Below, piece after piece: positions 1 to 59,840 of a stretch of DNA of 59,840 nt (position 1 is the stretch's first letter; each line of letters starts with the position of its first letter). The notes under the pieces are model-generated. The model had not been told where the DNA came from, searched no databases, and worked only from the letters and a program-made list of their open reading frames with translations. The DNA lies in IMG/VR virus record IMGVR_UViG_3300012041_000024, positions 1 through 59,840 of that record. One strand, given 5' to 3'. This DNA comes from a virus. Its lineage: Duplodnaviria; Caudoviricetes. The position numbers and the translations under genes are program-made.

Positions 1-1147
1 CGGCGCGAACAGTTACGACAACGAAGCGATCTGGACGGACGGCGCAGGCGGGTTCGTCGGCTTGTACGTGAAGTCGAGCGGGCCGACGTTGATGGCGTAC
101 AACTGGGACGGCACCGACGACCACGCGGATAAGACGGTCGCGACGGGCATCCCGTACGTCATCCATCAGCGCCACGAAGCGGGCAACGTCTACGTGTCGA
201 TCAACGGCGGCACGGAGACGTCCGTCGCGTCGGGGAACACGACGAGCCTCACGACGAACCTGCGGTTGGGTCTCGGCATTGATTACTTCGCCGGGAAGAT
301 CGGCGAGATACGGATCTACAACGCGGCGTTGTCGACGGCGGAGATCGCGGCGACGAACACCGAGATGCGGGCGAAGTGGATCGGGTCCGGTGCGTCGGTT
401 GCGGTGTCGACCCCGGTCGGTGTCCACAACGCGAACGCGTCGACGAGAACAGCGTCAGTCGCGGCGGCAGCCACGGTCGGTGTCGGCGCCGCCGGTTCGG
501 TGGCGAAAGACTCATCGGTCGGTTCGGCCGCGACGGCAGCCGTGCATTCATCGTTGGATTTTGTCCGATCAGTTGCCGTGTCGAGTCTGACGACAGCGGC
601 GATAACGGCCAACAGCGCGGTCGCGTCGATTCATGACGTTGCTGGTCTGACGACCGCAGCCGCGGATGCAGCGGCGGTCGCGGAGCAGACAGCGGCGGTG
701 GCGGCGGTCGGTGCGGTGTCGCCTAACGGGGTACTGGCGTGGGCGCTCGATCCCGAACCGACGGAGGGGCAGCACGTCTACAACTTCGTCACCGGGCAGA
801 TCGAGTTGGTCGTCGTGGCGTACATCGCTCCGGCCATACCGGGATCGGTGAGTGTCCTCACCACGGTCGGCGCAGCGAACGTCGCTCCGACTCTGCGTAC
901 AGTCGACGGGGCGTCGGTGCATACGGTCGGCGTGCATATCGTCGCGGCGTTCGTCGAGTTCAAGGTGCTGACGACGGTCGGGGCGCACGTCTCGCCGGGA
1001 GCGGTGAAAGATTCCGGTGGTTCCTATGAAGTGTCCGTCGCGGTGCTCGTCACTGGCGGTGTGCATGCTGGAATGTATTTGCTGCCGATCACGTCGATAC
1101 CGACGACGGTGATCGTGTCTCGCGTCGCGGTGGGGTCGATGCAATGA
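1..1147 (+). CDS. C-terminal part of a virion fibre/lectin protein (LamG/concanavalin-like domain followed by Ala/Val/Thr-rich repeats); the gene starts at 59365 and crosses the window junction
   Basis: Frame is open from base 2 and continuous with the ORF at 59365-59840; LamG-like motif YFAGKIGEIRIYNAALSTAEI. Confidence 0.75.
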   Translation, partial: GANSYDNEAIWTDGAGGFVGLYVKSSGPTLMAYNWDGTDDHADKTVATGIPYVIHQRHEAGNVYVSINGGTETSVASGNTTSLTTNLRLGLGIDYFAGKIGEIRIYNAALSTAEIAATNTEMRAKWIGSGASVAVSTPVGVHNANASTRTASVAAAATVGVGAAGSVAKDSSVGSAATAAVHSSLDFVRSVAVSSLTTAAITANSAVASIHDVAGLTTAAADAAAVAEQTAAVAAVGAVSPNGVLAWALDPEPTEGQHVYNFVTGQIELVVVAYIAPAIPGSVSVLTTVGAANVAPTLRTVDGASVHTVGVHIVAAFVEFKVLTTVGAHVSPGAVKDSGGSYEVSVAVLVTGGVHAGMYLLPITSIPTTVIVSRVAVGSMQ

Positions 1148-1356
1148 GCGCTCGGCGGAACACCAACAATCGGCGGTACTGGCCGCGGTCGACGATTCTG
1201 TACGCGCCGATGCAGATCGAAGGGGCGGTGCCGGAAGTCGCGGTGTCGGTCCTCACGACTGTCGCGGTGACGCATGTCGCGCCGACGATCCATGAGAACG
1301 ACAAGGTGATCTCGATGCTGATCGTCTCGCGTGTCGCGGTGGGGAAGATCCAGTGA
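1144..1356 (+). CDS. small putative virion accessory protein
   Basis: ATGA overlap with upstream gene; shares VSVLTT and C-terminal IVSRVAVGxxQ motifs with it. Confidence 0.65.
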   Translation: MSARRNTNNRRYWPRSTILYAPMQIEGAVPEVAVSVLTTVAVTHVAPTIHENDKVISMLIVSRVAVGKIQ

Positions 1357-2675
1357 CGGCGCGCGGCGGCGGTGTGTTGAATCTGCGGCGGTGGCCGCGA
1401 TCTGCGGTGCAGCTACGCCCGACGGTCATCGATATCGGTGATCGGACGCGGGCGGTGCTCACCACGGCGGGTGTCCGCGCGCACGGCGCGGTCGGGCATT
1501 CATCGACGACGACGTCTCGCACGTTCGCCGGGGCGCACCCTCATGCGGCAGTGACGAAGGCGATGTCGTTCGCGGTGTATGTCCCGGCCGCGGTGTACGT
1601 GACCGCGGCCGGTGTCGCGCCGCTGAACCGCAACATCAACGTGTTGACCGGCGCAGCAGTCGGCGTCGGTATCGGTCTCGGTGTTGCGGTGCTGCTCGAC
1701 GAGAACGGCGACCCGATTCTCGATGAGTTCGGCTTCCCGATCCTCATTTACGTGCAGGGCTCGACGAAGACATCGAACAACGCCGCACTGTTGACGGGAG
1801 CGATGTTCGTCGCGTCGGCCACGATCGAGTCGACGAACATCGCGACGGCGGTGTTGACGACGTTCGGCGGGCTCGCCGCCGCGGTGAGCACGACGAGCCG
1901 CGACGTCAGCGCGCTGACGACCGTGATCGCGTCGCTCGGCAATCAGATCATCCACAGCAGCACAACGCAGGCGGCGACGACCGCCGCCGCGAACCACGTC
2001 ACCGCAGCGACACACAACGTACCGACGACAGCCGCTGAGACGACCGGAGCAGCGTTCGCCGGGATCGGCGCAGTACACAGCGCGCCGACTGCGTCGCAGA
2101 CGCATGGGGCGGCGCATAGCGGCTCTGGCGTCGGGCACGACAGCACAGTCGCGGTGCGGACCACCGTCGGGGTCATCACGATCACGTTGCTCGAAGCGAT
2201 CAACTCGATCAGCGTCACTGTTCTCACGTCGGCGGCGCTCGCCGCGCAGTCCGCGACGCTCCGCGCTGCGCTGCCGACGGTGTCCGTCTCCGGCGGGGCG
2301 CTCACCGTGACCGGCCCGTTGGAGCGCGACACCGCGATCGCCGTCACGACGTCAGCCGGAGTCGATCACACGGCGACAGAGCTACAGCACGACGTCGTCA
2401 TCGAAGACACGCCGGTCACGATCGGCGTCGACGCCGCCAGCGAGACGGGACACGACATACCGGTCGACTTCGCGACGATCACGTACGCCGCCGTCTCCGC
2501 GGACGTCGTCGCGTTGCACGAAGCGCTCATCGAAGAGATCTCGACGACCGTAGGGGTGCATACGCAGTGGTCGGAACTGCTCGTGCAGTTGTGCGTCGAA
2601 CTGTCCGCGATCGCGGATTCCGTCACGATGACCGTCGAAGCCGACACCGTCTGCATCGACATCGAAGAATGCTGA
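1353..2675 (+). CDS. Thr/Ala/Val-rich fibre-like virion protein
   Basis: GTGA overlap; low-complexity repeats; LLDENGDPILDEFG motif resembling phage fibre proteins. Confidence 0.6.
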   Translation: MTARGGGVLNLRRWPRSAVQLRPTVIDIGDRTRAVLTTAGVRAHGAVGHSSTTTSRTFAGAHPHAAVTKAMSFAVYVPAAVYVTAAGVAPLNRNINVLTGAAVGVGIGLGVAVLLDENGDPILDEFGFPILIYVQGSTKTSNNAALLTGAMFVASATIESTNIATAVLTTFGGLAAAVSTTSRDVSALTTVIASLGNQIIHSSTTQAATTAAANHVTAATHNVPTTAAETTGAAFAGIGAVHSAPTASQTHGAAHSGSGVGHDSTVAVRTTVGVITITLLEAINSISVTVLTSAALAAQSATLRAALPTVSVSGGALTVTGPLERDTAIAVTTSAGVDHTATELQHDVVIEDTPVTIGVDAASETGHDIPVDFATITYAAVSADVVALHEALIEEISTTVGVHTQWSELLVQLCVELSAIADSVTMTVEADTVCIDIEEC

Positions 2676-2694
2676 ACGAAGGTAAGGTGACGAC

Positions 2695-3015
2695 ATGGCG
2701 GCAGCGGTGTTGACGATCAACGAAGACACGCAGATACGCGCCAACGCGACGTTCAAACCGGCCGGGGTCGACGTCCCGTTCGACCCGCCGGTCGTGAAGC
2801 TCATCACTCGCGCACCGAACTCGGCGACGACGACGACGTACACGTACAACACACCGGGCTCGCCGATCATTCGAGGCGTCGCCGGGGTATATCACGCCTA
2901 TCTGGTGCTCGCCGATCCCGGTTCGTGGTGGATCACATGGGTCGGCGAAGGCGGCACCGGACCGATCGTCGTCGGTGAGATCATGATCAAAGTGAAGAAC
3001 GCGGTGAACGTATGA
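2695..3015 (+). CDS. Ig-like virion structural protein
   Basis: Beta-rich 106 aa with GVYHA..GSWWITW pattern; directly before the adaptor gene. Confidence 0.55.
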   Translation: MAAAVLTINEDTQIRANATFKPAGVDVPFDPPVVKLITRAPNSATTTTYTYNTPGSPIIRGVAGVYHAYLVLADPGSWWITWVGEGGTGPIVVGEIMIKVKNAVNV

Positions 3016-3758
3016 GCAGCGGACTGACATCACCCGTCGCGCCGTGGTGCACCGGCGCCGACCTACCGGAATCAAGCAGCAACGCCGCGGTGAAGCCGGA
3101 GACGTTGACGACGGCGTTCGCGTACGCGTCGTCGATCCTGTTCAATCTCACGAAGCGGCGTTGGCCCGGCACGCGGACCGACGTCTATCGGCCGTGCTGC
3201 GAATGCGACAACTACGACTGCTGCTCGTGCTACCCGACGCGAAGCATCGAACTGATCGGCTACCCCGTCATCGCGATCACGTCGCTCACGATCGACGGCG
3301 CCACCGTCCCGCCCACCGACTACGAGTTGCGCGACGAATCACGCCTCTGCCCGGTGCGCCGACCCGATGGGTCGATGCTGCAAATCCGCCGCTGGCAAGA
3401 CATGACACTGCCGATCACGGAAGTCGGCACGCATCAGATCGAGTACACGTGGGGCGAAGCGCCGCCGCCGGAGGGCGTCACCGCCGCCGCGATACTCGGC
3501 TACGAAATCGCCCTCTCGTGGACACCGTCGACATTGGGCGCGTGCCGACTGCCGAAGCGGGTCACGTCGATCACCCGCCAAGGGATCACGATGGCGTTGA
3601 TCGACCCACTCACGCTGTTCAAAGACGGCATGGTCGGCGTGCCGGAAGTCGACTTGTGGATGAGTTCGCTCGACATCGGCGACACCCGCAACGGCGCAGA
3701 GATCTGGGACGCCATGCGTATGTTCCCGGCGACACGCAAGACACTGCCGCCGACCTGA
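3012..3758 (+). CDS. head-to-tail adaptor
   Basis: LPKRVTSITRQGITM...GVPEVDLW and Cys-rich segment, typical of actinophage adaptors. Confidence 0.75.
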   Translation: MSSGLTSPVAPWCTGADLPESSSNAAVKPETLTTAFAYASSILFNLTKRRWPGTRTDVYRPCCECDNYDCCSCYPTRSIELIGYPVIAITSLTIDGATVPPTDYELRDESRLCPVRRPDGSMLQIRRWQDMTLPITEVGTHQIEYTWGEAPPPEGVTAAAILGYEIALSWTPSTLGACRLPKRVTSITRQGITMALIDPLTLFKDGMVGVPEVDLWMSSLDIGDTRNGAEIWDAMRMFPATRKTLPPT

Positions 3759-3778
3759 CACTCCGCTATCATCCGGCG
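3755..3778 (+). promoter_or_regulatory. leaderless-type promoter CTGACACTC-N2-CTATCATCCGGC
   Basis: TATCAT -10 box 6 nt before ATG 3779, no SD; 21/23 identical to 10030-10052. Confidence 0.6.
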
Positions 3779-4750
3779 ATGCGCGTCCTTTACATCGGCA
3801 ACTTCCAACCGCCTCACAGCACAGAGAACGAGATCCGTATCGCGCTCGAAGCGAACGGCGTCGACGTCGTGCAAGCGCAAGAGAACCTGTTCGACTGGTC
3901 GAACACCGGAGTACGGAACTGCAACTTCGTGCTCTGGACGCATTCACACCATTTCACTGCGCCGGAGAACTACACGAAGATCCGCCGGTTCGAGGCGGCG
4001 CAACGCAAAGCGAAACGACCGATGATCGGCTACCACCTCGACCGCTGGATGGGACTCGGCCGCGAAGTGCAACTCACCTACGACCCGTACTTCGAGCAGT
4101 CGCTGCTCTGCACCGCGGACGGCGGGCACGACGAAGCGTGGGCCGAGTTCGGCATCAATCATCTGTGGTTCCCGCCCGCGGTCAGTCACGTCGACGCGGA
4201 ACGAATCGTGCAACCGAAACGGGCGCTCGCCCGTAAGACCGTCGGGTTCTGCGGCAGTTGGCACGGCTATCACGTCGAGTGGGCGTGGCGGGAGAAACTG
4301 GTGCTCTGGCTGCGCCGCACCTATCAAAGTCGATTGGCGCTCTATCCGCTGTACGGTCGGTCGCTGCGAGGGAAAGATCTGAACGTGTTGTACGCGTCGG
4401 TCCCGGTCATCGTCGGCGACTCGTGTTTGGCGCCTACACGCACCGGCGAGCCGATCACCCGCTACTGGTCTGATCGCATCCCTGAGACGATCGGCCGCGG
4501 CGGCTTCCTGCTCCATCCGTACGTCGAAGGCATCGACGAGCACTTCATGCCCGGTGAGCACTTCATCACCTATGAGCCGTACGACGTCGACGGCCTCGCC
4601 GACTTGATCGCGGAGTGGAATGATCAGCCGACTGAGCGCGAGCACATCGCGAAGGCGGGTCGTGAGCATGTCCTCGACCATCACACGTACAAGCACCGCA
4701 TGGAACGACTGCTGACGCTCGTCCGCGGCGGCGCCGCGGACTGGTCATGA
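3779..4750 (+). CDS. glycosyltransferase (GT-B, CgeB/Glyco_trans_1_2-like)
   Basis: MRVLYIGNF N-terminus; YWSDRIPETIGRGGFLL and GREHVLDHHTYKHR motifs. Confidence 0.85.
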   Translation: MRVLYIGNFQPPHSTENEIRIALEANGVDVVQAQENLFDWSNTGVRNCNFVLWTHSHHFTAPENYTKIRRFEAAQRKAKRPMIGYHLDRWMGLGREVQLTYDPYFEQSLLCTADGGHDEAWAEFGINHLWFPPAVSHVDAERIVQPKRALARKTVGFCGSWHGYHVEWAWREKLVLWLRRTYQSRLALYPLYGRSLRGKDLNVLYASVPVIVGDSCLAPTRTGEPITRYWSDRIPETIGRGGFLLHPYVEGIDEHFMPGEHFITYEPYDVDGLADLIAEWNDQPTEREHIAKAGREHVLDHHTYKHRMERLLTLVRGGAADWS

Positions 4751-5481
4751 TCCTCACTCTGCCGCACGGCCGTTTCGTCGAGTGTCGCGACGGGACGCAC
4801 GACGAGTTGGTGTTCCGTGAGTCGTGGCTCGATGACACGTACCGGATGACGACGCTGCCGAAGCCGCACGGCGGATACGCGCTCGATCTCGGCGCGAACG
4901 TCGGCGCATGGAGCACGCTCGCCGCGACCGCAGGGGCGCAAGTGATCGCCGTCGAATGCTGGCGGGAGAACATCACACGGATGGTCGCGAACGTCGACGC
5001 GTTCGATCTCGGCGAACTGATGATCATCGAAGCAGCAGTTACCGGTCGCCACGTCCACGAGAAATCTGTGCTCGTCGGCGGCGACGGCGCCGAAGTGCAG
5101 ACGTCGATCTTCGTCGGCGAAGCGTTGCCGCGTGTGCCCGCGATTCATATCGACGAACTGTTGATGATGCGTGAGCGGTGGTGGTGCATGAAAGTCGACA
5201 TCGAAGGCGACGAGTACGAAGTGCTCAACGCTGCGACACCGGGTCTGCTGAATCGTGTCGATTACATCGTCGGCGAGTTCCACGGCCCGAAGATGTCGAA
5301 CTGCTTCGACTGGATCGACGACGCGCAGTACGGAGAGTTGATGACGACCCTCGCGGGGTGGGGAAATATCACGACGATGGGTCTACCGGAGCGCGGCGGC
5401 AATTTCTTCGGGCATCGATACGGCGTCGAAGCACCCGTCGTCCCTGCTGAGCACGTACCGATACAGACATGGCTTCGCTGA
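4747..5481 (+). CDS. FkbM-family SAM-dependent methyltransferase
   Basis: LDLGANVGAWS motif I; MKVDIEGDEYEVL motif. Confidence 0.9.
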   Translation: MILTLPHGRFVECRDGTHDELVFRESWLDDTYRMTTLPKPHGGYALDLGANVGAWSTLAATAGAQVIAVECWRENITRMVANVDAFDLGELMIIEAAVTGRHVHEKSVLVGGDGAEVQTSIFVGEALPRVPAIHIDELLMMRERWWCMKVDIEGDEYEVLNAATPGLLNRVDYIVGEFHGPKMSNCFDWIDDAQYGELMTTLAGWGNITTMGLPERGGNFFGHRYGVEAPVVPAEHVPIQTWLR

Positions 5482-5532
5482 CGTTTGTACTCGTGTATTA
5501 TCGGCGCTCCGCTACAGATAGGACACCAACAA

Positions 5533-6555
5533 ATGTGGGGACTCATCGCCCGCGCTGATGACCGGGGGCTCTCGCACATCACGTGGGAAATGGCGCGGCA
5601 CTTGAAACCCGATCGGATACTGCTCGTCGACATGAACGACGAACGATTCCCGACGCATCACTACCGCTACGACGGGCTAACGCCGATCATCGTCGAATGG
5701 AACGTCGGCACTCCCCCGCCACCACAGTTCTTCGACGGGCTCGACGTCGTGTTCACCGCTGAGACGTTCTACGGGCTCGAACCGCTCGCGGCGCAGCACG
5801 ACGTGAAGACGATCAATTACCTCATGCCCGAGTTCTACCGTGCGAATGACACACCACCGACGGAGACGTGGCTGCCGACGAGTTGGCTGAACGAGCATGT
5901 ACCGCATGACCGGATCGTACCGCTGCCGTGCCCGACGGATCGGTGGCGCCACAGCAAGCACGACGATCGCACTCGTCTGCGTACGAAGCACGACACGCTG
6001 CGGGTCGTGATGCCCGCGGGGAACACCGCGATGCACGACCGGAACGGCGCCAAGCTGTTCCTGCAAGCGCTCCGGCACGTCGACCAGCAGATCGATGTCA
6101 CCGTGTGGACGCAAGACCGGGCGTTCCCCGTCGCGAACCGTCTCCCCGGCTGCGTCACGTACCGACTGCGGCGGCGAGCACGCAACTATTGGGAGATCGC
6201 ATACGGCGCCCATTTGGTTGTCATACCCCGTCGGTATGGTGGTTTGTGCCTCCCGGCGATCGAAGCGCTCGGCGCCGGTGCTGCGTTGGCGATGAACGAC
6301 TGCGAACCGAACGCGATGTGGCCGATCGAGCCGATCTCGTGCAAACCCGGCCTCGCGGTCACCGCCCCGTTCGGTGAGATCTCGACGTGGGACTCAGAGC
6401 CGCGCGACATCGCGATGATGCTCAATCACTTCGCGTCTGACGTCGCGCTGACACGAGAGCGCCAAGACGAAGCCCGCACATGGGCGATCGAGCACTCATG
6501 GCAGAACGAAGCCGAGAAGTGGCGCGCCGCGATCACATCGGTCGGTGAACGATGA
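5533..6555 (+). CDS. glycosyltransferase (GT-B, GT4-like)
   Basis: VIPRRYGGLCLPAIEALGAG donor-binding motif; AGGA RBS upstream. Confidence 0.8.
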   Translation: MWGLIARADDRGLSHITWEMARHLKPDRILLVDMNDERFPTHHYRYDGLTPIIVEWNVGTPPPPQFFDGLDVVFTAETFYGLEPLAAQHDVKTINYLMPEFYRANDTPPTETWLPTSWLNEHVPHDRIVPLPCPTDRWRHSKHDDRTRLRTKHDTLRVVMPAGNTAMHDRNGAKLFLQALRHVDQQIDVTVWTQDRAFPVANRLPGCVTYRLRRRARNYWEIAYGAHLVVIPRRYGGLCLPAIEALGAGAALAMNDCEPNAMWPIEPISCKPGLAVTAPFGEISTWDSEPRDIAMMLNHFASDVALTRERQDEARTWAIEHSWQNEAEKWRAAITSVGER

Positions 6556-6842
6556 AACGGTTCATGGTGTTCGTCGGCGACACGTACTACCCCGCGGGCG
6601 GTGCGTCCGATCTGTTGAGGGTGCACGCGTACGACACACTCGTCGAAGCGAAGGCAACGATCATCGAGAACTGGCAATCGAACTACGTGCGCGGTCACGG
6701 CTGCTATTGGGCGCACATCTACGACACGCAGACAGACGAGATCGTGCTGTATCTCGACGAGTACTCGCCGGGCTATCAAGAGGAAGACGCCATCGAGAAG
6801 GCGGGCGAGCGTCACGGATACGAAGGGTGGTGGCACGCGTGA
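6552..6842 (+). CDS. hypothetical protein
   Basis: ATGA overlap; YYPAGG motif; coding-like codon usage. Confidence 0.6.
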   Translation: MKRFMVFVGDTYYPAGGASDLLRVHAYDTLVEAKATIIENWQSNYVRGHGCYWAHIYDTQTDEIVLYLDEYSPGYQEEDAIEKAGERHGYEGWWHA

Positions 6843-7834
6843 GAGTGATCATGCTTGCGACGTTTCAGCATTACGCGGATCACATGATGCCGATCGTCGA
6901 CGCACTACGCGCGCACGACGTCGAAGTCGATTGTTGGACGACGCGCAATGAAGCGCTCTGGGCAGAAAAAGTGAATAAGGCGCACTATCACCGCGAGCAC
7001 CCCGATTACTGGATGGTCGCAGGCAGCGTCGACTACAAGCTCGTCCCGAAAGACGGGCGCATCATTTACGTCGAGCACGGCGCAGGGCAGACGTACGCGG
7101 CGGACAACGGCGGCATCGAGCACGCGGAGTCGTACAGCAACGGGACGCTCGATCGCGTCGCACTGTTCCTGTGCCCGAACGTGTACGTCACGAACCGTCG
7201 AGCGAAGAACCACCCCGACGCGATCTCACGCCTTGTCGGTGTCCCGAAGATGGATTGGTTGCACGAGCATTTGATGCGCGGCGACACCGGCTCGAACATC
7301 GTCGCGTTCGCGTTTCATTGGGACTGCCAAGTCTGTCCCGAGTCGCAGTCGGCGTGGGAGCACTACCGCAGTTCGATGACGAAGATCAACTTGGCGTTGC
7401 GGCGCTCACGTCTGCGTGTCGTCGCGACCGCTCACCCTCGCATCGCGCAGCGCGTGAAGTACCACACCGAACGGAGCGGCATCGAGTTCTGGGACTCAGA
7501 GGACGTCCTCGCGAAAGCCGCCGTGCTCGTCGTCGACAACAGCAGTCTCGGCTACGAGTTCGCATCATTGGATCGGCCGACGGTGTGGATGAACGCACCG
7601 TGGTATCGGCGCGACGTGCATCACGGTCTGCGGTTCTGGGAAGCGATCCCCGGCGAACAAGTCGACGAACCCGAGCAGATCCCTGATGCGGTGCTGCGCG
7701 CGTTGAACGACGATCCGTACGCGAAGCAGCGCGACGTGATCAACGCCTACGTCTGCCCGCTGCGAGACGGCCAAGCAGCGGAGCGTGCAGCGCTGTCGAT
7801 CCTTGCGTTACCTGTGTTTACAGCGAGCGTGTAG
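6839..7834 (+). CDS. GT-B fold transferase (CDP-glycerol glycerophosphotransferase/TagF-like)
   Basis: YVEHG, VGVPKMD, HPR, LVVDNSSLGYEFASLDRPTV and RDGQAAERAA motifs. Confidence 0.75.
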   Translation: MRVIMLATFQHYADHMMPIVDALRAHDVEVDCWTTRNEALWAEKVNKAHYHREHPDYWMVAGSVDYKLVPKDGRIIYVEHGAGQTYAADNGGIEHAESYSNGTLDRVALFLCPNVYVTNRRAKNHPDAISRLVGVPKMDWLHEHLMRGDTGSNIVAFAFHWDCQVCPESQSAWEHYRSSMTKINLALRRSRLRVVATAHPRIAQRVKYHTERSGIEFWDSEDVLAKAAVLVVDNSSLGYEFASLDRPTVWMNAPWYRRDVHHGLRFWEAIPGEQVDEPEQIPDAVLRALNDDPYAKQRDVINAYVCPLRDGQAAERAALSILALPVFTASV

Positions 7835-7854
7835 ATACTGTACTACTTGGTTGA

Positions 7855-7870
7855 TGAGACACGCATATCA
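7855..7870. promoter_or_regulatory. degenerate operator TGAGAC-ACGC-ATATCA
   Basis: 2 mismatches to TGATAC-N4-GTATCA, in an AT-richer intergenic gap. Confidence 0.35.
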
Positions 7871-7902
7871 ACATGCGGGTCGCGACAATCAGGAGTGGTC
7901 AA

Positions 7903-8727
7903 ATGGGTAACTGGACAACTGTGCGTTGGTTATTCGCGTGCACGACCGTGGTCACTATCGCAGCGGCGAACGCGGCGCCGCCGCCTCCGCGGCTCGGGCC
8001 TCCGCAATGCACGCGTCAAGTCGTGAAGTCAGGCGATACCGCGTTGGGGATCGCGCGCAAGGTTGGTGTTCCGTGGGCGCAGTTCGTGCAACTGAACGCG
8101 TATATCCCTGATCTCAACAAGATCTGGCCGCTCGACGAACTCACGCTGTGGTGCCCGCCGCCGCCGGAGATACCGAAGCCGACGCTAGCGGTCGTCGCGG
8201 CAGTAGTCCCGTCGACGACTGTCGTAGTGCCGGTCACGACGAAGCCAACACCACCGACGACGACTGTCGCCGAGTTGGTCACTGCTGCGATGGACGCGCC
8301 GAGTGACGGGCAGCGAGTCGAATGCAACCCGACGGGGCGGCAACGATGGGACGGCTCTGAGCAGTGTGTCACGCCGCTCAACGTCATCGCGGAGTATCTG
8401 CGCGCCGCGGGTTTCGACGGCGATGCGTTGGTGCTGATGTTGGCGATCACGCTCGGAGAGTCGAGCGGCGACCCGTACTCGCACGGCGATCGACACATCA
8501 CCGATGACAAGTGGGGCGACTCCGTCGGGTGGTTCCAAGTGCGGACTGTCCACGCGCAGAAAGGGTCGGGCGGTCCGCGTGACGTCGACGCGTTGCTCGA
8601 TCCGCGGCATCAAGCCGACGCGGCGTGGCGGATCTCCGCGGGAGGGACGAACTTCGTTCCGTGGGGTGCGTACACGAACGGCTCGTACAAGAAATTCCTC
8701 GACCGGGCACGTAAGGCGGTGCAGTGA
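7903..8727 (+). CDS. secreted LysM + lytic transglycosylase (SLT-like) protein
   Basis: Signal peptide; LysM VVKSGDTALGIARK..N..I; Thr/Pro linker; AITLGESSG..GWFQV..PWGAY; AGGAG RBS. Confidence 0.85.
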   Translation: MGNWTTVRWLFACTTVVTIAAANAAPPPPRLGPPQCTRQVVKSGDTALGIARKVGVPWAQFVQLNAYIPDLNKIWPLDELTLWCPPPPEIPKPTLAVVAAVVPSTTVVVPVTTKPTPPTTTVAELVTAAMDAPSDGQRVECNPTGRQRWDGSEQCVTPLNVIAEYLRAAGFDGDALVLMLAITLGESSGDPYSHGDRHITDDKWGDSVGWFQVRTVHAQKGSGGPRDVDALLDPRHQADAAWRISAGGTNFVPWGAYTNGSYKKFLDRARKAVQ

Positions 8728-9020
8728 TGGGTGTACGGAGCGGGTCGTCGTATCGGGTCGTCGACGCCGACGGGCGAGAGCATTGGGTGCCGGTCGGGAA
8801 ACCGCGGCGGCAGGGGTCGTTGTTCTGGCGTTCGCTGCTCGTGCTCACTGTCGTCTTGGCGGGCGGCGGCGCGATCGCTCATTCGTTGCCGACGTCGCAG
8901 TCGTCGGGCGGTGAGTCGATCACGGTGCGGACGTTGGCGCCGACTTCGACGACGGTGCCTTCGACGACGAAGGCGGTCGGGCCGCTCGCGGTGGCTTGTC
9001 AGGCCCTCGGGTTCCGATGA
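8724..9020 (+). CDS. membrane protein
   Basis: One TM helix and Thr/Ser-rich tail; overlaps upstream stop. Confidence 0.55.
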   Translation: MMGVRSGSSYRVVDADGREHWVPVGKPRRQGSLFWRSLLVLTVVLAGGGAIAHSLPTSQSSGGESITVRTLAPTSTTVPSTTKAVGPLAVACQALGFR

Positions 9021-9035
9021 AGTACCCTCGTCGGT

Positions 9036-9545
9036 GTGAGCTACGAGAAGACGTGGGAGTTGGCGCAGGCGGTGATGACCGCGGTCGTCGACGAGTACAC
9101 GCTCGCCGCGGCCGCTGAGCCGTCGTGTGACACGATCGGGCTGCCCGAGTTGCAGTACATATCGAACGGTGACGTCCCCGGCGATTGTGAGCTTCTGGCG
9201 GTCGCTCTGAACCGGGTGTACGGCGTGTCACTGACGCAGGGCCACCCGAACGAGGAAGTCGCGGCGCAGATGTGTACCCATTGGCGCGCCGCCGCGTATG
9301 AGATCGTGTTGCTGCGCTGCGGGCCGATCATGGACGACTCCGCGAACGTCGACTTCGCTCTCGTGCAGGAATCGGGGCGCCAAGTGATGCGCGACTCGCA
9401 GATCATCACTCGTGGCGTGCTCCGCGCGTACCGGGCTGATGCGTTCGGGGTGGGGCCGACGTTGGCGTTCGAGGATTGGGCGTCGATCGTCTCTGAGGGC
9501 GGCTTGGTCGGCGGGCGACTCGTCGTGCGGATCGGGCTTGTCTGA
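9036..9545 (+). CDS. tail terminator/completion-like protein
   Basis: Position between adaptor and tail genes; DCELLAV..LRC..GGLVGG pattern of actinophage neck proteins. Confidence 0.55.
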   Translation: MSYEKTWELAQAVMTAVVDEYTLAAAAEPSCDTIGLPELQYISNGDVPGDCELLAVALNRVYGVSLTQGHPNEEVAAQMCTHWRAAAYEIVLLRCGPIMDDSANVDFALVQESGRQVMRDSQIITRGVLRAYRADAFGVGPTLAFEDWASIVSEGGLVGGRLVVRIGLV

Positions 9546-10033
9546 TGGCGGTCGGGGGCGCGTCCGTCGCGGTAGGTGGTCGCTCGGTCAAGAACCCGTC
9601 CAACTTCTCGTACGTCCAACTCGATCCGGCGGCGCTGCAAGCACTACTCGAAAGCGAGAGCGGGCCGGTCGCGCGTGATCTGATGGTGCGCGGCGAACGA
9701 GTGAAAACGAAAGCGAAGCAACTCGTCGGCGTCTCGAAACCCGATCCGGTGCCAAGGAAGAAACCGCATCGGCCGGGGACGCTGCGCGACCGGATCGTGA
9801 AACGGATGAGCATCAAGAGCGGGAAACTCGTCGTCGAAGTCGGCGCCGATGTGCCGTACGCGTTCTTCCATCATGAAGGCACCGTGGCGCACATAATCAG
9901 GGCGAAGAACAGCCCGTATCTCGTGTTTTACTGGTCGAGAGTCGATCGTGTCGTCGCGTTCAAGAGTGTCAACCATCCCGGCACGAAGGCCAACAAGTTT
10001 CTTACGAACGCTCTGCCTGCGGCGAAGGGCTGA
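9545..10033 (+). CDS. HK97 gp10-like neck/tail completion protein
   Basis: GTLRDRI, YAFFHHEGT, VNHPGTKANKFL motifs. Confidence 0.8.
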   Translation: MAVGGASVAVGGRSVKNPSNFSYVQLDPAALQALLESESGPVARDLMVRGERVKTKAKQLVGVSKPDPVPRKKPHRPGTLRDRIVKRMSIKSGKLVVEVGADVPYAFFHHEGTVAHIIRAKNSPYLVFYWSRVDRVVAFKSVNHPGTKANKFLTNALPAAKG

Positions 10034-10053
10034 CACTCGACTATCATCCGGCT
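10030..10053 (+). promoter_or_regulatory. leaderless-type promoter
   Basis: CTGACACTCGACTATCATCCGGC; TATCAT 6 nt before ATG 10054. Confidence 0.6.
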
Positions 10054-10443
10054 ATGGCAGAGATACGAGAGTTCAAGACGGCCGACGTGCGCCGTGTCCC
10101 GCCGATTGTGTTCACCCTCGACGGTGAGCAGTTCCGGGCGACGGCGACGCCGCCGATCGAGATGCAAGCCGCGCTGCTCGGCGTGATGCCGAATCAGAAC
10201 AACGGGAAACGGGTGTACTCCGCGGCGATCTTGCTCGGCGCGATCGAGGAACTGGTGCTGGCTCGTATCTGGGTCGACGACGACAGCGCCGAAGGCGGGC
10301 GGTGGGAGCAGGTCGATGACCGGGCGCGGCTGCGGGCGATCTTGCATTCCGATGAGCGGCAAATCCCGATCGCGCATCTCGGGGAACTGGTGATGTGGAT
10401 ACTCGGGGAGGCCGTCGAGATCCCTACGCCCGCGCTCAACTGA
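10054..10443 (+). CDS. tail assembly chaperone
   Basis: FTLDGEQF motif; upstream of tape measure; ends ..IPT. Confidence 0.75.
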   Translation: MAEIREFKTADVRRVPPIVFTLDGEQFRATATPPIEMQAALLGVMPNQNNGKRVYSAAILLGAIEELVLARIWVDDDSAEGGRWEQVDDRARLRAILHSDERQIPIAHLGELVMWILGEAVEIPTPALN

Positions 10444-10718
10444 TCTGTGGTTGGGCGCTGAACAATCAGACGTGGGTCGACGGCGAGTTGGCGCTCGCCG
10501 GGGCCGAACCGGAGGATCTGCGGTCGTGGCTGACGGTGTGTTACGCGTTGCTGATCCGCGCGAATACGTCGTCGATGACCGCTCCGGCGCAGGTGATCGA
10601 CGAGTTCGAGAAACGAGCGAAGCTGTGGCTGCTCGATGAGCAGACGTGGGGCGTCGGCGCGGACGCGGTCGCCGGTCAGCAGGGCCTCGAAGCGCTCATC
10701 GCCCGACAGGACGGCTGA
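10422..10718 (+). CDS. tail assembly chaperone extension (-1 frame, probable programmed frameshift)
   Basis: Overlapping -1 ORF without a convincing start of its own; ATC-CCT-ACG junction. Confidence 0.6.
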   Translation, partial: PYARAQLICGWALNNQTWVDGELALAGAEPEDLRSWLTVCYALLIRANTSSMTAPAQVIDEFEKRAKLWLLDEQTWGVGADAVAGQQGLEALIARQDG

Positions 10719-10737
10719 GAGCGCCTAGCATCGACGT

Positions 10738-13104
10738 GTGGCCGGTTCAATCGTTGGTGAAGCGTGGGTCGCGGTCGGCGCGCAAACCGATCAGGTCGAC
10801 GACCAGGTCGTCGACGCGTTCACGAAGGCGGGGAAGAAAGGCGCCGACGCGTTCGACGACTCGCTGGACAAGGCGACGAAGTCGTCGACGAGCCAGGGGA
10901 AGTCTTCGGGCGCCGGGTTGGGGAAGTCGTTCCTGGCGGGGTTCGCGGGGGCGATGGCGGCGCCGATCATCGCGAACACGCTGAAAGGGTTCGTTACCGC
11001 GTCGGAGGACGCGGCGAAGGTATCGGCGCAGACGGAAGCGGTGATCAAGTCGACCGGCGGCGCGGCGAACGTCTCCGCGAAGCAAGTCGACGACTTGGCG
11101 AACGCGATCTCGAAGAAAACCGCGGTCGATGACGAAGCGATCAAGACCGGCGCGAATCTGCTGCTGACGTTCACGAACGTGAAGAACGAAGTCGGCGAAG
11201 GCCGCGACGTCTTCAACCGGGCGACGCAGACGATCACCGACATGGCCGCGGCGATGGGCACCGACGCCAAAGGCTCCGCGATCCAGTTGGGTAAAGCGTT
11301 GAACGACCCGATCAAAGGCGTGTCCGCGCTCGGCGAAGTCGGCGTGACGTTCACCGATCAGCAGAAAAAGATGATCGAGACGATGGTGAAAGCCGGTGAC
11401 ACCGCCGGGGCGCAGGGCGTCATCCTCGACGAGTTGGCGAAAGAGTTCGGCGGGTCAGCGGAGGCGCAAGCGACCGCGTCGGCGAAGATGAAAGTGGCGT
11501 GGGGCGAACTGCAAGAACAGATCGGCACGCAGTTGATGCCGATCATCGCGGGGGCGTTCGGCGGGTTGACGAAACTGATCGACGGGTTCGCTTCGCTCCC
11601 CGGCCCGTTGCAGTCGGTGACGCTCGGCCTCGGCGTCGCCGCAGGCGGTCTGTACGGCGTGAGCAAAATCATGAATATCGTCGGCGGCGCTACGGACACG
11701 CTTCGCCCCGCGCTGGAAACGCTCATCAATCGCCTCACTGTCCTCGGTGATACCGGGACTCGTTCGATGTCGAGACTCGGGAAAGCAGTCGCGATCGTCG
11801 GGCTCGTCACCGCGACGGCAGCGTTCACGCTGTTCGCGAAATCGGTGCACGACGCCGGGAACTCAATCGCGATCGACGTCGACAAACTCGCCGGAGCCGC
11901 CGAAGACGACTTGGATCGCGTCGCTGTGGGACTCACGCAGTTCTTCGACAAGGTCGGCGAACTCGGCGGCGCCGAACGCGAGAAAGCGATGGGGACGTTC
12001 CTCAAAGAGTTCCGCGCGACCGCCGATCAGAACATCGACGCCGCTATCCGTCTGCGCGACGCGATCGGCGATACCGGCGCGTCGACTGATGAGTACACGA
12101 AGATCATCGAAGAATCCATCGCGGCGACGCAGCGCCGCGGGCTGTCGGAGGAACGAGCAGCGGAGAAGATCAAAGAAACCGGGTTCATCGCGGAGGTCAC
12201 GAAAGAACAGATCGACGAATACACCGCCTTCATGGAGAAAAATTCGGAGCAGGTCGAGCAGTCCGGTGAAGCGCATCGACTGTGGACTGAGTCGTTGGTC
12301 GACGCCGACGAAGCGATGGGGAATCTGATCGACCGGCTGTTCGACGTCACGAACGCTGACGCCGACTGGAACGAAGCGGTCGAGAAGACGATCAAGACGT
12401 TGCACGAGAACGGCAACAACCTCGACGTGTGGAACGCGCGGGGCCGCGAGAACCGCGACGTGCTGCAGGAGATGATCACGAAGGGCGGCGAATGGCTCGG
12501 CACGATCTTCGAGCAGGAAGGCGCGTCGCAGAACTTCAAGACGACGTCGCAGCGGATACGCGACTCGCTGATCGAGACGATGAAGCAGGCGGGCCTCACG
12601 CAAGAGCAAATCGACACCTACATCAAGGTATGGGATCAAGTCCCGTCGGAGATCGAGACGACGGTCAAAGTCACCGCCGTCGGTGACTGGGAGAAACTGT
12701 TGGCGCTCCCCGGTCTGCACGGTGGCCCGTCACTCGGTTCGATGCTGAACGCGGCCGGTGTCAGCTTCGGCGCGGAGGGCGGGAACTTCGTCATCCCGCA
12801 TTACGCCGGAGGGACGCATTCAGCGCCGCGCGGGTTGGCGGTCGTCGGCGAACTCGGCCCCGAACTCGTGCAGTTCGGCGGCTCCGCGGCGGTGTTCCCG
12901 GCGGATCAATTCGAGCGACAGATGGCGCGTGCGTTGTCGTCGGTGCTCGGCGGGCGGATGGGCGCGACGACGGTGAACGTCATGATCGACAACGTCTCGT
13001 ACGGCGACGCGCATCAAGTGGCGACGATGGTCGGTCAAGGCGTGCAGCGAGTGCTCGAAAGCAATGCGATCGGTGTCGGCGTCCGTCAAGGCGCAGGCCG
13101 ATGA
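10738..13104 (+). CDS. tape measure protein
   Basis: 788 aa helical Ala/Gly-rich; QLGKALNDPIKGVSAL and VVGELGPELV motifs. Confidence 0.92.
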   Translation: MAGSIVGEAWVAVGAQTDQVDDQVVDAFTKAGKKGADAFDDSLDKATKSSTSQGKSSGAGLGKSFLAGFAGAMAAPIIANTLKGFVTASEDAAKVSAQTEAVIKSTGGAANVSAKQVDDLANAISKKTAVDDEAIKTGANLLLTFTNVKNEVGEGRDVFNRATQTITDMAAAMGTDAKGSAIQLGKALNDPIKGVSALGEVGVTFTDQQKKMIETMVKAGDTAGAQGVILDELAKEFGGSAEAQATASAKMKVAWGELQEQIGTQLMPIIAGAFGGLTKLIDGFASLPGPLQSVTLGLGVAAGGLYGVSKIMNIVGGATDTLRPALETLINRLTVLGDTGTRSMSRLGKAVAIVGLVTATAAFTLFAKSVHDAGNSIAIDVDKLAGAAEDDLDRVAVGLTQFFDKVGELGGAEREKAMGTFLKEFRATADQNIDAAIRLRDAIGDTGASTDEYTKIIEESIAATQRRGLSEERAAEKIKETGFIAEVTKEQIDEYTAFMEKNSEQVEQSGEAHRLWTESLVDADEAMGNLIDRLFDVTNADADWNEAVEKTIKTLHENGNNLDVWNARGRENRDVLQEMITKGGEWLGTIFEQEGASQNFKTTSQRIRDSLIETMKQAGLTQEQIDTYIKVWDQVPSEIETTVKVTAVGDWEKLLALPGLHGGPSLGSMLNAAGVSFGAEGGNFVIPHYAGGTHSAPRGLAVVGELGPELVQFGGSAAVFPADQFERQMARALSSVLGGRMGATTVNVMIDNVSYGDAHQVATMVGQGVQRVLESNAIGVGVRQGAGR

Positions 13105-13454
13105 TGGGACGACCAAAGGGCAGCGGCGTAGTTCCACTCGATGAACGCCTATTGTCGCGATTCGAGACTGGCGATCCTTGGGAGTGTTGGCCGTGGCTCG
13201 GCTGCGTCAATCAACGCGGTTACGGCGTGCTCGGCGCAGGTGGGCGCGGCGGGAAGGTATTGCTTGTCCATCGACTCGTTTACGCGCTATTCGTCGAGGA
13301 CATACCGCCCGACATGACGGTCGACCATCTCTGTTTCAATCGCATCTGCCTCAACCCCGACCATATGGAGATGGTTCCCATGCCCGAGAACAGTCGCCGC
13401 GGCTGCATGCGCCGTTGGCACGGTCAGACGTTCTGGCCCGACCGGGAGGGCTGA
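13101..13454 (+). CDS. HNH homing endonuclease (HNH_3-like)
   Basis: CWPW..GYG..VHRLVY..DHLCFNRICLNPDH..EN. Confidence 0.9.
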   Translation: MMGRPKGSGVVPLDERLLSRFETGDPWECWPWLGCVNQRGYGVLGAGGRGGKVLLVHRLVYALFVEDIPPDMTVDHLCFNRICLNPDHMEMVPMPENSRRGCMRRWHGQTFWPDREG

Positions 13455-13457
13455 GTC

Positions 13458-15914
13458 ACGTCTCACAACCCGAACGCGACGGCGACGATCGGCCTCGAAT
13501 GGCGGTCGTGGTACACCGCGCAGACCGACGCCAACTCGATCGCGGCGTACATCAACTCGTCGGCGACGGAGACGATCGACGGAGTGCTCGTGCCGTACAC
13601 GACGACGGGAGCGAACCCGTCGTATCTGCGGCTGTGGGCCGAGGTCTACAACGCTACGGATCTCGGTGTGAACGAGACGCCGGTCGTGACGACGCTCGTG
13701 CCGAACGAAGACATCGCGCTGTCGCAAGTCATGTACTCGTCGGTGGCGGGACCGGAGTCGGGGCCGACATCGAGTACGGCGACGAATCTCGATCAGTACG
13801 TCGACGACACGACCGACGAACTCATCTCCAGTTACGACTACATCAGTTTGGCGACGGGGTCGTACGCGCGGTTCGCGTTCAACGGTTCGACGTTGCCTGC
13901 TGGTCGTGTCCTGTCGGTGACGGTTGAGGTGCGCTATCAGAACGAAGGCGCCGCGGCCGGGTCGCAAGGCGGCGGCGGTCTGACACCGCTGTCGGTGCAG
14001 ATGTATAACGGGACGTCGTTCGTGGCGACGCTCGGGACGATTACGCCGTCGGCGACGAATCAGAATCCGTACATGGCGAACGCGACGGTCGGGCCGTTCT
14101 ACACGAACCCGTTGACGAACGAGCCGTGGATGCGCGACGACATCGTCAACATGGATACCGGCTCGAATCTGTTGATTCAGTTGACCGGCGCGTCGGGTTT
14201 GATGGGCTTGAACAACACGAAGATCGCGGCGCTGCGAGTCAAGGTGTCGATGATCACCGAGAAGCGAGTCGCGGTCGGCGCGAACGGCTACTCGACGGCG
14301 GTGTTCGCGTCGACGCTGATCTATACGGGGCCGGGAAGTTTTTGTTCGTTGAAAACTCCAAGCGGCACCGACAACTGGGCGAAAGCAGCGAGCACGGATT
14401 ACATCGTCGTGATCAGGCGCATCCTGAACGAGTGGGCGGGGATGGCGTTCCAGACGCCGCGGTTCCGGTACGTCGGCGTCACCTGTCCGCACGATCAAGG
14501 CACCCGCGTATTCATGTCGGTCGACTCGCTGACCGGGCGCATCACGAGCACGGCGTCGGTCGTGGACAGCAATACGTGGGGGTTGCTGCTGGCGCGCTCC
14601 GACTCGGCGTTGTCGGTCGATTCGCAGGTGTATCACATCGGCTCGTCGCCGGAGCAAGGGCCGACGGCGTCGAAGCAGTTCATGTCGAACGCGGCGTCGA
14701 CGAACTATCTGATCGTTCGTGCGCTCGTCGGTATCCACACGACCGTCATCAACGGGTTGACCGCCCCGAACCAGCCGCTGCTGTTCAAAGTGAAGCGGGC
14801 GTCCGACAACGTGCAGATGGGCGGCACCGCGACGTTGAACGCGGCGGATATCGGTCAGCATGTGTTCCTCGGGTACTCGGGTGATCCGTTGAAGGCGTGG
14901 TACGACGTGCAGTTGGCGTTGTCGTCGGCGGCGACGCTCGTGTCGGGGACGCAGTATTACGTCGAGTTCTCATCAACAGCGGCGTCGCCGTATTGGGTGC
15001 TGAAACGACTCGATTACACGGAGACGCATTCATACACCGGCGACCAGAGCTACGGCGGGTCCGTCGATTACGGCGACTGGTTGGCGTCCGGTCCGGTGCA
15101 GCAGGATTTCGTGGTGACGCTCACGACGGCGCCGCCGACGGCTCCGGCCACGATCACCGTCACAAAAACGGCGCTGTCGTTGCCTGATCCTGGTGACCCG
15201 TCATGCACGGTGGGGACGCACGAGTACGCGCACGTCGTGTGGGCACCGACCGCGGACGGCGAGTTCGACCGCTACGAACTACAACGCAGCGAAGACGGCG
15301 GCACGACCTGGCAGTTAATCGCGCGGATCACACCGGAGGCGACAGTCAGCTTCGACGATCACGAAGCGGCGCGCGGCGTCGCGTTGCAGTACCGGATACG
15401 GATGGTCCGCGGGAACGGCAACGCCACCGCGTGGCGCACACAGTCGGGGACGATCACGCTGGCGTACAACAGCGGCGCGATCATCTTCGCGACGAACACC
15501 GACACGGCGTTGACCGTCGGGTATCTGACGCTCGGCACCGTCCACGATTACCGCTTCCTGTCCGACGCCGAAGTATCGATCGTGCAGATGCACGAACGCG
15601 ACTATCAGACACAGTTCCGGCCGTTGGAGGATCGGGGCGTCGGCTACTCGTGGAGTCTGCTGATCCACTCCCGCTCCGACGACGACCGCACGTCGGTCCC
15701 GGCGGGCGGGGTCGGCGCGGCGGCGTTCGACCCGCTGCGCGCCGTCGTCGAAGCGCCCGACGCGACGTACACGACGATCTTCACACCCGACGGCGTCCGC
15801 TTGTTCGGCGCGGTGCGGCTCCCGACCGGGCGCCGCTATCAGCCCGCGGAGCACTACACGGCGCCGGTGTCGATCGTCGAAGTCGCAGCAACACCCGCAG
15901 TCGTGGACGTGTAA
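13458..15914 (+). CDS. minor tail protein with FN3-like domain; probable ACG start (first canonical start at 13584)
   Basis: GGAGG 8 nt before ACG-TCT-CAC-AAC-CCG-AAC; NPN..GLEW N-terminus; YELQRSEDGGTTW..YRIR FN3-like segment. Confidence 0.7.
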   Translation, partial: TSHNPNATATIGLEWRSWYTAQTDANSIAAYINSSATETIDGVLVPYTTTGANPSYLRLWAEVYNATDLGVNETPVVTTLVPNEDIALSQVMYSSVAGPESGPTSSTATNLDQYVDDTTDELISSYDYISLATGSYARFAFNGSTLPAGRVLSVTVEVRYQNEGAAAGSQGGGGLTPLSVQMYNGTSFVATLGTITPSATNQNPYMANATVGPFYTNPLTNEPWMRDDIVNMDTGSNLLIQLTGASGLMGLNNTKIAALRVKVSMITEKRVAVGANGYSTAVFASTLIYTGPGSFCSLKTPSGTDNWAKAASTDYIVVIRRILNEWAGMAFQTPRFRYVGVTCPHDQGTRVFMSVDSLTGRITSTASVVDSNTWGLLLARSDSALSVDSQVYHIGSSPEQGPTASKQFMSNAASTNYLIVRALVGIHTTVINGLTAPNQPLLFKVKRASDNVQMGGTATLNAADIGQHVFLGYSGDPLKAWYDVQLALSSAATLVSGTQYYVEFSSTAASPYWVLKRLDYTETHSYTGDQSYGGSVDYGDWLASGPVQQDFVVTLTTAPPTAPATITVTKTALSLPDPGDPSCTVGTHEYAHVVWAPTADGEFDRYELQRSEDGGTTWQLIARITPEATVSFDDHEAARGVALQYRIRMVRGNGNATAWRTQSGTITLAYNSGAIIFATNTDTALTVGYLTLGTVHDYRFLSDAEVSIVQMHERDYQTQFRPLEDRGVGYSWSLLIHSRSDDDRTSVPAGGVGAAAFDPLRAVVEAPDATYTTIFTPDGVRLFGAVRLPTGRRYQPAEHYTAPVSIVEVAATPAVVDV

Positions 15915-16979
15915 ATGGCGACCGCGACGGAACTGCTCGACCTCGCTCCCGGCGTCGCGCTACGAAGCGAGGGCGCTCGATTCGAGCTACGCGACTCGGT
16001 CGGCATGATCCTCGGGGCGGTCACCCCGCGGCGGGTCGTGTCCGTCGAGAACCGCGCCGACGGGGCATTGAAGCGGACGCTCACGAACTTTGTGTTGACA
16101 CCGGACGTCGAAGCGGACGTGAACCCGTTGACGGATCGAGTGTGGGCGTACTGGAAGCTGAGCACTGGCGATGAGTACCCGCTCGGGAAGTTCCTGTTCG
16201 CGTCGTGGTCCGCGACACGCACGAGTTACGGGCTGACGGCGTCGACTCGGCTCTTGGATCAAGGCGTCATCCTCGGGCAGTCGACCGCCTATTCGTTCGG
16301 TGTTTCACGTGGAACATTGATCCGCGACGCGCTCGCCGCGGTGTTCGACGCCGCCGGTATCCACACATACAGCATTGATGCGTCGAATACGGCGGTGGCT
16401 GATTCGCCGTTGGCGTGGCCCGCGGGGAAGTCGACGACGTACGCGTCGATCGCGTCGACGCTGTGCTCGCTGGCGGGGACGACCGACTGGTACTTCGACA
16501 ACGACGGCCTGCTAACCGTCGCAGCGCAACCGAATCTGACGCTGGCGTCCACGCTCGTCTATGACAGCGGGGGTCGGATCATCGCCGGTTCCGCCGTCGA
16601 GCAGAACGACCTCCTCAACTCGCCGAACCGGTACGTCGCGGTCGACAGTGCGAATCGTGACGCCCCCGTCGTCGGTGTCTACACGCTCCCGGCGGATGCG
16701 CCGCACTCGATCAGCAATCGTGGCTTCGCGATCACTCGCACCGTCGAAGCCCCCGGCGTCGGGACGACGGCGCGTGCGGAGGCGTTCGCGGCGGCGTACG
16801 CACAGAACGACCCGGACGCCTACGAGACGGTCACGTTCAGCAGCCCGCCTGATCCGCGTCACGACACGTACGACGTCGTCGAATACCTCGGGACGAACTA
16901 CCAAGAAACCGGGTGGCGGTTGGCGTGCGCGCCGGGCGGGCCGCACGAGCACACGCTCCGACGCGCGGTGTACGTATGA
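15915..16979 (+). CDS. minor tail/baseplate hub protein
   Basis: YPLGKF, WYFDNDG, PDPRHDTYDVV motifs typical of actinophage hub proteins. Confidence 0.75.
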   Translation: MATATELLDLAPGVALRSEGARFELRDSVGMILGAVTPRRVVSVENRADGALKRTLTNFVLTPDVEADVNPLTDRVWAYWKLSTGDEYPLGKFLFASWSATRTSYGLTASTRLLDQGVILGQSTAYSFGVSRGTLIRDALAAVFDAAGIHTYSIDASNTAVADSPLAWPAGKSTTYASIASTLCSLAGTTDWYFDNDGLLTVAAQPNLTLASTLVYDSGGRIIAGSAVEQNDLLNSPNRYVAVDSANRDAPVVGVYTLPADAPHSISNRGFAITRTVEAPGVGTTARAEAFAAAYAQNDPDAYETVTFSSPPDPRHDTYDVVEYLGTNYQETGWRLACAPGGPHEHTLRRAVYV

Positions 16980-17074
16980 GCGTGGTCGCGGCCGTCGTGA
17001 CGACGCTCGTGTACTGCGTCGTGTCGTTCACGATCATCACCGCCGTCGCGGTCGTCGTGGAAGTCCTCACCTGA
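16976..17074 (+). CDS. 32-aa hydrophobic peptide
   Basis: ATGA and TGATG overlaps fill the gap exactly; MSVVAAVVTTLVYCVV... Confidence 0.4.
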   Translation: MSVVAAVVTTLVYCVVSFTIITAVAVVVEVLT

Positions 17075-17382
17075 TGTTCACGCCGGAGGACCGCCAAGCG
17101 ATCGTCGACATCGTCGCCCCGCTATTGGAGCAGACACTCGCGGCGGTGATCCCGCAAGCCGTCGCCGCGGCGGGGCAGAGCGTGTGGCGCCCCGGTACGT
17201 GTCAGAGCATCGACGCCGCCGGAGTCGCCACGGTCCTCGTCGACGGGGATACGGCGCCGATCGACGCCGGAATCATCGGTGTGTGGCCGCTGGCGGGTGC
17301 TCGGGTCATCGTCGTGTTCGTGGCGCCCGGTGCGGTGTTTTGCTTCGGGATCGTCGCCACGCCACCCGAATTCCCCGCGTAG
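17074..17382 (+). CDS. minor tail protein (OB-fold spike-like)
   Basis: RPGT..ATVLVDGD..PLAGARVIV..FG pattern; end of tail operon. Confidence 0.6.
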   Translation: MFTPEDRQAIVDIVAPLLEQTLAAVIPQAVAAAGQSVWRPGTCQSIDAAGVATVLVDGDTAPIDAGIIGVWPLAGARVIVVFVAPGAVFCFGIVATPPEFPA

Positions 17383-17465
17383 ACCGCTGTAGCTCCCTCT
17401 GAGAAGCCCTGTACGGCGTCGCGAGCGGTCAGACGGTATAACAGCACGTCGGAAACCGGGGCGGC

Positions 17466-17663
17466 TTACAGGGCGAATGGTTCGCTGTCGGGGACGATCG
17501 CGCCGACCGGCCGATACGGCGCAACCCGCCGGATCGAGTTCTCATCGACCCATGCTCGGGCACGCCACAGTTGCCCGCATTCGGGGCAGAACACCGTCAA
17601 CTGTGCGTCGTCGTAGACGAGATTCCGGTGGTCGTGGTTGCGGGGCGGGGAATCAACGAGCAT
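17466..17663 (-). CDS. small zinc-ribbon protein
   Basis: HDH..CPECG; overlaps the stop of the MerR-like gene. Confidence 0.5.
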   Translation of the reverse strand: MLVDSPPRNHDHRNLVYDDAQLTVFCPECGQLWRARAWVDENSIRRVAPYRPVGAIVPDSEPFAL

Positions 17664-18033
17664 CTAGCGCCGCCCGTAGATCAGCACGGATCAGCGTGAG
17701 ATCCACCGTGATTCGCACCGCGGGGTGGTTCGTGTGCAACTCGATCCGCTTCAAATACGGTGTCTCGCGCAGCGTGGCCAGGGCGTCGTCGATGATCGCG
17801 AACTCGATCCGCGCTTCGCGGAGACGGGCGACGAACACGATCAAGAACAGATCGTCGTACGTGAAGTGGCGGTAATACCCCGACCCGCCGTCGTGCTCAG
17901 GGAGGATGCGGCCGCAGCGCACCCAGTAATCGAGTTGGCGGAACGTGATCCGCGCGATGCGGCACACGTCAGTCGATGAAAACGATTGTCGTTCGATGTC
18001 AGTGGTCGTCGTTAGAGTAGACACGAGTATCAC
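17653..18033 (-). CDS. MerR-family HTH regulator (start uncertain)
   Basis: VCRIARITFRQLDYW..GSGYYRHFTYDDL. Confidence 0.85.
   Translation of the reverse strand: MILVSTLTTTTDIERQSFSSTDVCRIARITFRQLDYWVRCGRILPEHDGGSGYYRHFTYDDLFLIVFVARLREARIEFAIIDDALATLRETPYLKRIELHTNHPAVRITVDLTLIRADLRAALDAR
18017..18032. promoter_or_regulatory. operator-like site between divergent genes
   Basis: Reverse complement TGATACTCGTGTCTAC matches TGATACNCGTGT. Confidence 0.5.
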
Positions 18034-18059
18034 TCTACCCTCATCGGAACAGGAGAAAC

Positions 18060-18908
18060 GTGACTATCACGAACGGCGAATCTCGACACATCTTGCAAAC
18101 GGTGGCCGTCGACTACTGGCAGCCCGAACCGCGTGTCGTGGGGAAGCTCCCGCGGGTGTGGTGCAAAGCGTGCCGCGACAACAAGCAGCGGCGGCACTGC
18201 GATCAGCATCAGATCATCAAGTGTCCGGACTGCAAGCAGAACATCACGTCCGGTCATCTGCACCTCGACTATGTCGGGCACGCCGACGTGAACCGGGTGT
18301 TGACGATGATCGACCCGTTGTGGAATTGGGAGCCGTGCGGGTTCACCGAAGACGGCCAGCCGGTGATGACGATCCGCTCGAACAAGAAACTCGTCATGTG
18401 GGGACGCCTCACTTTGCACGGCGTTCCCCGGTTGTGCGTCGGGACGTGCGATCTCGACAAAGAGGAAGCCGACAAAGAGATCGTCGGTGATCTGATCCGC
18501 AACGGGGCGCTCAGACACAACGTGTACGGCGGGCTGTGGAGCAAGTCCGAGGGCGCGGACTTCGATCACGTCATCGACCCGCCCGTCGTTACGCCGATCT
18601 CAGCGGAGACGCAACGACTCTTGCAGCCGATCGTCAGCGATGACCCGGTGGGGACGCCGTCGACGTTGGACGATCGTCGCGGCATCAAGGCGCTCGTGCA
18701 GGATCTCTCAGAGAATCAGCAACTCGATCTGCGCTCGTGGTGCGTCGATCGTGACATCGCGATCACGCTCAGCGGGCAGGTGCCGCAAGCGACGACAGTC
18801 GAGCAGTGCATCGCGATCCGTGACTACATCGTCACGATGGGCGACGACGAACCGATGTACCCAGGGACAGCAGCAGTCATTGATCAATCGCTGCCGCTCG
18901 AAGCCTGA
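18060..18908 (+). CDS. Rad52/Sak-like single-strand annealing protein with zinc-finger insertion
   Basis: LDYVGHADV..IDPLWNWEP..KEIVGDLIRNGALR; CKAC/CPDC; AGGAG RBS. Confidence 0.7.
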   Translation: MTITNGESRHILQTVAVDYWQPEPRVVGKLPRVWCKACRDNKQRRHCDQHQIIKCPDCKQNITSGHLHLDYVGHADVNRVLTMIDPLWNWEPCGFTEDGQPVMTIRSNKKLVMWGRLTLHGVPRLCVGTCDLDKEEADKEIVGDLIRNGALRHNVYGGLWSKSEGADFDHVIDPPVVTPISAETQRLLQPIVSDDPVGTPSTLDDRRGIKALVQDLSENQQLDLRSWCVDRDIAITLSGQVPQATTVEQCIAIRDYIVTMGDDEPMYPGTAAVIDQSLPLEA

Positions 18909-18912
18909 ACGC

Positions 18913-18954
18913 GAGTGTGCCCCCGACGGGCTTGTGCGGGGGCACACTCTGTTT
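18913..18954 (+). terminator. intrinsic terminator-like hairpin
   Basis: GAGTGTGCCCCCG/CGGGGGCACACTC stem followed by TGTTT. Confidence 0.65.
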
Positions 18955-19148
18955 GCGTCTCAACTTCGGAGGAAGTCGTGAGATGGACACTCTAACGCGC
19001 GGAGCGTCGCGCGAGCTACTGTTGCACGTCACATCAAAAACGACGAAGGCCGGGCGACGAACCCGACCTCCGTCAAGAGCAGCCTGTAAGGGAGGCGCTA
19101 CATGACAAACCATACACGTACGCACGCCGAGCGAAACCTCGGTTCGCT

Positions 19149-19892
19149 ATGAGTCTGCTGTGGATGGGTCAAGCATGGTCGATCGACTTCGGGTCGACGC
19201 CACGGAAGATGATCGCTCTCGCGATCGCCGACTGCCATAACGAGGAAACGAACCGCTGTTTCCCTGGCGCGGAGCACATCTCTCGGAAGGTCAATCTCGA
19301 AGTCGGCAACGTACGCCGACATATCGCGACGTTGATCGAAGAGGGCTGGCTCGCGAAAGACGACCGAAACTACCGGCGAGGGGACCGATGGTTCGACGAA
19401 CTCGACGCGCAGAATCGCGCGTTCGACGCGCGGAATCGCGCGCCTGAACGCGCGGAATCGCGCGCCAAAGCGCGCGGAACTGCGCGCGTAATCAGAAAAG
19501 AACCCGAACTAGAACCCGAAGCAGAATCTACCGCTGCTGTTCGCAGCGAAGTCGTCGAGCGTGACCCGGTTCATGACCTCGTGAAGATGGCGTGGGACAA
19601 ACGCGTCGCCGACGGCAAACCCAGACCGGCGCTCAGAACCGACGGGAAGGGCAACCCGTTCATGGCGCTCGTCGGCATCGCGCGGCAGTTGGTCGACAGC
19701 GGGCACCCGGCGCAAGACATCGGCTTAGCGATCTACGACAACGGGCCGGTATGGACGATGGCGGCGTTGCAGTTGACGCTCGCCCGATTACAAGAGGGCC
19801 GACCGAACGATCGTCGACTCGCAGGAATGATCCGGGACAACAAGCTCGACGCTGAAGTCGTCGATATCAACCGAGTGATGGGGTGGTCCTAA
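19149..19892 (+). CDS. replication initiator (HTH_36-like N-terminus)
   Basis: KMIALAIAD..CFPG..I..V.RHI..LIEEGWL; internal iterons. Confidence 0.8.
   Translation: MSLLWMGQAWSIDFGSTPRKMIALAIADCHNEETNRCFPGAEHISRKVNLEVGNVRRHIATLIEEGWLAKDDRNYRRGDRWFDELDAQNRAFDARNRAPERAESRAKARGTARVIRKEPELEPEAESTAAVRSEVVERDPVHDLVKMAWDKRVADGKPRPALRTDGKGNPFMALVGIARQLVDSGHPAQDIGLAIYDNGPVWTMAALQLTLARLQEGRPNDRRLAGMIRDNKLDAEVVDINRVMGWS
19406..19486 (+). repeat. four iterons CGCGCGGAATCGCGCG, probable replication origin
   Basis: Copies start at 19406, 19427, 19449, 19471 (spacing 21/22/22); followed by an A-rich tract. Confidence 0.75.
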
Positions 19893-20422
19893 TGGCGTCT
19901 GAAGAATGCGTACAACGAGCCGTCGAACTGATGTTGGCGTCGGCGCGTGAGCGGTACCGATCGGCGAAAGAGGACGCGGTTCGTATCGCTGCGTTCCGAT
20001 TCGCGTTGCAGAAGTTCATCGACGCGTCGGTGTCGGCTGCTGCCGCGGAGTGGATCACGACGATGGACGTGATGCCGTCGGTGCATGAGTTCGTCGAACT
20101 GGCTCGCAAGCACGCGAATCTGATCGCTGACAGCCGCGCGATTTCTCCGGCGTCGGAAGCATCGCAGACGTACCCGATCGGGAAACCCGGCCGTGAAGGG
20201 TTGGCGGCGCAGATCGTGATGCTCCGCATGATGCGCGCCGTCGCGGAGCAGTGCCCGCAAGGATTCTGGGGACGCTTGGTGTACGGCAACGACTGGCGTC
20301 ACGCGACGCTGCAACCCGAAGCCGGACGCGAAGAACGGATACGGGCGTACACGACGATCGCGTACGAGCAAGCCGTCGACTTCGAAGACTCGACGCTCAC
20401 ATGGGATCGGTGGCCGTACTGA
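19892..20422 (+). CDS. putative helicase loader/inhibitor
   Basis: Directly after initiator (TAATG overlap); W....PSVHEF pattern. Confidence 0.45.
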   Translation: MASEECVQRAVELMLASARERYRSAKEDAVRIAAFRFALQKFIDASVSAAAAEWITTMDVMPSVHEFVELARKHANLIADSRAISPASEASQTYPIGKPGREGLAAQIVMLRMMRAVAEQCPQGFWGRLVYGNDWRHATLQPEAGREERIRAYTTIAYEQAVDFEDSTLTWDRWPY

Positions 20423-20580
20423 TGACTGACGACGATCTACGTGATCTTGTCGCCGACGCGCTCGCCGAGGTCTACTCCGGCGCAGGCGCAGTCGAAGCCG
20501 ACGCCTTGATTGATCACCTCGCCGACCGCGGTCTGATGGTCGTGCTCGACATCGACGACACACGCACACTCGAAACGTGA
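20422..20580 (+). CDS. hypothetical protein
   Basis: TGATG overlap, 52 aa. Confidence 0.55.
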   Translation: MTDDDLRDLVADALAEVYSGAGAVEADALIDHLADRGLMVVLDIDDTRTLET

Positions 20581-20593
20581 TAGACGTGTATCA
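20578..20593. promoter_or_regulatory. operator TGATAG-ACGT-GTATCA
   Basis: 1 mismatch to TGATAC-N4-GTATCA; at a gene boundary. Confidence 0.6.
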
Positions 20594-20615
20594 ACTCAAC
20601 AGAGAAAGCAGGATC

Positions 20616-21320
20616 ATGGAACTCCCCAAGTCAGCGATAGCGCTGGATCGGCGGCTCGACAAAGCCACCGAATCCAGCACCGAGGAATTGTGTCAGCATC
20701 GCTGGCACTGGACCCTCGACGAGACGAATCCGAAACGAGTCAGCATCCGGCAGTACGCCCTCGGCGTCGGCAGAGCACGAACGACCGTAGGGCCACAGGT
20801 CAACGGCTACGCGATGTGGGTCGGGGGTGGCCGAGAGCGCTCGCTCACTGAGTGCATCGAGCGAGCGCGGCACGGCGCCGAGAAGGAAGCGGCGATCGAA
20901 GCCGTCGCGAAGGCGTCGGGGCAGTCGTACACGAACACTCGTCAGCGTCACGGCGAAACTGTCCGCACGACGCGGGCGCTCGCCGAGGAACGGGCGCAGC
21001 GGCGGGGCACCAGCGTGGCCGACGAGATCGACGACGCGGCAGATCATCTCGTGAAGTCGGCGAAAGCGATCAAGAATCAGAAAGCCGATCGCAAGTCGAA
21101 GCTGGACGCTCGGTACATCGAGATCGAAGGCCACATCGCGGCGGCACTGCGACGACTGCGCGACGCGCTCGAAGTCGCACGAGCGATCGAGTTCGACTCC
21201 GAGCAAGTCGAGATCCTGGCCGACTCGATCAGCAAACTCCGCGCGGTGATCAACCTGATCGACGTGCAAGTCACCGGAACGACCGACGTCGATTGGGACG
21301 CCGAACTCGCGAAGCTATGA
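20616..21320 (+). CDS. hypothetical helical, possibly DNA-binding protein
   Basis: RBS before ATG; HTH-like SIRQYALGVGRARTTV. Confidence 0.6.
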   Translation: MELPKSAIALDRRLDKATESSTEELCQHRWHWTLDETNPKRVSIRQYALGVGRARTTVGPQVNGYAMWVGGGRERSLTECIERARHGAEKEAAIEAVAKASGQSYTNTRQRHGETVRTTRALAEERAQRRGTSVADEIDDAADHLVKSAKAIKNQKADRKSKLDARYIEIEGHIAAALRRLRDALEVARAIEFDSEQVEILADSISKLRAVINLIDVQVTGTTDVDWDAELAKL

Positions 21321-21331
21321 AAGGAACGGGC

Positions 21332-21748
21332 ATGAACCAAGCACGAATACTCAGACGGGACGCTCTGTACGATCTGCTCGTGGCGAACCCGACGGGCATC
21401 ACCGTCGACGACATGATGGATCTGCTCGACGTCTCGTACGAGACAGCACGCAAAACGATCCGTGATCTTCGGCGCTTCCTCGGCGACGACGACGAGATCA
21501 ACGTGCCGTGTACCCCGAACGGGATGAACGAGCGGTGGCTCTACACGCTCGAAGCGACGTTGGAGAACTCGCAAGAGTGGATCTCGAACCGTCTCGGCGA
21601 CGCAGAGTCTCGGCTCGAAACGATGGCGGCGATGACAGCGTCGCTCGTGCGAAGCACGGACGGGCGCAGCATCGAAGGCAAGAAAGCTCGGATCTTGGAC
21701 CGCGCGTTTCGTCGAGCGGCCGAAGACCTCGCGGATTTGAACGCGTGA
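21332..21748 (+). CDS. winged-HTH protein
   Basis: GITVDDMMDLLDVSYETARKTIRDLR; AAGGAA RBS. Confidence 0.65.
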   Translation: MNQARILRRDALYDLLVANPTGITVDDMMDLLDVSYETARKTIRDLRRFLGDDDEINVPCTPNGMNERWLYTLEATLENSQEWISNRLGDAESRLETMAAMTASLVRSTDGRSIEGKKARILDRAFRRAAEDLADLNA

Positions 21749-22320
21749 TGCGCCGTCTCACGTTCGTCGTGTTGGCGCTCGTCGTGGTGATCTTCGGATT
21801 CACTACGGCGAGCGCTGACGCGCCATCAACATCACAGAAACGTGTCGGGTTCCCGCCACCGAAGAACCCACACAACACCACCACGACCACGACTACGATC
21901 ACACGCCCTGTACCGCCGCCTACGAGCACGACGACGACGAGTACTACTACGACGACGCTGCCACCGCCGACGACGACACGCTTCACAGTGACGCTCGCAG
22001 ACACACCGATGGCGCCGTTCCATCTGCGCTACGGGATGCGACCGGATCACAACGTCGAACTGCGCTGGGAGTACACCGGCAAGACGTACCCGATGGAGAT
22101 CGGTTTGTTGACGTGTTTCTACGCGAACGGCGTCCCGTTGTGCGGCGACCCGTTGACGTATCAGCGCGACGTCAATGACTGGTACGTGATCATGTTGCCG
22201 CAGTTCTTCGGCGGGTCGATTCCGTACTGCGTGATCGTCGGCGTGCGCGTACTGTTCGACGACGGTCAAGTCTCCCCGCTGAACCAGGCGGGGCCGGTAT
22301 GTCAAGGGGCGTGGCGCTGA
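21748..22320 (+). CDS. secreted Thr/Pro-rich protein
   Basis: Signal peptide ending ASA; poly-Thr linker; Cys-containing beta domain. Confidence 0.7.
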   Translation: MRRLTFVVLALVVVIFGFTTASADAPSTSQKRVGFPPPKNPHNTTTTTTTITRPVPPPTSTTTTSTTTTTLPPPTTTRFTVTLADTPMAPFHLRYGMRPDHNVELRWEYTGKTYPMEIGLLTCFYANGVPLCGDPLTYQRDVNDWYVIMLPQFFGGSIPYCVIVGVRVLFDDGQVSPLNQAGPVCQGAWR

Positions 22321-22739
22321 TGGGCAAATGGGACGAAGCGAAACGCAAAGCGCTCGGCATGAACGAACCGGCAGAGCAACCACCAAGTCTGTTCGACGAG
22401 CCGATCTCGATACCGGAGCACAACGCGCGTACGTCTGATCCTGAGACGTCGAAGCGCGCCGCGCGTAACGTCGTGCCTCGTGCGTCGAACCAGCACGGAA
22501 AACTGCTGTACGTGTACGACGCGGCGTACCCGGCCGGGTTGATCGACGAAGAGGCGGGGACACGGAGCGGTCTGTCGGCGAATCGGCGGTGCTGCTACTG
22601 GAAGCGCTGCAACGAACTCCGCACCGCGGGGTACATCGAACGCACCGGCGGGATACGCCGCGGCTCAGCGGATGATCAGACCGTGTCTCGGATCACTGAG
22701 AAGGGCCGCGACCACGCCCGTCACATGCGAGAACTGTGA
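22320..22739 (+). CDS. HTH DNA-binding protein
   Basis: ARTSDPETS..AA and KRCNELRTAGYI motifs common in actinophages. Confidence 0.7.
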   Translation: MGKWDEAKRKALGMNEPAEQPPSLFDEPISIPEHNARTSDPETSKRAARNVVPRASNQHGKLLYVYDAAYPAGLIDEEAGTRSGLSANRRCCYWKRCNELRTAGYIERTGGIRRGSADDQTVSRITEKGRDHARHMREL

Positions 22740-22924
22740 TGGCTGACATGGACAGCGAATCGGCGCACATGATCATCGAGTCATTGCGATACACGAAGCA
22801 GACGTTCCAGACGTACGAGTACTACGCGTCGGAAGATCAACGTCGCGAACGGCTCGCCGATGTGGATCGGACTATCGCAGTCGTGCGCGCGTTGCGCGCC
22901 GAAGCGAAGGCGAGAGGCAAATAA
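22736..22924 (+). CDS. hypothetical protein
   Basis: Overlapping operon arrangement. Confidence 0.55.
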   Translation: MMADMDSESAHMIIESLRYTKQTFQTYEYYASEDQRRERLADVDRTIAVVRALRAEAKARGK

Positions 22925-22925
22925 G

Positions 22926-23141
22926 ATGGCGCTGATACGGATCGCGAAGAATGATTGGGCGCTCGTCGACGGCGACGGGTTGACGGTACGAATGAGCGAC
23001 TTGAAAGACGCCGAAGCCATCGCGACGATCATCGGTGACGCCGGGGAACGCGTGAACGATGCCGGGTGGATCGACATCGCGCAAGCGATCTTCGAAGCGA
23101 TCGACGAGTACCGCGTCGAACTCGAACGGCTCCCGAAGTGA
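22926..23141 (+). CDS. hypothetical protein
   Basis: Fills operon gap; coding-like codon usage. Confidence 0.55.
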   Translation: MALIRIAKNDWALVDGDGLTVRMSDLKDAEAIATIIGDAGERVNDAGWIDIAQAIFEAIDEYRVELERLPK

Positions 23142-23530
23142 AGCGATCCGGTATTAAGCGCAGCAGTAAGCCGATGAAGCGCACGCAGATGAAGCGAGGG
23201 TCGAAGCAGTTCACACACGGGAAGCCGATCGACTCGAAACGCAAACCGCTCCCGCACAAGTCGGTGAAGACGGCGCGCCGCGACGAAGAGCTACAGCGCA
23301 TGACGGCGTTGATGATGCTTGACGACCCGACGTGCCACGTCCGCTCACCGCACTGCACCGGGTACATGAGTTGCTTGCACCACGTAACTGCTCGCAGCGT
23401 CGCACCACAGCGTGTCCTCGACCCTGACAACGTCGTCCGCTCGTGTAGCTCATGCAATAACTGGATCGAGACAGCCGACGGCTCAGAGTGGGCCGAAGCG
23501 TGCGGCATGAAACGACGGAGCGAGCGGTGA
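23138..23530 (+). CDS. HNH endonuclease
   Basis: Basic N-terminus; C..C..HH..N...CSSCNNW. Confidence 0.75.
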   Translation: MKRSGIKRSSKPMKRTQMKRGSKQFTHGKPIDSKRKPLPHKSVKTARRDEELQRMTALMMLDDPTCHVRSPHCTGYMSCLHHVTARSVAPQRVLDPDNVVRSCSSCNNWIETADGSEWAEACGMKRRSER

Positions 23531-23736
23531 CGTGGAAGCCGAACGATGCGCGCCGGTACACCGACGACGCGGCGACGTGGGAGAAACGGAAACGATGGGC
23601 TGACATCGCGAACGAAGCGCTGGGCAAGTCCGGAGACGAGGGCTACGCGATCCGCGCGGCGAACGAAGCAGTCGAGCGGCGCACACGGTTCGAGCGGTGG
23701 CGCACACGGTTCGCTCAGTGGGTGATGCCGTCATGA
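23527..23736 (+). CDS. small ChaB/YdaT-like helical protein
   Basis: W...WADIANEAL..GDEGYAIRAAN. Confidence 0.5.
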   Translation: MTWKPNDARRYTDDAATWEKRKRWADIANEALGKSGDEGYAIRAANEAVERRTRFERWRTRFAQWVMPS

Positions 23737-23852
23737 GCGGCCGGGATTGGGATGACACGCTCATGCAGATCACGTACTGGACGGCGATCACCGTCGCGGT
23801 CGTCGTCATGGTCATCATCGTCGTCGTGATGCTGATGCGCTGGTTCCCATGA
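23733..23852 (+). CDS. 39-aa membrane peptide
   Basis: ATGA overlaps at both ends; one TM helix. Confidence 0.55.
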   Translation: MSGRDWDDTLMQITYWTAITVAVVVMVIIVVVMLMRWFP

Positions 23853-24262
23853 CCCGCGAGTTGAAGTTCTTCGTCGAGGGCTCCCCGGTGGCGCAAGGCA
23901 GCAAGCGCGCGATGACGAACCGCAAGACGGGTCAGCCGTACATGATCGAGGACAACGCGGGCCCGCTACGGAAGTGGCGACGCGCGATCCGCGACGAGGC
24001 ACGAGCGCATCGAGAGTCGTGGACGAAGCAAGCGCCGCTGCACTGCGGGCTGCGTTTCGTGCTCGAACCGAAGTTCTCGACGCACGTCGTCGGCGAGTGG
24101 GCTGTCACCGGGTTCGATGTCGACAAACTGACGAGGGCGGTGTTCGATGGGCTCACCGATGGGGGAGCGATCATCGACGACGCGCAGATCGTGAAGCTGA
24201 CGACGTCGAAGGTCTGGGGTCGCCCGTCGGGCGTGTCCGTCATCCTGCGAGACGTGGTGTAG
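23849..24262 (+). CDS. rusA: RusA-like Holliday junction resolvase
   Basis: PVAQGSK, DVDKLTRAVFDGL, DDAQIV. Confidence 0.92.
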   Translation: MTRELKFFVEGSPVAQGSKRAMTNRKTGQPYMIEDNAGPLRKWRRAIRDEARAHRESWTKQAPLHCGLRFVLEPKFSTHVVGEWAVTGFDVDKLTRAVFDGLTDGGAIIDDAQIVKLTTSKVWGRPSGVSVILRDVV

Positions 24263-24307
24263 CCGTGTATCTTGTAGTCACGTATCGACGCATCGGAAGA
24301 GGCATAA

Positions 24308-24664
24308 ATGGGACTGGTTCACAAGGGCCGCGAGGTCACCGGCTACGGGATCAAAGTGACGAACGCAGGCGACGGGCTCAGCAAGTCGATGAAGATCACG
24401 CCGCGCGAGTTGCAGATGGGCGACCGCGGCATGATCGTGATCGAGTACGTCGTCGCGAACGCCGGTGATTACGAACCGGCGATCAAAGCCGACTACTTCG
24501 GCCCGCTGAAAGAGATCATGAAGTTGAAGGCCGAAGCGGCGTTCTTCCTCGACGACAAGCGTGTCGCCGCTCAGATGGACAAACACAAGGCGGCGTTGGC
24601 GAAAGAACGTGAGATCGAGGGTCAGCAGTCACTCGAAGACGACATGGACAAGGACGAAGAATAA
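24308..24664 (+). CDS. hypothetical phage protein
   Basis: GAGG RBS; coding-like codon usage. Confidence 0.65.
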   Translation: MGLVHKGREVTGYGIKVTNAGDGLSKSMKITPRELQMGDRGMIVIEYVVANAGDYEPAIKADYFGPLKEIMKLKAEAAFFLDDKRVAAQMDKHKAALAKEREIEGQQSLEDDMDKDEE

Positions 24665-24922
24665 ATGGGCAGCAGTGCAGTAACCGAACGGGTGAAGATG
24701 ACCGACGCGCAGCGCGCCGCGCTGATGAAACGCCTCGTGCGTGTGCGTACGAAAGTCGACGGTCATCTGACCGCGGCGGAGACGTTGAAAGCGCAGCGCT
24801 TCGCGCTCGCTGAGCAAGCGAAAGCGGCGGGCGTGACGAACAAGGACATCGCCGACGCGCTCGGCATGACAATCCCCGGCGTCGTCAAGCTGATCGAACG
24901 CGGACGCGCGAACGGTGAGTAA
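24665..24922 (+). CDS. HTH DNA-binding protein
   Basis: GVTNKDIADALGMTIPGVVKLI. Confidence 0.75.
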   Translation: MGSSAVTERVKMTDAQRAALMKRLVRVRTKVDGHLTAAETLKAQRFALAEQAKAAGVTNKDIADALGMTIPGVVKLIERGRANGE

Positions 24923-25661
24923 ACCGAAAGCGATCTCGGAACAACTCGACGTGGCCGTGACGAAGATCGCGTCGTTGACGCCGCACCCGCGGAACTACCG
25001 CGGCCACCCCGACGATCAGATCGAGCATCTGATGCGCTCGATCCAGGACTACGGGTTCTACCGCAACGTCGTCGCGTGCACAGACGGGACGATCCTCGCG
25101 GGGCACGGCATCGTCATCGCCGCCGAACGACTCGGCATGACCGAAGTCCCGGTCGTGTTCTTGATGCTCGACCCGAACGAGCCGCGCGCCCTGAAAGTGC
25201 TCGCGCTCGACAACTACGCGTCGCACCTCGCCGAAGACGACGACCGGATGCTGACGGATATGTTGCGGGAGATTCAGCAGGCCGACGATCTGATGGGGAC
25301 AGGCTTCGACGAGATCTCATTGGCGGCGTTGATGATGATCACGCGCACCGCGGCAGAGGTACGAGACTTCGACGCCGCCGCGGAATGGGTCGGTCTACCG
25401 GAGTACGTCGACCGGAACACCCGTAACTGGCGGGCGATCATCGAGTTCGACGACGAAGCGCAACGCGAACGGTTCCTCGAACTCGTCGATCTCGTCGTCG
25501 TGCAAGGCACGAGCGACGGCATGACGCGCTCGTATCGTTGGGACGAAATCCCCGGCAGCGCGCGACGAACGCCTATCTCGACGCTACGTTTCGGAGTGGA
25601 AGATGACGACAGTGACGACGCCGCGGTATCCGATCTACATACCGTCGAAGGGTCGGGCTGA
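24915..25661 (+). CDS. ParB/Srx-like N-terminal domain protein
   Basis: LTPHPRNYR.H..QI..SI..YGF..ILAGHG..A..LG..VPV..DN. Confidence 0.88.
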   Translation: MSKPKAISEQLDVAVTKIASLTPHPRNYRGHPDDQIEHLMRSIQDYGFYRNVVACTDGTILAGHGIVIAAERLGMTEVPVVFLMLDPNEPRALKVLALDNYASHLAEDDDRMLTDMLREIQQADDLMGTGFDEISLAALMMITRTAAEVRDFDAAAEWVGLPEYVDRNTRNWRAIIEFDDEAQRERFLELVDLVVVQGTSDGMTRSYRWDEIPGSARRTPISTLRFGVEDDDSDDAAVSDLHTVEGSG

Positions 25662-26514
25662 CGCCTGCTTGACGGCGAACATCTTCGTCCGCGACGAAGT
25701 CGACTTCCGTCTCGTCGTCGAAGAACAAGAACACGACGACTACGCAGCGCGCTACGGCGACGAGCGCGTGCTCGTGCTGCCGTTCGCGAATCTCGGGCAA
25801 GGCTCGATACCGGCGCGTAACTGGATCAAGGAACACTCGATCGAGCACGGCGCGAAACGTCACTGGCAGTTCGACGACAACATCAGAGGCTTCGCCCGCA
25901 CGTTCCGCGGTCGTCGCGTCCCGATCCATTCCGGTCTGTCGACGAGCATCATCGAAGACTTCACTGATCGGTACACGAACATCGCGATCAGCGGGTTCAA
26001 CTATCGCTGCTTCGTGATGAACCGACGAGTGATCTCACTGAACTGTCACGTCTACTCGGCGACGCTCGTGCTCAACGAGATCCCGTACAAGTGGCGCGGC
26101 CGCTACAACGAAGACACCGACTTGTGTCTGCAAGCACTCGCCGGTGGCTGGTGCACGGTGCTCGTCTCGGCGTTCACTGTCGACAAGATCCCGACGATGA
26201 TGATGAAAGGCGGCAACACCGCCGAGTTGTACGTCGGCGACGGCCGCTTGAAGATGGCGAGAGCGCTCGAACGTATGTGGCCGGGAGTCGTCGAAGTGAA
26301 ACGACGCTTCGATCGACCGCAGCACGTCATCGTCGCGAACTGGCGCAAGTTCGACACGCCGCTACAGCGCCGCACTGACATCGAGTGGCCGACCGGGATC
26401 GACGAGTACGGCATGACGCTGCATCAGACAGCAGTATCAGAGCACCCACGGATCAAAGAAATCCTGTCGGCTCATAATGCGTTGGTCAGCGATAACCGTC
26501 CCGCCTCGGGATAA
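25603..26514 (+). CDS. TET-associated glycosyltransferase (TAGT/GREB1-like), putative DNA base modifier
   Basis: YPIYIPSKGR, ARNWI, WQFDDNI, YNEDTDL, MKGGNT motifs. Confidence 0.8.
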   Translation: MTTVTTPRYPIYIPSKGRADACLTANIFVRDEVDFRLVVEEQEHDDYAARYGDERVLVLPFANLGQGSIPARNWIKEHSIEHGAKRHWQFDDNIRGFARTFRGRRVPIHSGLSTSIIEDFTDRYTNIAISGFNYRCFVMNRRVISLNCHVYSATLVLNEIPYKWRGRYNEDTDLCLQALAGGWCTVLVSAFTVDKIPTMMMKGGNTAELYVGDGRLKMARALERMWPGVVEVKRRFDRPQHVIVANWRKFDTPLQRRTDIEWPTGIDEYGMTLHQTAVSEHPRIKEILSAHNALVSDNRPASG

Positions 26515-26548
26515 TCCGAAAGATTTCCCGAGAAATCTACGGTTTGAG

Positions 26549-26578
26549 TTGATACCCGTGTATCAGTGTGGCTACATT
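26549..26578 (+). promoter_or_regulatory. sigma-A-like promoter overlapped by perfect operator TGATAC-CCGT-GTATCA (26550-26565)
   Basis: TTGATA-18 nt-TACATT. Confidence 0.7.
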
Positions 26579-26584
26579 GAGCCT

Positions 26585-27000
26585 TGTTGGAAGTGCTCCC
26601 CCGGCCACAGAGGCTTGTGCAGGGACTTTCTCACCGGGCGACCCTGGCCCGTCAACGTGATTGGGATGCGTAGCCACAAGGGCTTCGATAAGTCAAAGCT
26701 TGCAGCGATAAGCGCTGGCGACGACACCGAACGGGTGCGTCAACGAACAACGAACGACAAGATCGAAGCAGTGAAGCTGCCGAACAACCTCAGCCGACAC
26801 CTTGCGTGTGACGGGGAGCGGGGAATCACGGTGTAGTAACTGCAACGAAGCGTGAGCGGAACGAGCCGCGACGCTGCTGCAACGCAGCGCACGCACGAAG
26901 CGAGCAGTAAGAGCCGCTGAGGCAGATCCCCCGATCGGCGGGGGCGAGGGACGGATGAGCCCGGGAGAAGAAACCTCAAGTAACACTGCTGCTCGCTCGA
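26585..27000 (+). ncRNA. candidate large structured RNA / leader of unknown class
   Basis: Many helices, including long-range GCTCCCC(26595)/GGGGAGC(26813) and AGCGAGCAG/CTGCTCGCT; A-rich loops; no credible CDS. Confidence 0.6.
26851..26898 (+). repeat. structured RNA motif copy 1 (GTGAGCG..2 hairpins..CACGCACGA)
   Basis: CGTGA-GCGG/CCGC-CGCTGC/GCAGCG-CACGCACGA. Confidence 0.7.
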
Positions 27001-27025
27001 CTCGAATCAACAACGGAGGGAACAC

Positions 27026-27196
27026 ATGAACCGAGACACCCAAGCCGCATTCGATGCCGCCAAGGCGCTACTCGCCCGCAAGGATGCCCGTAAGACGAGG
27101 GCACAAGAACGAGCACAGATGATCGCTGCATCGAAGGCGAAGAACGAAGCGGCGAAGGCCGCTCGGATCGCCGATAAGCATGGCGTCGTCGGATGA
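27026..27196 (+). CDS. small basic Ala/Lys-rich protein (56 aa)
   Basis: GGAGG RBS; MNRDTQAAFDAAKALL... Confidence 0.7.
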   Translation: MNRDTQAAFDAAKALLARKDARKTRAQERAQMIAASKAKNEAAKAARIADKHGVVG

Positions 27197-27342
27197 GGCC
27201 GGTGACGCGAGAGCAGTACGAGCGCTGCTCGCAGATGCTCGAAGACTCGAAAGCTGGCGACGTCAGCTACTCACCGGAAACGCTCGACATTCTTCGAGCG
27301 AACGTCCGACTCTACGAACAGCAGCATCGATACTCAGCGTGA
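27193..27342 (+). CDS. hypothetical protein (49 aa)
   Basis: ATGA overlap; MRPVTREQYERC... Confidence 0.55.
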   Translation: MRPVTREQYERCSQMLEDSKAGDVSYSPETLDILRANVRLYEQQHRYSA

Positions 27343-27386
27343 GCGGTAACAGCCGCGGCAGTGGTGCGAACCCACTGCACGCACGA
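27338..27386 (+). repeat. structured RNA motif copy 2
   Basis: CGTGA-GCGG/CCGC-GCAGTGG[TGCGAAC]CCACTGC-ACGCACGA. Confidence 0.7.
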
Positions 27387-27432
27387 CGCACGTCAACTGT
27401 GCGATCACCCAAACAACTCATCGGAGGAAACA

Positions 27433-28215
27433 GTGAGCAACACAGAGCAAGAACAACGAGCAGCCGCCCGCACGGAGCGGATCAACACCGTCAACGCCGA
27501 ATGGCGTGCGCTGCAAGCGTGGCGCAAGGGCGGCGAGGTCGGCGAACGGCCCGAAACCCCGAACGTCGACATGATCCAAGACGAAGCGTTCAAGCCGATC
27601 CGGCTGAGCGTCGACCGCCCCGCCAAGGGGACACGGACGCCGAAAGCGTCTGAGCCGCTGATCTTCACGATCAACGGCAAGCCGGTGCGCTCGAACGTCA
27701 ACTCGTTCGGCGAACTGTCGTGGTCGGGCACGAAGAACCTCGTCGGCGACGCGGTGCGGGTCAAGCCCGCCGAGTTGGTGGCGATCCTGCAAGAGCAGCA
27801 CGACATCGAGAACCCGCGCTTCACTGCATGGGGTCCGGTGACGCTGAGCAACGGCGTGACACTGCAGGTCTGCAAAGTCGACGAGAACGGCGAGCCGGTC
27901 GGACTCGTCGCGACGACTGCTCAGCGCATCGCGAAAGCCGAAGTCGAGATCGAAGCGAACCTCGCAGCGATCGACAAAGTCGTCGCCGAGCGCACGCCGG
28001 TGGTTCTGCCGGTGCTCGAAGAACTGATGGCGCCGATCGTCGGAACGCCGAAGCGTCAGCGTGCGTCACGCTCGAAGGAAGCGGTCGCCGAGCGCGCCGC
28101 GGCGAAAGCAGCGAAGGCCGAAGCGAAAGCAGCGGCGCCGAAGTTGCAGCCCCGCAAGGCGAACAAGCCAGTCGTCGGGATCAAGCCCCCGACCAGCCGC
28201 CGCAAGGCAAGCTGA
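27433..28215 (+). CDS. hypothetical protein with Lys/Ala-rich histone-like tail
   Basis: GGAGG RBS then GTG; basic C-terminus. Confidence 0.7.
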   Translation: MSNTEQEQRAAARTERINTVNAEWRALQAWRKGGEVGERPETPNVDMIQDEAFKPIRLSVDRPAKGTRTPKASEPLIFTINGKPVRSNVNSFGELSWSGTKNLVGDAVRVKPAELVAILQEQHDIENPRFTAWGPVTLSNGVTLQVCKVDENGEPVGLVATTAQRIAKAEVEIEANLAAIDKVVAERTPVVLPVLEELMAPIVGTPKRQRASRSKEAVAERAAAKAAKAEAKAAAPKLQPRKANKPVVGIKPPTSRRKAS

Positions 28216-28379
28216 TGAACACGATCAAGATTTACGTCGACGATCAACTGATCCTCGAACTCAACGATCCGATGGTTCCGTCGAGTCGTCGAGTGCAGTG
28301 TCACAACCGACTCCCGCAAGCGTTCGAGCGTGAGCGATTGGCCGAGCGCTATTACGAGCTAGAGAACGGAGGTTTGTGA
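28215..28379 (+). CDS. hypothetical protein (54 aa)
   Basis: TGATG overlap. Confidence 0.55.
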   Translation: MNTIKIYVDDQLILELNDPMVPSSRRVQCHNRLPQAFERERLAERYYELENGGL

Positions 28380-28429
28380 GCGTGTCAGGTTCAAGCCTGC
28401 GCCCCGGTGCGAAGCCGGGGCACGCACGA
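28375..28429 (+). repeat. structured RNA motif copy 3
   Basis: TGTGA-GCG..CAGG[TTCAAG]CCTG-CGC-CCCGG[TGCGAAG]CCGGG-GCACGCACGA. Confidence 0.7.
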
Positions 28430-28475
28430 CCCGCTGTCACACTGACAGCGGACAATCAACAACGGAGGAATCATC

Positions 28476-29573
28476 ATGGGTCATCTATTCGACAGCGGGT
28501 TCAGCGTCCGAGAGCCGATGTGGCACGGACTCGGGAACGTCATCGACGCCTACCCCGAGAATTGGGACGCGGCCCGCAAGTTCGCCGGTATCGAGTGGGA
28601 ACCGAAAGTCGTGCCTGCGTACATCAAGCTCGACGCCCCTCGCTTCGAGGCGGTCACGCAGTGCGGAGCGTGCAACGCTCACGCCGGTTCGATCGATCAA
28701 GCGACGAACGAGTTCGAGTGCGTCGCCTGCGGGCATCGCACGCCGCCCGCGCTCACTGAGTTCGTGCGAGTCGAGAACACGAACATCGTCACTCGCGACG
28801 ACACGAACTACCCGTTCGGTCCGGTCACCGACACGTTCGCCCCGGTGCTCAACGCCCAACTCGGCGAGATCATCGAAGCGGTGCTCGGCGAGACGAACGT
28901 CAAGTTGGAGACGCTGATCTCGTTGAAGCACGGCGCGCTGATCTCTGCGCTCGTGTATCTCGACGAGCCGTACAGCGTCGCCGGTGATGACACGCAGACG
29001 TACCCGTTCTTCTCACTGTCGAACGCGCATGACGGCAGCGCAGCGCTTCGTGCGCTGTTCACCGCGATCCGCATCGTCTGCTGGAACACGTACAGCGGTG
29101 CGCTCGCCTCCGCGGAGCGCGATCATTCGCTCTACACGTTCCGCCACGTCGGCAACGTCGCCGAACGCATCGAGGAAGCGAAGAACGTCCTGTCGAACTT
29201 GCGGGCCGACAACGCCGAGTGGCGCGAACTCGCCGACGACCTGTTCAAGCTGCCCGCTCGGGCCGCCGAAGTGAAGACGTTCACCGAACTGTTCTTGGCT
29301 GCTCCCCCAGCCGGAACGTACAGCGATCGAGTCGCGGCGAACATCGACCGTGACCGTGCGATCTTCACGAAGCTGTACGAAGAGTCGTACACGACAGAGT
29401 CGCACCGCGGCACCGCGCTCGGCTTGGTCGACGCCGCAGTCGAATACCTCGACCATGTCCGCGGCTTCCGCAACGCCGACACGAAGTTCGGCCGCTCGCT
29501 GCTGCGTCAAGAGCCGCTGAAAGCGAAAGCCGTGTCGCTCGTGCGTGAGATCTGCACGATCGGAGCGAACTGA
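28476..29573 (+). CDS. DUF932 (TIGR03299-like) protein with zinc-ribbon insertion
   Basis: REPMWHGLG, NAHDGS, RIVCWNT, FRH, AVEYLDH motifs. Confidence 0.85.
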   Translation: MGHLFDSGFSVREPMWHGLGNVIDAYPENWDAARKFAGIEWEPKVVPAYIKLDAPRFEAVTQCGACNAHAGSIDQATNEFECVACGHRTPPALTEFVRVENTNIVTRDDTNYPFGPVTDTFAPVLNAQLGEIIEAVLGETNVKLETLISLKHGALISALVYLDEPYSVAGDDTQTYPFFSLSNAHDGSAALRALFTAIRIVCWNTYSGALASAERDHSLYTFRHVGNVAERIEEAKNVLSNLRADNAEWRELADDLFKLPARAAEVKTFTELFLAAPPAGTYSDRVAANIDRDRAIFTKLYEESYTTESHRGTALGLVDAAVEYLDHVRGFRNADTKFGRSLLRQEPLKAKAVSLVREICTIGAN

Positions 29574-29588
29574 CAGCACACGCACATT

Positions 29589-29632
29589 CAAGGCCCGTAC
29601 CGATCCGTCGGTGCGGGCCTTGTTGCGTTTTC
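29589..29632 (+). terminator. intrinsic terminator
   Basis: CAAGGCCCGTACCGA/TCGGTGCGGGCCTTG stem plus T-rich tail. Confidence 0.8.
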
Positions 29633-29648
29633 CATCAAGCACGCTCGG

Positions 29649-29665
29649 TGATACGCGTGTATAAT
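29649..29665 (+). promoter_or_regulatory. promoter (-10 TATAAT) overlapped by operator TGATAC-GCGT-GTATAA
   Basis: Consensus TATAAT at 29660-29665; 1 mismatch to the operator. Confidence 0.7.
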
Positions 29666-29714
29666 GTCAGTGGTGTTCGGCAAACTGTCGGCACGAACGA
29701 GGAAGGAAACACGC

Positions 29715-30041
29715 ATGGAAATACACACGACAACCGACCCGGCGATCTACCGGAGGGCGCTCGAAGTGCTCGCGCACAACCGATACGTCGTCGTCGAACG
29801 CGACGGCAACATCGTCGACACAAGCGTTCTGCAAGACGGCGACACGCTGCTCGCCGAAGTCGTGCCTGAGGGCGTCGGCTCATGCGACGTGTGCGGGTTC
29901 AGCGTCGAGCACGACGTACACGACGGACAGATCTTCGAGGCCGCCGATGATGACAGCGAATACTTCGAATACCTCGACAAGAAACAAGCGAAGCACGACG
30001 AGTGGCTGATCTCAGCCGAAGCACCGGAATGGGGGTTCTGA
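29715..30041 (+). CDS. acidic hypothetical protein
   Basis: GAGGAAGG RBS; CDVC motif. Confidence 0.65.
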   Translation: MEIHTTTDPAIYRRALEVLAHNRYVVVERDGNIVDTSVLQDGDTLLAEVVPEGVGSCDVCGFSVEHDVHDGQIFEAADDDSEYFEYLDKKQAKHDEWLISAEAPEWGF

Positions 30042-30997
30042 TGAGCGTCAACAACAACAGCAAGATCATCCGTGAACTCGTCGCGGAGATCCGCGACACG
30101 CCGGGGTTCATGTGCTCGCAAGAGGGCGCGCACATGAAAGTCCACGGACCGGACGGGCGCACGACGACGATCAAAGTCGGCCTCGGTTCCCGCAAAGGCA
30201 AAGACGACTACGACATCAGGCGCCAGCTACGCAACTTCGTCGGCTGGCCGCCGACGACGGTCGGGCGTGCGCTGCACAAGGCGACGGCGTCAGATCCGGC
30301 GCCGGATCTCGTGCTCCCCGGCCTGACGCTCGTACCGAAGACTGCGCCACCGACGAAAGCGAAGGCAAAGCCCATGACAGCGTTTGAGAAGCCGCCTACG
30401 CCGCTGCCAGCACCGGCCGCGGTGAATACGAGTCGGCAGCGAGCCGCCTACCCTGCGCCCGTCTCATGGACGCAGGCGGTGTATCTGCACTTGCAGCGCT
30501 TCGCCGGAGCCGAACTCGACTTCGAGCAGATCATCCAGGCGGTGCCGCCGCGCGATCACGGCATGGCGACATCGTCGGCGTCGCCGATCTTGTCGTCTCG
30601 CTGGCTCGACGCCCAAGAGGGCGACGTGTACTTGTGCGTCGCTCGTCGCCGCGTCGCTCGCGGCTTCGTGTACTGGTTCACCGAAAGCCCGCGTCGGCCG
30701 GAGCGGCGTGATGACTCGAAGCGCGGCGAAGAACCGAAGCCGGTGATCCCTGAGCCGAAGCCGGAGCCGCCGCTCGTGATCCCCGAGCGTGAGCCCGATC
30801 GGCCGGTCGTGCCTGAGCCGGAAGACCCGCCGAATCTGTTCGAGCGCATCGGCGAGATCCGCTCCGGTGAGCTACTGCTCAGCGACGAGCACGGCGATAT
30901 CTGGACCGCTCAACGGGCGCGGTTCGTGAGAGTTATGGAACAAGATCTGATCCGCGACGATCGCGGCGGACTATGGCGCAAGCCGGAAAGCGAGTGA
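30041..30997 (+). CDS. multidomain protein: HicA-like N-terminus, wHTH-like middle, Pro-rich linker
   Basis: GAHMKVHGPDGRTTTI; PEPKPEP repeats. Confidence 0.5.
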   Translation: MSVNNNSKIIRELVAEIRDTPGFMCSQEGAHMKVHGPDGRTTTIKVGLGSRKGKDDYDIRRQLRNFVGWPPTTVGRALHKATASDPAPDLVLPGLTLVPKTAPPTKAKAKPMTAFEKPPTPLPAPAAVNTSRQRAAYPAPVSWTQAVYLHLQRFAGAELDFEQIIQAVPPRDHGMATSSASPILSSRWLDAQEGDVYLCVARRRVARGFVYWFTESPRRPERRDDSKRGEEPKPVIPEPKPEPPLVIPEREPDRPVVPEPEDPPNLFERIGEIRSGELLLSDEHGDIWTAQRARFVRVMEQDLIRDDRGGLWRKPESE

Positions 30998-31001
30998 CGC
31001 A

Positions 31002-31262
31002 GTGACCGATCTATCGAGCGACCCGACGTTTCATTGGGAGGATTTCCATAACGCAGGCGAACCCGCGTGCAGGCACGCCGAAGTGCGGGCGTTCGCAGCG
31101 GATGATCCTGAGAACTCGTGGGCGCACTGCTCGTTCTGCGAGGCGGATCTCACCGATCAGTGGTGGGCCGGTCGCGAGTCGCTGCGACACGACTACGCGT
31201 TGATGCCGAACACGTTGTCGCATGTTGTGCAGATCTTCTACCGGAAGGCGGTCGCGTCGTGA
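31002..31262 (+). CDS. hypothetical Zn-binding protein
   Basis: CRH..CSFC. Confidence 0.5.
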   Translation: MTDLSSDPTFHWEDFHNAGEPACRHAEVRAFAADDPENSWAHCSFCEADLTDQWWAGRESLRHDYALMPNTLSHVVQIFYRKAVAS

Positions 31263-31555
31263 CGCGGCTGTTGAGTTGCCCGACGTGCGGGGTGACGACG
31301 GCGACGAACGATTCGTGGTCGTCAGGGCAGTGCGATTCGTGTTTCGACGCGGAGACGCAAGCGCTCGCTCGGGCGTACATCGCGAAGCCGCACAGCCGGT
31401 GGCGTCAGGAGATGTGGGCGTACCGTGTTGCGTTCGTCATCGGCGGCGTGCTGCTGCTGTGGGTCTCGTTCACTGACAAGAGACAAGAGCGGGTACCGAC
31501 GGCGATAGATCCGTGTGCGCTCGTCGTCACGGCCGATGGGGCGCGGTGTCGATGA
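31259..31555 (+). CDS. Zn-finger membrane protein
   Basis: CPTC..CDSC plus TM helix; GTGA overlap. Confidence 0.5.
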   Translation: MTRLLSCPTCGVTTATNDSWSSGQCDSCFDAETQALARAYIAKPHSRWRQEMWAYRVAFVIGGVLLLWVSFTDKRQERVPTAIDPCALVVTADGARCR

Positions 31556-31556
31556 G

Positions 31557-31751
31557 ATGGCGTACACGGTGAAGTTCACGATCGAGAACCAGGATCGGGA
31601 CACGCATCACGTCATCACGACGCGCTGCAAGAACGGCGAAGCGGCGGGAGTGATCACGTCGTTTCATTGGTCGGAGCGACCGCCGGGGACGATCACGTAC
31701 ATGGTCCGATACCCGGACCTACAACCACAACAACAACGGAGGAAACGATGA
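31557..31751 (+). CDS. hypothetical protein
   Basis: Fills operon gap. Confidence 0.45.
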   Translation: MAYTVKFTIENQDRDTHHVITTRCKNGEAAGVITSFHWSERPPGTITYMVRYPDLQPQQQRRKR

Positions 31752-32068
31752 GCAGAAGCTATTTCATGGAGTCGTTCAGCGTGCAGAAGTTCGGGTCGCG
31801 CGTCGAGGTCAACGTCGTCTCCGATGTCGGCTCGACGATGAGAATCACCGCGCAGCAGACCGCGCAGATCCTCGCGCAGATGGCGACAGTCGACCACGAC
31901 GCTGTGGTCGTCGCCTTGTTGATTGCGTTACGCAACGAGCGCCGCGGCACTGAGCAGAGCGTAGGGGCGCTCTGGGTCGCTCTGGTGAACACGTACGACA
32001 ACTGGCGCCGCGAGCGACTGTCATACGAGACGACTCCGGCGGCGACGACGTCGCAGGCGCGAAGATGA
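31748..32068 (+). CDS. hypothetical protein
   Basis: CAACAACGGAGG RBS. Confidence 0.6.
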   Translation: MSRSYFMESFSVQKFGSRVEVNVVSDVGSTMRITAQQTAQILAQMATVDHDAVVVALLIALRNERRGTEQSVGALWVALVNTYDNWRRERLSYETTPAATTSQARR

Positions 32069-32370
32069 GCGGCGTGGCATGGGTGATGCGAGTTTTGGAG
32101 GTGAACACCGAGAACGGCGCGGCCTGGTCGGACGATCCGATGTGGATCGCCGGGTTCGACGTCGACGAGTTCGACGGCCGCGGCTCGGTGGAGTACACGT
32201 TCGACGTTCGCACGGCGTATCGCTTCGCGACGATCGACGACTTGTTCGATGCGTGGACGATGCAGTCGCAGGTCAAGCCGCGGCGTACGGACGGGCTACC
32301 GAACAAGCCGCTGACAGCGATCACGATCGCGGCGGAACAAGTCCACGACGAGAGGTATGATCAGCGGTGA
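32065..32370 (+). CDS. hypothetical phage protein
   Basis: RTDGLPNKPLTA motif; ATGA overlap. Confidence 0.65.
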   Translation: MSGVAWVMRVLEVNTENGAAWSDDPMWIAGFDVDEFDGRGSVEYTFDVRTAYRFATIDDLFDAWTMQSQVKPRRTDGLPNKPLTAITIAAEQVHDERYDQR

Positions 32371-32478
32371 CCTTCCGATGAGGTCGGGTAGAAGTTGCGA
32401 ATGAACGGGTCGACTCAGGATTCGCCTCCACGGTCGGCCCGTTCTTCGCGTTTTGCTATACGCGCTATCATCCGGTCC

Positions 32479-32727
32479 GTGTTCTGTATTTCGTGCTCGT
32501 CGCCGCTCGACGCGGGCGTGACGCGCCTCGCGGAGTCGTTGGGCGCGCAGCGGGTGATCTGCGCCGCTTGTCTGGCGTTGTACGCGGAGCGGCCGGAGTC
32601 GGTGGTGCAGATGAACGTCCGTATCCCCGTCGAGTTGGACGCCGAGCTTCGTGAAGCGGCTCGTGAGTCGCGTGTGCCGTACGCGAAGATCGTCCGTGAC
32701 CGCCTACAGCGAGTGAGCCAGGTATGA
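32479..32727 (+). CDS. Zn-finger + ribbon-helix-helix protein (leaderless GTG)
   Basis: TATCATCCGG upstream; CISC..CAAC; QMNVRIPVELDAELREAA. Confidence 0.6.
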   Translation: MFCISCSSPLDAGVTRLAESLGAQRVICAACLALYAERPESVVQMNVRIPVELDAELREAARESRVPYAKIVRDRLQRVSQV

Positions 32728-33389
32728 GCGGGCGTGGGCATTCGTCGCTGAATAAGCCCGTCGGCCGCGACGAGAACGGCGAGATCATCACGGCGCGTGA
32801 CCGGATCTTGGCGTGGGTCGCCAGCGGTATCCCGTACGACACGTCGGTGCTCAGAGCCGGGGTGGGGTTGGTGACGGTGCATAGCTGGCTGCGGGAAGCG
32901 GCCCGCGCCGAAGAGTTGACGATGACGAACCCGTCTCACAAGCTGACGCCGTATCAGCGGGATCTCATCGTGTTCTCGCATCAGTTGGAACACGCGAAAG
33001 CGGAGGGCGAAGCGAAGTTCCACGAATCGATGCAAGCCATCGCGCACGGCAACTTGTCGCAGGTCACGACCACACTCAAACTCGTCGAAGACCCGACGTC
33101 GAACGGCGACGCCCGTACTGGCACTCCGGCCGGTTGGCGCGTCGTGGAACGCACAGTGAAAACGGAGCGGACGCTGCCGCATTTCGCTGCTCTGCGGTGG
33201 GTGTTGGAGAACCGCTACGGCCGGAAACTGCCGACGGAGTTGGTGTGGCGCGACACGATCTCGGGCACCCTGTCAGACGACGAAGGCGTCGACGTCTTGA
33301 TCGCCGGTGCGGAAGCGTATTTGGAGCAGCGCGCCGCCGCGATCGAAGCGACGTCGACCGAGTCGAACGGCTCGAATGGATCTCACTGA
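32724..33389 (+). CDS. terminase small subunit (putative)
   Basis: HTH-like N-terminus; AALRWVLENRYG; immediately before TerL. Confidence 0.65.
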   Translation: MSGRGHSSLNKPVGRDENGEIITARDRILAWVASGIPYDTSVLRAGVGLVTVHSWLREAARAEELTMTNPSHKLTPYQRDLIVFSHQLEHAKAEGEAKFHESMQAIAHGNLSQVTTTLKLVEDPTSNGDARTGTPAGWRVVERTVKTERTLPHFAALRWVLENRYGRKLPTELVWRDTISGTLSDDEGVDVLIAGAEAYLEQRAAAIEATSTESNGSNGSH

Positions 33390-35043
33390 GCAAGACGCCC
33401 TCGATCGCCTCGCGGCGTGGTTCGCTACTCGTTCCGATGACGAGGTGTTGGCGTATCTGACGAACGAAGTCCCTCGACTTGGCTTCGCCGCGCGTCGCCG
33501 GATCGAGCGCACGCTCGGGCATCGCTTGGCGGTCGGCGTGCGCGCGGAGCCGTTCACGCTCGCTCGTCACGTCCATCAGGAATGTTTGGATGCAGGGGTG
33601 CCGGATTGGCCGGAATCGGTCGAAGACTGGCCGTATGTTCGCTATCTGAGCCGTGAGATCTCCGAGACGATGACGAACGGCGGGCGACTGTGCATTTCGC
33701 TCCCGGCGCAGGTCGGTAAGTCGTTCTGGACGCGGCTCGGCGTGTTGTGGCGTCTCGACGCGCGACCGGATCGACGGGTGATCTATCTCGGCTACTCCGA
33801 TTCCCCCGCCGAAGAGGCGAGCTTTTTCATGCGTGAAGTCGTACGCGCCGCGGGCCCGAAACTGTCGTTCACGTTGCGGCAGGATTCGCAGAGCAGACAC
33901 AGATGGTTGACGGATCAGGGCGGCGGCATTCTCGCGACGGGTATCGGCGGCGGCGTCGCAGGCTTCGGCGGCAGCGTTGTCGTCGACGACCCGTTGAAGA
34001 ACTGGCAAGAGGCGCACAGCCCCGCGCGCCGTGAGTACGTGTGGAACGAGTTGCGCGCGGTGATCTCGCTGCGACTCGCGGAGGACGACTTCCTCGTGGT
34101 GTGTCACACGCGGTGGCACAAGGAAGACCCGACGGGGAAACTCGAACAGTTCGTGAAAGAAACCGGCGCGCCGTGGAAGTTCATCCGTCTCCCGATGACC
34201 GCCGAAGAGCACGACCCGATCGGCCGAGCTCCCGGCGAGGTGTTGGCGCCGGGCCGGTACTCGAAGGCGTACGTCGAAGCCCGCAAAGAACTGCTCGGCA
34301 GCTATCTGTGGTCGGCGCTCGAACAGCAGAAACCGGCCGAAGAGGAAGGTCTGTTGGTGAAGCGGGCGTGGTGGCAGTGGACAGCGACGCCGATCTCAGA
34401 TGCCGACGAATGGCTGACGAGCACTGACACGAAGATGAAGGACCGCACCGGCGGGAGCTACGTCGTGACGCAAGCGTGGGGCCGGATCGGGAACACGTTT
34501 CACTGCGTCGATCAGATGCGCGGCCAATGGTCGCAAGCCCACGCACGAGTCGCCCTCGCCTTGATGCAGCATCGCCACCCACAGATCAATCAGCACCTTG
34601 TGGAAAACGCCGGGTACGGCCCCGAGATGATGGAAGTACTCAGGGACGGCGACCCGCAATACGTACTCAGCGACGACATGGCCGGTGAACTCGGCGTCAC
34701 CCACTACGAACGAGCAGCCGTCGAGCAGATTCTTCGCGACGGATTGCCTGGCCTGATACCTATAACGCCGAAAGCGAGCAAAGAGGTCCGAGCACGTGCG
34801 ATCACCCCGCTCATCGAAGCAGGCAACGTGTTCCTCGTCGAAGGCCAACCGTGGGCCGACCAACTCGTCGACGAGTGGGCACATTTCCCAGAGCCGCCGA
34901 ATGACATCGTCGACACCACCTCCCAAGCACTCAGCAGACTCCGCCACGGCGACACAGTGAGCGCAGCACCACCAACCGCAGAACTACCCCGCCAACGACC
35001 GATGCGAGTACCGAACGCCATCGGCTCCATCCCCCGCCACTGA
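33376..35043 (+). CDS. terminase large subunit
   Basis: Walker A ISLPAQVGKS; Walker B VVVDDPLKN; HTRWH; nuclease VENAGYG, SKEVRA, DIVDTTSQAL. Confidence 0.95.
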   Translation: MDLTEQDALDRLAAWFATRSDDEVLAYLTNEVPRLGFAARRRIERTLGHRLAVGVRAEPFTLARHVHQECLDAGVPDWPESVEDWPYVRYLSREISETMTNGGRLCISLPAQVGKSFWTRLGVLWRLDARPDRRVIYLGYSDSPAEEASFFMREVVRAAGPKLSFTLRQDSQSRHRWLTDQGGGILATGIGGGVAGFGGSVVVDDPLKNWQEAHSPARREYVWNELRAVISLRLAEDDFLVVCHTRWHKEDPTGKLEQFVKETGAPWKFIRLPMTAEEHDPIGRAPGEVLAPGRYSKAYVEARKELLGSYLWSALEQQKPAEEEGLLVKRAWWQWTATPISDADEWLTSTDTKMKDRTGGSYVVTQAWGRIGNTFHCVDQMRGQWSQAHARVALALMQHRHPQINQHLVENAGYGPEMMEVLRDGDPQYVLSDDMAGELGVTHYERAAVEQILRDGLPGLIPITPKASKEVRARAITPLIEAGNVFLVEGQPWADQLVDEWAHFPEPPNDIVDTTSQALSRLRHGDTVSAAPPTAELPRQRPMRVPNAIGSIPRH

Positions 35044-35086
35044 TAGCACACCGCTATCATTCACCCACCGCAACACCGGAGCCCCC

Positions 35087-36100
35087 ATGCCGCTATTCGG
35101 AATCTCCAAGAACGAAGCACAGCGCATGATCGACGAAGCAATCACACTCGAAGCCACCGCACGAGCCAGCGTCGACAACGACCTCTACCAACAAATCGGC
35201 AACGAAGCCACCGCCCGACGAGACACCATCGAAACCGAAGCAACAACCCGCTACGCCCACGATCAGGCACTACTCGCAAGAATCACCGCACTCGAAACCG
35301 GCACACCACCCACAGGCCCGCCCGCACCCACCGCGCTCTTGACGATCAAATCCGAAGGCGCAAGCTCACTGACGGAATGGACTGTCATACTCGAAGCCGC
35401 ATACACACCAACAGACGCAACCGTCGCCATCGTCTGCTCAAACCAAGCCGCGCAACAAGGCGCAAACAACACCCGCTGGTTCATCCCGAGAACCGACACC
35501 GACACCGACGTCCAGTTCCTGATGACGGTCACGCTCCCCGACGCACGACACGCAAGCTCGACGACGAGCACGATCGTCCCTGCTCGTGAGCACACTGAGC
35601 CGCCGCCGGAGCCGACTGTCTACGAGCTACAGATCCCGGCGAGCAGTTTCACGATCGATCATGCGTTGACGCTGCACTACTCGTTCGACCACTTCGCCGA
35701 TTGGGGCCACCCCGGCGAGTCAGTGAGCGTGAACGTCCACGTCGACGAGGCAGCGAAGGCGCTGCTGTGGTTCGACTACGTGTTGGCGCGTGAGTCCGAC
35801 GACGCCACAGACCGTGTGATCGGCCCGAACACGGCGTCGTTCGATGCGACGTGCGACAAGTGGGCACAACCGCTGCGGGAGTGGTCCGACGAGCCCGTCG
35901 CCCTGGATCTCGCGGCCGGTGACACGAACATCGCTGTCGTCGTCCCCGAAGACTCTCCGGCGTGGTCGAACTGGCTCGATCTCTACGCGGCACGCATACG
36001 GGCTGATAAGCCGATCACGCTCACGGTGATGCAGGGCCGTGCTGCGCCGCTCACACCTGCCCCGATGATGGCTGATCGTCCGAGAGGGCCGGTCGGGTGA
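35087..36100 (+). CDS. coiled-coil + beta-sandwich protein (possible carbohydrate-binding/virion accessory)
   Basis: EATAR/RITALE coiled coil, Pro linkers, C-terminal beta domain; GGAG RBS. Confidence 0.55.
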   Translation: MPLFGISKNEAQRMIDEAITLEATARASVDNDLYQQIGNEATARRDTIETEATTRYAHDQALLARITALETGTPPTGPPAPTALLTIKSEGASSLTEWTVILEAAYTPTDATVAIVCSNQAAQQGANNTRWFIPRTDTDTDVQFLMTVTLPDARHASSTTSTIVPAREHTEPPPEPTVYELQIPASSFTIDHALTLHYSFDHFADWGHPGESVSVNVHVDEAAKALLWFDYVLARESDDATDRVIGPNTASFDATCDKWAQPLREWSDEPVALDLAAGDTNIAVVVPEDSPAWSNWLDLYAARIRADKPITLTVMQGRAAPLTPAPMMADRPRGPVG

Positions 36101-36276
36101 CGACGTTCATCGGGCACATACCCGACCCGACTGAGCCGCCGCCGCCGATCTGTGAGCGCATCGACTACCTCGACGACACGATGCCGTCGTGCGTCGTGCA
36201 GTGCGTCCTACCCGCAGGCCACGACGGCAAACACGCCTTCCTGCATGAGTGGACCGACCCGAGAGATCCGACATGA
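36097..36276 (+). CDS. small Cys/His protein
   Basis: C..CVLPAGHDGKH motif; overlaps at both ends. Confidence 0.55.
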   Translation: MTTFIGHIPDPTEPPPPICERIDYLDDTMPSCVVQCVLPAGHDGKHAFLHEWTDPRDPT

Positions 36277-36440
36277 GCTACGAACCGTTCCGTGAGCGCT
36301 GGGCGCGTGCGCGGCGTATCAACGAAACCGAAGGGCCGCTCGTGCCGGAGGAAGCGATGCCGACAGTGATGTCAGCGTTGCTGATCGCCCTGGTCATCGG
36401 CGTGATCGTGGGTCTGTTCATCGCGTGGTTGGTGTCATGA
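36273..36440 (+). CDS. membrane protein
   Basis: C-terminal TM helix; ATGA overlap. Confidence 0.55.
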   Translation: MSYEPFRERWARARRINETEGPLVPEEAMPTVMSALLIALVIGVIVGLFIAWLVS

Positions 36441-36667
36441 GCGGCTGGGTCGTGACGGGCGGGTTGACGCTGATGTGGCTCGGCGCGTACTACGTCGGCT
36501 ATCAGCACGGCTACAAGAAAGGCCACGACCGGGGGTTCTTCGAATGCTTCGACGCGTGGCAGGAATCCGTCGCGAAGATCTACGGCACAGTCCGACCGAA
36601 GAACCGTGATCGTGTGACGTCGTTCCACACTGACCGACCGCCGTACGACCAGGACCAAGAGCGATGA
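36437..36667 (+). CDS. membrane protein
   Basis: N-terminal TM helix, GYxxG repeats. Confidence 0.55.
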   Translation: MSGWVVTGGLTLMWLGAYYVGYQHGYKKGHDRGFFECFDAWQESVAKIYGTVRPKNRDRVTSFHTDRPPYDQDQER

Positions 36668-36858
36668 TCAATTACGCGCAGACGAAGCAGCTACTCGCCG
36701 ATCAGCTATCCGCGATGCTGCATATGTGCGACATGCTCGAAGAACGCGACGCGCAACACAACGACGACTACCTGTGGCACGTCACCGCTCTGCGCCGTCA
36801 GCAAGTCGCAGACGTGCGTGCGCTGCTGACGAACAACCGCCCGCTGCTCGACGACTGA
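36664..36858 (+). CDS. hypothetical protein
   Basis: ATGA overlap. Confidence 0.55.
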   Translation: MINYAQTKQLLADQLSAMLHMCDMLEERDAQHNDDYLWHVTALRRQQVADVRALLTNNRPLLDD

Positions 36859-36861
36859 ATC

Positions 36862-36896
36862 TGTAAACGCTACGTCTGCGAGGTGTAGTGTTTACA
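36862..36896 (+). promoter_or_regulatory. inverted repeat TGTAAAC..GTTTACA around a TAGTGT -10 box
   Basis: Directly before leaderless ATG 36900. Confidence 0.5.
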
Positions 36897-36899
36897 AGT

Positions 36900-37067
36900 A
36901 TGCCTCGCCCGAAGAGCCCGATTCAGACGAAGCCGATCTCGGTGCGGTTACCCGTCCCGATGGTCGAATGGGTCGAAGCGCAAGCGAAAGCCCGCGGTCT
37001 GACGATGACCGAGTTGATCCACCGTCTGATCGAGCGGGCGGGCTACAACCAACAAACCCGAAAGTGA
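36900..37067 (+). CDS. ribbon-helix-helix (Arc/CopG-like) protein, 55 aa
   Basis: MPRPKS..PISVRLP..VEAQAKARGLTMTELIHRLIE; absent from the ORF track. Confidence 0.75.
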   Translation: MPRPKSPIQTKPISVRLPVPMVEWVEAQAKARGLTMTELIHRLIERAGYNQQTRK

Positions 37068-37073
37068 GCGGTC

Positions 37074-37268
37074 ATGGTGAAAGACGTACGATCGAAGAAA
37101 CTGCGCGACGACAAGATCTCCGTCACAGTCCACCTCAGCGAGAGCACAGCGAAGGCGTTGTTGGCTGAAGCGGATGGGCGGATGGTGTCGGCGTCGTTGA
37201 TCGTCGAGAAAGCCGTCGTGAAGTTCCTCGCGGATCTCGCCCCGGTCGATGAGCAACTGCTGTCATGA
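37074..37268 (+). CDS. ribbon-helix-helix protein
   Basis: ISVTVHLS..L.AEA.GRMVSASLIVEKAV. Confidence 0.65.
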   Translation: MVKDVRSKKLRDDKISVTVHLSESTAKALLAEADGRMVSASLIVEKAVVKFLADLAPVDEQLLS

Positions 37269-37420
37269 AGATGCGAGTCAAGATGGCATGGGCGATCCTG
37301 CGTGGCCGCTCGGTGTGTTACCGGATGGACATCTCGCCGGGCGGCGTGAACTGCACGACGACCGGCGGGTTCATCATCGAGAACACGATTCGCGGCTCAT
37401 GGCATCGGGGCGAGTCATGA
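37265..37420 (+). CDS. hypothetical protein
   Basis: ATGA overlaps at both ends. Confidence 0.5.
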   Translation: MKMRVKMAWAILRGRSVCYRMDISPGGVNCTTTGGFIIENTIRGSWHRGES

Positions 37421-37674
37421 CAGGGAGCGACCAAATGGGTGACCGACACGCACTCGAAATCGTTGAGGAGTTACGGAGCAGGCGAAACGACTACGACTGG
37501 GAACTGTACTTACGAGCCGCTGACGAAATCGAACGCCTTGTGGCTGCGTTGGTTGCTGAGCGGGCGCTGGCTGACACCCTCGCAGCAGCCGCGAGCCAAA
37601 CGCTGACTCTCGGGTCTGACGATTGGGAACGTCTCGACGCGGCGCTGGCTGCTTGGCGGGTAGCTCGCGCATGA
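37417..37674 (+). CDS. hypothetical protein
   Basis: AADEIERL motif common in phage small proteins. Confidence 0.6.
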   Translation: MTGSDQMGDRHALEIVEELRSRRNDYDWELYLRAADEIERLVAALVAERALADTLAAAASQTLTLGSDDWERLDAALAAWRVARA

Positions 37675-38453
37675 TCGATGTTGATGCGATCCCGTTCGTG
37701 CAAGCTCGCTGGTACACACCGGCGAACCGCACCGAGTTCGGGCACGTCGTTTTGCACACGATGGAGTTCTGGGAACGCGGCGACTCCGCGGAGTGGTGCC
37801 AACAGTTCTTCGCCACATCGGATCGTAAAGGCTCGACGCATTGCATGGTCGACTGCGACAGCATCTGCCGCTCTGTGCTCGACAAGGACGTGTGTTGGGG
37901 AGCGAACGGCGTCAACCGCTCAGGGTTGCACATCGAGCACGCCGGGTTCGCGGCGCAGACCGCACCGGATTGGCAAGACGACTACTCGACTCGGATGCTC
38001 ACCTTGTCTGCGGAGTTGACGGCGTCGTGGTGTCTGAAGTATTCGATCCCCGCAGTCTTCGTCGACGCCGCAGGGTTGATCGCCGGTCGTCGTGGGATCA
38101 CGACGCACGCCGAAGCCGAGATCGCGTTCCCGTACGGTGGGCACACCGACCCCGGCGTCGAGTTCCCGATGACGGCGTACGTCAAGCGTGTGAACGAACT
38201 GTTGTATCCCCCGATCATCACGAAAGAGGTTGAGATGTTCATGCTCGTAGGTCCGCTCGGCGACAACGACGGGGTGTTCCTCGTCGACGTCGCAACAATC
38301 AGATGGGTGCAGTCGGGCCACGAACTCGGCATCTTGCGTCAGGCGGGTGTGGCGTCGGTGACGGCGACGGTCGAGAAGATCGGCGTGATGCGCTACGCGC
38401 GTACACCGTTCGGGCCGTCGCCGACGTCCGGTTCGTTCGTCGGTTTGTGGTGA
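37671..38453 (+). CDS. N-acetylmuramoyl-L-alanine amidase (endolysin, Amidase_2)
   Basis: VVLHTME, STH, N..GLHIE, ITTH, HTDPG..FP. Confidence 0.9.
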   Translation: MIDVDAIPFVQARWYTPANRTEFGHVVLHTMEFWERGDSAEWCQQFFATSDRKGSTHCMVDCDSICRSVLDKDVCWGANGVNRSGLHIEHAGFAAQTAPDWQDDYSTRMLTLSAELTASWCLKYSIPAVFVDAAGLIAGRRGITTHAEAEIAFPYGGHTDPGVEFPMTAYVKRVNELLYPPIITKEVEMFMLVGPLGDNDGVFLVDVATIRWVQSGHELGILRQAGVASVTATVEKIGVMRYARTPFGPSPTSGSFVGLW

Positions 38454-38686
38454 GGACGATCGTGACGACTTACGAGCAACGGTTGATAACGGGACTCGAT
38501 GAGGCTGTGACCGCGTTGGCCGCTGCGCAGGCTGAGGTTGGGGTGTTGCGTGAGGCGCTAACCGCACTCCTCGCAGCCACGGAGCCGTGCGTCAACAGTT
38601 TCGCTGCGTCCACGTTCCTTCTCAACGGACACGACTTTCGGGCGGCTCGGGCTGCGGCTGCTGCTGTTGTGGAGCGCCCACAATGA
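38450..38686 (+). CDS. hypothetical protein
   Basis: GTGA overlap; helical. Confidence 0.5.
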   Translation: MRTIVTTYEQRLITGLDEAVTALAAAQAEVGVLREALTALLAATEPCVNSFAASTFLLNGHDFRAARAAAAAVVERPQ

Positions 38687-38862
38687 TGGAGTTATCGCTT
38701 GATATCCGCTGCTTGGCCGATGAATTCGGACACCAGGTGCGGGGCAACATGGAACGCACCGAGGACGGGCACTTGCGGTTCGACTTCTACTGCTCGCAAT
38801 GCCCTGGCCCTGTGTTCATCGAGGGATTACCCCGTCCGGCTGCTGTTGTGGAGCAGCCATGA
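38683..38862 (+). CDS. small Zn-binding protein
   Basis: C....GH..CSQC. Confidence 0.5.
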   Translation: MMELSLDIRCLADEFGHQVRGNMERTEDGHLRFDFYCSQCPGPVFIEGLPRPAAVVEQP

Positions 38863-39112
38863 GCCGCCGATCCCTTTGCGTGCTCGCTGTCGTCACCGTT
38901 GTCGCTGTCGTCGCGCGCCGCTGGTATGAAGTGCAGACCGATATGGCGCGTGAACGGACCGGCTATCGGTGACGTCGACGCGGCTCATCGTTTCGAGATC
39001 GCTGGTCGGTGGTACAGTCCCGCCTATGGCAGACACACCGGCAGACCGAGCGAACGCCGCAGTCGGGCGCTTGGTGTTCTCCATCATCAACCGTGAACCG
39101 ATAGGAGCCCAA

Positions 39113-39364
39113 ATGTCTGCACTGTCTGACGCTTTGACCGCGATGAAGGATCGTGTCGCCGCCGACTTCGGTGAGCTACGCAGAATGCTCGACGAAGCCC
39201 TCGGTAACGACGCCGCCGACGCCACTCGTCTGCAAGAGGTCACCGCCCGCGCTGATCAACTGCAAGCTGACATCGACGCCGCGATCGGCGAGATCAGCGC
39301 GATCGATCCTGATCCGGCGAACCCGGCAGCGCCGCCGCCAGAGGGCGAACCTCCCCCGCAATAG
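39113..39364 (+). CDS. acidic coiled-coil protein (alternative start 39026)
   Basis: AGGAG RBS; coiled coil with Pro-rich tail. Confidence 0.65.
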   Translation: MSALSDALTAMKDRVAADFGELRRMLDEALGNDAADATRLQEVTARADQLQADIDAAIGEISAIDPDPANPAAPPPEGEPPPQ

Positions 39365-39381
39365 TTGGGGCCACCCATAGC

Positions 39382-39421
39382 ACTCGACGCCGATTCCCTC
39401 GGGGGGTGATCGGCGTCGAGT
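39382..39421. terminator. 13-bp perfect hairpin, possible terminator
   Basis: ACTCGACGCCGAT/ATCGGCGTCGAGT; no U-tract. Confidence 0.45.
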
Positions 39422-39443
39422 CGCGTCTGAGCCATGATGGTGT

Positions 39444-39830
39444 ATGCGCGAACCGTCTCGGCAGGTGATGAAGATCCGGTGGCGTCACGTCGCGACAGTG
39501 ATCTATCTGCTGATCTTCGTGGTGTCGTTGACGGTGGCGTTCTTCGGTCGGATCGACGGTGAGCACGCTCATGACGATGTGCTGTGGGGGATCTCGACGG
39601 GGCTGTTTGTCGCCGGTGCCTGCGCGGCGATCTACTCGATCTTCAGTCGAAGCCACTTTTATCTGCGGGTCGGGTTGATGTCAGCGCCGTTCATCATGCG
39701 CGGCGTGCTCTACGCGTGGGCGCCTGACGCGTTGCCGGATCACAACGAGTGGGCGGCGTCGAGCATCAACGTTCTGTGCGGTGTCCTGATCGTGCTCATG
39801 GAGGCGTTCGACACCGATGACGTTCGCTGA
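39444..39830 (+). CDS. multi-pass membrane protein
   Basis: About 4 hydrophobic helices. Confidence 0.65.
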   Translation: MREPSRQVMKIRWRHVATVIYLLIFVVSLTVAFFGRIDGEHAHDDVLWGISTGLFVAGACAAIYSIFSRSHFYLRVGLMSAPFIMRGVLYAWAPDALPDHNEWAASSINVLCGVLIVLMEAFDTDDVR

Positions 39831-40059
39831 TGAGGCCACATCGAATATCACGCAGTGGGTCGCGCTCGGCGGCGCGACCGCTCTGCTGATCTGGCTGTTG
39901 AAGTTCGCCGCTGATTATCAGTCGACGATGACGAAAGGCGCGTTCGACCGGATCGAGCAGTTAGAGAAAGCGATCGACCGGCTCGATCTGGCGCTGGCCG
40001 CTGAGCGGGCGCGTTGCGACGCGTTAGCTGACAGACTGCACCGACTCGAAGGGGGATAG
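39817..40059 (+). CDS. TM + coiled-coil protein (lysis accessory/holin-like)
   Basis: One TM helix then coiled coil. Confidence 0.55.
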   Translation: MTFADEATSNITQWVALGGATALLIWLLKFAADYQSTMTKGAFDRIEQLEKAIDRLDLALAAERARCDALADRLHRLEGG

Positions 40060-40062
40060 CTC

Positions 40063-40131
40063 ATGTACGTCGGCGGTGGGTTGTTGTTGCTGATTCTGAT
40101 CATCATCGTGATCGTGCTGCTGTTGCGTTGA
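40063..40131 (+). CDS. 22-aa membrane peptide MYVGGGLLLLILIIIVIVLLLR
   Basis: GGGGGA SD; stop overlaps next start. Confidence 0.6.
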   Translation: MYVGGGLLLLILIIIVIVLLLR

Positions 40132-40334
40132 CGAGTCGTCTCGTTCGGCGCTGGCGGCGCATCAACAAGCACGGCCGCGTCCACTTGGTGCTTACGCTCG
40201 TCTGGTTGACGTTGGCGCTCCCGGCGGTCGTGTTGTGGCGTGACAGCGTCCCGTTCCTCGTGTTCGTCTCCGTCTATGCAAATGTTGTGGGACATTGGTC
40301 GAGCTACGAAGCAGCGACACCGAACGAGGAATGA
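40128..40334 (+). CDS. membrane protein
   Basis: WRDSV..VSVYANVVGH motif; 2 TM helices. Confidence 0.65.
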   Translation: MTSRLVRRWRRINKHGRVHLVLTLVWLTLALPAVVLWRDSVPFLVFVSVYANVVGHWSSYEAATPNEE

Positions 40335-40335
40335 G

Positions 40336-40932
40336 TCAGACGCCGCATGACGCGGCGACGGTCCACGGCTTGAAGTTGTGCCCCTCTGACGACAAGCGCC
40401 ACGCGTAAACAGCGGCATCTTCGGGCACGTACGGATCGAGGCCGAGCGCGTTCAGCTTCGGGTAATGGATCTGATTGATCTGTAGCGGTCCGTGGTCGTA
40501 CGTCCCGTTCGGGTTCTGCTTGTTCGAGCGCTTCGACTGCCAGCCCGATTCGTGCCAGCCGATACAGTCGAACACCGAGATCTGCCACGAGGTGGCGCCT
40601 AGCTGAGCGAACTGTGCGAGCGCTCGATCACGCACGTTCGATGTCGCCGCGGGCGGGGGCGCTGACTGCACGACTCGCAGCGGTTCGGGCTCCGGCGCCG
40701 GTGGCTCGGGCTCCGGTTCGGGTGCTGCTGCGACGACTGTCAGTGTCAATGCTTCGTCGCTGTATGCCACGTCTCGTGAGCCGTCGTGTACGCCGCTCGG
40801 GTCGACCGCCGCGGTGAGTCTTGCGTCGCGGTCGTCGGGGAGCGGTGGGGCGCTCTCCTCGGCTCGGGCTGCGGCGGGGACTACCATCCCGACGATGAAC
40901 GCGACGAACACGAGTATCAGAGTTGGGCGCAT
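40336..40932 (-). CDS. secreted lytic transglycosylase (SLT/lysozyme-like)
   Basis: Signal peptide; CIGWHESG..DHGPLQIN..FKPW; TAGCTT 6 nt before ATG. Confidence 0.82.
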   Translation of the reverse strand: MRPTLILVFVAFIVGMVVPAAARAEESAPPLPDDRDARLTAAVDPSGVHDGSRDVAYSDEALTLTVVAAAPEPEPEPPAPEPEPLRVVQSAPPPAATSNVRDRALAQFAQLGATSWQISVFDCIGWHESGWQSKRSNKQNPNGTYDHGPLQINQIHYPKLNALGLDPYVPEDAAVYAWRLSSEGHNFKPWTVAASCGV

Positions 40933-40980
40933 CCATCGAAGCTACTCTCGTCACACGTTCGACATAAACTCGGGCAGTGC

Positions 40981-41214
40981 ATGAGCCGCTATCGAACCGC
41001 AGAGGCTGTCGTCGCGTTCGACGAAACGGTATGGGAGCGCTGCGGAGTCGTCGTCAGTGACACAGAGTTGACGATCAGCCGTGAAGCGATGCTCGATCTG
41101 ATCGTGTGGCCGATCACCGGGACGCAAGTCAACGGGCCGCGCTCGATGCTCGCCTACCGCGAAGACGGCACAGTGGTTTCGATCGTCTCGTCGGGCGGCT
41201 GCCGGTGCCGCTGA
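40981..41214 (+). CDS. hypothetical protein
   Basis: Ends GGCRCR, typical of actinophage pre-portal genes. Confidence 0.55.
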   Translation: MSRYRTAEAVVAFDETVWERCGVVVSDTELTISREAMLDLIVWPITGTQVNGPRSMLAYREDGTVVSIVSSGGCRCR

Positions 41215-41564
41215 CTGATCTGATCCGCGAGCTATTGGCGGCGGCTCGTCTGCTGCGCCTGATCCGCGACGACGCGATCTTCAACGCCCCGCGCGAGCAC
41301 TTCGTGCAGTTGCAGTACTGGCTACGGGGAGATGTGAAGCCGGAGCAGTACACGTGGCAAGAGTGGGCGATGCTCGACAGGCATCCGCCGAAGCTCGCTC
41401 AGTTGATGGAATGCCCTTGGTGTCTCGGCGTCTGGTGCGGCTTCGCTGTGCTCGTACTCAGACGCACGAGTGTCGGCCGCGGCCTGCGTGACGCGTTGGC
41501 GATGAGCTATGCGGCGTCGCTCGCGGAGATCCACATCGTCAAGCCGCCGCACCCGGAGAGTTAG
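41205..41564 (+). CDS. DUF1360-like membrane protein
   Basis: RLIRDD.I..PR; LMECPWCLGVW. Confidence 0.75.
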   Translation: MPLTDLIRELLAAARLLRLIRDDAIFNAPREHFVQLQYWLRGDVKPEQYTWQEWAMLDRHPPKLAQLMECPWCLGVWCGFAVLVLRRTSVGRGLRDALAMSYAASLAEIHIVKPPHPES

Positions 41565-41576
41565 GATCGCCCGCCC

Positions 41577-44435
41577 ATGGGACTATTTACGCGCACACCA
41601 CCGACTGCTGCTGCTGACGTGTCGGTGCTCACCGCCGCCGCTTCCGTCGTCCGCTTCAACGACAAGGACGCCGTCAAGTCGACGCTCGCGAAGCACGCGA
41701 CGTGGGAAGACGAAGCGTGGGCGTACTACGACGAAGTCCCCGAAGTCCATTTCGGGGTGAACTACTCAGGGAACGCGTTGACGAAAGTGACGTTCTACGC
41801 GGCGTGCGTCGACGCGGTCGGCGCGATCGTCCCCGTCAACAGTGAAACCAGTCCGTTGATGGGTACCCCCGTCGCGATACAGGCCGACGCGGAGATGAGT
41901 CGTCTGCACGCAGAGATGGGCGGGCAAGGCGAACTGAACCGACTCGCCGAGATCAACCTCGAAGTACCCGGTCAGTTCTATCTGTACGGCCGCGGCGAAC
42001 GCATCGACCCGATCACGCAACAGGTGATCTCGGTCGAGTCGTGGGACATCATCGCCACCGACTGCGTCGTACAAAGCCAAGACGTCGACGAGTTCGAACG
42101 ACCGATCGTGTACTACCGCGACGAACCGAACGACCCGAAGAACAAGTGGGCGAAGATCGACCCCGATCAAGACACGCTCATCCACGCGTACATGCGCCAC
42201 CCCAGATACAAGAAACGAGCCGACTCGTACATGCGTGCGTTGCTGACGGATTGTCAGACGATCGTCGCGCTCAACAACCAAGTCCTCGCCGAGTCACGCT
42301 CGCGTATGAACGCCGGTCTGCTGGTCGTGCCGAAAGAGATCCAGTTCGAACAAAGCAAGAACCCGAAAGACCCGAACCAGTTCATGGCTGATCTCGTCGA
42401 GGCGTTGGTGACGCCGATCGAAGACCCGTCGGATCAACGCTCGCTAGTGCCGCCGATCATCCGCGGCCAGAAAGAGAACTTGACGCCTGACGTGTTGCGC
42501 CGCATCGACCTGTCCCGCACGACCGACGACAGCGTTGATGGTCGGATCTTGCAGCGCATCGACCGCATCGCCCGCGGTTTGAACGTCCCCGTCGAAGTCG
42601 TCATGGGCCACATGTCGACGACGTTCGCGAACGCGGAGCAGATCGATCAGGACACGTTCGACGACCACCTCGAACCGAAGTGCAGGACGATCGCGGAGAT
42701 CTACGGGTACGCGTTCCTGCGCCCACAACTGTACGAAGCGATGAACCAGCAAACATCACAGCAGTTGATCGCCGAAGAGTTGGGCCTCGAACCGCCGCCG
42801 ACACGCAGCATCGGCAGCGAGCAGATCGAGCAGATCTTCGTGTGGTTCGACGCCTCCGCGCTCGTACGCACGAAAGACCCAGAGGACATACCGGAGACGG
42901 CGCTCGAAGCCGGGGCGATCTCGATCGCGGCGTACCGCAAGCGCCGCAACATTCAAGAGTCCGAAGCGCCGAACGAGCAGGAACTGGCGATGCAGATCGC
43001 GATGAAGAAAGGCATCTTCGGCGCCGAACTCACTGCGCTGATGCTGTACCTCGGCGGCGTCGAGATCCCGCCGGAGTTCCTGAAACCCGCCGGAGCCGAA
43101 GACGCACCCGGTGCAGCGCCACCCGCGGCTGCACCGGCTGCGATCGAGACGAACGGCAGCGCCCTCGTCGCTGCTCTGATCGAAGCGCAAGCCGCTGCTG
43201 CGTCGCCGGGGTCGACGCCGCCCGACCCTTTCGAACCAAGCAACCTCGGGCGCTCCCTCCTGGCCGTAGACCTTGACTTGCGTTCGCGTATCCACGGCGC
43301 GGCGGAAGCCGCGATGGAACGCGCGCTTGAACGTGCCGGTGCTCGACTCAAAGGACGAGCGCAGGTACGCGCGGTGGTCGCGTCGACGCCTGCGCCGCAG
43401 ATCGCAGCGAAGCTAGGCCCCGCGTTCGTCGCCTCTGTTGGTTATGACGTGAAGAGTCTGCTCGACGGTGCGTGGGCAGTATTGGAGCGACAGTTCAAAG
43501 AGTGGTGCCTCTCCGCGTCGGTCGAAGCGATGACACTGATCGAGCAAGCGACAGTGCCGTTCACGGCTCAGCAACGCGACGATCATCGTGCGCTGTCACG
43601 TCTCGCGGTCGACGCCGGTTGGTCGTTCTTCCAAACCGAACTCGACGTGATCGCCGCCGCGCGCCTCTACGACCCTGAAGGCGACGGCGACATCGCGATC
43701 TACGGTCGCATCCCGACGGGTGTTGTGCGTGAAGCGTTGACGATCGCAGGCGGCGACTCTGGTGTGTTCACTCTGTTGGCGGCGGGGACGCCGACGAAAC
43801 CCGCCGGTGGCATCGCGACGGGGAAACTCTCGAACGACGTCGCGGAGCAGCAGGGGATCTCGACGCCGTCGTACAGGTGGGTGTACGGCCCCGCTCATCG
43901 TGAGCATCCGTTCAACCCGCACCGTCAGTTGAACGGTGTCACGTTCGAGAAGTTCACCGACACGAAACTGGTGAACAACGCGTCGTGGCCTCCCGGAGCG
44001 TATTTCTACCCCGGCGACCACGTCGGCTGTAGCTGCGACGTCGAGCCGATCATGGTGTTCACACCGCCGCAGACAGCAACGGCGGAGACAGCGTCGGTGC
44101 TAACACTCGGAAAGATCCCGAAGTCGACACAACAGACCGCCCCGGCTGATACAGTGGTATCAATGAAGGTAGCTCGTGAGTCCGTGAAGGCAGTCCGCAT
44201 GAAGGTCGGCGACGTCATCGCACGACCGGATTTCGGTCGCGACGGCGACGCGTTGCTCACCCCGAAGAAAACGCTCGAACAGCGCATCAACGCCGGTGAC
44301 ACACTCACGATCATTCACGTCGAGCAGTTCAAGTACGGCGGCACCGCGAACGCAGTGCGAGTCACGACCGCAGACGGTCAAGTCACTGTGTTCTCAGGGC
44401 GAGCGAACGTGCTGCGGCTGGCCGCCGAGGGGTAA
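41577..44435 (+). CDS. portal protein fused to MuF-like minor head domain and a C-terminal extension
   Basis: AWAYYDEVPEV, SRMNAGLLVVP portal motifs; HRQLNG..PGDHVGCSCD MuF motif. Confidence 0.85.
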   Translation: MGLFTRTPPTAAADVSVLTAAASVVRFNDKDAVKSTLAKHATWEDEAWAYYDEVPEVHFGVNYSGNALTKVTFYAACVDAVGAIVPVNSETSPLMGTPVAIQADAEMSRLHAEMGGQGELNRLAEINLEVPGQFYLYGRGERIDPITQQVISVESWDIIATDCVVQSQDVDEFERPIVYYRDEPNDPKNKWAKIDPDQDTLIHAYMRHPRYKKRADSYMRALLTDCQTIVALNNQVLAESRSRMNAGLLVVPKEIQFEQSKNPKDPNQFMADLVEALVTPIEDPSDQRSLVPPIIRGQKENLTPDVLRRIDLSRTTDDSVDGRILQRIDRIARGLNVPVEVVMGHMSTTFANAEQIDQDTFDDHLEPKCRTIAEIYGYAFLRPQLYEAMNQQTSQQLIAEELGLEPPPTRSIGSEQIEQIFVWFDASALVRTKDPEDIPETALEAGAISIAAYRKRRNIQESEAPNEQELAMQIAMKKGIFGAELTALMLYLGGVEIPPEFLKPAGAEDAPGAAPPAAAPAAIETNGSALVAALIEAQAAAASPGSTPPDPFEPSNLGRSLLAVDLDLRSRIHGAAEAAMERALERAGARLKGRAQVRAVVASTPAPQIAAKLGPAFVASVGYDVKSLLDGAWAVLERQFKEWCLSASVEAMTLIEQATVPFTAQQRDDHRALSRLAVDAGWSFFQTELDVIAAARLYDPEGDGDIAIYGRIPTGVVREALTIAGGDSGVFTLLAAGTPTKPAGGIATGKLSNDVAEQQGISTPSYRWVYGPAHREHPFNPHRQLNGVTFEKFTDTKLVNNASWPPGAYFYPGDHVGCSCDVEPIMVFTPPQTATAETASVLTLGKIPKSTQQTAPADTVVSMKVARESVKAVRMKVGDVIARPDFGRDGDALLTPKKTLEQRINAGDTLTIIHVEQFKYGGTANAVRVTTADGQVTVFSGRANVLRLAAEG
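44147..44162. promoter_or_regulatory. perfect operator TGATAC-AGTG-GTATCA containing -10-like TACAGT, abutting in-frame ATG 44163
   Basis: Same palindrome arms as 26550-26565. Confidence 0.6.
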
Positions 44436-44492
44436 ACCCGACGCTGTTCGAGCGACCCGCTAGCCTCAGATCTCGAACGTAGGGAGACTGTC

Positions 44493-45839
44493 ATGCGAAC
44501 CTGGTCGACGCCGGTAGGCATCATCATCGAAGGCGTGCAGACCGGCGACGGTCGTCTGATCGTCGAAGGCGCAACCGACTGGATGGAGCTACCTCTTCCC
44601 TTTATCCCGGTTCACGGCTCTGACGAGAGCATCGGCAACGTCACGAGCATCGAACGCAAAGGCCAGTACATCGTCGCAACGGGGACGCTCGACGACGCGA
44701 CTGAGACCGGGGCGCAGATGGTGCGGCAGATGGACGAAGGCGTCGCGCCGATGGGCACACGCTGGGGAGTCAGCATCGAGCCTGACGATTACGCGTTCGA
44801 GATCGTCGACACGACAATCGTCGAAGCAGACGCTGAGCCGCCGCCTGACGGTGAGGAATCACTCACCGTGGTCTTAGCGTCGTACGTCGGCCGCGGCGTG
44901 CTCCCTGAGCGCTCACGTAACGGTCTGATATGGGATGCGTTTCGTGCCGCGGCGGGTGACGGCGAACCTGACGGTGTCGTCGTCTACGAAGACGCGCAGG
45001 ACAACATCATCGAGCGCGTCACTCGTCTACGTATCCGCGCGCTGGCCGGTACGACGACTCCGGCGTTCGCCGACGCGTACATCGAACTCGATCCCGTCGC
45101 CGTGAGCGTGCCCGGTACGCCGCCGCCGACGGTGACACCGGAGCCGGTTGTTGCGGCGTTCGCCGCGGCTGCTGCGATCAAGTTCCCCCGTAGCGCGTTC
45201 ACTGTCGACGAACCCGACTATGTCACTGCGCTGACTGTGCTCGACGACGGCACATGGTTCGGGCACGTACACGAAGACGGCGCCTGTCACATCGGCTACC
45301 CCGGCCGCTGCGTCACTGCGCCACCGTCGCCGTCGGGGTACGAGTTCTTCAACCGCACCGGCGGCATCGTCGACTGCGATGACGGCGTCAGCTTGCGTGT
45401 CGCGGCGTTCATGCTCGACATCAACCACGCACCTTTGAACGCCACCGTCGGCCAAGTGCAGACGCATTACGACCCGTATGCGAACACCGAATGTGTGTGG
45501 GGCTTCGGGCGTGTCCGCGAAGGGAAGCACGGCCCGTTCGCGTGCGGTGTGCTCCGACCCGATCTGACCGCGGGTCGGCTCACACTGCTCAAAGCGTGCG
45601 GGCAAGTGAGCGGTGATTGGCGTGACGGCGAACTCTACGCGTGTCAAGCAGTGCCACGACCGGGGTTGCCGATCGAGCGTCACGACCTCGTCGCGTCCGC
45701 TCGTGCGTGCGACTGCGACGGCGGGCATGAGATCCCGATCGCGACGATGATGCTCACCGAGCTATACGAAGAGGCGATCGCGAAGCCGCGGCGCTTCGCG
45801 CGGTACGAACGGGCACGCGAGCGCATCCGTGGCCGATGA
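44493..45839 (+). CDS. capsid maturation protease
   Basis: EGVQTGDGR, GVSIE, FADAYI, CHIG, VSGDWR, PGLP motifs. Confidence 0.8.
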   Translation: MRTWSTPVGIIIEGVQTGDGRLIVEGATDWMELPLPFIPVHGSDESIGNVTSIERKGQYIVATGTLDDATETGAQMVRQMDEGVAPMGTRWGVSIEPDDYAFEIVDTTIVEADAEPPPDGEESLTVVLASYVGRGVLPERSRNGLIWDAFRAAAGDGEPDGVVVYEDAQDNIIERVTRLRIRALAGTTTPAFADAYIELDPVAVSVPGTPPPTVTPEPVVAAFAAAAAIKFPRSAFTVDEPDYVTALTVLDDGTWFGHVHEDGACHIGYPGRCVTAPPSPSGYEFFNRTGGIVDCDDGVSLRVAAFMLDINHAPLNATVGQVQTHYDPYANTECVWGFGRVREGKHGPFACGVLRPDLTAGRLTLLKACGQVSGDWRDGELYACQAVPRPGLPIERHDLVASARACDCDGGHEIPIATMMLTELYEEAIAKPRRFARYERARERIRGR

Positions 45840-46065
45840 CGAGCAACTGTTTCGGCATCCGTCGTGGCAGCTTCAACTCGAAGCGATCTACGACAACCCC
45901 GTCATCGGCGAGTGGTGCGAGGGCTGTCTGCTCCCCTCCGCGTTGACGTTCAAGCAGTTCATCGTCGATACGCACACGTTGAAGTTGTACGCGACTCGTC
46001 ACTGCTGGACGTGCGAAGAGTGCGGGCATTACACGTACTCGGTGGCGTGGTCGCAGCTACGCTGA
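45829..46065 (+). CDS. small Zn-ribbon protein
   Basis: WCEGCLLPS..CEECG. Confidence 0.55.
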   Translation: MADDEQLFRHPSWQLQLEAIYDNPVIGEWCEGCLLPSALTFKQFIVDTHTLKLYATRHCWTCEECGHYTYSVAWSQLR

Positions 46066-46072
46066 CTCGCTA

Positions 46073-46159
46073 GGTGAGATCCGCGTCAGCGGACGGCAAG
46101 ATTGCCTGAGTCGGGCCCGACGTCGGGCGGCGCCACCGAAAGCGAACGCGGATCTCACC
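46073..46159. other. multibranched stem-loop upstream of the capsid gene
   Basis: 14-bp perfect closing stem GGTGAGATCCGCGT/ACGCGGATCTCACC with internal hairpins. Confidence 0.55.
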
Positions 46160-46348
46160 CCGCCTGACCTGCGTCTCTGTGGACTATCCGTGACAAAGGT
46201 CAGTCGGTGCGTCTACTGTTCGGCCCCGAAACGGGACGTGCCCCGCCGCCCTAGTCGGACGGGTACGACGGAGAGTGACCAAGTTCGCTCCGCTGCGCCT
46301 CGCGTGTCATCACTCATTCACACGCAACCGCATAGACGGAGCACACTG

Positions 46349-48163
46349 ATGGACCGCATCCAAGAACTGCTCGCCAAGGGCATCGACAAGCTCACCGAGG
46401 AAGAACTCGCCGAACTGAAAGGTCTGTGCGACGAAGAGGCTGATCGTCTGCTCGACGAAGCAGAGGGCAACCCTTCCGACGAGCAGATCTCGGCGCTGGA
46501 AACTATCGCCGGAGCGATCGAAGCCGCCGACAGCGAGGAAGTGAACCGCGAGCAGATCAAAGCGGAGCGAGCCGCGAAAGTCGCGGAACTCTCGAAGCGG
46601 ATCAAGCGCGACAAAGGCGGCGACGAACCCGTCGACGAACCAGTCGATGACGAAGTCACTGACGAAGACGAAGCCGAGTTGGTTCCGGCTGTTGCGTCGA
46701 TGGACGACATCGTGAACGCTCCTGTCGTTGATCTCACCGAAACGGGTGAAGTCGTGATCGCTGCTCCGACCGCGGTAGCGGCGTCAGCAGAGATCGGCCG
46801 ACCGGGCGCGATGGTGACACGAGTCGCGGCACGGCGACCGGAGTCGACGAAGCCGAAGCCGAAGTCGAGCGAACTCGTCGCCTCCATGACAGCGTCCGCG
46901 AATCTGCCGGGTGTGCAGATGGGCGCCCGCCTCGACAACGACGACATCATGTTCAAAGCGTGGGACAAAGCGGTGCAAGCCGCGATGACCGCCAGCTTGC
47001 AGCGCGGCGGCTCTGATTTCATCAAGATCCCTGTCTGCGGCATGTCGCTGGAGTTCCCCGAGGACCGGATACTCGACGACAACGGTCGTCAGAACCGACG
47101 CAAGATCGACGCTGTCGCATCACCGAACGCGATCACCGCCTCCGGTGGCGTCTGCGCGCCGATCCCGGTGAAGTACGACATGAAAGTCGTCGGCAACGAA
47201 GCACGACCGGTGAAGGCTGCGCTCGCTCGTTTCGGCGCGACCCGCGGTGGCGTCACGACACTCGTGCCGCCGACGTTGGCGTCGATCCCGCTGCCCGGCG
47301 TGGCGAACTCGCCGATCAGCAAGTGGACGATGGACAACGACGAGAACCCGACGTCGCCGACGACGAAGCCGTACATGGTGATCCCCTGCACGAACGACGA
47401 ACGCACGACCGAGGTGTACGCCATTCCGATCAGCGTGAAGATCGGCAACTTCCGAGCGAAGTGGTTCCCCGAGCAGATCGCCGCGTTCATGTCGCTCGTC
47501 GCGACGCAAGCAGCGCGCTATCAAGAGTCGCTGTATCTGAAGACGATCGCGGACGGCTCGACGACCGTGACGCACGGCCAAGTATTGGGCACTGCTCGTG
47601 ACGTGCTCACGTCTTTGCGGCAGTTGATCGCGACGCAGCGCTACCGTCTCCGCGCCGGTCCCGGCACGACCGTCGCGGTGATCGTCCCGCAATGGCTGAA
47701 AGACATGATGCTCGTCGACCTCGTGCGTATCGGCACCGACGGCGGCACTGCCGAAGAGCGCTTGTCGCGCGCCGAAGGGACGCTCAACTCGTTCTTCGCT
47801 GTGCTCAACGCGAACGTGTACTGGCATCAAGACTTCCAGAACGGCGTCTCGATCGGCTCGCCCGGTGGGCCGTTGGCCGGTGCACAGGGCGCGGGGCCGG
47901 TGATCGGCTGGCCGAACAAAGTCCGCGCGCACGTGTACCTCGAAGGTTCGTGGCTTGATCTCGACGGCGGCTCATGGGACTTCGGCGTGATCCGCGACTC
48001 GACCTTGGTTGGGACGAACGATTACTTGATGTTCTCGGAGATCGCCGAAGCGGCGCACTACGACGGCGTACCGGGTGAGACGTTCAACTACGACATCGAC
48101 ATATGCAGCAACGGTCTGACCGTCGCTGGCGGCGACATCGACGTCTGCACGTCAGGCTCGTAG
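46349..48163 (+). CDS. major capsid (hexamer-type) protein with N-terminal scaffold domain
   Basis: Acidic coiled N-terminus; TASGGVCAP..YD; GVIRDSTL..NDY..FSE; GGAG RBS. Confidence 0.88.
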   Translation: MDRIQELLAKGIDKLTEEELAELKGLCDEEADRLLDEAEGNPSDEQISALETIAGAIEAADSEEVNREQIKAERAAKVAELSKRIKRDKGGDEPVDEPVDDEVTDEDEAELVPAVASMDDIVNAPVVDLTETGEVVIAAPTAVAASAEIGRPGAMVTRVAARRPESTKPKPKSSELVASMTASANLPGVQMGARLDNDDIMFKAWDKAVQAAMTASLQRGGSDFIKIPVCGMSLEFPEDRILDDNGRQNRRKIDAVASPNAITASGGVCAPIPVKYDMKVVGNEARPVKAALARFGATRGGVTTLVPPTLASIPLPGVANSPISKWTMDNDENPTSPTTKPYMVIPCTNDERTTEVYAIPISVKIGNFRAKWFPEQIAAFMSLVATQAARYQESLYLKTIADGSTTVTHGQVLGTARDVLTSLRQLIATQRYRLRAGPGTTVAVIVPQWLKDMMLVDLVRIGTDGGTAEERLSRAEGTLNSFFAVLNANVYWHQDFQNGVSIGSPGGPLAGAQGAGPVIGWPNKVRAHVYLEGSWLDLDGGSWDFGVIRDSTLVGTNDYLMFSEIAEAAHYDGVPGETFNYDIDICSNGLTVAGGDIDVCTSGS

Positions 48164-48179
48164 TCCGGTCGAAGCTGTT

Positions 48180-48223
48180 GAACCCCTGCGGCCCGTTGTG
48201 ACCGCTCCGCGCTGCGGGGGTTC
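48180..48223 (+). terminator. hairpin after the capsid gene
   Basis: GAACCCCTGCGG/CTGCGGGGGTTC stem. Confidence 0.5.
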
Positions 48224-48249
48224 GACTTCGTTGAGGAATTGGTGAACGA

Positions 48250-49197
48250 ATGGCGAAACGGGATTCACGCACTGCACCGCCGCTTCGTTCGCCGCGCAAC
48301 GGGTTGCTCACCGTAGTAACGGTGAAAGACGACGAGACGGGAGTTCGCTGGGGCGCCGGGGTGACCTGGCAGGCTGAACTCCCGGTCGTCGACTTCACGC
48401 GTTACGACGACGCCGCGATGGGCGAAACGTGGCACGGCGCACGCGACGCCGAATGCGGCACGACCGCGTTGACAGTCAACGCGCGGCCGCCGACTGAGCA
48501 CGCGGACCCGTTCCAGATCGCGGCGTATTCGTGGTGCTCCGCGATGGCGCGAGATCAGAACGACCGCGCGGCGCGGGCTCGTCGCCTGCTCGAAGCGACA
48601 CAGAGCATGGACATCGCCTACGAACTGTGGACGGGCACGATCGCGCAAGCGACCGCGAACAACGAGAACTCGTGGTTGGCGAACACGACCGGCGCCGGTG
48701 CGACCGCCGTCGTGTGGCCTGCGTCGCCGTGGCAGTCAGCGGCGTACTCTCAGCCGACGCCAGAACCCGTAGGTGAAGCGGCGCTCGCTCGTGTCGACGC
48801 ATACCTCACTCATATTCTGGCGAACGGTCGTGGGCTGCTCCACATGAGCCCGACGATGTTCAGCTATATCGTCGCCGCGTTCCCCGGTTGGCTGAACCGC
48901 GAAGGCAACGTCTGGATCTCACCGAACGGCCACTCTGTTGTCGCTGACGCCGGGTACACCGGAGCGGCGAAAGCAGCCGCGGCCGGTGCTCTGCTCGCAG
49001 AGTGGATCTTCGCGACGGGACCGATGGAAGTCGTGCTCGGTCCGATCGACGCGACGCCGCCGGATTCGCCGGAGGCGTTCACGCACGCGACAAATGACTA
49101 CGTGCTCTACGCGCAACGCGACGTGATCGTGATGTGGGAGCCGCACGTCGCGCACGGTGCGTTCCACTTCAACAACGTCGGCAACGTGTTCGCCTAA
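48250..49197 (+). CDS. second capsid (pentamer-type) protein
   Basis: GLL..W..GV, PF..Y..C, ELWTG, G..VVADAGY, TND...A.R pattern following the hexamer gene. Confidence 0.7.
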   Translation: MAKRDSRTAPPLRSPRNGLLTVVTVKDDETGVRWGAGVTWQAELPVVDFTRYDDAAMGETWHGARDAECGTTALTVNARPPTEHADPFQIAAYSWCSAMARDQNDRAARARRLLEATQSMDIAYELWTGTIAQATANNENSWLANTTGAGATAVVWPASPWQSAAYSQPTPEPVGEAALARVDAYLTHILANGRGLLHMSPTMFSYIVAAFPGWLNREGNVWISPNGHSVVADAGYTGAAKAAAAGALLAEWIFATGPMEVVLGPIDATPPDSPEAFTHATNDYVLYAQRDVIVMWEPHVAHGAFHFNNVGNVFA

Positions 49198-49210
49198 AGG
49201 GGATTGAACA

Positions 49211-49870
49211 ATGGCAGCAACCAACTCACCATTCGGGCAGGTGCAAGCGTTTCGTATGCGGCTGTGCAAGCTCGACACGAACGGCGTGCCGACACCCGCC
49301 GCGGGCAAGATGTACGTCACGTCATCGCTCGTCCTCGCGACGTTCACCCCGTCGTATATCGACGGGACAGAGATCCGCGACGTCAACGGCGAAGGCGTCG
49401 TCTGCGTCGAGTACACCGGCGACGATTCGTTCCTCGGGTACGACGTCTCGATTCAAGTCTGCACCCCTGATCCGTACATCATGGACTTCCTCGGCGGGTG
49501 CGCCATTCTCACTCCGGCGAACGGGATACTCGGCTGGGCTGCACCGTCGACGGGGCCGACCGCGCCGACACCCGTCAGCGTCGAGTTGTGGTCGAAGCGT
49601 GTCGACGAAGGCGCGTTGGCGTCAGACGGCTACCCGTACTACTGGACAGTCGCACCGCGGCTACGGAAGCTGCGGCTCGGCCCGCTGAACTACGGCAACC
49701 AGTCGAATCAGCCGACGTTCGAAGCGGTCGCTCGTGAGAACCCGAACTGGTACAACGGCCCGTTGAATGATTGGGCGCAAGCATCTGATCGTGCGCTGCA
49801 ACAAATCGCGTGCGCGGAGACTCGTGTACCGGCGGCGTCGACGAACCTGTCAGCGATCGTTGCAAGCTGA
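49211..49870 (+). CDS. major tail protein
   Basis: RLCKLDTNGVP..YVT..G.VC..C.PDP..ELWS..NPNW.NGP. Confidence 0.8.
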   Translation: MAATNSPFGQVQAFRMRLCKLDTNGVPTPAAGKMYVTSSLVLATFTPSYIDGTEIRDVNGEGVVCVEYTGDDSFLGYDVSIQVCTPDPYIMDFLGGCAILTPANGILGWAAPSTGPTAPTPVSVELWSKRVDEGALASDGYPYYWTVAPRLRKLRLGPLNYGNQSNQPTFEAVARENPNWYNGPLNDWAQASDRALQQIACAETRVPAASTNLSAIVAS

Positions 49871-50193
49871 TGGACACGTTCGTCGCTTCCGTCGCCATGC
49901 TGGCGCTCATCAAAAAGTTCATCGACTTCTCGAAGTACGTCACCGCGAAAGACATCAACGGCGCTGTTACACAACTCTTCGTGTGGGCCGCCGGTGTCCT
50001 CGCGGTGTTCCTCTACGCGAACACCGACTGGGCCGAGACGATCACCTACGGGGCTCTGACACTCGCGGACATGAACGGCGCGTCGCTCATCGCGCTCGGC
50101 CTCGGCCTCGCGTCGACCGCTTCGCTCACCACTGATTTCATCAAGTCCCGCGACGAATCCGACAGTGCGGCAATGCCGCCGCTGATCAAGTAA
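49870..50193 (+). CDS. holin-like membrane protein
   Basis: About 3 TM helices, charged tail. Confidence 0.55.
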   Translation: MDTFVASVAMLALIKKFIDFSKYVTAKDINGAVTQLFVWAAGVLAVFLYANTDWAETITYGALTLADMNGASLIALGLGLASTASLTTDFIKSRDESDSAAMPPLIK

Positions 50194-50205
50194 AGGAAAC
50201 CACTC

Positions 50206-50808
50206 ATGCCACTCACTGCCGCAGGCCGTAACGCCATCCTCACATCGGGTGCGTCGGCGATCACACATCTCGGAGCGCTCACCGCGCTGACACCGACCGA
50301 AGCGACCGGCGGCGCGTACGCCCGTCAAGCGATCTCGTTCGCTGCGGCGGCGTCGGGTATCCGCGACAACAACGCGCAGATCGTCATCCCGATCCCCGCC
50401 GGGTCGACGATCGTCGCCGTCTCCGGTTACGACGCGTCGACCGCAGGGAATCTCCTGTCGTACGGCGGGATCGGTTCGTCGCTGCTGAAAGGCGTCGGCG
50501 TCGTCGAGTCGACGACGACGGATCTGATCCGCAGCAACGGTCACGGCCTCGTGCTCGACGACCGCGTGATGGTGTTCGCCGTCGCCGGTGAGTCGATCCC
50601 GACGCTCGTCGCGACGACGCTCTATTACGCGTGCACGATCACGACTGACACGTTCCAGCTGTCGACGACCGCGGCGGCGGGGGCGATCGTGAATATCGCG
50701 GCGCTCGGCGAACTCGGTTGGGCGAAGACAGTCCCCGAGACGTTCGCGTCGGCAGGAAACTTGACCATCGCGACCGGCGCGTTCGATCTCGACTTCAACT
50801 TCGGCTGA
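50206..50808 (+). CDS. virion accessory (fibre anchor-like) protein with inserted beta domain
   Basis: EATGGAYARQAISF..DASTAGNL; HGL..DRV..YY..DTFQLS insertion; AAGGA RBS. Confidence 0.65.
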   Translation: MPLTAAGRNAILTSGASAITHLGALTALTPTEATGGAYARQAISFAAAASGIRDNNAQIVIPIPAGSTIVAVSGYDASTAGNLLSYGGIGSSLLKGVGVVESTTTDLIRSNGHGLVLDDRVMVFAVAGESIPTLVATTLYYACTITTDTFQLSTTAAAGAIVNIAALGELGWAKTVPETFASAGNLTIATGAFDLDFNFG

Positions 50809-50814
50809 GCGACG

Positions 50815-50979
50815 ATGTACTCGATTCGCTTCGTTGGCGGTGGGATGGACGGTCGGACCGGCCGCGATGAGAACCCTCCGTTGACGGTGACGTACACGGC
50901 GCCAGGCATGAGCGCGGACGTGTACGTGCAGTCGAGTAACACTGATCCTGACGGCACGCTCGTTTACCGAAAGAGATAG
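50815..50979 (+). CDS. hypothetical protein (54 aa)
   Basis: FVGGGMDG motif. Confidence 0.55.
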   Translation: MYSIRFVGGGMDGRTGRDENPPLTVTYTAPGMSADVYVQSSNTDPDGTLVYRKR

Positions 50980-50983
50980 ACCT

Positions 50984-51280
50984 ATGGCGATCAAGTTCCG
51001 CTGCCCGCATCGACTGTGGTCTGTGCCTGGCGACAAGAGCCGTAACGCGAAAGCGGCAGAGCGGCGCAAAGAGTATGACGTGCCGTCTGACGCCAAGTGG
51101 GTACGCGTCGAAGAGGACTTTAACCGCGACAAGTCGCAGCAAAAAAAGGTCAACGGCAAAGTCGTGACGGTGAAGCCGTACGAGCACGAGATCGGCGAAC
51201 GCTTCGAAGCCGAAGTCACTTGCCCTGATTGCGGCGACACGATCGTCGTCTCGACCGACACGAATCCGGGAGGCAACTGA
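50984..51280 (+). CDS. Zn-ribbon protein
   Basis: CPH..CPDCG. Confidence 0.6.
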   Translation: MAIKFRCPHRLWSVPGDKSRNAKAAERRKEYDVPSDAKWVRVEEDFNRDKSQQKKVNGKVVTVKPYEHEIGERFEAEVTCPDCGDTIVVSTDTNPGGN

Positions 51281-51729
51281 TGGCGTCGTCACCGATCTCT
51301 GTGACAACCGAAGGCGAGGAAGGACTCTTGGCGTCGACGATCGAAACGCTCGTGCAGATCATCGGCCACGCCGGAGCGAAGACAGCGATCGTCGAGTGGG
51401 GCATCGGTATCGACGCCACCGCGGCGGGTACTGCGCTTGTCGAACTGTGTCGTCAGACCACCGCCGGTACGTCGGTCGCGGCGGCGGAAGTGTTGTGGGA
51501 CGCCGACGACGCCGCCGCTTCGTTCACCGGGTTTCATTCGTTCACTGCGGAGCCGACGAAAGGCGACGTGCTCGCCGCCTACGAAGTGCCGGAGAACGGC
51601 GGTCAGGTGATCATGCAGTACCCGCTCGGGCGTGAGCCGATCATCGATTCGGCGACGACGTCTCGTATGGGGCTGTGCGTCACGGCGACGCAGACTTGCA
51701 ACGCGGTTGCGTATCTCGTAGCGGCGTAG
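51280..51729 (+). CDS. beta-sandwich virion protein
   Basis: GGAGG RBS; QYPLGREP motif. Confidence 0.6.
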   Translation: MASSPISVTTEGEEGLLASTIETLVQIIGHAGAKTAIVEWGIGIDATAAGTALVELCRQTTAGTSVAAAEVLWDADDAAASFTGFHSFTAEPTKGDVLAAYEVPENGGQVIMQYPLGREPIIDSATTSRMGLCVTATQTCNAVAYLVAA

Positions 51730-51732
51730 CTG

Positions 51733-52923
51733 ATGTCGACGCGCATCATTCGCCCGTCGACGTCGCCGTCGTTTCCCGACCCTGGTGTAACGCACAACAT
51801 CTCGGCGCGTGTCTTCGCCGCGGCGCGGACCCACGCACAAGTACAGACCGGTACCGGGACGTTCGATTTCACTGTCGGCGTCGACGGCACGCTGCAACAG
51901 ATCATGGACCAGTCGACCGCGGCGCTCGCCGGGCGCCGTGTCCGTGTCCCTTCGGGTGTGTGGACCGGACCGAACAACGCCGGATTGACCGGATTGAACA
52001 AGGACTACGGCAACGTCACCGTCGTCTTCGAACCAGGCTCGATTCTCCGTGGCGCGTCGGGTATCGAGATGTACGGCCAGATCCGCAACCTCCACTTCGA
52101 AGGCTCGGGATCGGTGCAGGGCGACGGGACGTACGTGTTCTCTGAGGGAATCATCATCGACGCGAACCGCCTCGACAAAGGCTCGAACGGTTTGCCGTGC
52201 GCGAATATCAGCGTCGACGGATTGACCGTCGAGCCGATACCGGGGACGGTGGCGTTGCAGCGCGGCGGGATCACGATATGGGGCGGCGATCTCATCACGA
52301 TCAAGAACACCACGATCCATGACTGCGCGTCGAACGCTTTCGCCGGGTTCGGCTCAGCGTCGTCGGGGATCAGTGTCGGCCACGCTCGCCGCGTCGCAGC
52401 CGCCGGGTCGCCACGACTGCTCATCGAGAACAACCACATTTACAACGTGTTGGAGATACAAGACGGCGAATCAGCGGACCGCAACGGCATCATCCTCGAC
52501 CTGTTCCACGGCGACTTCACTTTGTACGCTGACCGTCTCATCGGCGACGTTCACGTGTTGGGCAACGACATTCATGACGTGTCCGGTCGCGGCATTCAGT
52601 TGTTGTGCGCGGGTGTGTCGGACTCGGCGGTAACCGTCAACGGCAACCAGGTACACGGTCAGTGGGCGCGACGGCTCGGCGGGTCGAACCCTGAGACAGC
52701 GATCGGCGGGTACGGCGCAGGCACCGCGGGGTATGTGCTGTGCTCGTTCAACACCGTGACGTTCGATCCCGGTAACGGCGGGAAAGCCGCCTACAACTTC
52801 ATCAGCTTCGACGGCGACGGCCCCGGCGTGCTCGGCTCGAACAATCATGTGATCGGCACAGGCACCGCGATCGCGTGGTCGAACTCACGAACGAATACAC
52901 CACCGGCAGGATTCGTGACATGA
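51733..52923 (+). CDS. right-handed beta-helix (pectate-lyase-like) protein
   Basis: Repeating I.NN.I..GI Asn ladders. Confidence 0.75.
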   Translation: MSTRIIRPSTSPSFPDPGVTHNISARVFAAARTHAQVQTGTGTFDFTVGVDGTLQQIMDQSTAALAGRRVRVPSGVWTGPNNAGLTGLNKDYGNVTVVFEPGSILRGASGIEMYGQIRNLHFEGSGSVQGDGTYVFSEGIIIDANRLDKGSNGLPCANISVDGLTVEPIPGTVALQRGGITIWGGDLITIKNTTIHDCASNAFAGFGSASSGISVGHARRVAAAGSPRLLIENNHIYNVLEIQDGESADRNGIILDLFHGDFTLYADRLIGDVHVLGNDIHDVSGRGIQLLCAGVSDSAVTVNGNQVHGQWARRLGGSNPETAIGGYGAGTAGYVLCSFNTVTFDPGNGGKAAYNFISFDGDGPGVLGSNNHVIGTGTAIAWSNSRTNTPPAGFVT

Positions 52924-54257
52924 CGACGCGTGTGATCAGAGCGAAACTGACGCCTGCGTATCCGCCGCCGCCGGTGACGGTGAACGTCGCAGTGAAGACG
53001 TTCGCGGCGCCGACAGTGCGCGCGATGACGACGACGTCGATCCCGTCGGTGTCGACTGCTTTTCACTGGGGTTTCATGGTCACGCACGACGGCTTGACTG
53101 AGAGCACCGGCAATCCCGCTGCGCCGAATCCGGCGTGGGACGATCACATCGTGGCGTTACATTCGGCGAACGTACGCAACATGTTCCAGACGATCCCGAA
53201 CACGATCTTCCAATGCGCGAAGGATCACTTCGGTGTGTTCGCTCACGACCCGTCGCCGGGCGTGACGAATCAGTGGACCGGCCCAGGGAACAACGGAGCG
53301 GGACTCGACAACGCGGTGGCGTTGATCAATACGTTCAAGCATCCGACGTCGAAGCTGATGATCCAGTTGTACGGCATCCCCGGCTATCAAGCGGGCCTCG
53401 CCGTCGGCAACGACTATACGTCAGCAGCGCCGGACACCTTGGCGCACGAAGACGAGTACGCCGCGGCGTGCGCCCGCATCGCGTTGCGTTACAACGGGAC
53501 GGGCGGCCAGCCGAACGTCGAATACTTCGCGGTGTGGAACGAAATGAAAGGAATGGACTCGTATACAGCGACGGCGCGCGCGAAGTACATACGTATGTAC
53601 AACAAAGTGTGGAACGCGGTGAAAGCGGTGCGTCCCGATAACGGACCGGCGCCGTGCAAGATCGGCGGGCCGTACTCAAAGTTCATCTCGTGGGAAACCG
53701 GCATGAACTCCGGTGTGTCGTCGAACTACGGGCTGTCGTTGTCCGCTCTCGGCGGGTATGTCGATCAGCGTGTGCTCGACTTGTACTACGAGTGGCGTAA
53801 CGACGCGATCGGTTGGGACTTCGTCTCAATTGACGTGTGGGCAGGCAACGACCGCAACACCGGCAAGCAGGCGTACGGCCCGCCGAATGGAACGCCCGAC
53901 AGCGACTCCGTTGCGCCGGGCATCACGGCGTATCAGCAGATGAAAGCGCGGATACCGGCGTACTTCGCGTGGACGCGTTCGATGTTCCCAGGTACGACGC
54001 CGATCATCTGCAACGAGTTCTACCCGCAGGCACGACAGTCGAACTACACCGTCGGCCGCGGCGCAGGCGACACATGGACGGAAGCGACCGTCGAGAACTG
54101 GGTCGTCGAGTGCCTCAACGACATCAAGCCGTACGGCCCTGGCTGGATTTGCGCGTGGGGCGAAGAGGCTGAACCACCGCGACCGTTCGAGTACGAAACG
54201 ACCGGCGCGCCGACGACGCTCGCGTCGAAGCTCATCGCGTACGAGGCTTCGTTATGA
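52920..54257 (+). CDS. glycoside hydrolase, clan GH-A (GH39-like)
   Basis: VEYFAVWNE acid/base, KIGGP, PIICNEF nucleophile. Confidence 0.75.
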   Translation: MTTRVIRAKLTPAYPPPPVTVNVAVKTFAAPTVRAMTTTSIPSVSTAFHWGFMVTHDGLTESTGNPAAPNPAWDDHIVALHSANVRNMFQTIPNTIFQCAKDHFGVFAHDPSPGVTNQWTGPGNNGAGLDNAVALINTFKHPTSKLMIQLYGIPGYQAGLAVGNDYTSAAPDTLAHEDEYAAACARIALRYNGTGGQPNVEYFAVWNEMKGMDSYTATARAKYIRMYNKVWNAVKAVRPDNGPAPCKIGGPYSKFISWETGMNSGVSSNYGLSLSALGGYVDQRVLDLYYEWRNDAIGWDFVSIDVWAGNDRNTGKQAYGPPNGTPDSDSVAPGITAYQQMKARIPAYFAWTRSMFPGTTPIICNEFYPQARQSNYTVGRGAGDTWTEATVENWVVECLNDIKPYGPGWICAWGEEAEPPRPFEYETTGAPTTLASKLIAYEASL

Positions 54258-54925
54258 GCATCGTCTACTCGAATCCGTTCACCGGCAATAGCGGCGTGCC
54301 GACTGATCTCGTGTTGTCGCAAGCCGGTCCCGGTTCCGGCGCGACGATGGATCTGTCGGGCGACAAGTTCCGCAACATCACCACCGCGACGGGGTTCTCT
54401 GCGCTGCGCTCGATACTCCCCACAAGCAACTGGAACAACGCGGACGGCGTCGCGGTCGCGTCGTTCGTGACGACCGCGACCGCGAGCAATTTGTTGCCGC
54501 AGATCATGCTGCGAACGTCGGGGGCGTGGGACGCCACGCAGATCGATTCGCCGACGACCGGGTACAAACTCGTGTACTACCTCGGGAACTTGGAGATCTA
54601 CAAACGGACCGGCGGGGCGACGACGCTGATCTCGCCGTCGATCGCGAAGACGGTCAACACGACGACGACGTACAGCATGAAGTTCCAGGTCGTCGGCTCG
54701 TCACCCGTCGCGCTGAAAGCGAAGATGTGGACCGGCGCCGACAACGGTGTGTGGGACATCGAGATCACCGACTCGTCGGGGACGCAGATCACCGGAGCCG
54801 GGCAGTTCATGATGGCGTTCGTGAACACCGTCGCCGCGATCCGTCAGATCAACTGGGACGACATCACGCTCGACGACCTCGTAACGGTCACGACCGGCCC
54901 GCGGCCGCGACTGATGCGGGTATAA
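54254..54925 (+). CDS. lectin-like beta-sandwich protein
   Basis: GY..L.IYKR..Y.MKF.V.G..LKAK.W..DD pattern. Confidence 0.6.
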   Translation: MSIVYSNPFTGNSGVPTDLVLSQAGPGSGATMDLSGDKFRNITTATGFSALRSILPTSNWNNADGVAVASFVTTATASNLLPQIMLRTSGAWDATQIDSPTTGYKLVYYLGNLEIYKRTGGATTLISPSIAKTVNTTTTYSMKFQVVGSSPVALKAKMWTGADNGVWDIEITDSSGTQITGAGQFMMAFVNTVAAIRQINWDDITLDDLVTVTTGPRPRLMRV

Positions 54926-54961
54926 GCCAATGCGTACTTCGCTGTGTGAGAGGATGAATCT

Positions 54962-55315
54962 ATGACGACATTCGGGCCACAACCGCTGAGCGGGTCATCG
55001 AATGGGCTCGGCATCAAAGTCGTCGCCACCGCCACGACGGGCACGACGATCCATACTGCCGTGTCCGGCACATCGTCGTGGGATGAGGTGTGGCTGTGGG
55101 CCTACAACGGGCACACCGCGAACGCTGACCTGACGATCGAGTTCGGCGGCGTCACCGTCCCCGACAACGTCGTCGTGTTCACTGCGCTGCCGTTCAAGGT
55201 AGGGCCGATCGCGGTGATACCCGGCTGGCGATTGCAGAACGGTTTGTTGGTGCGTGCGTTCGCGTCGGTTGCGAACGTTTTCGCGGTCACCGGCTACGTG
55301 AACAGGCTGACGTAA
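54962..55315 (+). CDS. small virion beta-sandwich protein
   Basis: LSGSSNG.GIKV.ATAT.GTTIHTA..DEVWLWA.N..GYVNR. Confidence 0.65.
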   Translation: MTTFGPQPLSGSSNGLGIKVVATATTGTTIHTAVSGTSSWDEVWLWAYNGHTANADLTIEFGGVTVPDNVVVFTALPFKVGPIAVIPGWRLQNGLLVRAFASVANVFAVTGYVNRLT

Positions 55316-56220
55316 TGGTCGGGGAACAGGTGGCGTTTCGTCGTACCGCGGTCGGCGCGCCGATCGTCGAGTACGCGCGGCTCAACGACCGGGCACGCAT
55401 CAACGGCGGCGGCAAAGGAACACGAACCGCTACATCCGCGAATCTGTCGACATCAGTATCGGCGCTCACGGTCGCAGCGCACGCGACGCCGCACAACGAA
55501 GGGGCGTGGGTCGAGATCATCCCGGCGGGCACGTCGACGTTCGTCGCGGAGCAGATCGAGTTCGGGCTGTTCGCCACGATCGGAACGTCGACGGATAACT
55601 CGGGGGCGGTGCTTGACCTGGCGTTCGGTTCGGGACCGGAGGTCGTGCAGATCGCGAACATCGCGGTCGGCGCAAGCATCGGGCATCGGACGATCGTGTT
55701 CCCGTTCCGTGTCCCGGCCGGTGAGCGCATCGCGATGCGTATGCAGGCGGTGATCGCGAACGAGTCCACGTTGATCGCGATGACGTTGCATGAAGCCGGT
55801 GACGGGTACTTGCCGCCGACGTCGTCGGTGACGTACAACTTCAACGCAGCGACGACGACCGCCACGACCGCCATGACCGTCCCCGGCACGACGAACACGG
55901 AGAGCGCGTGGACGCAGATCGGCACGACATCAGCGGACATCTATCGGTTCTTCCCCGGCGTGACGAACCCTCCGACCGGCGCGTTCCTGACGGGCAACGC
56001 GTTGATCGACTTCGCGTACGGCACTGACGGTTCACAGGTTGTGTTCCTCAGCGATATCGGCTGCCTCACGACATCGGCGGAATTGCTGTACGTCTACAAC
56101 GGCAACCGTGCGTATCCGTGTTTCGTTCCGTCCGGTGTGGCGTTGTGGGCGCGGTACCGATCTGACAATTTGAATACGACGGCGCGGCCCAATGTGATCC
56201 CGATCGGATTCGGTTACTGA
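55315..56220 (+). CDS. tandem beta-sandwich virion protein
   Basis: Internal duplication (GAWVEI..DLAFG..VPAG / SAWTQI..DFAYG..VPSG). Confidence 0.6.
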   Translation: MVGEQVAFRRTAVGAPIVEYARLNDRARINGGGKGTRTATSANLSTSVSALTVAAHATPHNEGAWVEIIPAGTSTFVAEQIEFGLFATIGTSTDNSGAVLDLAFGSGPEVVQIANIAVGASIGHRTIVFPFRVPAGERIAMRMQAVIANESTLIAMTLHEAGDGYLPPTSSVTYNFNAATTTATTAMTVPGTTNTESAWTQIGTTSADIYRFFPGVTNPPTGAFLTGNALIDFAYGTDGSQVVFLSDIGCLTTSAELLYVYNGNRAYPCFVPSGVALWARYRSDNLNTTARPNVIPIGFGY

Positions 56221-59200
56221 TGTCGCGCATCTTCCCCGACCAGTTCGGCCCGCCGATCACGACGCCGGGCGCTATCGACACTGACGACGTGTTCATGGGG
56301 TCAGTCGACGGTGCGATCCGGCCGGTGACACGCGACGCGATCGGCTCCGGCGGTTACGACGGCGTGGTCGACGTCGCGGACTTCGGGACGCGCACAGAAC
56401 TGCAACTCAACGCCGCCGACGCGACGACAGGTTGGGCGGCAGCGGGCATGTTCAGCGGCGGCGTCGTCGCGGTGAACACCGTCGACATGAATGAGGGCAC
56501 CGGCTGCATCTCGGCGTTGCTGTCGTACGTCGGCGGGAACAGCAGCTTGTACTACACGTTCGCGACGCCGGAGCCGTGCGACGGGCGCACGCTGTTGGCG
56601 ATCGATGTTCGTTACAACAAGTCGGGTCCGGCGTTCTCGCCGGAGCCGCCGTCGTGGGTCGAGGCACGCGTCGCTTCGGGCACGGCGTTGACCGGCGGCG
56701 TGATCAGCGGCGTCGAGTTGCCGTCGTTCTCGGAACTGAATTGGGTCACCGTTCTGATTCCGTTGACGGGACTCACGGAGATCAAATCGGTTGGCCTGTA
56801 CCGCACGTCCGCGACCGGTGTCAGTCAGACGCGGTGCACGTGGTACATCGACGACGTCCGCTTCGTCGATGAGACACCCGTCGATCAGGCCCGCGGTTCC
56901 GCGATCGAAGTCGCGACGATCGTCGGCCCGACGTACACCGACGACCCGGCGCAGCGGCCTCTTTCGCTCGATGCGCGCAAGCCTGTTCTCGACTTGAAGG
57001 ATGGGCGCTTCACCGGCCTGCACGACGAGATCCATCTGCACGACTACTTCGTCGACGAGACAGGACAGACGGACGTAGCGTCAGCGATCGGTGGGATACT
57101 CAACTCGGCGCGCAACGGGCAGAAAGTAATCGCGACGCACGGAGCGGTGTACCGCTTCGATCACGACATCACCGTGTTCGATAAGCGTGACGTCACGATC
57201 GACTTCTCCGGTGCGACGCTGTTCTTGACGTACCAGTCGAACACTGTTTTCTTCACGCTGTTCAACTGTCAGAACGTGACGTTGCGAGGCGGGACGATCT
57301 TCGGGATCAAGTCGATCAGCGAACCCGGCTCGGGGATACGTACGTTGGGCGGCACGCCGGTCACGGTTGGCACCACGAAAGCACTCGACGGACTCGGCGA
57401 CAAAGTCGGGAACCTGAACAGCAGCGACGAGTACACGTTTTGGGCGCGGGCGTTGCCGCAGCAGATCGGCATCGCGGATGACGGTCTCGGGCCGCGCAAC
57501 TATTGGCATGCGGTGATGTCGGACACGGCGCAAGTCCCGAATGATTGCATCATGCGCGTCCAAGACGACGACGGCAACATCTTGGCGTCGCAGACGGTGA
57601 CGCTCACAGCGACGCCGACTTCGTATGCGATGCAGTATTTCCCGACGTCGCTGCGGACAAGGTTGGCGATGACGATCGAGAAGGCCACCGCGACGGCGAA
57701 CACGATCACGATCACGACGTACGGCTCGCACGGCCGTACCAACTACTCCGATACATGGGACGCCGCTTCGGGCGTCATCATCAAAGCGTCAGAGAACACT
57801 CTCATCGAACATATGTGGATCGAGGGCGTCGGATCGGACGCCATCCAAGTATCCGACGGCTCGGTGCGCGGTGTGACTGTTCGGTACTGCACGTCGCGTG
57901 CGGTGCGCCGCCAAGGAATGTCGTTCAACCGCGGCCAGGACTTCAACATTCACGACATAGTCATCGCAGAGCCGGGCCGGTCCGGTATCGACTTCGAACC
58001 GTTCGCCTCGGACTGGTTCACACGGAACGTGACGTGTCGCCGCGTCAAGTTTTACAACGTCACGAACTACGGCTTCGCGATGACGCAGTGGGCACGCAAC
58101 TTCGAGTACGTCGTCGAGGACTGCGAGTTCACCGGCGTCAACTTGGGGTGCATCACAGGCGGGGCGCGGAACGCGGTCTTCCGCAATCTGCGGAACCTTT
58201 CCGACACCACACAGACCGGGCTATACGACTTTCGTTTCTCCGGCATCAACGTGCAGATCAGCGGCATCGTTTCCCACAAGGCCATCGGCCTCGGCGGTAC
58301 AAGCACCGGCATATTCGACGACGGCATCAACGGGCCGATCACGTTCTCGCAGTCGGGCAACGTCGCCGGTGACCTCCATCTACAGAACAATTTCGGCGGG
58401 ATGAAACTGCAAGTCGGCACAGGGTGGGATCTCATCGGCCCGGTCTTCACTGAGAACATAGTGCGGGCTGATTTCAGTCAGACAACGAACGCTCTCGGTC
58501 CGGTCACCGTCGTCGGACCGCGCCCGTTCTCCGGTCTGAACTTCGGTGAGTACAACCGACAGTTGCCGAACACATTCAAAGGCATCGCTCACTCGTCGGT
58601 GTGGGTTCCCGGCGGGTTCAATCATCTCGACGACCCGGTCTACAACGTCCGGTCGATATCAGGCACGACGACACGCGGGAACAACTTCGGTCAACGCGAC
58701 ATCGCTGTTGGCGCCGGATTGCAGAGCACGACCGTGGCGTTCCCGACGCGTAACGTCGGTGTGTTCTCCGCTGTCGCTGTGCTCGGAGCGGGCACCGCGA
58801 CGACAGGTACGTTGACTCCATCTACGACGTATTACTATCGACTCGCGCCGCGGGGTCGCATCAAAGGCCCGGGCACCTACATGGCGCAGATGACGCGCAC
58901 GACCGGCGTAGCAGAGACGGCGATACAGATCAACGTGAAGAATTGGATGGACCTCACGAACGATCTGATCATCGAAGGGTTCACGTTGTTGCGCGGCACC
59001 GTCAGCGGTGGGCCGTACACGACGCGGTATGACGTGATACCTGTCGACCAGTTGCCGTCCGTTCCCGGCGCCAGTCTGCTATTCCACGATCAGGGTTCGA
59101 CGCTCGCCGTCAACGTCGCCGCAGAGCCAGACACGGTTTTCGGGTATGCGTCGTCGTATGCGGCGTCGACCGGTTCGTGGACCGCCGCGCTGAACGAAAC

Positions 59201-59363
59201 CGGTTGGGAACCAGACACGAATTACGATGTGTTCCTGTCGCCGTCGTGGGTGACAGCGTGGCGGGTCACGGCGAAGACGACCGCGGGTTTCACGATGGAG
59301 TTCGGCACTCCGGCACCGGCGGGTGCGACGTGTTCGTACAAGGTCGAACGTTTGGGCGTGTGA
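56220..59363 (+). CDS. large tailspike/depolymerase-like protein (CBM-like + beta-helix + FN3-like)
   Basis: YIDDVRF; D.TG.TDV..I; RRQGMS..GIDFEP beta-helix; YYYRL. Confidence 0.75.
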   Translation: MSRIFPDQFGPPITTPGAIDTDDVFMGSVDGAIRPVTRDAIGSGGYDGVVDVADFGTRTELQLNAADATTGWAAAGMFSGGVVAVNTVDMNEGTGCISALLSYVGGNSSLYYTFATPEPCDGRTLLAIDVRYNKSGPAFSPEPPSWVEARVASGTALTGGVISGVELPSFSELNWVTVLIPLTGLTEIKSVGLYRTSATGVSQTRCTWYIDDVRFVDETPVDQARGSAIEVATIVGPTYTDDPAQRPLSLDARKPVLDLKDGRFTGLHDEIHLHDYFVDETGQTDVASAIGGILNSARNGQKVIATHGAVYRFDHDITVFDKRDVTIDFSGATLFLTYQSNTVFFTLFNCQNVTLRGGTIFGIKSISEPGSGIRTLGGTPVTVGTTKALDGLGDKVGNLNSSDEYTFWARALPQQIGIADDGLGPRNYWHAVMSDTAQVPNDCIMRVQDDDGNILASQTVTLTATPTSYAMQYFPTSLRTRLAMTIEKATATANTITITTYGSHGRTNYSDTWDAASGVIIKASENTLIEHMWIEGVGSDAIQVSDGSVRGVTVRYCTSRAVRRQGMSFNRGQDFNIHDIVIAEPGRSGIDFEPFASDWFTRNVTCRRVKFYNVTNYGFAMTQWARNFEYVVEDCEFTGVNLGCITGGARNAVFRNLRNLSDTTQTGLYDFRFSGINVQISGIVSHKAIGLGGTSTGIFDDGINGPITFSQSGNVAGDLHLQNNFGGMKLQVGTGWDLIGPVFTENIVRADFSQTTNALGPVTVVGPRPFSGLNFGEYNRQLPNTFKGIAHSSVWVPGGFNHLDDPVYNVRSISGTTTRGNNFGQRDIAVGAGLQSTTVAFPTRNVGVFSAVAVLGAGTATTGTLTPSTTYYYRLAPRGRIKGPGTYMAQMTRTTGVAETAIQINVKNWMDLTNDLIIEGFTLLRGTVSGGPYTTRYDVIPVDQLPSVPGASLLFHDQGSTLAVNVAAEPDTVFGYASSYAASTGSWTAALNETGWEPDTNYDVFLSPSWVTAWRVTAKTTAGFTMEFGTPAPAGATCSYKVERLGV

Positions 59364-59364
59364 G

Positions 59365-59840
59365 ATGGCCGTCGCGATATCGGCTGACGGTGTCCTCGCC
59401 TACGCGACAGATCCAGACCCGACCGAAGGTCAGCATGTCTACGACTTCATCAGTGGAGCGGTAGCGCTTGTCGTAGCAGCAGAGCCGTCCGGTGTGAGCG
59501 TGTCGGTCCTCACGACCGCCGCTGTGGACACACCAACGGTCGTCGGGCGTCTCCCGGTGATGCATAACTTGCAAGGCTGGTGGGACGCATCACAAGAGAC
59601 GTTCAGCAACGGCGACCCGGTCGGTACGTTCACTGATCGTTCCGGTAACAGCCGCAACCTGACGGGTACGTTGACGGCGCGGCCGACGTTCACGACGAAC
59701 GCGTTTCCGATGGGGTTGGCGGCGTTGGCGTTCGACGGCACCAACGACCAACTCAACGCGGCAGTCGCCACGTCAAACTTCGTGACCGCGTCGGCGTTCT
59801 CGGTGTTCGTCGTCGCCACGATCGACGCTGTCGGCACGAA
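59365..59840 (+). CDS. N-terminal part of the LamG-like fibre protein continuing at base 1
   Basis: ATG 59365, no stop to the window end; LQGWWDAS..DRSGNSR..RPT..FDGTNDQL. Confidence 0.8.
   Translation, partial: MAVAISADGVLAYATDPDPTEGQHVYDFISGAVALVVAAEPSGVSVSVLTTAAVDTPTVVGRLPVMHNLQGWWDASQETFSNGDPVGTFTDRSGNSRNLTGTLTARPTFTTNAFPMGLAALAFDGTNDQLNAAVATSNFVTASAFSVFVVATIDAVGT

Follow-up and report, generated by a model that had tools for sequence, protein, structure and literature searches.

A tRNA-like leader element repeated at gene junctions in actinobacteriophage operons, and a proposed role in mRNA processing

The window analysed here, by which we mean the whole 59,840-bp stretch of phage DNA, raises the question of why a structure of about 50 nt should occur three times on its plus strand, at 26849, 27336 and 28379, each time ahead of a gene start. 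An earlier note on this DNA had described three such leaders as a covarying RNA motif and had proposed tRNA-mimic processing sites, put-like antiterminators or protein-binding switches as possible functions. Our proposed reading is that the copies are cis-acting RNA elements carried in one early or middle phage transcript.

Three junction folds in one transcription unit

Each copy folds as a three-way junction. A 5-bp closing stem (P1, GCGUG/CACGC) encloses a 4-bp hairpin with a hexaloop (P2) and a 6-bp hairpin with a T-loop-like loop (P3), the latter stacked directly on P1. Downstream of the junction come an ACGA tail, then a hairpin and a CA-rich linker, and finally GGAGG ahead of a start codon. 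The three copies are as follows.

26849..26898, plus strand: copy 1, long form; P1 26850-26854 with 26890-26894; P2 26856-26859 with 26866-26869 (loop AACGAG); P3 26872-26877 with 26884-26889 (loop UGCAAC, 6 nt); ACGA tail 26895-26898
27336..27386, plus strand: copy 2, long form; P1 27337-27341 with 27378-27382; P2 27343-27346 with 27353-27356 (loop UAACAG); P3 27359-27364 with 27372-27377 (loop UGCGAAC); ACGA tail 27383-27386
28379..28429, plus strand: copy 3, long form; P1 28380-28384 with 28421-28425; P2 28386-28389 with 28396-28399 (loop UUCAAG); P3 28402-28407 with 28415-28420 (loop UGCGAAG); ACGA tail 28426-28429

The copies lie where the earlier note had placed them, and the pattern GTGAGCG..ACGCACGA has three matches in the window against 0.08 expected, a count reached in 0 of 100 shuffles. 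Its stems (CGCTGC/GCAGCG, (G)CAGTGG/CCACTG(C) and CC(CC)GG/CCGG(GG)) and its positions for the start codons (27026, 27433 and 28476) and for GGAGG (27015, 27423 and 28464) are correct, and the fold bears out both the T-loop-like P3 loop and the closure of a three-way junction. Some details need correction. In copy 3 the GTGAGCG anchor is 4 nt out of register, the true closing stem GCGUG/CACGC starting at 28380, after the TGA. The P3 loop of copy 1 has 6 nt, and the supposed third stem of that copy is an 87-nt domain (26900-26986) that precedes the linker and Shine-Dalgarno (SD) site.

Single-sequence folding of the window leaders is unremarkable (z from -0.6 to -3.1, with -2.3 for the copy 1 downstream domain and -3.1 for the whole leader of copy 3), so the support for the fold is comparative; the minimum free energy fold of copy 1 does show the junction. 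Across P1, P2 and P3 of the three-copy alignment, all 45 pair cells are paired, and in 6 of 15 pairs both sides have changed in a compensatory manner. The observed value is reached in 0 of 500 shuffles, and sliding the 3' partners by 1-3 columns lowers pairing to 20-51%. A covariance model (CM) of the kind that the earlier note had suggested, built from those same three copies, scores them at 73.4, 78.5 and 74.5 bits in order, against 17 bits for the next-best match in the window, and relatives were found outside it. We regard it as well supported by these comparisons that the fold of the three window copies is real and under RNA-level selection.

All three copies fall within one unit, which runs from a promoter-like site at 26549 to a strong terminator at 29589 and contains the following features.

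26549..26578, plus strand: promoter-like site TTGATA-18-TACATT, in the 510-nt gap after a glycosyltransferase gene
26666..26836, plus strand: possible small ORF (56 aa, uncertain), stopping 13 nt before copy 1
26900..26986, plus strand: downstream domain (P4) of copy 1, an 8-bp stem GCGAGCAG/CUGCUCGC closing an 87-nt branched insert
27015-27019, plus strand: SD GGAGG of copy 1, preceded by the linker AUCAACAACGGAGG and followed by ATG at 27026
27026-27196 and 27193-27342, plus strand: two small ORFs (56 and 49 aa) without a family match
27387-27403, plus strand: P4 hairpin of copy 2, CGCACG/UGUGCG including one G-U pair
27423-27427, plus strand: SD GGAGG of copy 2, preceded by a CA-rich linker and followed by a GTG start at 27433
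27433-28215, plus strand: gene for a 260-aa protein with the motif WGPVTLSNGVTLQ and an Ala/Lys/Pro-rich tail
28215-28379, plus strand: 54-aa ORF following the 260-aa protein gene
28431-28451, plus strand: P4 hairpin of copy 3, CCGCUGUCA-CAC-UGACAGCGG
28464-28468, plus strand: SD GGAGG of copy 3, preceded by the linker ACAAUCAACAAC and followed by ATG at 28476
28476..29573, plus strand: DUF932 protein gene (PF06067, E 4.6e-31; phrog_1221), the last of the unit
29589..29622, plus strand: intrinsic terminator closing the unit, a 15-bp stem and then UUGCGUUUUC

The promoter-like site is the only sigma-70-like match in 24000-34000 (one found against 1.6 expected, which is weak alone), and no such match occurs in 1-20000 of the window. 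Its surroundings are non-coding and lower in G+C, and we consider it probable, on these sequence features, that transcription of the unit with all three copies starts at 26549..26578. The uncertain ORF at 26666..26836 begins at an internal ATG of ORF 26477-26836; its G+C per codon position (0.60/0.44/0.68) resembles that of the other small ORFs of the unit. A 14-mer is identical between the leaders of copies 1 and 3. As the earlier note had observed, the TGA of copies 2 and 3 is the upstream stop codon: 27340-27342 ends ORF 27193-27342 and overlaps P1 of copy 2, and 28377-28379 ends the ORF stopping at 28379. The TGA of copy 1 ends no listed ORF of at least 25 aa. The phage genes are all in one direction, and a TATAAT stands at 29660-29665, after the terminator.

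The P4 hairpins were considered as intrinsic terminators and ruled out because they lack a U run, being followed by CA-rich sequence, whereas the terminator at 29589 has one. A scan of 24000-34000 lists no intrinsic terminator at the three copies.

A wider family and its distribution

The element had been presented as a three-copy feature, and this scope proved wrong: on sequence comparison the window copies are the long form of a wider, widespread actinophage family. In its members, a 5-bp stem like that of a tRNA acceptor is joined through either a short linker ACUGGCAGACA or a P2 hairpin to a T-arm whose loop reads UUCGAGU, and the tail begins AC; most relatives have an 11-nt linker containing UGG where the window phage has the P2 hairpin. 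The family was found in a syntenic relative (G001), in about 15 viral contigs, in Mycobacterium phage Damien (8 copies) and in Streptomyces phage Joe (9 copies). In Damien, in Joe and upstream of all three window genes, copies occupy the spaces between genes and are on the coding strand.

The syntenic relative carries a DUF932 orthologue (37% identity) that is preceded by the same element, at the matching junction between the 260-aa protein gene and the DUF932 gene; its homologue of the 260-aa protein, 32% identical to the window protein, adjoins the element. When window and G001 copies are combined, P1 and P3 are paired in 44 of 44 cells and 7 of 11 pairs are compensatory, including a change in P1 from C:G to G:C. 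The full set of 35 distinct sequences from 18 sources has 99% of 383 cells paired and compensatory changes in 10 of 11 pairs, values reached in 0 of 500 shuffles, and slid controls on this set pair at 29-50%. The earlier proposal of RNA-level selection is thereby upheld within the window, in the syntenic relative and across the family. The G001 unit also ends in a strong terminator. Leaders differ in the closest DUF932 relatives (L164, L168, L169 and Kozie), and those of L165 and L166 retain only P1, a long hairpin and ACGG.

Because the IMG/VR members were found by a pattern that fixes the T-loop, the P1 3' strand and the tail letters, and because alignment A6 was fitted to the model, conservation of loop and tail is in part a product of the search. 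For Damien and Joe, the copies came from blastn and the CM, and the scanner added to these also fixed the loop.

Arrangement within genomes is regular. All eight Damien copies are on the coding strand in the gaps between genes 41-55, beginning 7-51 nt after a stop codon (7-12 nt in 6 of 8). They are confined to one 6.3-kb operon, with no copy found on either strand in the remaining ~50 kb of the 68,386-bp genome. The Damien gap at 13504-13632 appears by eye to hold a bare minihelix version without the linker. Joe has nine CM or scanner copies at successive early-operon junctions within 5 kb, the first being a long form in the leader, and contig 3300025875_000028 has six. A hairpin directly after the tail, and then a linker and SD, is found at all three window copies, in G001, at 8 of 8 Damien copies (by eye) and at the six copies of contig 3300025875_000028. 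Within one genome, as in Damien and this contig, the copies are near-identical.

This arrangement bears on two alternatives. One is an antiterminator of the processive kind or an anti-Rho RNA, comparable to HK022 put or Bacillus EAR: a promoter-proximal fold in the nascent RNA would alter RNA polymerase to resist termination, or keep Rho off untranslated gaps, and transcription would continue past downstream terminators. The distance of about 265 nt between the promoter-like site and copy 1, the strong terminators after the unit in the window and in G001, and the common direction of the phage genes would suit such a role. However, up to nine copies at successive junctions of one operon is far above need, the scan of 24000-34000 places no terminator between the copies, there is no Rfam match, and to our knowledge the tRNA-like letters have no counterpart in put. 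We judge this reading very unlikely, and the put-like antiterminator or switch of the earlier note loses ground for the same abundance of cassettes. The other alternative is a DNA-level feature, whether a stoperator-like site, a boundary for cassette-shuffling recombination or a decayed tRNA-gene or attP remnant. The similarity of copies within a genome and the linker kept in sequence would fit, and intergenic stoperators are reported for R4-type phages (PMC10276819). Compensatory changes in 10 of 11 pairs are unexpected for a duplex DNA site, however, and all copies are on the coding strand, those of Damien within a single operon. Furthermore, the stoperator-like repeat of Joe, TGTGACAGTG, is by eye a separate sequence in the same gaps. 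A DNA-level explanation seems to us very unlikely indeed.

The family is absent from Rfam 15, which gives no match at gathering threshold in the whole window; at E >1 in 26500-28600 it lists only narK and mir-2147, away from the copies. The literature search found no prior description either. As far as checked, then, the element family was not previously described, in agreement with the earlier note.

Likeness to tRNA and a proposed role in processing

Among the 35 distinct sequences, the T-loop begins with U (35/35), followed by U (27) or G (8), C (35/35), G (31) or A (3) and A (35/35), the loop being fixed in the IMG/VR pattern. These letters follow the form U-U-C-R-A-N-N with a G-C closing pair, which is present in 32 of 35. 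The window loops UGCGAAC, UGCGAAG and UGCAAC have G at the second place, and that of copy 1 is one base short. No base separates P3 from the 3' strand of P1 in any of 39 aligned copies, giving a stacked helix of 5 + 6 = 11 bp versus 12 bp in tRNA. The tail has A in 34 of 35 and C in 35 of 35 sequences, reading A-C-G-A in 27-28 and A-C-U in 7 (Joe); compared with the N-C-C-A of tRNA 3' ends, it agrees at A and the first C only. The P2 loops in the window lack the GG of a D-loop. The tRNA mimicry that the earlier note had suspected is much stronger in this family view, with its stacked stem and T-arm, loop letters and A-C tail, than three copies could reveal.

The element as a true tRNA was rejected: ARAGORN finds no tRNA gene in the window, and the Rfam tRNA model (RF00005) matches nothing in 26500-28600 with E allowed up to 10, nor do the short forms match. 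Membership in tmRNA (RF00023) was likewise rejected, the score being 14.5 bits, through the T-arm only, against a gathering threshold of 47. On one contig (L230), a long-form copy lies beside a gene, itself resembling the family, that is scored as tRNA by Rfam (43 bits) and called tRNA-Thr by ARAGORN, and the acceptor letters and ACGA tail of that gene are identical to those of the adjoining copy.

The explanation we favour, at a confidence just short of even, is that these tRNA-like elements punctuate the early mRNA and that host RNase P and/or RNase Z cut there. Each copy would mimic the acceptor/T-arm half of a tRNA, with the 5-bp P1 and a 6-bp T-stem forming one uninterrupted stack, a T-loop of the form U-(U/G)-C-R-A-N-N, a P2 hairpin or an 11-nt UGG linker in place of the D and anticodon arms, and the single-stranded ACGA tail in the position of the discriminator base and CCA. 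Host tRNA-maturation endonucleases would then read the elements as tRNA precursors and split the polycistronic RNA between cistrons, with RNase Z cutting at the tail, RNase P cutting 5' of P1, or both. The upstream piece would retain its stop codon, and a compact 3' structure as well if the 3' cut alone is made. The downstream piece would start a few bases before the P4 hairpin, which would shield its 5' end, and continue through the unstructured CA-rich linker to a strong Shine-Dalgarno site. The enzymes' identity, the cutting and its effects on stability and expression are what we infer from sequence.

The stop codon of the upstream ORF stays upstream of or within the P1 5' strand, as would be expected if the cut is made on the 3' side. 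Cleavage by RNase P ahead of P1 would strip the stop codon from ORF 27193-27342 at copy 2 and leave upstream mRNAs with unprotected 3' ends, which counts against it. Work on Bacillus RNase Z reportedly indicates that a C after the discriminator may hinder this enzyme, and the conserved C of the tail might do so here.

The same features might instead mark a protein-binding site for a phage or host factor, or for a tRNA-binding protein such as CCA-adding enzyme, EF-Tu or SmpB, that tunes translation or coupling of the next cistron or protects the RNA. Loops, linker and tail keep their sequence and the stems covary, a pattern shared with protein-RNA operators, the element is always just upstream of a gene start, and in both the window and G001 an adjacent gene encodes a conserved 260-aa protein whose Ala/Lys/Pro tail is basic. 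However, element and SD are 34 to 116 nt apart in the window, the SD lies outside the fold, and Pfam and PHROG family matches reveal no RNA-binding domain among the unit's proteins. Moreover, the 260-aa protein cannot be a general partner, since it has no match among GenBank phages although Damien and Joe have the element. On balance we find a binding site unlikely.

Alternatively, the excised mini-tRNA-like RNAs of ~45-50 nt might be the product, acting in trans as small RNAs, perhaps as decoys that draw off host enzymes or defences recognising acceptor/T-arms, the junctions being merely convenient places for many copies. The near-identical copies per genome (eight and six in the two cases above), a tRNA-like shape with a possible elbow formed by the UGG linker and T-loop, and the location in early operons would all suit this idea. 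It nevertheless appears rather improbable: the RNAs lack an anticodon arm and would not serve as decoys for anticodon nucleases, a cis role is suggested by how strictly the element is coupled to the hairpin and SD after it, and the idea still requires the processing on which our favoured explanation depends.

Returning to punctuation by tRNA-like processing signals, a broader statement can be made, which we hold tentatively and as somewhat doubtful. In actinobacteriophages, early polycistronic mRNAs may be punctuated by tRNA mimics in miniature, reduced to acceptor stem and T-arm, at which host RNase P and/or RNase Z would cut as in the mitochondrial scheme. Each cut would free a hairpin-led message and release dozens of ~45-nt mini-tRNA-like RNAs per transcript, perhaps CCA-tagged or serving as decoys, and the window would represent a long form with a small hairpin in place of a D-loop-like linker. 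If true, model phages of both Mycobacterium (Cluster H type, e.g. Damien) and Streptomyces (R4/Joe type) would have a layer of gene-expression control that annotation has missed, and tRNA punctuation would extend from organelles to bacterial viruses. Gaps of ~95 nt that look 'empty' recur between early genes of Damien- and Joe-type phages, and such signals would explain, in a way open to testing, why the early operons of actinophages have regular gaps and hairpins. They would also supply a compact portable cassette for building actinobacterial operons, with a cut site, a 5' stabiliser and a leader for ribosome binding. Whatever the mechanism, a family covariance model would let annotators mark the sites and avoid spurious small ORF calls. 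Joe gp78 is such a call, on the opposite strand over a copy.

Comparison with known systems

In animal mitochondria tRNAs punctuate polycistronic transcripts, plant mitochondria have 't-elements', and MALAT1/mascRNA carries a tRNA-like 3'-end signal; t-elements and mascRNA are RNase P and RNase Z cleavage signals and not functional tRNAs. Like the phage elements, these are tRNA or tRNA-like folds between or after coding units. Unlike them, they belong to organelles or the eukaryotic nucleus and not to a dsDNA phage operon in an actinobacterial host. The phage fold is moreover cut down to an acceptor and T-arm stacked over 11 bp, and cleavage, known in those systems, would here be a prediction. 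The tRNA-like domain of tmRNA shares with the element an acceptor stacked on the T-arm, the shrinking of the D-arm to a short loop-like linker, and the lack of an anticodon arm; its T-arm aligns with that of a short-form copy. However, the element has no mRNA-like domain, G-U identity pair or CCA, and occurs in many copies at gene junctions. Early genes of phage T7 are separated by RNase III processing sites, which are long irregular hairpins. As proposed for the element, these are structured intercistronic signals that cut early polycistronic mRNA into hairpin-ended stable units, but they are read by RNase III, whereas the longest continuous helix of the element is 11 bp and carries a T-loop.

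Two repeated features of actinophages also invite comparison. In Cluster K mycobacteriophages, SAS and ESAS are leader modules of unknown function before a subset of non-structural genes, in one orientation; SAS is a 13-mer, GGGATAGGAGCCC, next to starts, and ESAS consists of conserved 17-bp inverted repeats upstream (PMC3203893). Both systems are thus repeated leader modules with a conserved part beside the start and inverted repeats upstream, but SAS is fixed and the ESAS arms are conserved in sequence, whereas the stems of the element covary in a tRNA-like fold. Membership was rejected: allowing up to 3 mismatches, the window has 6 matches to the SAS 13-mer where 9.0 are expected, and none of these falls at the three leaders. 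The stoperators of Cluster A mycobacteriophages and R4-like Streptomyces phages are described as 13-bp asymmetric repressor sites in duplex DNA (PMC3029335, PMC10276819). Like the element, they are intergenic, occur in many copies that share one orientation with respect to transcription, and are present in the same R4-like phages. The element is larger, at ~45-50 nt, its stems covary, and Joe carries it separately from the TGTGACAGTG-type repeats.

Three copies in one unit of the viral genome

The window carries three long-form members, i.e. copies with a P2 hairpin, of a widespread family of tRNA-like intercistronic elements in the early operons of actinobacteriophages. We hold with high confidence that this is a selected, structured RNA family of tRNA-like shape. 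The viral record (59,840 bp, 61-66% G+C, rated 100% complete by CheckV) carries nearly all its genes on the + strand and includes the following features.

3044-5481, second glycosyltransferase and methyltransferase
10738, tape measure (PHROGs/Pfam)
18-24 kb, recombination/replication block with single-strand annealing protein, O-like initiator and RusA (PHROGs/Pfam)
24915-25661, ParB-like nuclease-domain protein (phrog_620)
25603-26514, TET-associated glycosyltransferase (PF20691, E 2.7e-40), adjoining the ParB-like protein
26549-26578, promoter-like site in the 510-nt gap 3' of the glycosyltransferase gene
ending 26836, possible 56-aa ORF in the leader
26849, + strand, copy 1, then two small ORFs
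27336, + strand, copy 2
27433-28215, 260-aa protein, then a 54-aa ORF
28379, + strand, copy 3, then the DUF932 gene
29589-29622, terminator (15-bp stem and U run), directly 3' of DUF932
33307, terminase (PHROGs/Pfam)
37623, endolysin (PHROGs/Pfam)
41577, portal (PHROGs/Pfam)
46190, major head protein (PHROGs/Pfam)

Because the copies are flanked by the promoter-like site and the terminator, all three fall within one unit of ~3 kb. The promoter-like site is the sole such match in 24-34 kb, and the scan, which covered the stretches on either side of 20-24 kb, gave none in 1-20 kb. A perfect TATAAT stands at 29660, 38 nt beyond the terminator, and this pair (29589-29665) appears to mark the boundary of an operon and a restart. 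The 260-aa protein belongs to no known family and found no match among GenBank phages; it has an invariant WGPVTLSNGVTLQ and a basic Ala/Lys/Pro-rich tail, and its relative lies at 45-656 of L155, a locus of the syntenic virus described below.

The best GenBank relatives of the DUF932 protein belong to Microbacterium phages at only 34% identity, and we therefore regard the virus as distantly actinophage-like; a megablast search with the window found no near-identical DNA among GenBank phages. DNA runs containing the sequence derive from freshwater sediment and groundwater metagenomes; no RNA run is listed among those that contain it. Four DNA runs compared over 26500-29700 are identical at all copies, so these four show no natural variants. 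The ParB-like/TET-glycosyltransferase pair, together with the genes at 3044-5481, suggests that this phage may hypermodify its DNA.

The composite leader pattern described in the earlier note is real, with three matches in the window against 0.08 expected. The motif does stand at the three sites, but alignment of the copies gives a better register than the one proposed. In this register each copy reads A-GCGUG (P1), 1 nt, a 4-bp P2 with a hexaloop (AACGAG, UAACAG and UUCAAG in copies 1-3), 2 nt, a 6-bp P3 with the loop UGC(G)AAN, CACGC (P1', joined directly to P3) and ACGA. GTGAGCG, taken earlier as the common anchor, is in copy 3 the coincidence of a 4-nt offset, since the P1 strand there begins after the TGA. 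Each ACGA is followed by a P4 hairpin, an A/C-rich linker, GGAGG and a start codon; P4 of copy 1 is an 87-nt domain, and a 14-mer, AUCAACAACGGAGG, is identical between copies 1 and 3.

All 45 pair cells of this alignment hold standard pairs, with changes on both sides in two of the four pairs of P2 and in four of the six of P3. None of 500 shuffles reached this pairing and covariation, and controls with slid registers were 20-51% paired. The minimum free energy fold of copy 1 reproduces the junction, and the MFE values of the single window copies are not unusual. Building a covariance model from the three copies, as had been suggested, gave a model (R1) that returned only these copies from the window, at 73-78 bits, with the next match at 17 bits.

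Relatives and covariation beyond the window

A syntenic relative, though not a close one, is G001 (IMGVR_UViG_3300037119_007415; 59,284 bp), the only one of five distant loci from a terminase protein search to carry a copy; its terminase is 45% identical to that of the window. Its contig ends (L162 1-130, L155 1-130) overlap by ~125 bp, so the record, labelled linear, is probably complete and circularly permuted or terminally redundant. The order in G001 is a homologue of the 260-aa protein (32% identity, WGPVTLSNGVTLQ shared), a 102-nt gap, DUF932 (37% identity) and a terminator. The gap reads GGGUG - GCUGGCAGGCAU - UCCACG UUCGAGC CGUGGA - CACCC - ACGA - hairpin - CGACAACAAGGAG - AUG, so that P1 shows a compensatory change from C:G to G:C relative to the window copies and P3 differs in all six pairs. 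Across the four sequences, P1 and P3 are paired in 44 of 44 cells, with compensatory changes in 7 of the 11 pairs.

Alignment of the 260-aa protein found G001 alone in viral_contigs and one distant locus without the element (L185) in metagenome_contigs; a single-protein locus search with DUF932 found no locus, and its alignment against genome_contigs gave no match. Two DUF932 relatives (L165, L166) retain GCGUGA, CACGC with a long hairpin stacked on it, then ACGG and another hairpin, and lack the T-loop. The DUF932 leaders of L164, L168, L169, L171-L179 and Kozie were rejected as elements, since they contain promoters or other hairpins instead. L164 (IMGVR_UViG_3300048834_000156) has a promoter-like repeat, GTTGCA..CCGCGGTATGGTT, at 1590-1640 and 2400-2470, before DUF932 and the gene preceding it, in place of the tRNA-like element. 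Weak covariance-model matches at 1503-1555 of L164, inside a coding region, and at 9648-9687 of G001, read as antisense within coding sequence, were set aside.

Pattern searches were informative once generalised. A strict 22-base pattern had no matches in viral_contigs, and the matches to TGCGAA..GCACGCACGA (30 loci) and AGCGTG..GCACGCACGA (at least 118 loci, 80 screened) scored at the baseline of 10-24 bits, i.e. as chance. A pattern generalised from the window and G001 copies (GSGTG, 16-28 nt, TKCGAR, 7 nt, CACSCACGA; run as reverse complement) matched 35 loci in viral_contigs, and R2, a covariance model of the three window copies and G001, gave 24 matches of 29-48 bits across 18 of them; the remaining 17 were chance matches, mostly within coding sequence. 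In genome_contigs this pattern matched at least 120 loci, and the best of the 80 screened scored 38 bits (L262), the others 27 or less. The L262 match, in a Longimicrobiales MAG (399-448, - strand), has a GCGUG/CACGC junction, a 4-bp P2, a 6-bp P3 and ACGA, and may stem from a prophage or be due to chance.

The usual member is a short form of 44-47 nt in which a short linker replaces P2: GGGUG - AC UGG CAG ACA - 6-bp stem - UUCGAGU - stem' - CACCC - ACGA. Contig 3300025875_000028 has six copies, each after a stop codon and followed by the hairpin CGGCGCACCGUGCGCCG, ACAGAGAGGACACC and AUG. A blastn search with one short form matched 132 GenBank phage records (90 Streptomyces, 29 Mycobacterium), mostly where no feature is annotated. 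Cultured carriers of the family are Damien, Konstantine and Joe.

Mycobacterium phage Damien has eight copies by covariance model and scanner, all on the coding strand and in gaps of genes 41-55 (37,679-43,950), starting 7-51 nt past the stop codon (7-12 nt in six of the eight); the ~50 kb of its 68,386-bp genome outside the 18-kb locus that contains them gave none on either strand. Its P1 stems (GGGUG/CACCC, GCGUG/CACGC, GCGCG/CGCGC, CCGUG/CACGG, GGGCA/UGCCC) covary within one genome. Two Damien copies (L355 10978-11022 and 12294-12337) have a second linker, GAUGGUCGAA(A), instead of ACUGGCAGACA, with UGG alone common to both, and a gap at L355 13504-13632 holds, by eye, a bare minihelix without linker and then promoter-like sequence. 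The early operon of Streptomyces phage Joe begins with a long form whose P2 hairpin, GUGG UCAAGG CCAC, is window-like, followed by eight short forms at successive junctions, with the tail ACU. Joe gp78, annotated on the minus strand, overlaps a copy and is probably not a real gene. The scanner found no copy in phiC31, and the phiC31 tRNA-Thr was dismissed as a relative, its sequence being unrelated.

The homologues and covariation to which the earlier note had looked are therefore present in G001, viral contigs, Damien and Joe. Over 39 covariance-model matches (35 distinct), P1 and P3 are paired in 99% of 383 cells and 10 of 11 pairs are compensatory, in an alignment that was fitted to the model and so favours pairing. 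Even so, pairing of 29-50% in slid controls and the variety of pair types argue that the signal is real, and no shuffle of 500 reached this covariation.

Likeness to tRNA and a putative role in processing

To judge from its sequence, the element matches one half of a tRNA, T-arm plus acceptor, discriminator base included. In all 39 aligned copies P3 passes straight into the 3' strand of P1, and a G-C pair closes the P3 loop in 32 of 35. Loop places 1-5 are U, U/G, C, G/A and A in all 35 distinct sequences, and the tail begins with A (34/35) and C (35/35), conservation that is free of bias only in the copies found by blastn or covariance model (Damien and Joe, with loops UUCGAGU, UUCAAGU, UUCGACU and UUCAACC), because the search that yielded the IMG/VR members prescribed letters in the loop, P1' and the tail. 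A linker that keeps UGG, 11 nt long in 26 of 35, replaces the D and anticodon arms, and a small hairpin takes its place in the window, Joe copy 1, L211 and L230. The TGGCAG of the linker was also considered as a sigma-54-like promoter and rejected, its spacing to a GC element being unsuitable and sigma-54 not being known from actinobacteria.

One viral locus, L230, has a long form (632-682, - strand) 140 nt upstream of a tRNA-Thr(GGU)-like gene (402-496, - strand), which scores 43 bits with the Rfam tRNA model, is called tRNA-Thr by ARAGORN, and shares the acceptor letters and ACGA tail of the family. This gene, 95 nt with a 28-nt insert, may connect the mini elements with real tRNAs. The elements themselves are not true tRNAs: neither ARAGORN nor the Rfam tRNA model accepts them, their stack has 11 bp where a tRNA has 12, and they lack a CCA end. 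That they act in trans as mini-tRNA-like RNAs is compatible with processing, and we consider it quite unlikely.

The idea of tRNA mimicry, raised in the earlier note, is the best-supported reading. In known systems RNase P and RNase Z both accept acceptor/T-arm minihelices, and these host tRNA-maturation endonucleases are the candidate readers of a putative intercistronic processing and stability cassette. After a cut in the tail, the upstream cistron would keep its stop codon and end in a compact 3' fold, and the downstream cistron would begin with a hairpin at its 5' terminus. Such a cassette fits best because of the tRNA-half shape, the conserved single-stranded tail with a hairpin right after it, the unstructured linker and strong SD, the strict coding-strand orientation and the occupation of nearly every early-operon junction. 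However, the stack is only 11 bp, a C is conserved after the discriminator, and an RNase P cut would remove the stop codon of the ORF at 27193-27342. Taken as a whole, the mechanism is a tentative one, to which we give slightly less than an even chance. The element might instead be a protein-binding operator or a protective 3' structure, which we think unlikely, and antitermination, proposed earlier in a put-like form, appears improbable for elements at so many junctions.

Relation to known elements

Rfam 15 contains no family that matches the element. Searches of the accessible literature on tRNA-like or intergenic elements of actinobacteriophages, mycobacteriophages, phiC31, Joe and R4-like phages gave no description of it, and the family, apparently unannotated, may be listed in Smith et al. 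2013 or in the catalogue of PMC10690425, a survey that reports 8,495 candidate structured RNAs from IMG/VR intergenic regions. The papers compared also include those on SAS/ESAS (PMC3203893), R4 stoperators (PMC10276819) and phage Joe (PMC5311408), as well as PMC3029335.

Repeats of another kind occupy the same gaps in Joe, where the stoperator-like TGTGACAGTG is a separate sequence from the tRNA-like element. In the window, the P4 hairpin of copy 3 (28431-28451) is a near-perfect palindrome, CUGUCACACUGACAG, and could also serve as a DNA site, being similar, in reverse complement, to the TGTGACA core found in the Joe repeats. That the elements are in general DNA-level sites is very improbable. 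The Joe repeats of the TGTGACAGTG(G/T)GA type, which are sometimes tandem (L356 714-881, 1254-1350, 3296-3319, 5544-5605 and 7711-7770), are probably the R4-type stoperators of PMC10276819.

Follow-up and report, generated by a model that had tools for sequence, protein, structure and literature searches.

The early transcript of phage T7, which the host polymerase makes, carries RNase III sites between its cistrons, long irregular hairpins of about two helical turns, and cutting at these sites divides the RNA into messages and leaves protective hairpins. A lambda-type nut site consists of a boxB hairpin with a GNRA-like loop and a boxA, with an N-like protein as partner. In HK022, the put RNA is an element of ~70 nt with two long stems in a V shape, without a closing helix and present once per operon (PMC9378689). 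The SAS of Cluster K phages has a 13-nt consensus, GGGATAGGAGCCC, placed at starts, together with 17-bp inverted repeats that are conserved in sequence (PMC3203893), and the function of SAS and ESAS is given as still unknown (PMC3203893, PMC12699233).

Self-cleaving RNAs form a further group. According to Perreault et al. (2011), prophages carry multiple hammerheads on either side of single genes or of short blocks of genes, and these clustered ribozymes are read as processing long phage transcripts to gene-length mRNAs (PMC3088659). Clustered small ribozymes that segment phage operons are already known, for few ribozyme classes only. New ribozyme classes have earlier been found near genes associated with known ribozymes (PMC6154101). 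Repeated structured RNAs segmenting a phage operon are a known kind of element; the module that we describe here, a Y-shaped RNA fold repeated within one operon of a phage, matches no described family.

Results

The window, that is the whole stretch of DNA analysed, is a complete 59,840-bp IMG/VR virus record of 63% GC. Its credible genes lie on the + strand throughout, and the nearest cultured relatives of this virus are actinobacteriophages, at an amino-acid identity of ~34% or less. Tail genes extend up to ~17 kb and are followed by the genes for a single-strand annealing protein (18060), a replication initiator (19149) and RusA (23849), by those for an HTH protein and a ParB-like protein, and by the gene for a TET-associated glycosyltransferase (TAGT; 25603-26514; Pfam PF20691, E 2.7e-40). 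Between the TAGT gene and a 56-aa gene that starts at 27026 lie 511 nt without a credible gene (26515-27025). ORF 26477-26836, which reaches into this gap, matched only itself among 5.8 billion proteins, and none of the remaining ORFs of the gap has a ribosome-binding site. The first-pass annotation had called this region the largest gene-free stretch of the genome, and rightly so: the sole longer gap in a crude ORF map (38454-39112) is occupied by short overlapping ORFs. ARAGORN found no tRNA or tmRNA gene in the window, and the Rfam tRNA model gave no match.

We consider it very probable that this gap is the 5′ leader of a five-gene operon, not one RNA gene. The operon comprises a promoter-like site at 26549-26578, a leader of ~440 nt, genes from 27026 to 29573, and a canonical intrinsic terminator at 29589-29622, where a 15-bp stem and a U-rich tail close it, all on the + strand. 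The promoter candidate, TTGATA-18-TACATT, had been noted before; it is present after the TAGT gene and is the sole sigma-70-like site in 24000-30000 (one found; shuffles contain 0.6 on average). Its -35 element overlaps a 16-bp palindrome (26550-26565) found in seven intergenic locations (11 matches, where 0.7 would be expected; 0 of 100 shuffles). In the six others it stands 38-75 nt from a start codon and here 476 nt, so the long leader is exceptional. The operon follows the recombination, replication and DNA-modification genes and precedes terminase (33376), which comes after a set of small genes downstream of the terminator and is itself followed by endolysin, portal and capsid genes, again on the + strand. 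The earlier description, which had the early transcript begin with this region, is not established for an operon in this position.

The first gene of the operon (27026-27196) encodes a basic, helical-looking product of 56 aa to which domain searches assigned no family; the gene is probably real, as three distant proteins have the same C-terminal motif. Its start codon is reached through a CA-rich linker and GGAGG (27005-27028), and it overlaps the next gene (27193-27342), whose 49-aa product matched only itself in the protein search. Genes for products of 260 and 54 aa follow, and a DUF932 gene (28476-29573; PF06067, E 4.6e-31) is the last.

The leader had been proposed to form one large structured RNA closed and subdivided by a series of helices. 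The complementary segments named for it are all present in the sequence; they do not exceed chance, since the + strand of 26585-27000 folds with a z-score of -0.62 and 29 of 100 shuffles fold as well. Domain 1 of that proposal (26586-26848) has a folding energy at shuffle level (z +0.19; 109 of 200 shuffles as good), and so does its 5′ part at 26610-26682 (z +0.65; 138 of 200). An energy no different from that of dinucleotide shuffles is among the outcomes that the first-pass annotation itself had set down as counting against the proposal. Helix probabilities were taken from the Boltzmann ensemble of 26586-27060, in which the helix said to close Domain 1, GCTCCCC/GGGGAGC, has a pairing probability of 0.00. 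Three of the eleven proposed helices reach p ≥ 0.9 (GACG-CACC/GGTG-CGTC, AGCGAGCAG/CTGCTCGCT and CCCCG/CGGGG), CAGCG/CGCTG stands at about 0.5, and seven fall at or below 0.3, six of these at or below 0.06. The four helices placed within 26604-26682 have p 0.00, and this 5′ part of Domain 1 contains no supported defined structure.

Two features of the leader depart from this picture. A locally stable branched sub-domain is predicted at 26683-26768 (z -3.41; 1 of 200 shuffles), with a 7-bp closing helix (p 0.87-0.96), two hairpins and a CA-rich single strand of 20 nt. In 100-nt sliding windows the leader is no more structured than the neighbouring coding sequence, except at 26675-26774 (z -3.9). 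Domain 1 appears, from these predictions, as a leader segment with one locally stable sub-domain. Folding of the whole leader (26586-27025) is somewhat more stable than that of its shuffles (z -2.33; 0 of 100), much of this because a C-rich, 5′-proximal segment (26593-26603) is predicted to pair with the Shine-Dalgarno region of the first gene (27014-27025), with probabilities of 0.89-1.00. The Shine-Dalgarno sequence is paired at 0.999 in the predicted ensemble as against 0.70 ± 0.15 in shuffles (0 of 60 reach 0.999), and 26593-26603 is a possible anti-Shine-Dalgarno element for this gene.

The idea of a structured RNA holds for the 3′ third of the region only, and fails as one large RNA of the GOLLD or ROOL type. 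Here, what had been called a repeated junction motif and Domain 3 is a real signal: 26849-26998 has a z-score of -2.69, reached by 0 of 200 shuffles. Two copies of a small module, one behind the other, make up this supported third; the module is found again beyond the region first described, at 27336 and 28380. A self-search brought the module to light, in that 26849-26901 recurs at 27336-27389, and the further copy at 28380 was seen on reading the next gap.

The module measures ~50 nt (about 45-50) and forms a Y-shaped three-way junction on the + strand. In the canonical copy E1 (26849-26898), the closing helix P1 pairs 26850-54 with 26890-94, the hairpin P2 pairs 26856-59 with 26866-69, and the hairpin P3 pairs 26872-77 with 26884-89, with pairing probabilities of 0.94-0.99. 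The other canonical copies are E3 (27336-27385; P1 27337-41/27378-82) and E4 (28380-28428; P1 28380-84/28421-25); each of the three folds independently into the same Y shape. P1, GCGUG/CACGC, is invariant among them, P2 is GCGG/CCGC in two copies and CAGG/CCUG in the third, and the stem of P3 differs in each copy below a loop that reads UGCGAA or UGCAAC and could, in our reading, adopt a GNRA-like fold. A 3′ tail, ACGA(C), follows. The helices span 5 (P1), 4-5 (P2) and 6-8 bp (P3), and the junction strands of E1, E3 and E4 are 1 nt (A or U), 2 nt (GA, GG or CG; 26870-71, 27357-58 and 28400-01, between P2 and P3) and 0 nt long. A third hairpin stands after E3 (27387-27403) and, with 9 bp, after E4 (28431-28451). 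E2 (26899-26997), which corresponds to Domain 3, is an expanded copy with its own 9-bp closing helix (26899-26907/26989-26997; p about 1.0) and extra internal hairpins (z -2.05), and its 5′ and 3′ flanks resemble those of the other copies (repeat families D1 and D3).

Along the operon, the order is leader, E1, E2, the 56- and 49-aa genes, E3, the 260- and 54-aa genes, E4, the DUF932 gene and the terminator, so that every sizeable intergenic gap contains a copy; beyond the leader these gaps are 27343-27432 and 28380-28475. The modules bracket the gene blocks, as the tandem E1 and E2 end the leader and one copy stands in each next gap. The first module lies about 260 nt from the predicted transcript start. 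The stop codon upstream of E3 (27340-42) falls inside its P1, and E4 begins directly after the stop codon at 28377-79. E2 and E4 are then followed by an identical 15-nt CA-rich linker that ends in GGAGG (copy at 28454-28468); this linker, AATCAACAACGGAGG, has two exact copies and one near copy.

Upon aligning the three canonical copies, we found that all 45 of 45 cells of the structure are paired, that 6 of the 15 pairs differ in both partners and that in no pair does one partner differ alone. No shuffle of 500 did as well, and shifting the structure by 1-3 columns leaves only 20-51% paired. The covariation is that of three paralogues (four with E2) in one genome, which makes the counts small and the copies not independent lineages. 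Taken singly, E1-E3 have modest z-scores (-1.6 to -2.1), and E4 has one of -4.66 (0 of 200 shuffles). U-G pairs in P2 of E3 and E4 and in P3 of E4 fit a + strand RNA, and three of the four copies have better z-scores on the + than on the - strand, a weak preference from which E2, better on the - strand, departs. A covariance model built from the three canonical copies (R1) scores E1 at 76.5, E3 at 81.5 and E4 at 77.7 bits; on the whole genome it finds these three alone (76-81 bits), the next best hit reaching 14 bits. The ~50-nt Y-shaped module with covarying hairpin stems is thus a supported structure.

We looked for relatives of the module and of its genes. Against 50,697 phage records, neither blastn with 26400-27300 nor megablast with 20000-34000 gave a match among known phages. 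The 28 IMG/VR loci with relatives of TAGT (at most 58% amino-acid identity) are not syntenic and have no DNA likeness to the leader by blastn or nhmmer. The 260-aa gene has no relative in IMG/VR viral contigs, either as a single query or as a two-sequence alignment; its product has one relative of 44% in the protein collection and nothing in a PDB sequence search or the ESM Atlas. The DUF932 gene likewise has no relative in IMG/VR viral contigs. Among 401 Actinomycetota genomes, 3 contain DUF932 relatives at 28-31% identity, and a DUF932 protein scan of metagenome contigs gave 4 loci, of which a contig that we call L033 is the closest.

Searches for the module itself returned no homologue outside this virus, whether by pattern or by covariance model, in the contigs and genomes covered; IMG/VR, in which homologues had been thought worth collecting, was covered by exact-pattern scans. 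Exact-pattern matches did occur (2, 0 and 1 in viral contigs and 15 in 185,579 species genomes), and we take them for chance because R1 scores them at 13-21 bits as against 76-81 for the true copies. One contig that first looked promising as a carrier (L031) has a z-score of -0.58 and a chance-level R1 score. R1 found nothing in 2 genomes and then in 151 sampled Actinomycetota genomes, a phylum that may not be the host's. The sequence is present in twelve public sequencing runs of DNA and in none listed as RNA. Over 25600-29700, contigs from 4 runs match the window letter for letter as far as they reach, so they offer no natural variants for a covariation test.

L033 is a metagenome contig of 66% GC whose DUF932 protein has 47% amino-acid identity with that of the window, or 51% over 265 aa. 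Its layout is the same as here: an element, two overlapping small genes, an element and DUF932. In the spacer before DUF932, Rfam identifies L033:1111-1180 as a type II hammerhead (45.1 bits against a gathering threshold of 37; E 2.6e-7), whose start lies one base past a stop codon. The spacer ahead of this one contains a Hammerhead_II match at 629-696 that scores 25.6 bits, below threshold, and has an intact core. The open stem and tail of this second hammerhead, GCACGCACG, have the same letters as the 3′ strand of P1 and the tail of the modules; the shared flank of 9-13 nt could be chance or plain GC-rich context. Nine other DUF932 loci (one partial; phages Kozie and Hendrix included) have no ribozyme in Rfam, only one tRNA, so L033 is the one contig behind the association of hammerheads with DUF932. 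L053, a more distant contig, encodes a gpA-like C-terminus and a weak DUF932-like similarity; the spacers of its corresponding operon are very stable (z -6.2, -4.0 and -5.7), with no match to Rfam or to R1.

The type II hammerhead (RF02276) has the helix order open stem, hairpin, hairpin, the same as P1-P2-P3 of the modules. It also has CGAAAC, a GUC cleavage site and CUGAUGA, whereas the junction strands of the modules are of 1, 2 and 0 nt, and the invariant P1 sequence and P3 loop are features of the modules and not of hammerheads. The hammerhead models, for which the 45.1 bits of L033 serve as positive control, found nothing at gathering on the window, nor at E ≤ 10 on 26400-27500 and 27300-29750. 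With the core strands missing and no model match at E ≤ 10, we reject the reading of the modules as hammerheads, and their positional equivalence with the L033 ribozymes is an analogy, since they lack the core and match no Rfam ribozyme. Read by eye as variant hammerheads, E2, E1 together with E2, and 26683-26768 gave no complete core.

The other Rfam classes, among them twister, twister-sister, pistol, hatchet, HDV-like, GOLLD and ROOL, gave no match at gathering. At E ≤ 10, Rfam has no match on 26400-27500 and five weak, unrelated ones on 27300-29750; an Rfam match, which the first-pass annotation had named as refuting novelty, was not found, the whole window giving none at gathering. As a separate observation, a 14-mer is common to E2 (26913-26926) and L033:1162-1175, inside the core strand of the L033 hammerhead; the E2 copy differs from this core strand by one letter and has no other core element next to it, which makes it a weak lead.

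Discussion

What has to be explained is a repeat that is restricted to one operon, folds with compensatory changes and has its counterpart in the hammerheads at corresponding positions of a related operon. The best explanation overall, to which we would give an even chance, is that the modules are cis-acting mRNA processing ('punctuation') elements; as for what a module does, processing or segmentation of the transcript is our tentative assignment, with nearly even prospects. We read the modules as punctuation because they bracket gene blocks as the clustered prophage hammerheads do, at the positions of the nearest relative's hammerheads. A polycistronic transcript, with the modules transcribed as we have drawn them, would run from the promoter-like site at 26549-26578 to the terminator at 29589-29622 and would be cut at the modules, or have its segments insulated there. 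Each gene block would then be a separate mRNA whose stability and translation are set individually. The cutting agent might be a cellular or phage RNase that recognises the fold, or the RNA itself, and we rate RNase cleavage somewhat above self-cleavage, since none of the known catalytic cores would fit into the junction.

Among the functions guessed for the region at first, that of a ribozyme comes closest in spirit: the hammerheads of a related operon do occupy the same positions, and the part that does not stand is the hammerhead core, which the modules lack. That the Y module is an undescribed self-cleaving RNA, or a coreless hammerhead-derived scaffold that cleaves otherwise or with a helper, is in our estimate improbable. 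Were the module self-cleaving, it would do the same job as the type II hammerheads at the L033 positions, the 2-nt strand between P2 and P3 being the spot that corresponds to the hammerhead site, and the operon family would be a place where small ribozyme classes replace one another.

The main rival sees in the modules sites at which a trans-acting factor binds, and not sites of cleavage, either nut- or put-like antitermination elements or operators of a translational repressor, and we think it unlikely. It would account for the pattern of an invariant P1, 3′ tail and P3 loop on variable stems, which is typical of hairpins recognised by proteins. In its antitermination version, also an unlikely one, RNA polymerase would pass the terminator at 29589-29622 and go on to transcribe the packaging genes, and the candidate partner would be the basic 56-aa protein. 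The first gene after the tandem modules indeed encodes this small, helical-looking protein with its conserved C-terminal motif, a strong terminator ends the operon just before the next gene set, and the HK022 put RNAs are of ~70 nt with two stem-loops and stand, as two similar copies, downstream of early promoters (PMC9378689). A transcript would need no more than one antitermination element, however, and here three to four stand in series, each at a gene-block boundary. We noted no boxA-like element and, in domain searches, found no known antiterminator family, and the self-cleaving RNAs of L033 at these positions point to processing, not to modification of the polymerase.

The three remaining readings are less likely still. 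That the whole of 26585-27000 is one large multi-domain non-coding RNA of the GOLLD or ROOL type, acting as decoy, sponge, antiterminator or ribozyme, is quite unlikely. The region is longer than any other gene-free stretch and has a promoter-like site ahead of it, its leader (26586-27025, 0 of 100 shuffles) and its sub-domain at 26683-26768 have z-scores of -2.33 and -3.41, and in L053, a distant relative, a loosely syntenic operon contains an intercistronic spacer of 400 nt (z -3.96); yet 26585-27000 as a whole (z -0.62) and Domain 1 (z +0.19) fold at shuffle level, 7 of 11 helices have p ≤ 0.3 and the closing one 0.00, sliding windows of the leader score no stronger than adjacent coding sequence, Rfam has no match, homologues of Domain 1 were not found in our searches, and the part that is supported is built of small modules, which stand between genes as single copies too. 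An attractive claim of a new large RNA is thereby corrected as unsupported. Decay offers another account, in which spacer DNA makes up the leader and the modules are recent duplications or non-functional relics, for instance of hammerheads. A helix order and flank of the type II hammerhead without its core, occurrence in one genome, and a sequence identical in four metagenome runs with no sign of ongoing selection would all fit. Relics should, however, accumulate one-sided stem mutations, and 0 of 45 cells is unpaired; P1, loop and tail are kept identical in three copies, and ~0.7 kb of useless spacer is rarely kept in a tightly packed phage genome. We therefore hold decay to be very unlikely. 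Finally, the repeats might act as DNA, or as hairpins of single-stranded DNA in recombination boundaries, priming or packaging, the RNA fold being incidental. The elements do occupy boundaries of gene blocks, which are frequent sites of recombination in mosaic phage genomes, repeats that form hairpins can work on single-stranded DNA, and the - strand folds are nearly as stable. Against this, the stems change sequence yet keep pairing, unlike duplex DNA-binding sites, all copies share one orientation, that of transcription, their U-G pairs would turn into C-A mismatches in the opposite strand, and the L033 counterpart is an RNA enzyme; a DNA-level role strikes us as highly improbable. It is because every stem difference is compensatory that this role and decay are the less likely readings.

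Should the transcript be processed at the modules, as in the preferred reading, the outcome would be a new motif that cleaves itself, or else a structure recognised by a nuclease that has taken the place of a ribozyme, and both outcomes bear on how and why phages segment their transcripts. The covariance model can now be used for hunting further copies.

Comparison with the systems described at the outset brings out what is particular to this operon. GOLLD, ROOL and other large non-coding RNAs (Rfam 15) share with it a long non-coding stretch in a phage genome; their models find no match here, the region as a whole folds at shuffle level, and its structured part is modular and repeated. The Cluster K SAS and ESAS are the nearest actinophage analogue, being asymmetric repeats directly upstream of starts that include the ribosome-binding site and often have a preceding inverted repeat (PMC3203893, PMC12699233). 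The consensus GGGATAGGAGCCC and the 17-bp inverted repeats are absent here, where the linker is AATCAACAACGGAGG instead, and the ESAS arms are conserved in sequence and present in 10-20 copies genome-wide, whereas the module stems covary and the copies number 3-4 in one operon. HK022 put and lambda nut act in cis and are, like the modules, short two-hairpin RNAs in similar copies downstream of a promoter; compared with put, the modules are shorter (~45-50 nt), have a closing helix and stand 3-4 to an operon, and so differ from put in form and number. The T7 RNase III sites likewise are repeated and mutually similar structures between the cistrons of a polycistronic phage transcript, but they are long hairpins, and a Y shape with helices of 4-8 bp is not such a hairpin. 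The clustered hammerheads of prophage and phage operons are likewise small three-helix-junction RNAs, repeated in those gaps of one phage transcript that bracket genes or blocks (PMC3088659), and the modules sit as the L033 hammerheads do, next to a stop codon and upstream of a Shine-Dalgarno sequence and start. What is new is a different, coreless three-way-junction RNA, with compensatory base changes, at the positions that hammerheads hold in the nearest relative.

A recurrent palindrome at the upstream edge of the leader

Seven intergenic sites in the window carry a 16-bp palindrome of the type TGATAC-N4-GTATCA (positions 5485-5500, 7855-7870, 18017-18032, 20578-20593, 26550-26565, 29649-29664 and 40904-40919). 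Across the window we observed 11 strand-matches to this palindrome versus 0.7 expected, and at six of the seven sites a start codon follows 38-75 nt downstream. The palindrome may represent an operator, or else an element of a phage promoter. The copy at 26550-26565 overlaps the -35 element of the promoter that the first-pass annotation had read ahead of the leader, a sigma-70-like site at 26549-26578; because of this overlap, the promoter call may partly reflect the palindrome.

Directly 3' of the glycosyltransferase stop codon, an AU-rich, weak hairpin with a 7-bp stem (26512-26545; -9.3 kcal/mol, z of folding energy against shuffled sequences -1.56) could, as modeled, act as a weak terminator that sets the leader apart from the upstream genes. 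DNA- and virion-modification genes occupy 24915-26514 and 3779-7834: just 5' of the leader, one gene for a ParB-like protein and one for a TET-associated glycosyltransferase, and, among the structural genes, two glycosyltransferase-like genes and one FkbM-type methyltransferase gene. The searches run revealed no TET/JBP enzyme. The tape-measure gene and the tail gene that follows it are separated by an inserted HNH endonuclease gene (13101-13454).

Small proteins and further structured regions

The basic 56-amino-acid protein encoded at 27026-27196 shares a motif (...IADK-GV-GG), located at its extreme C-terminal end, with three longer small metagenome proteins (E 5e-4 to 8e-4), some of which have cysteine-rich N-termini. 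These proteins form a small-protein family without a name, which is found together with DUF932 in L053, a distantly related metagenome contig.

The operon spacers of L053 are predicted to be highly stable (2225-2353, 2603-3002 and 3206-3297; z -6.2, -4.0 and -5.7, respectively), and the 400-nt spacer among them has a closing helix of about 22 bp. Terminator-like hairpins follow each gene of this operon; their loops read GCUU, their stems covary, and GGCGUG comes next. Because Rfam gives no match to these spacers, we regard them as a separate candidate, on the folding models, for structured RNA in its own right. Within the window, the 283-nt gap 5' of the major capsid gene (46066-46348) has a z of -3.52, with none of 200 shuffles as stable, and contains a branched domain predicted to be closed by a perfect 14-bp helix (about 46073-46086 pairing with 46146-46159).

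Hammerhead ribozymes in the closest DUF932 relative's operon

L033, the metagenomic, phage-like contig with the closest DUF932 relative found, carries type II hammerhead ribozymes in two successive intercistronic spacers, bracketing two small genes just 5' of the DUF932 gene. The one at 629-696 scores 25.6 bits, below the Rfam gathering threshold of 37 bits, with an intact core, and the one at 1111-1180 scores 45.1 bits, above that threshold for this known ribozyme class.
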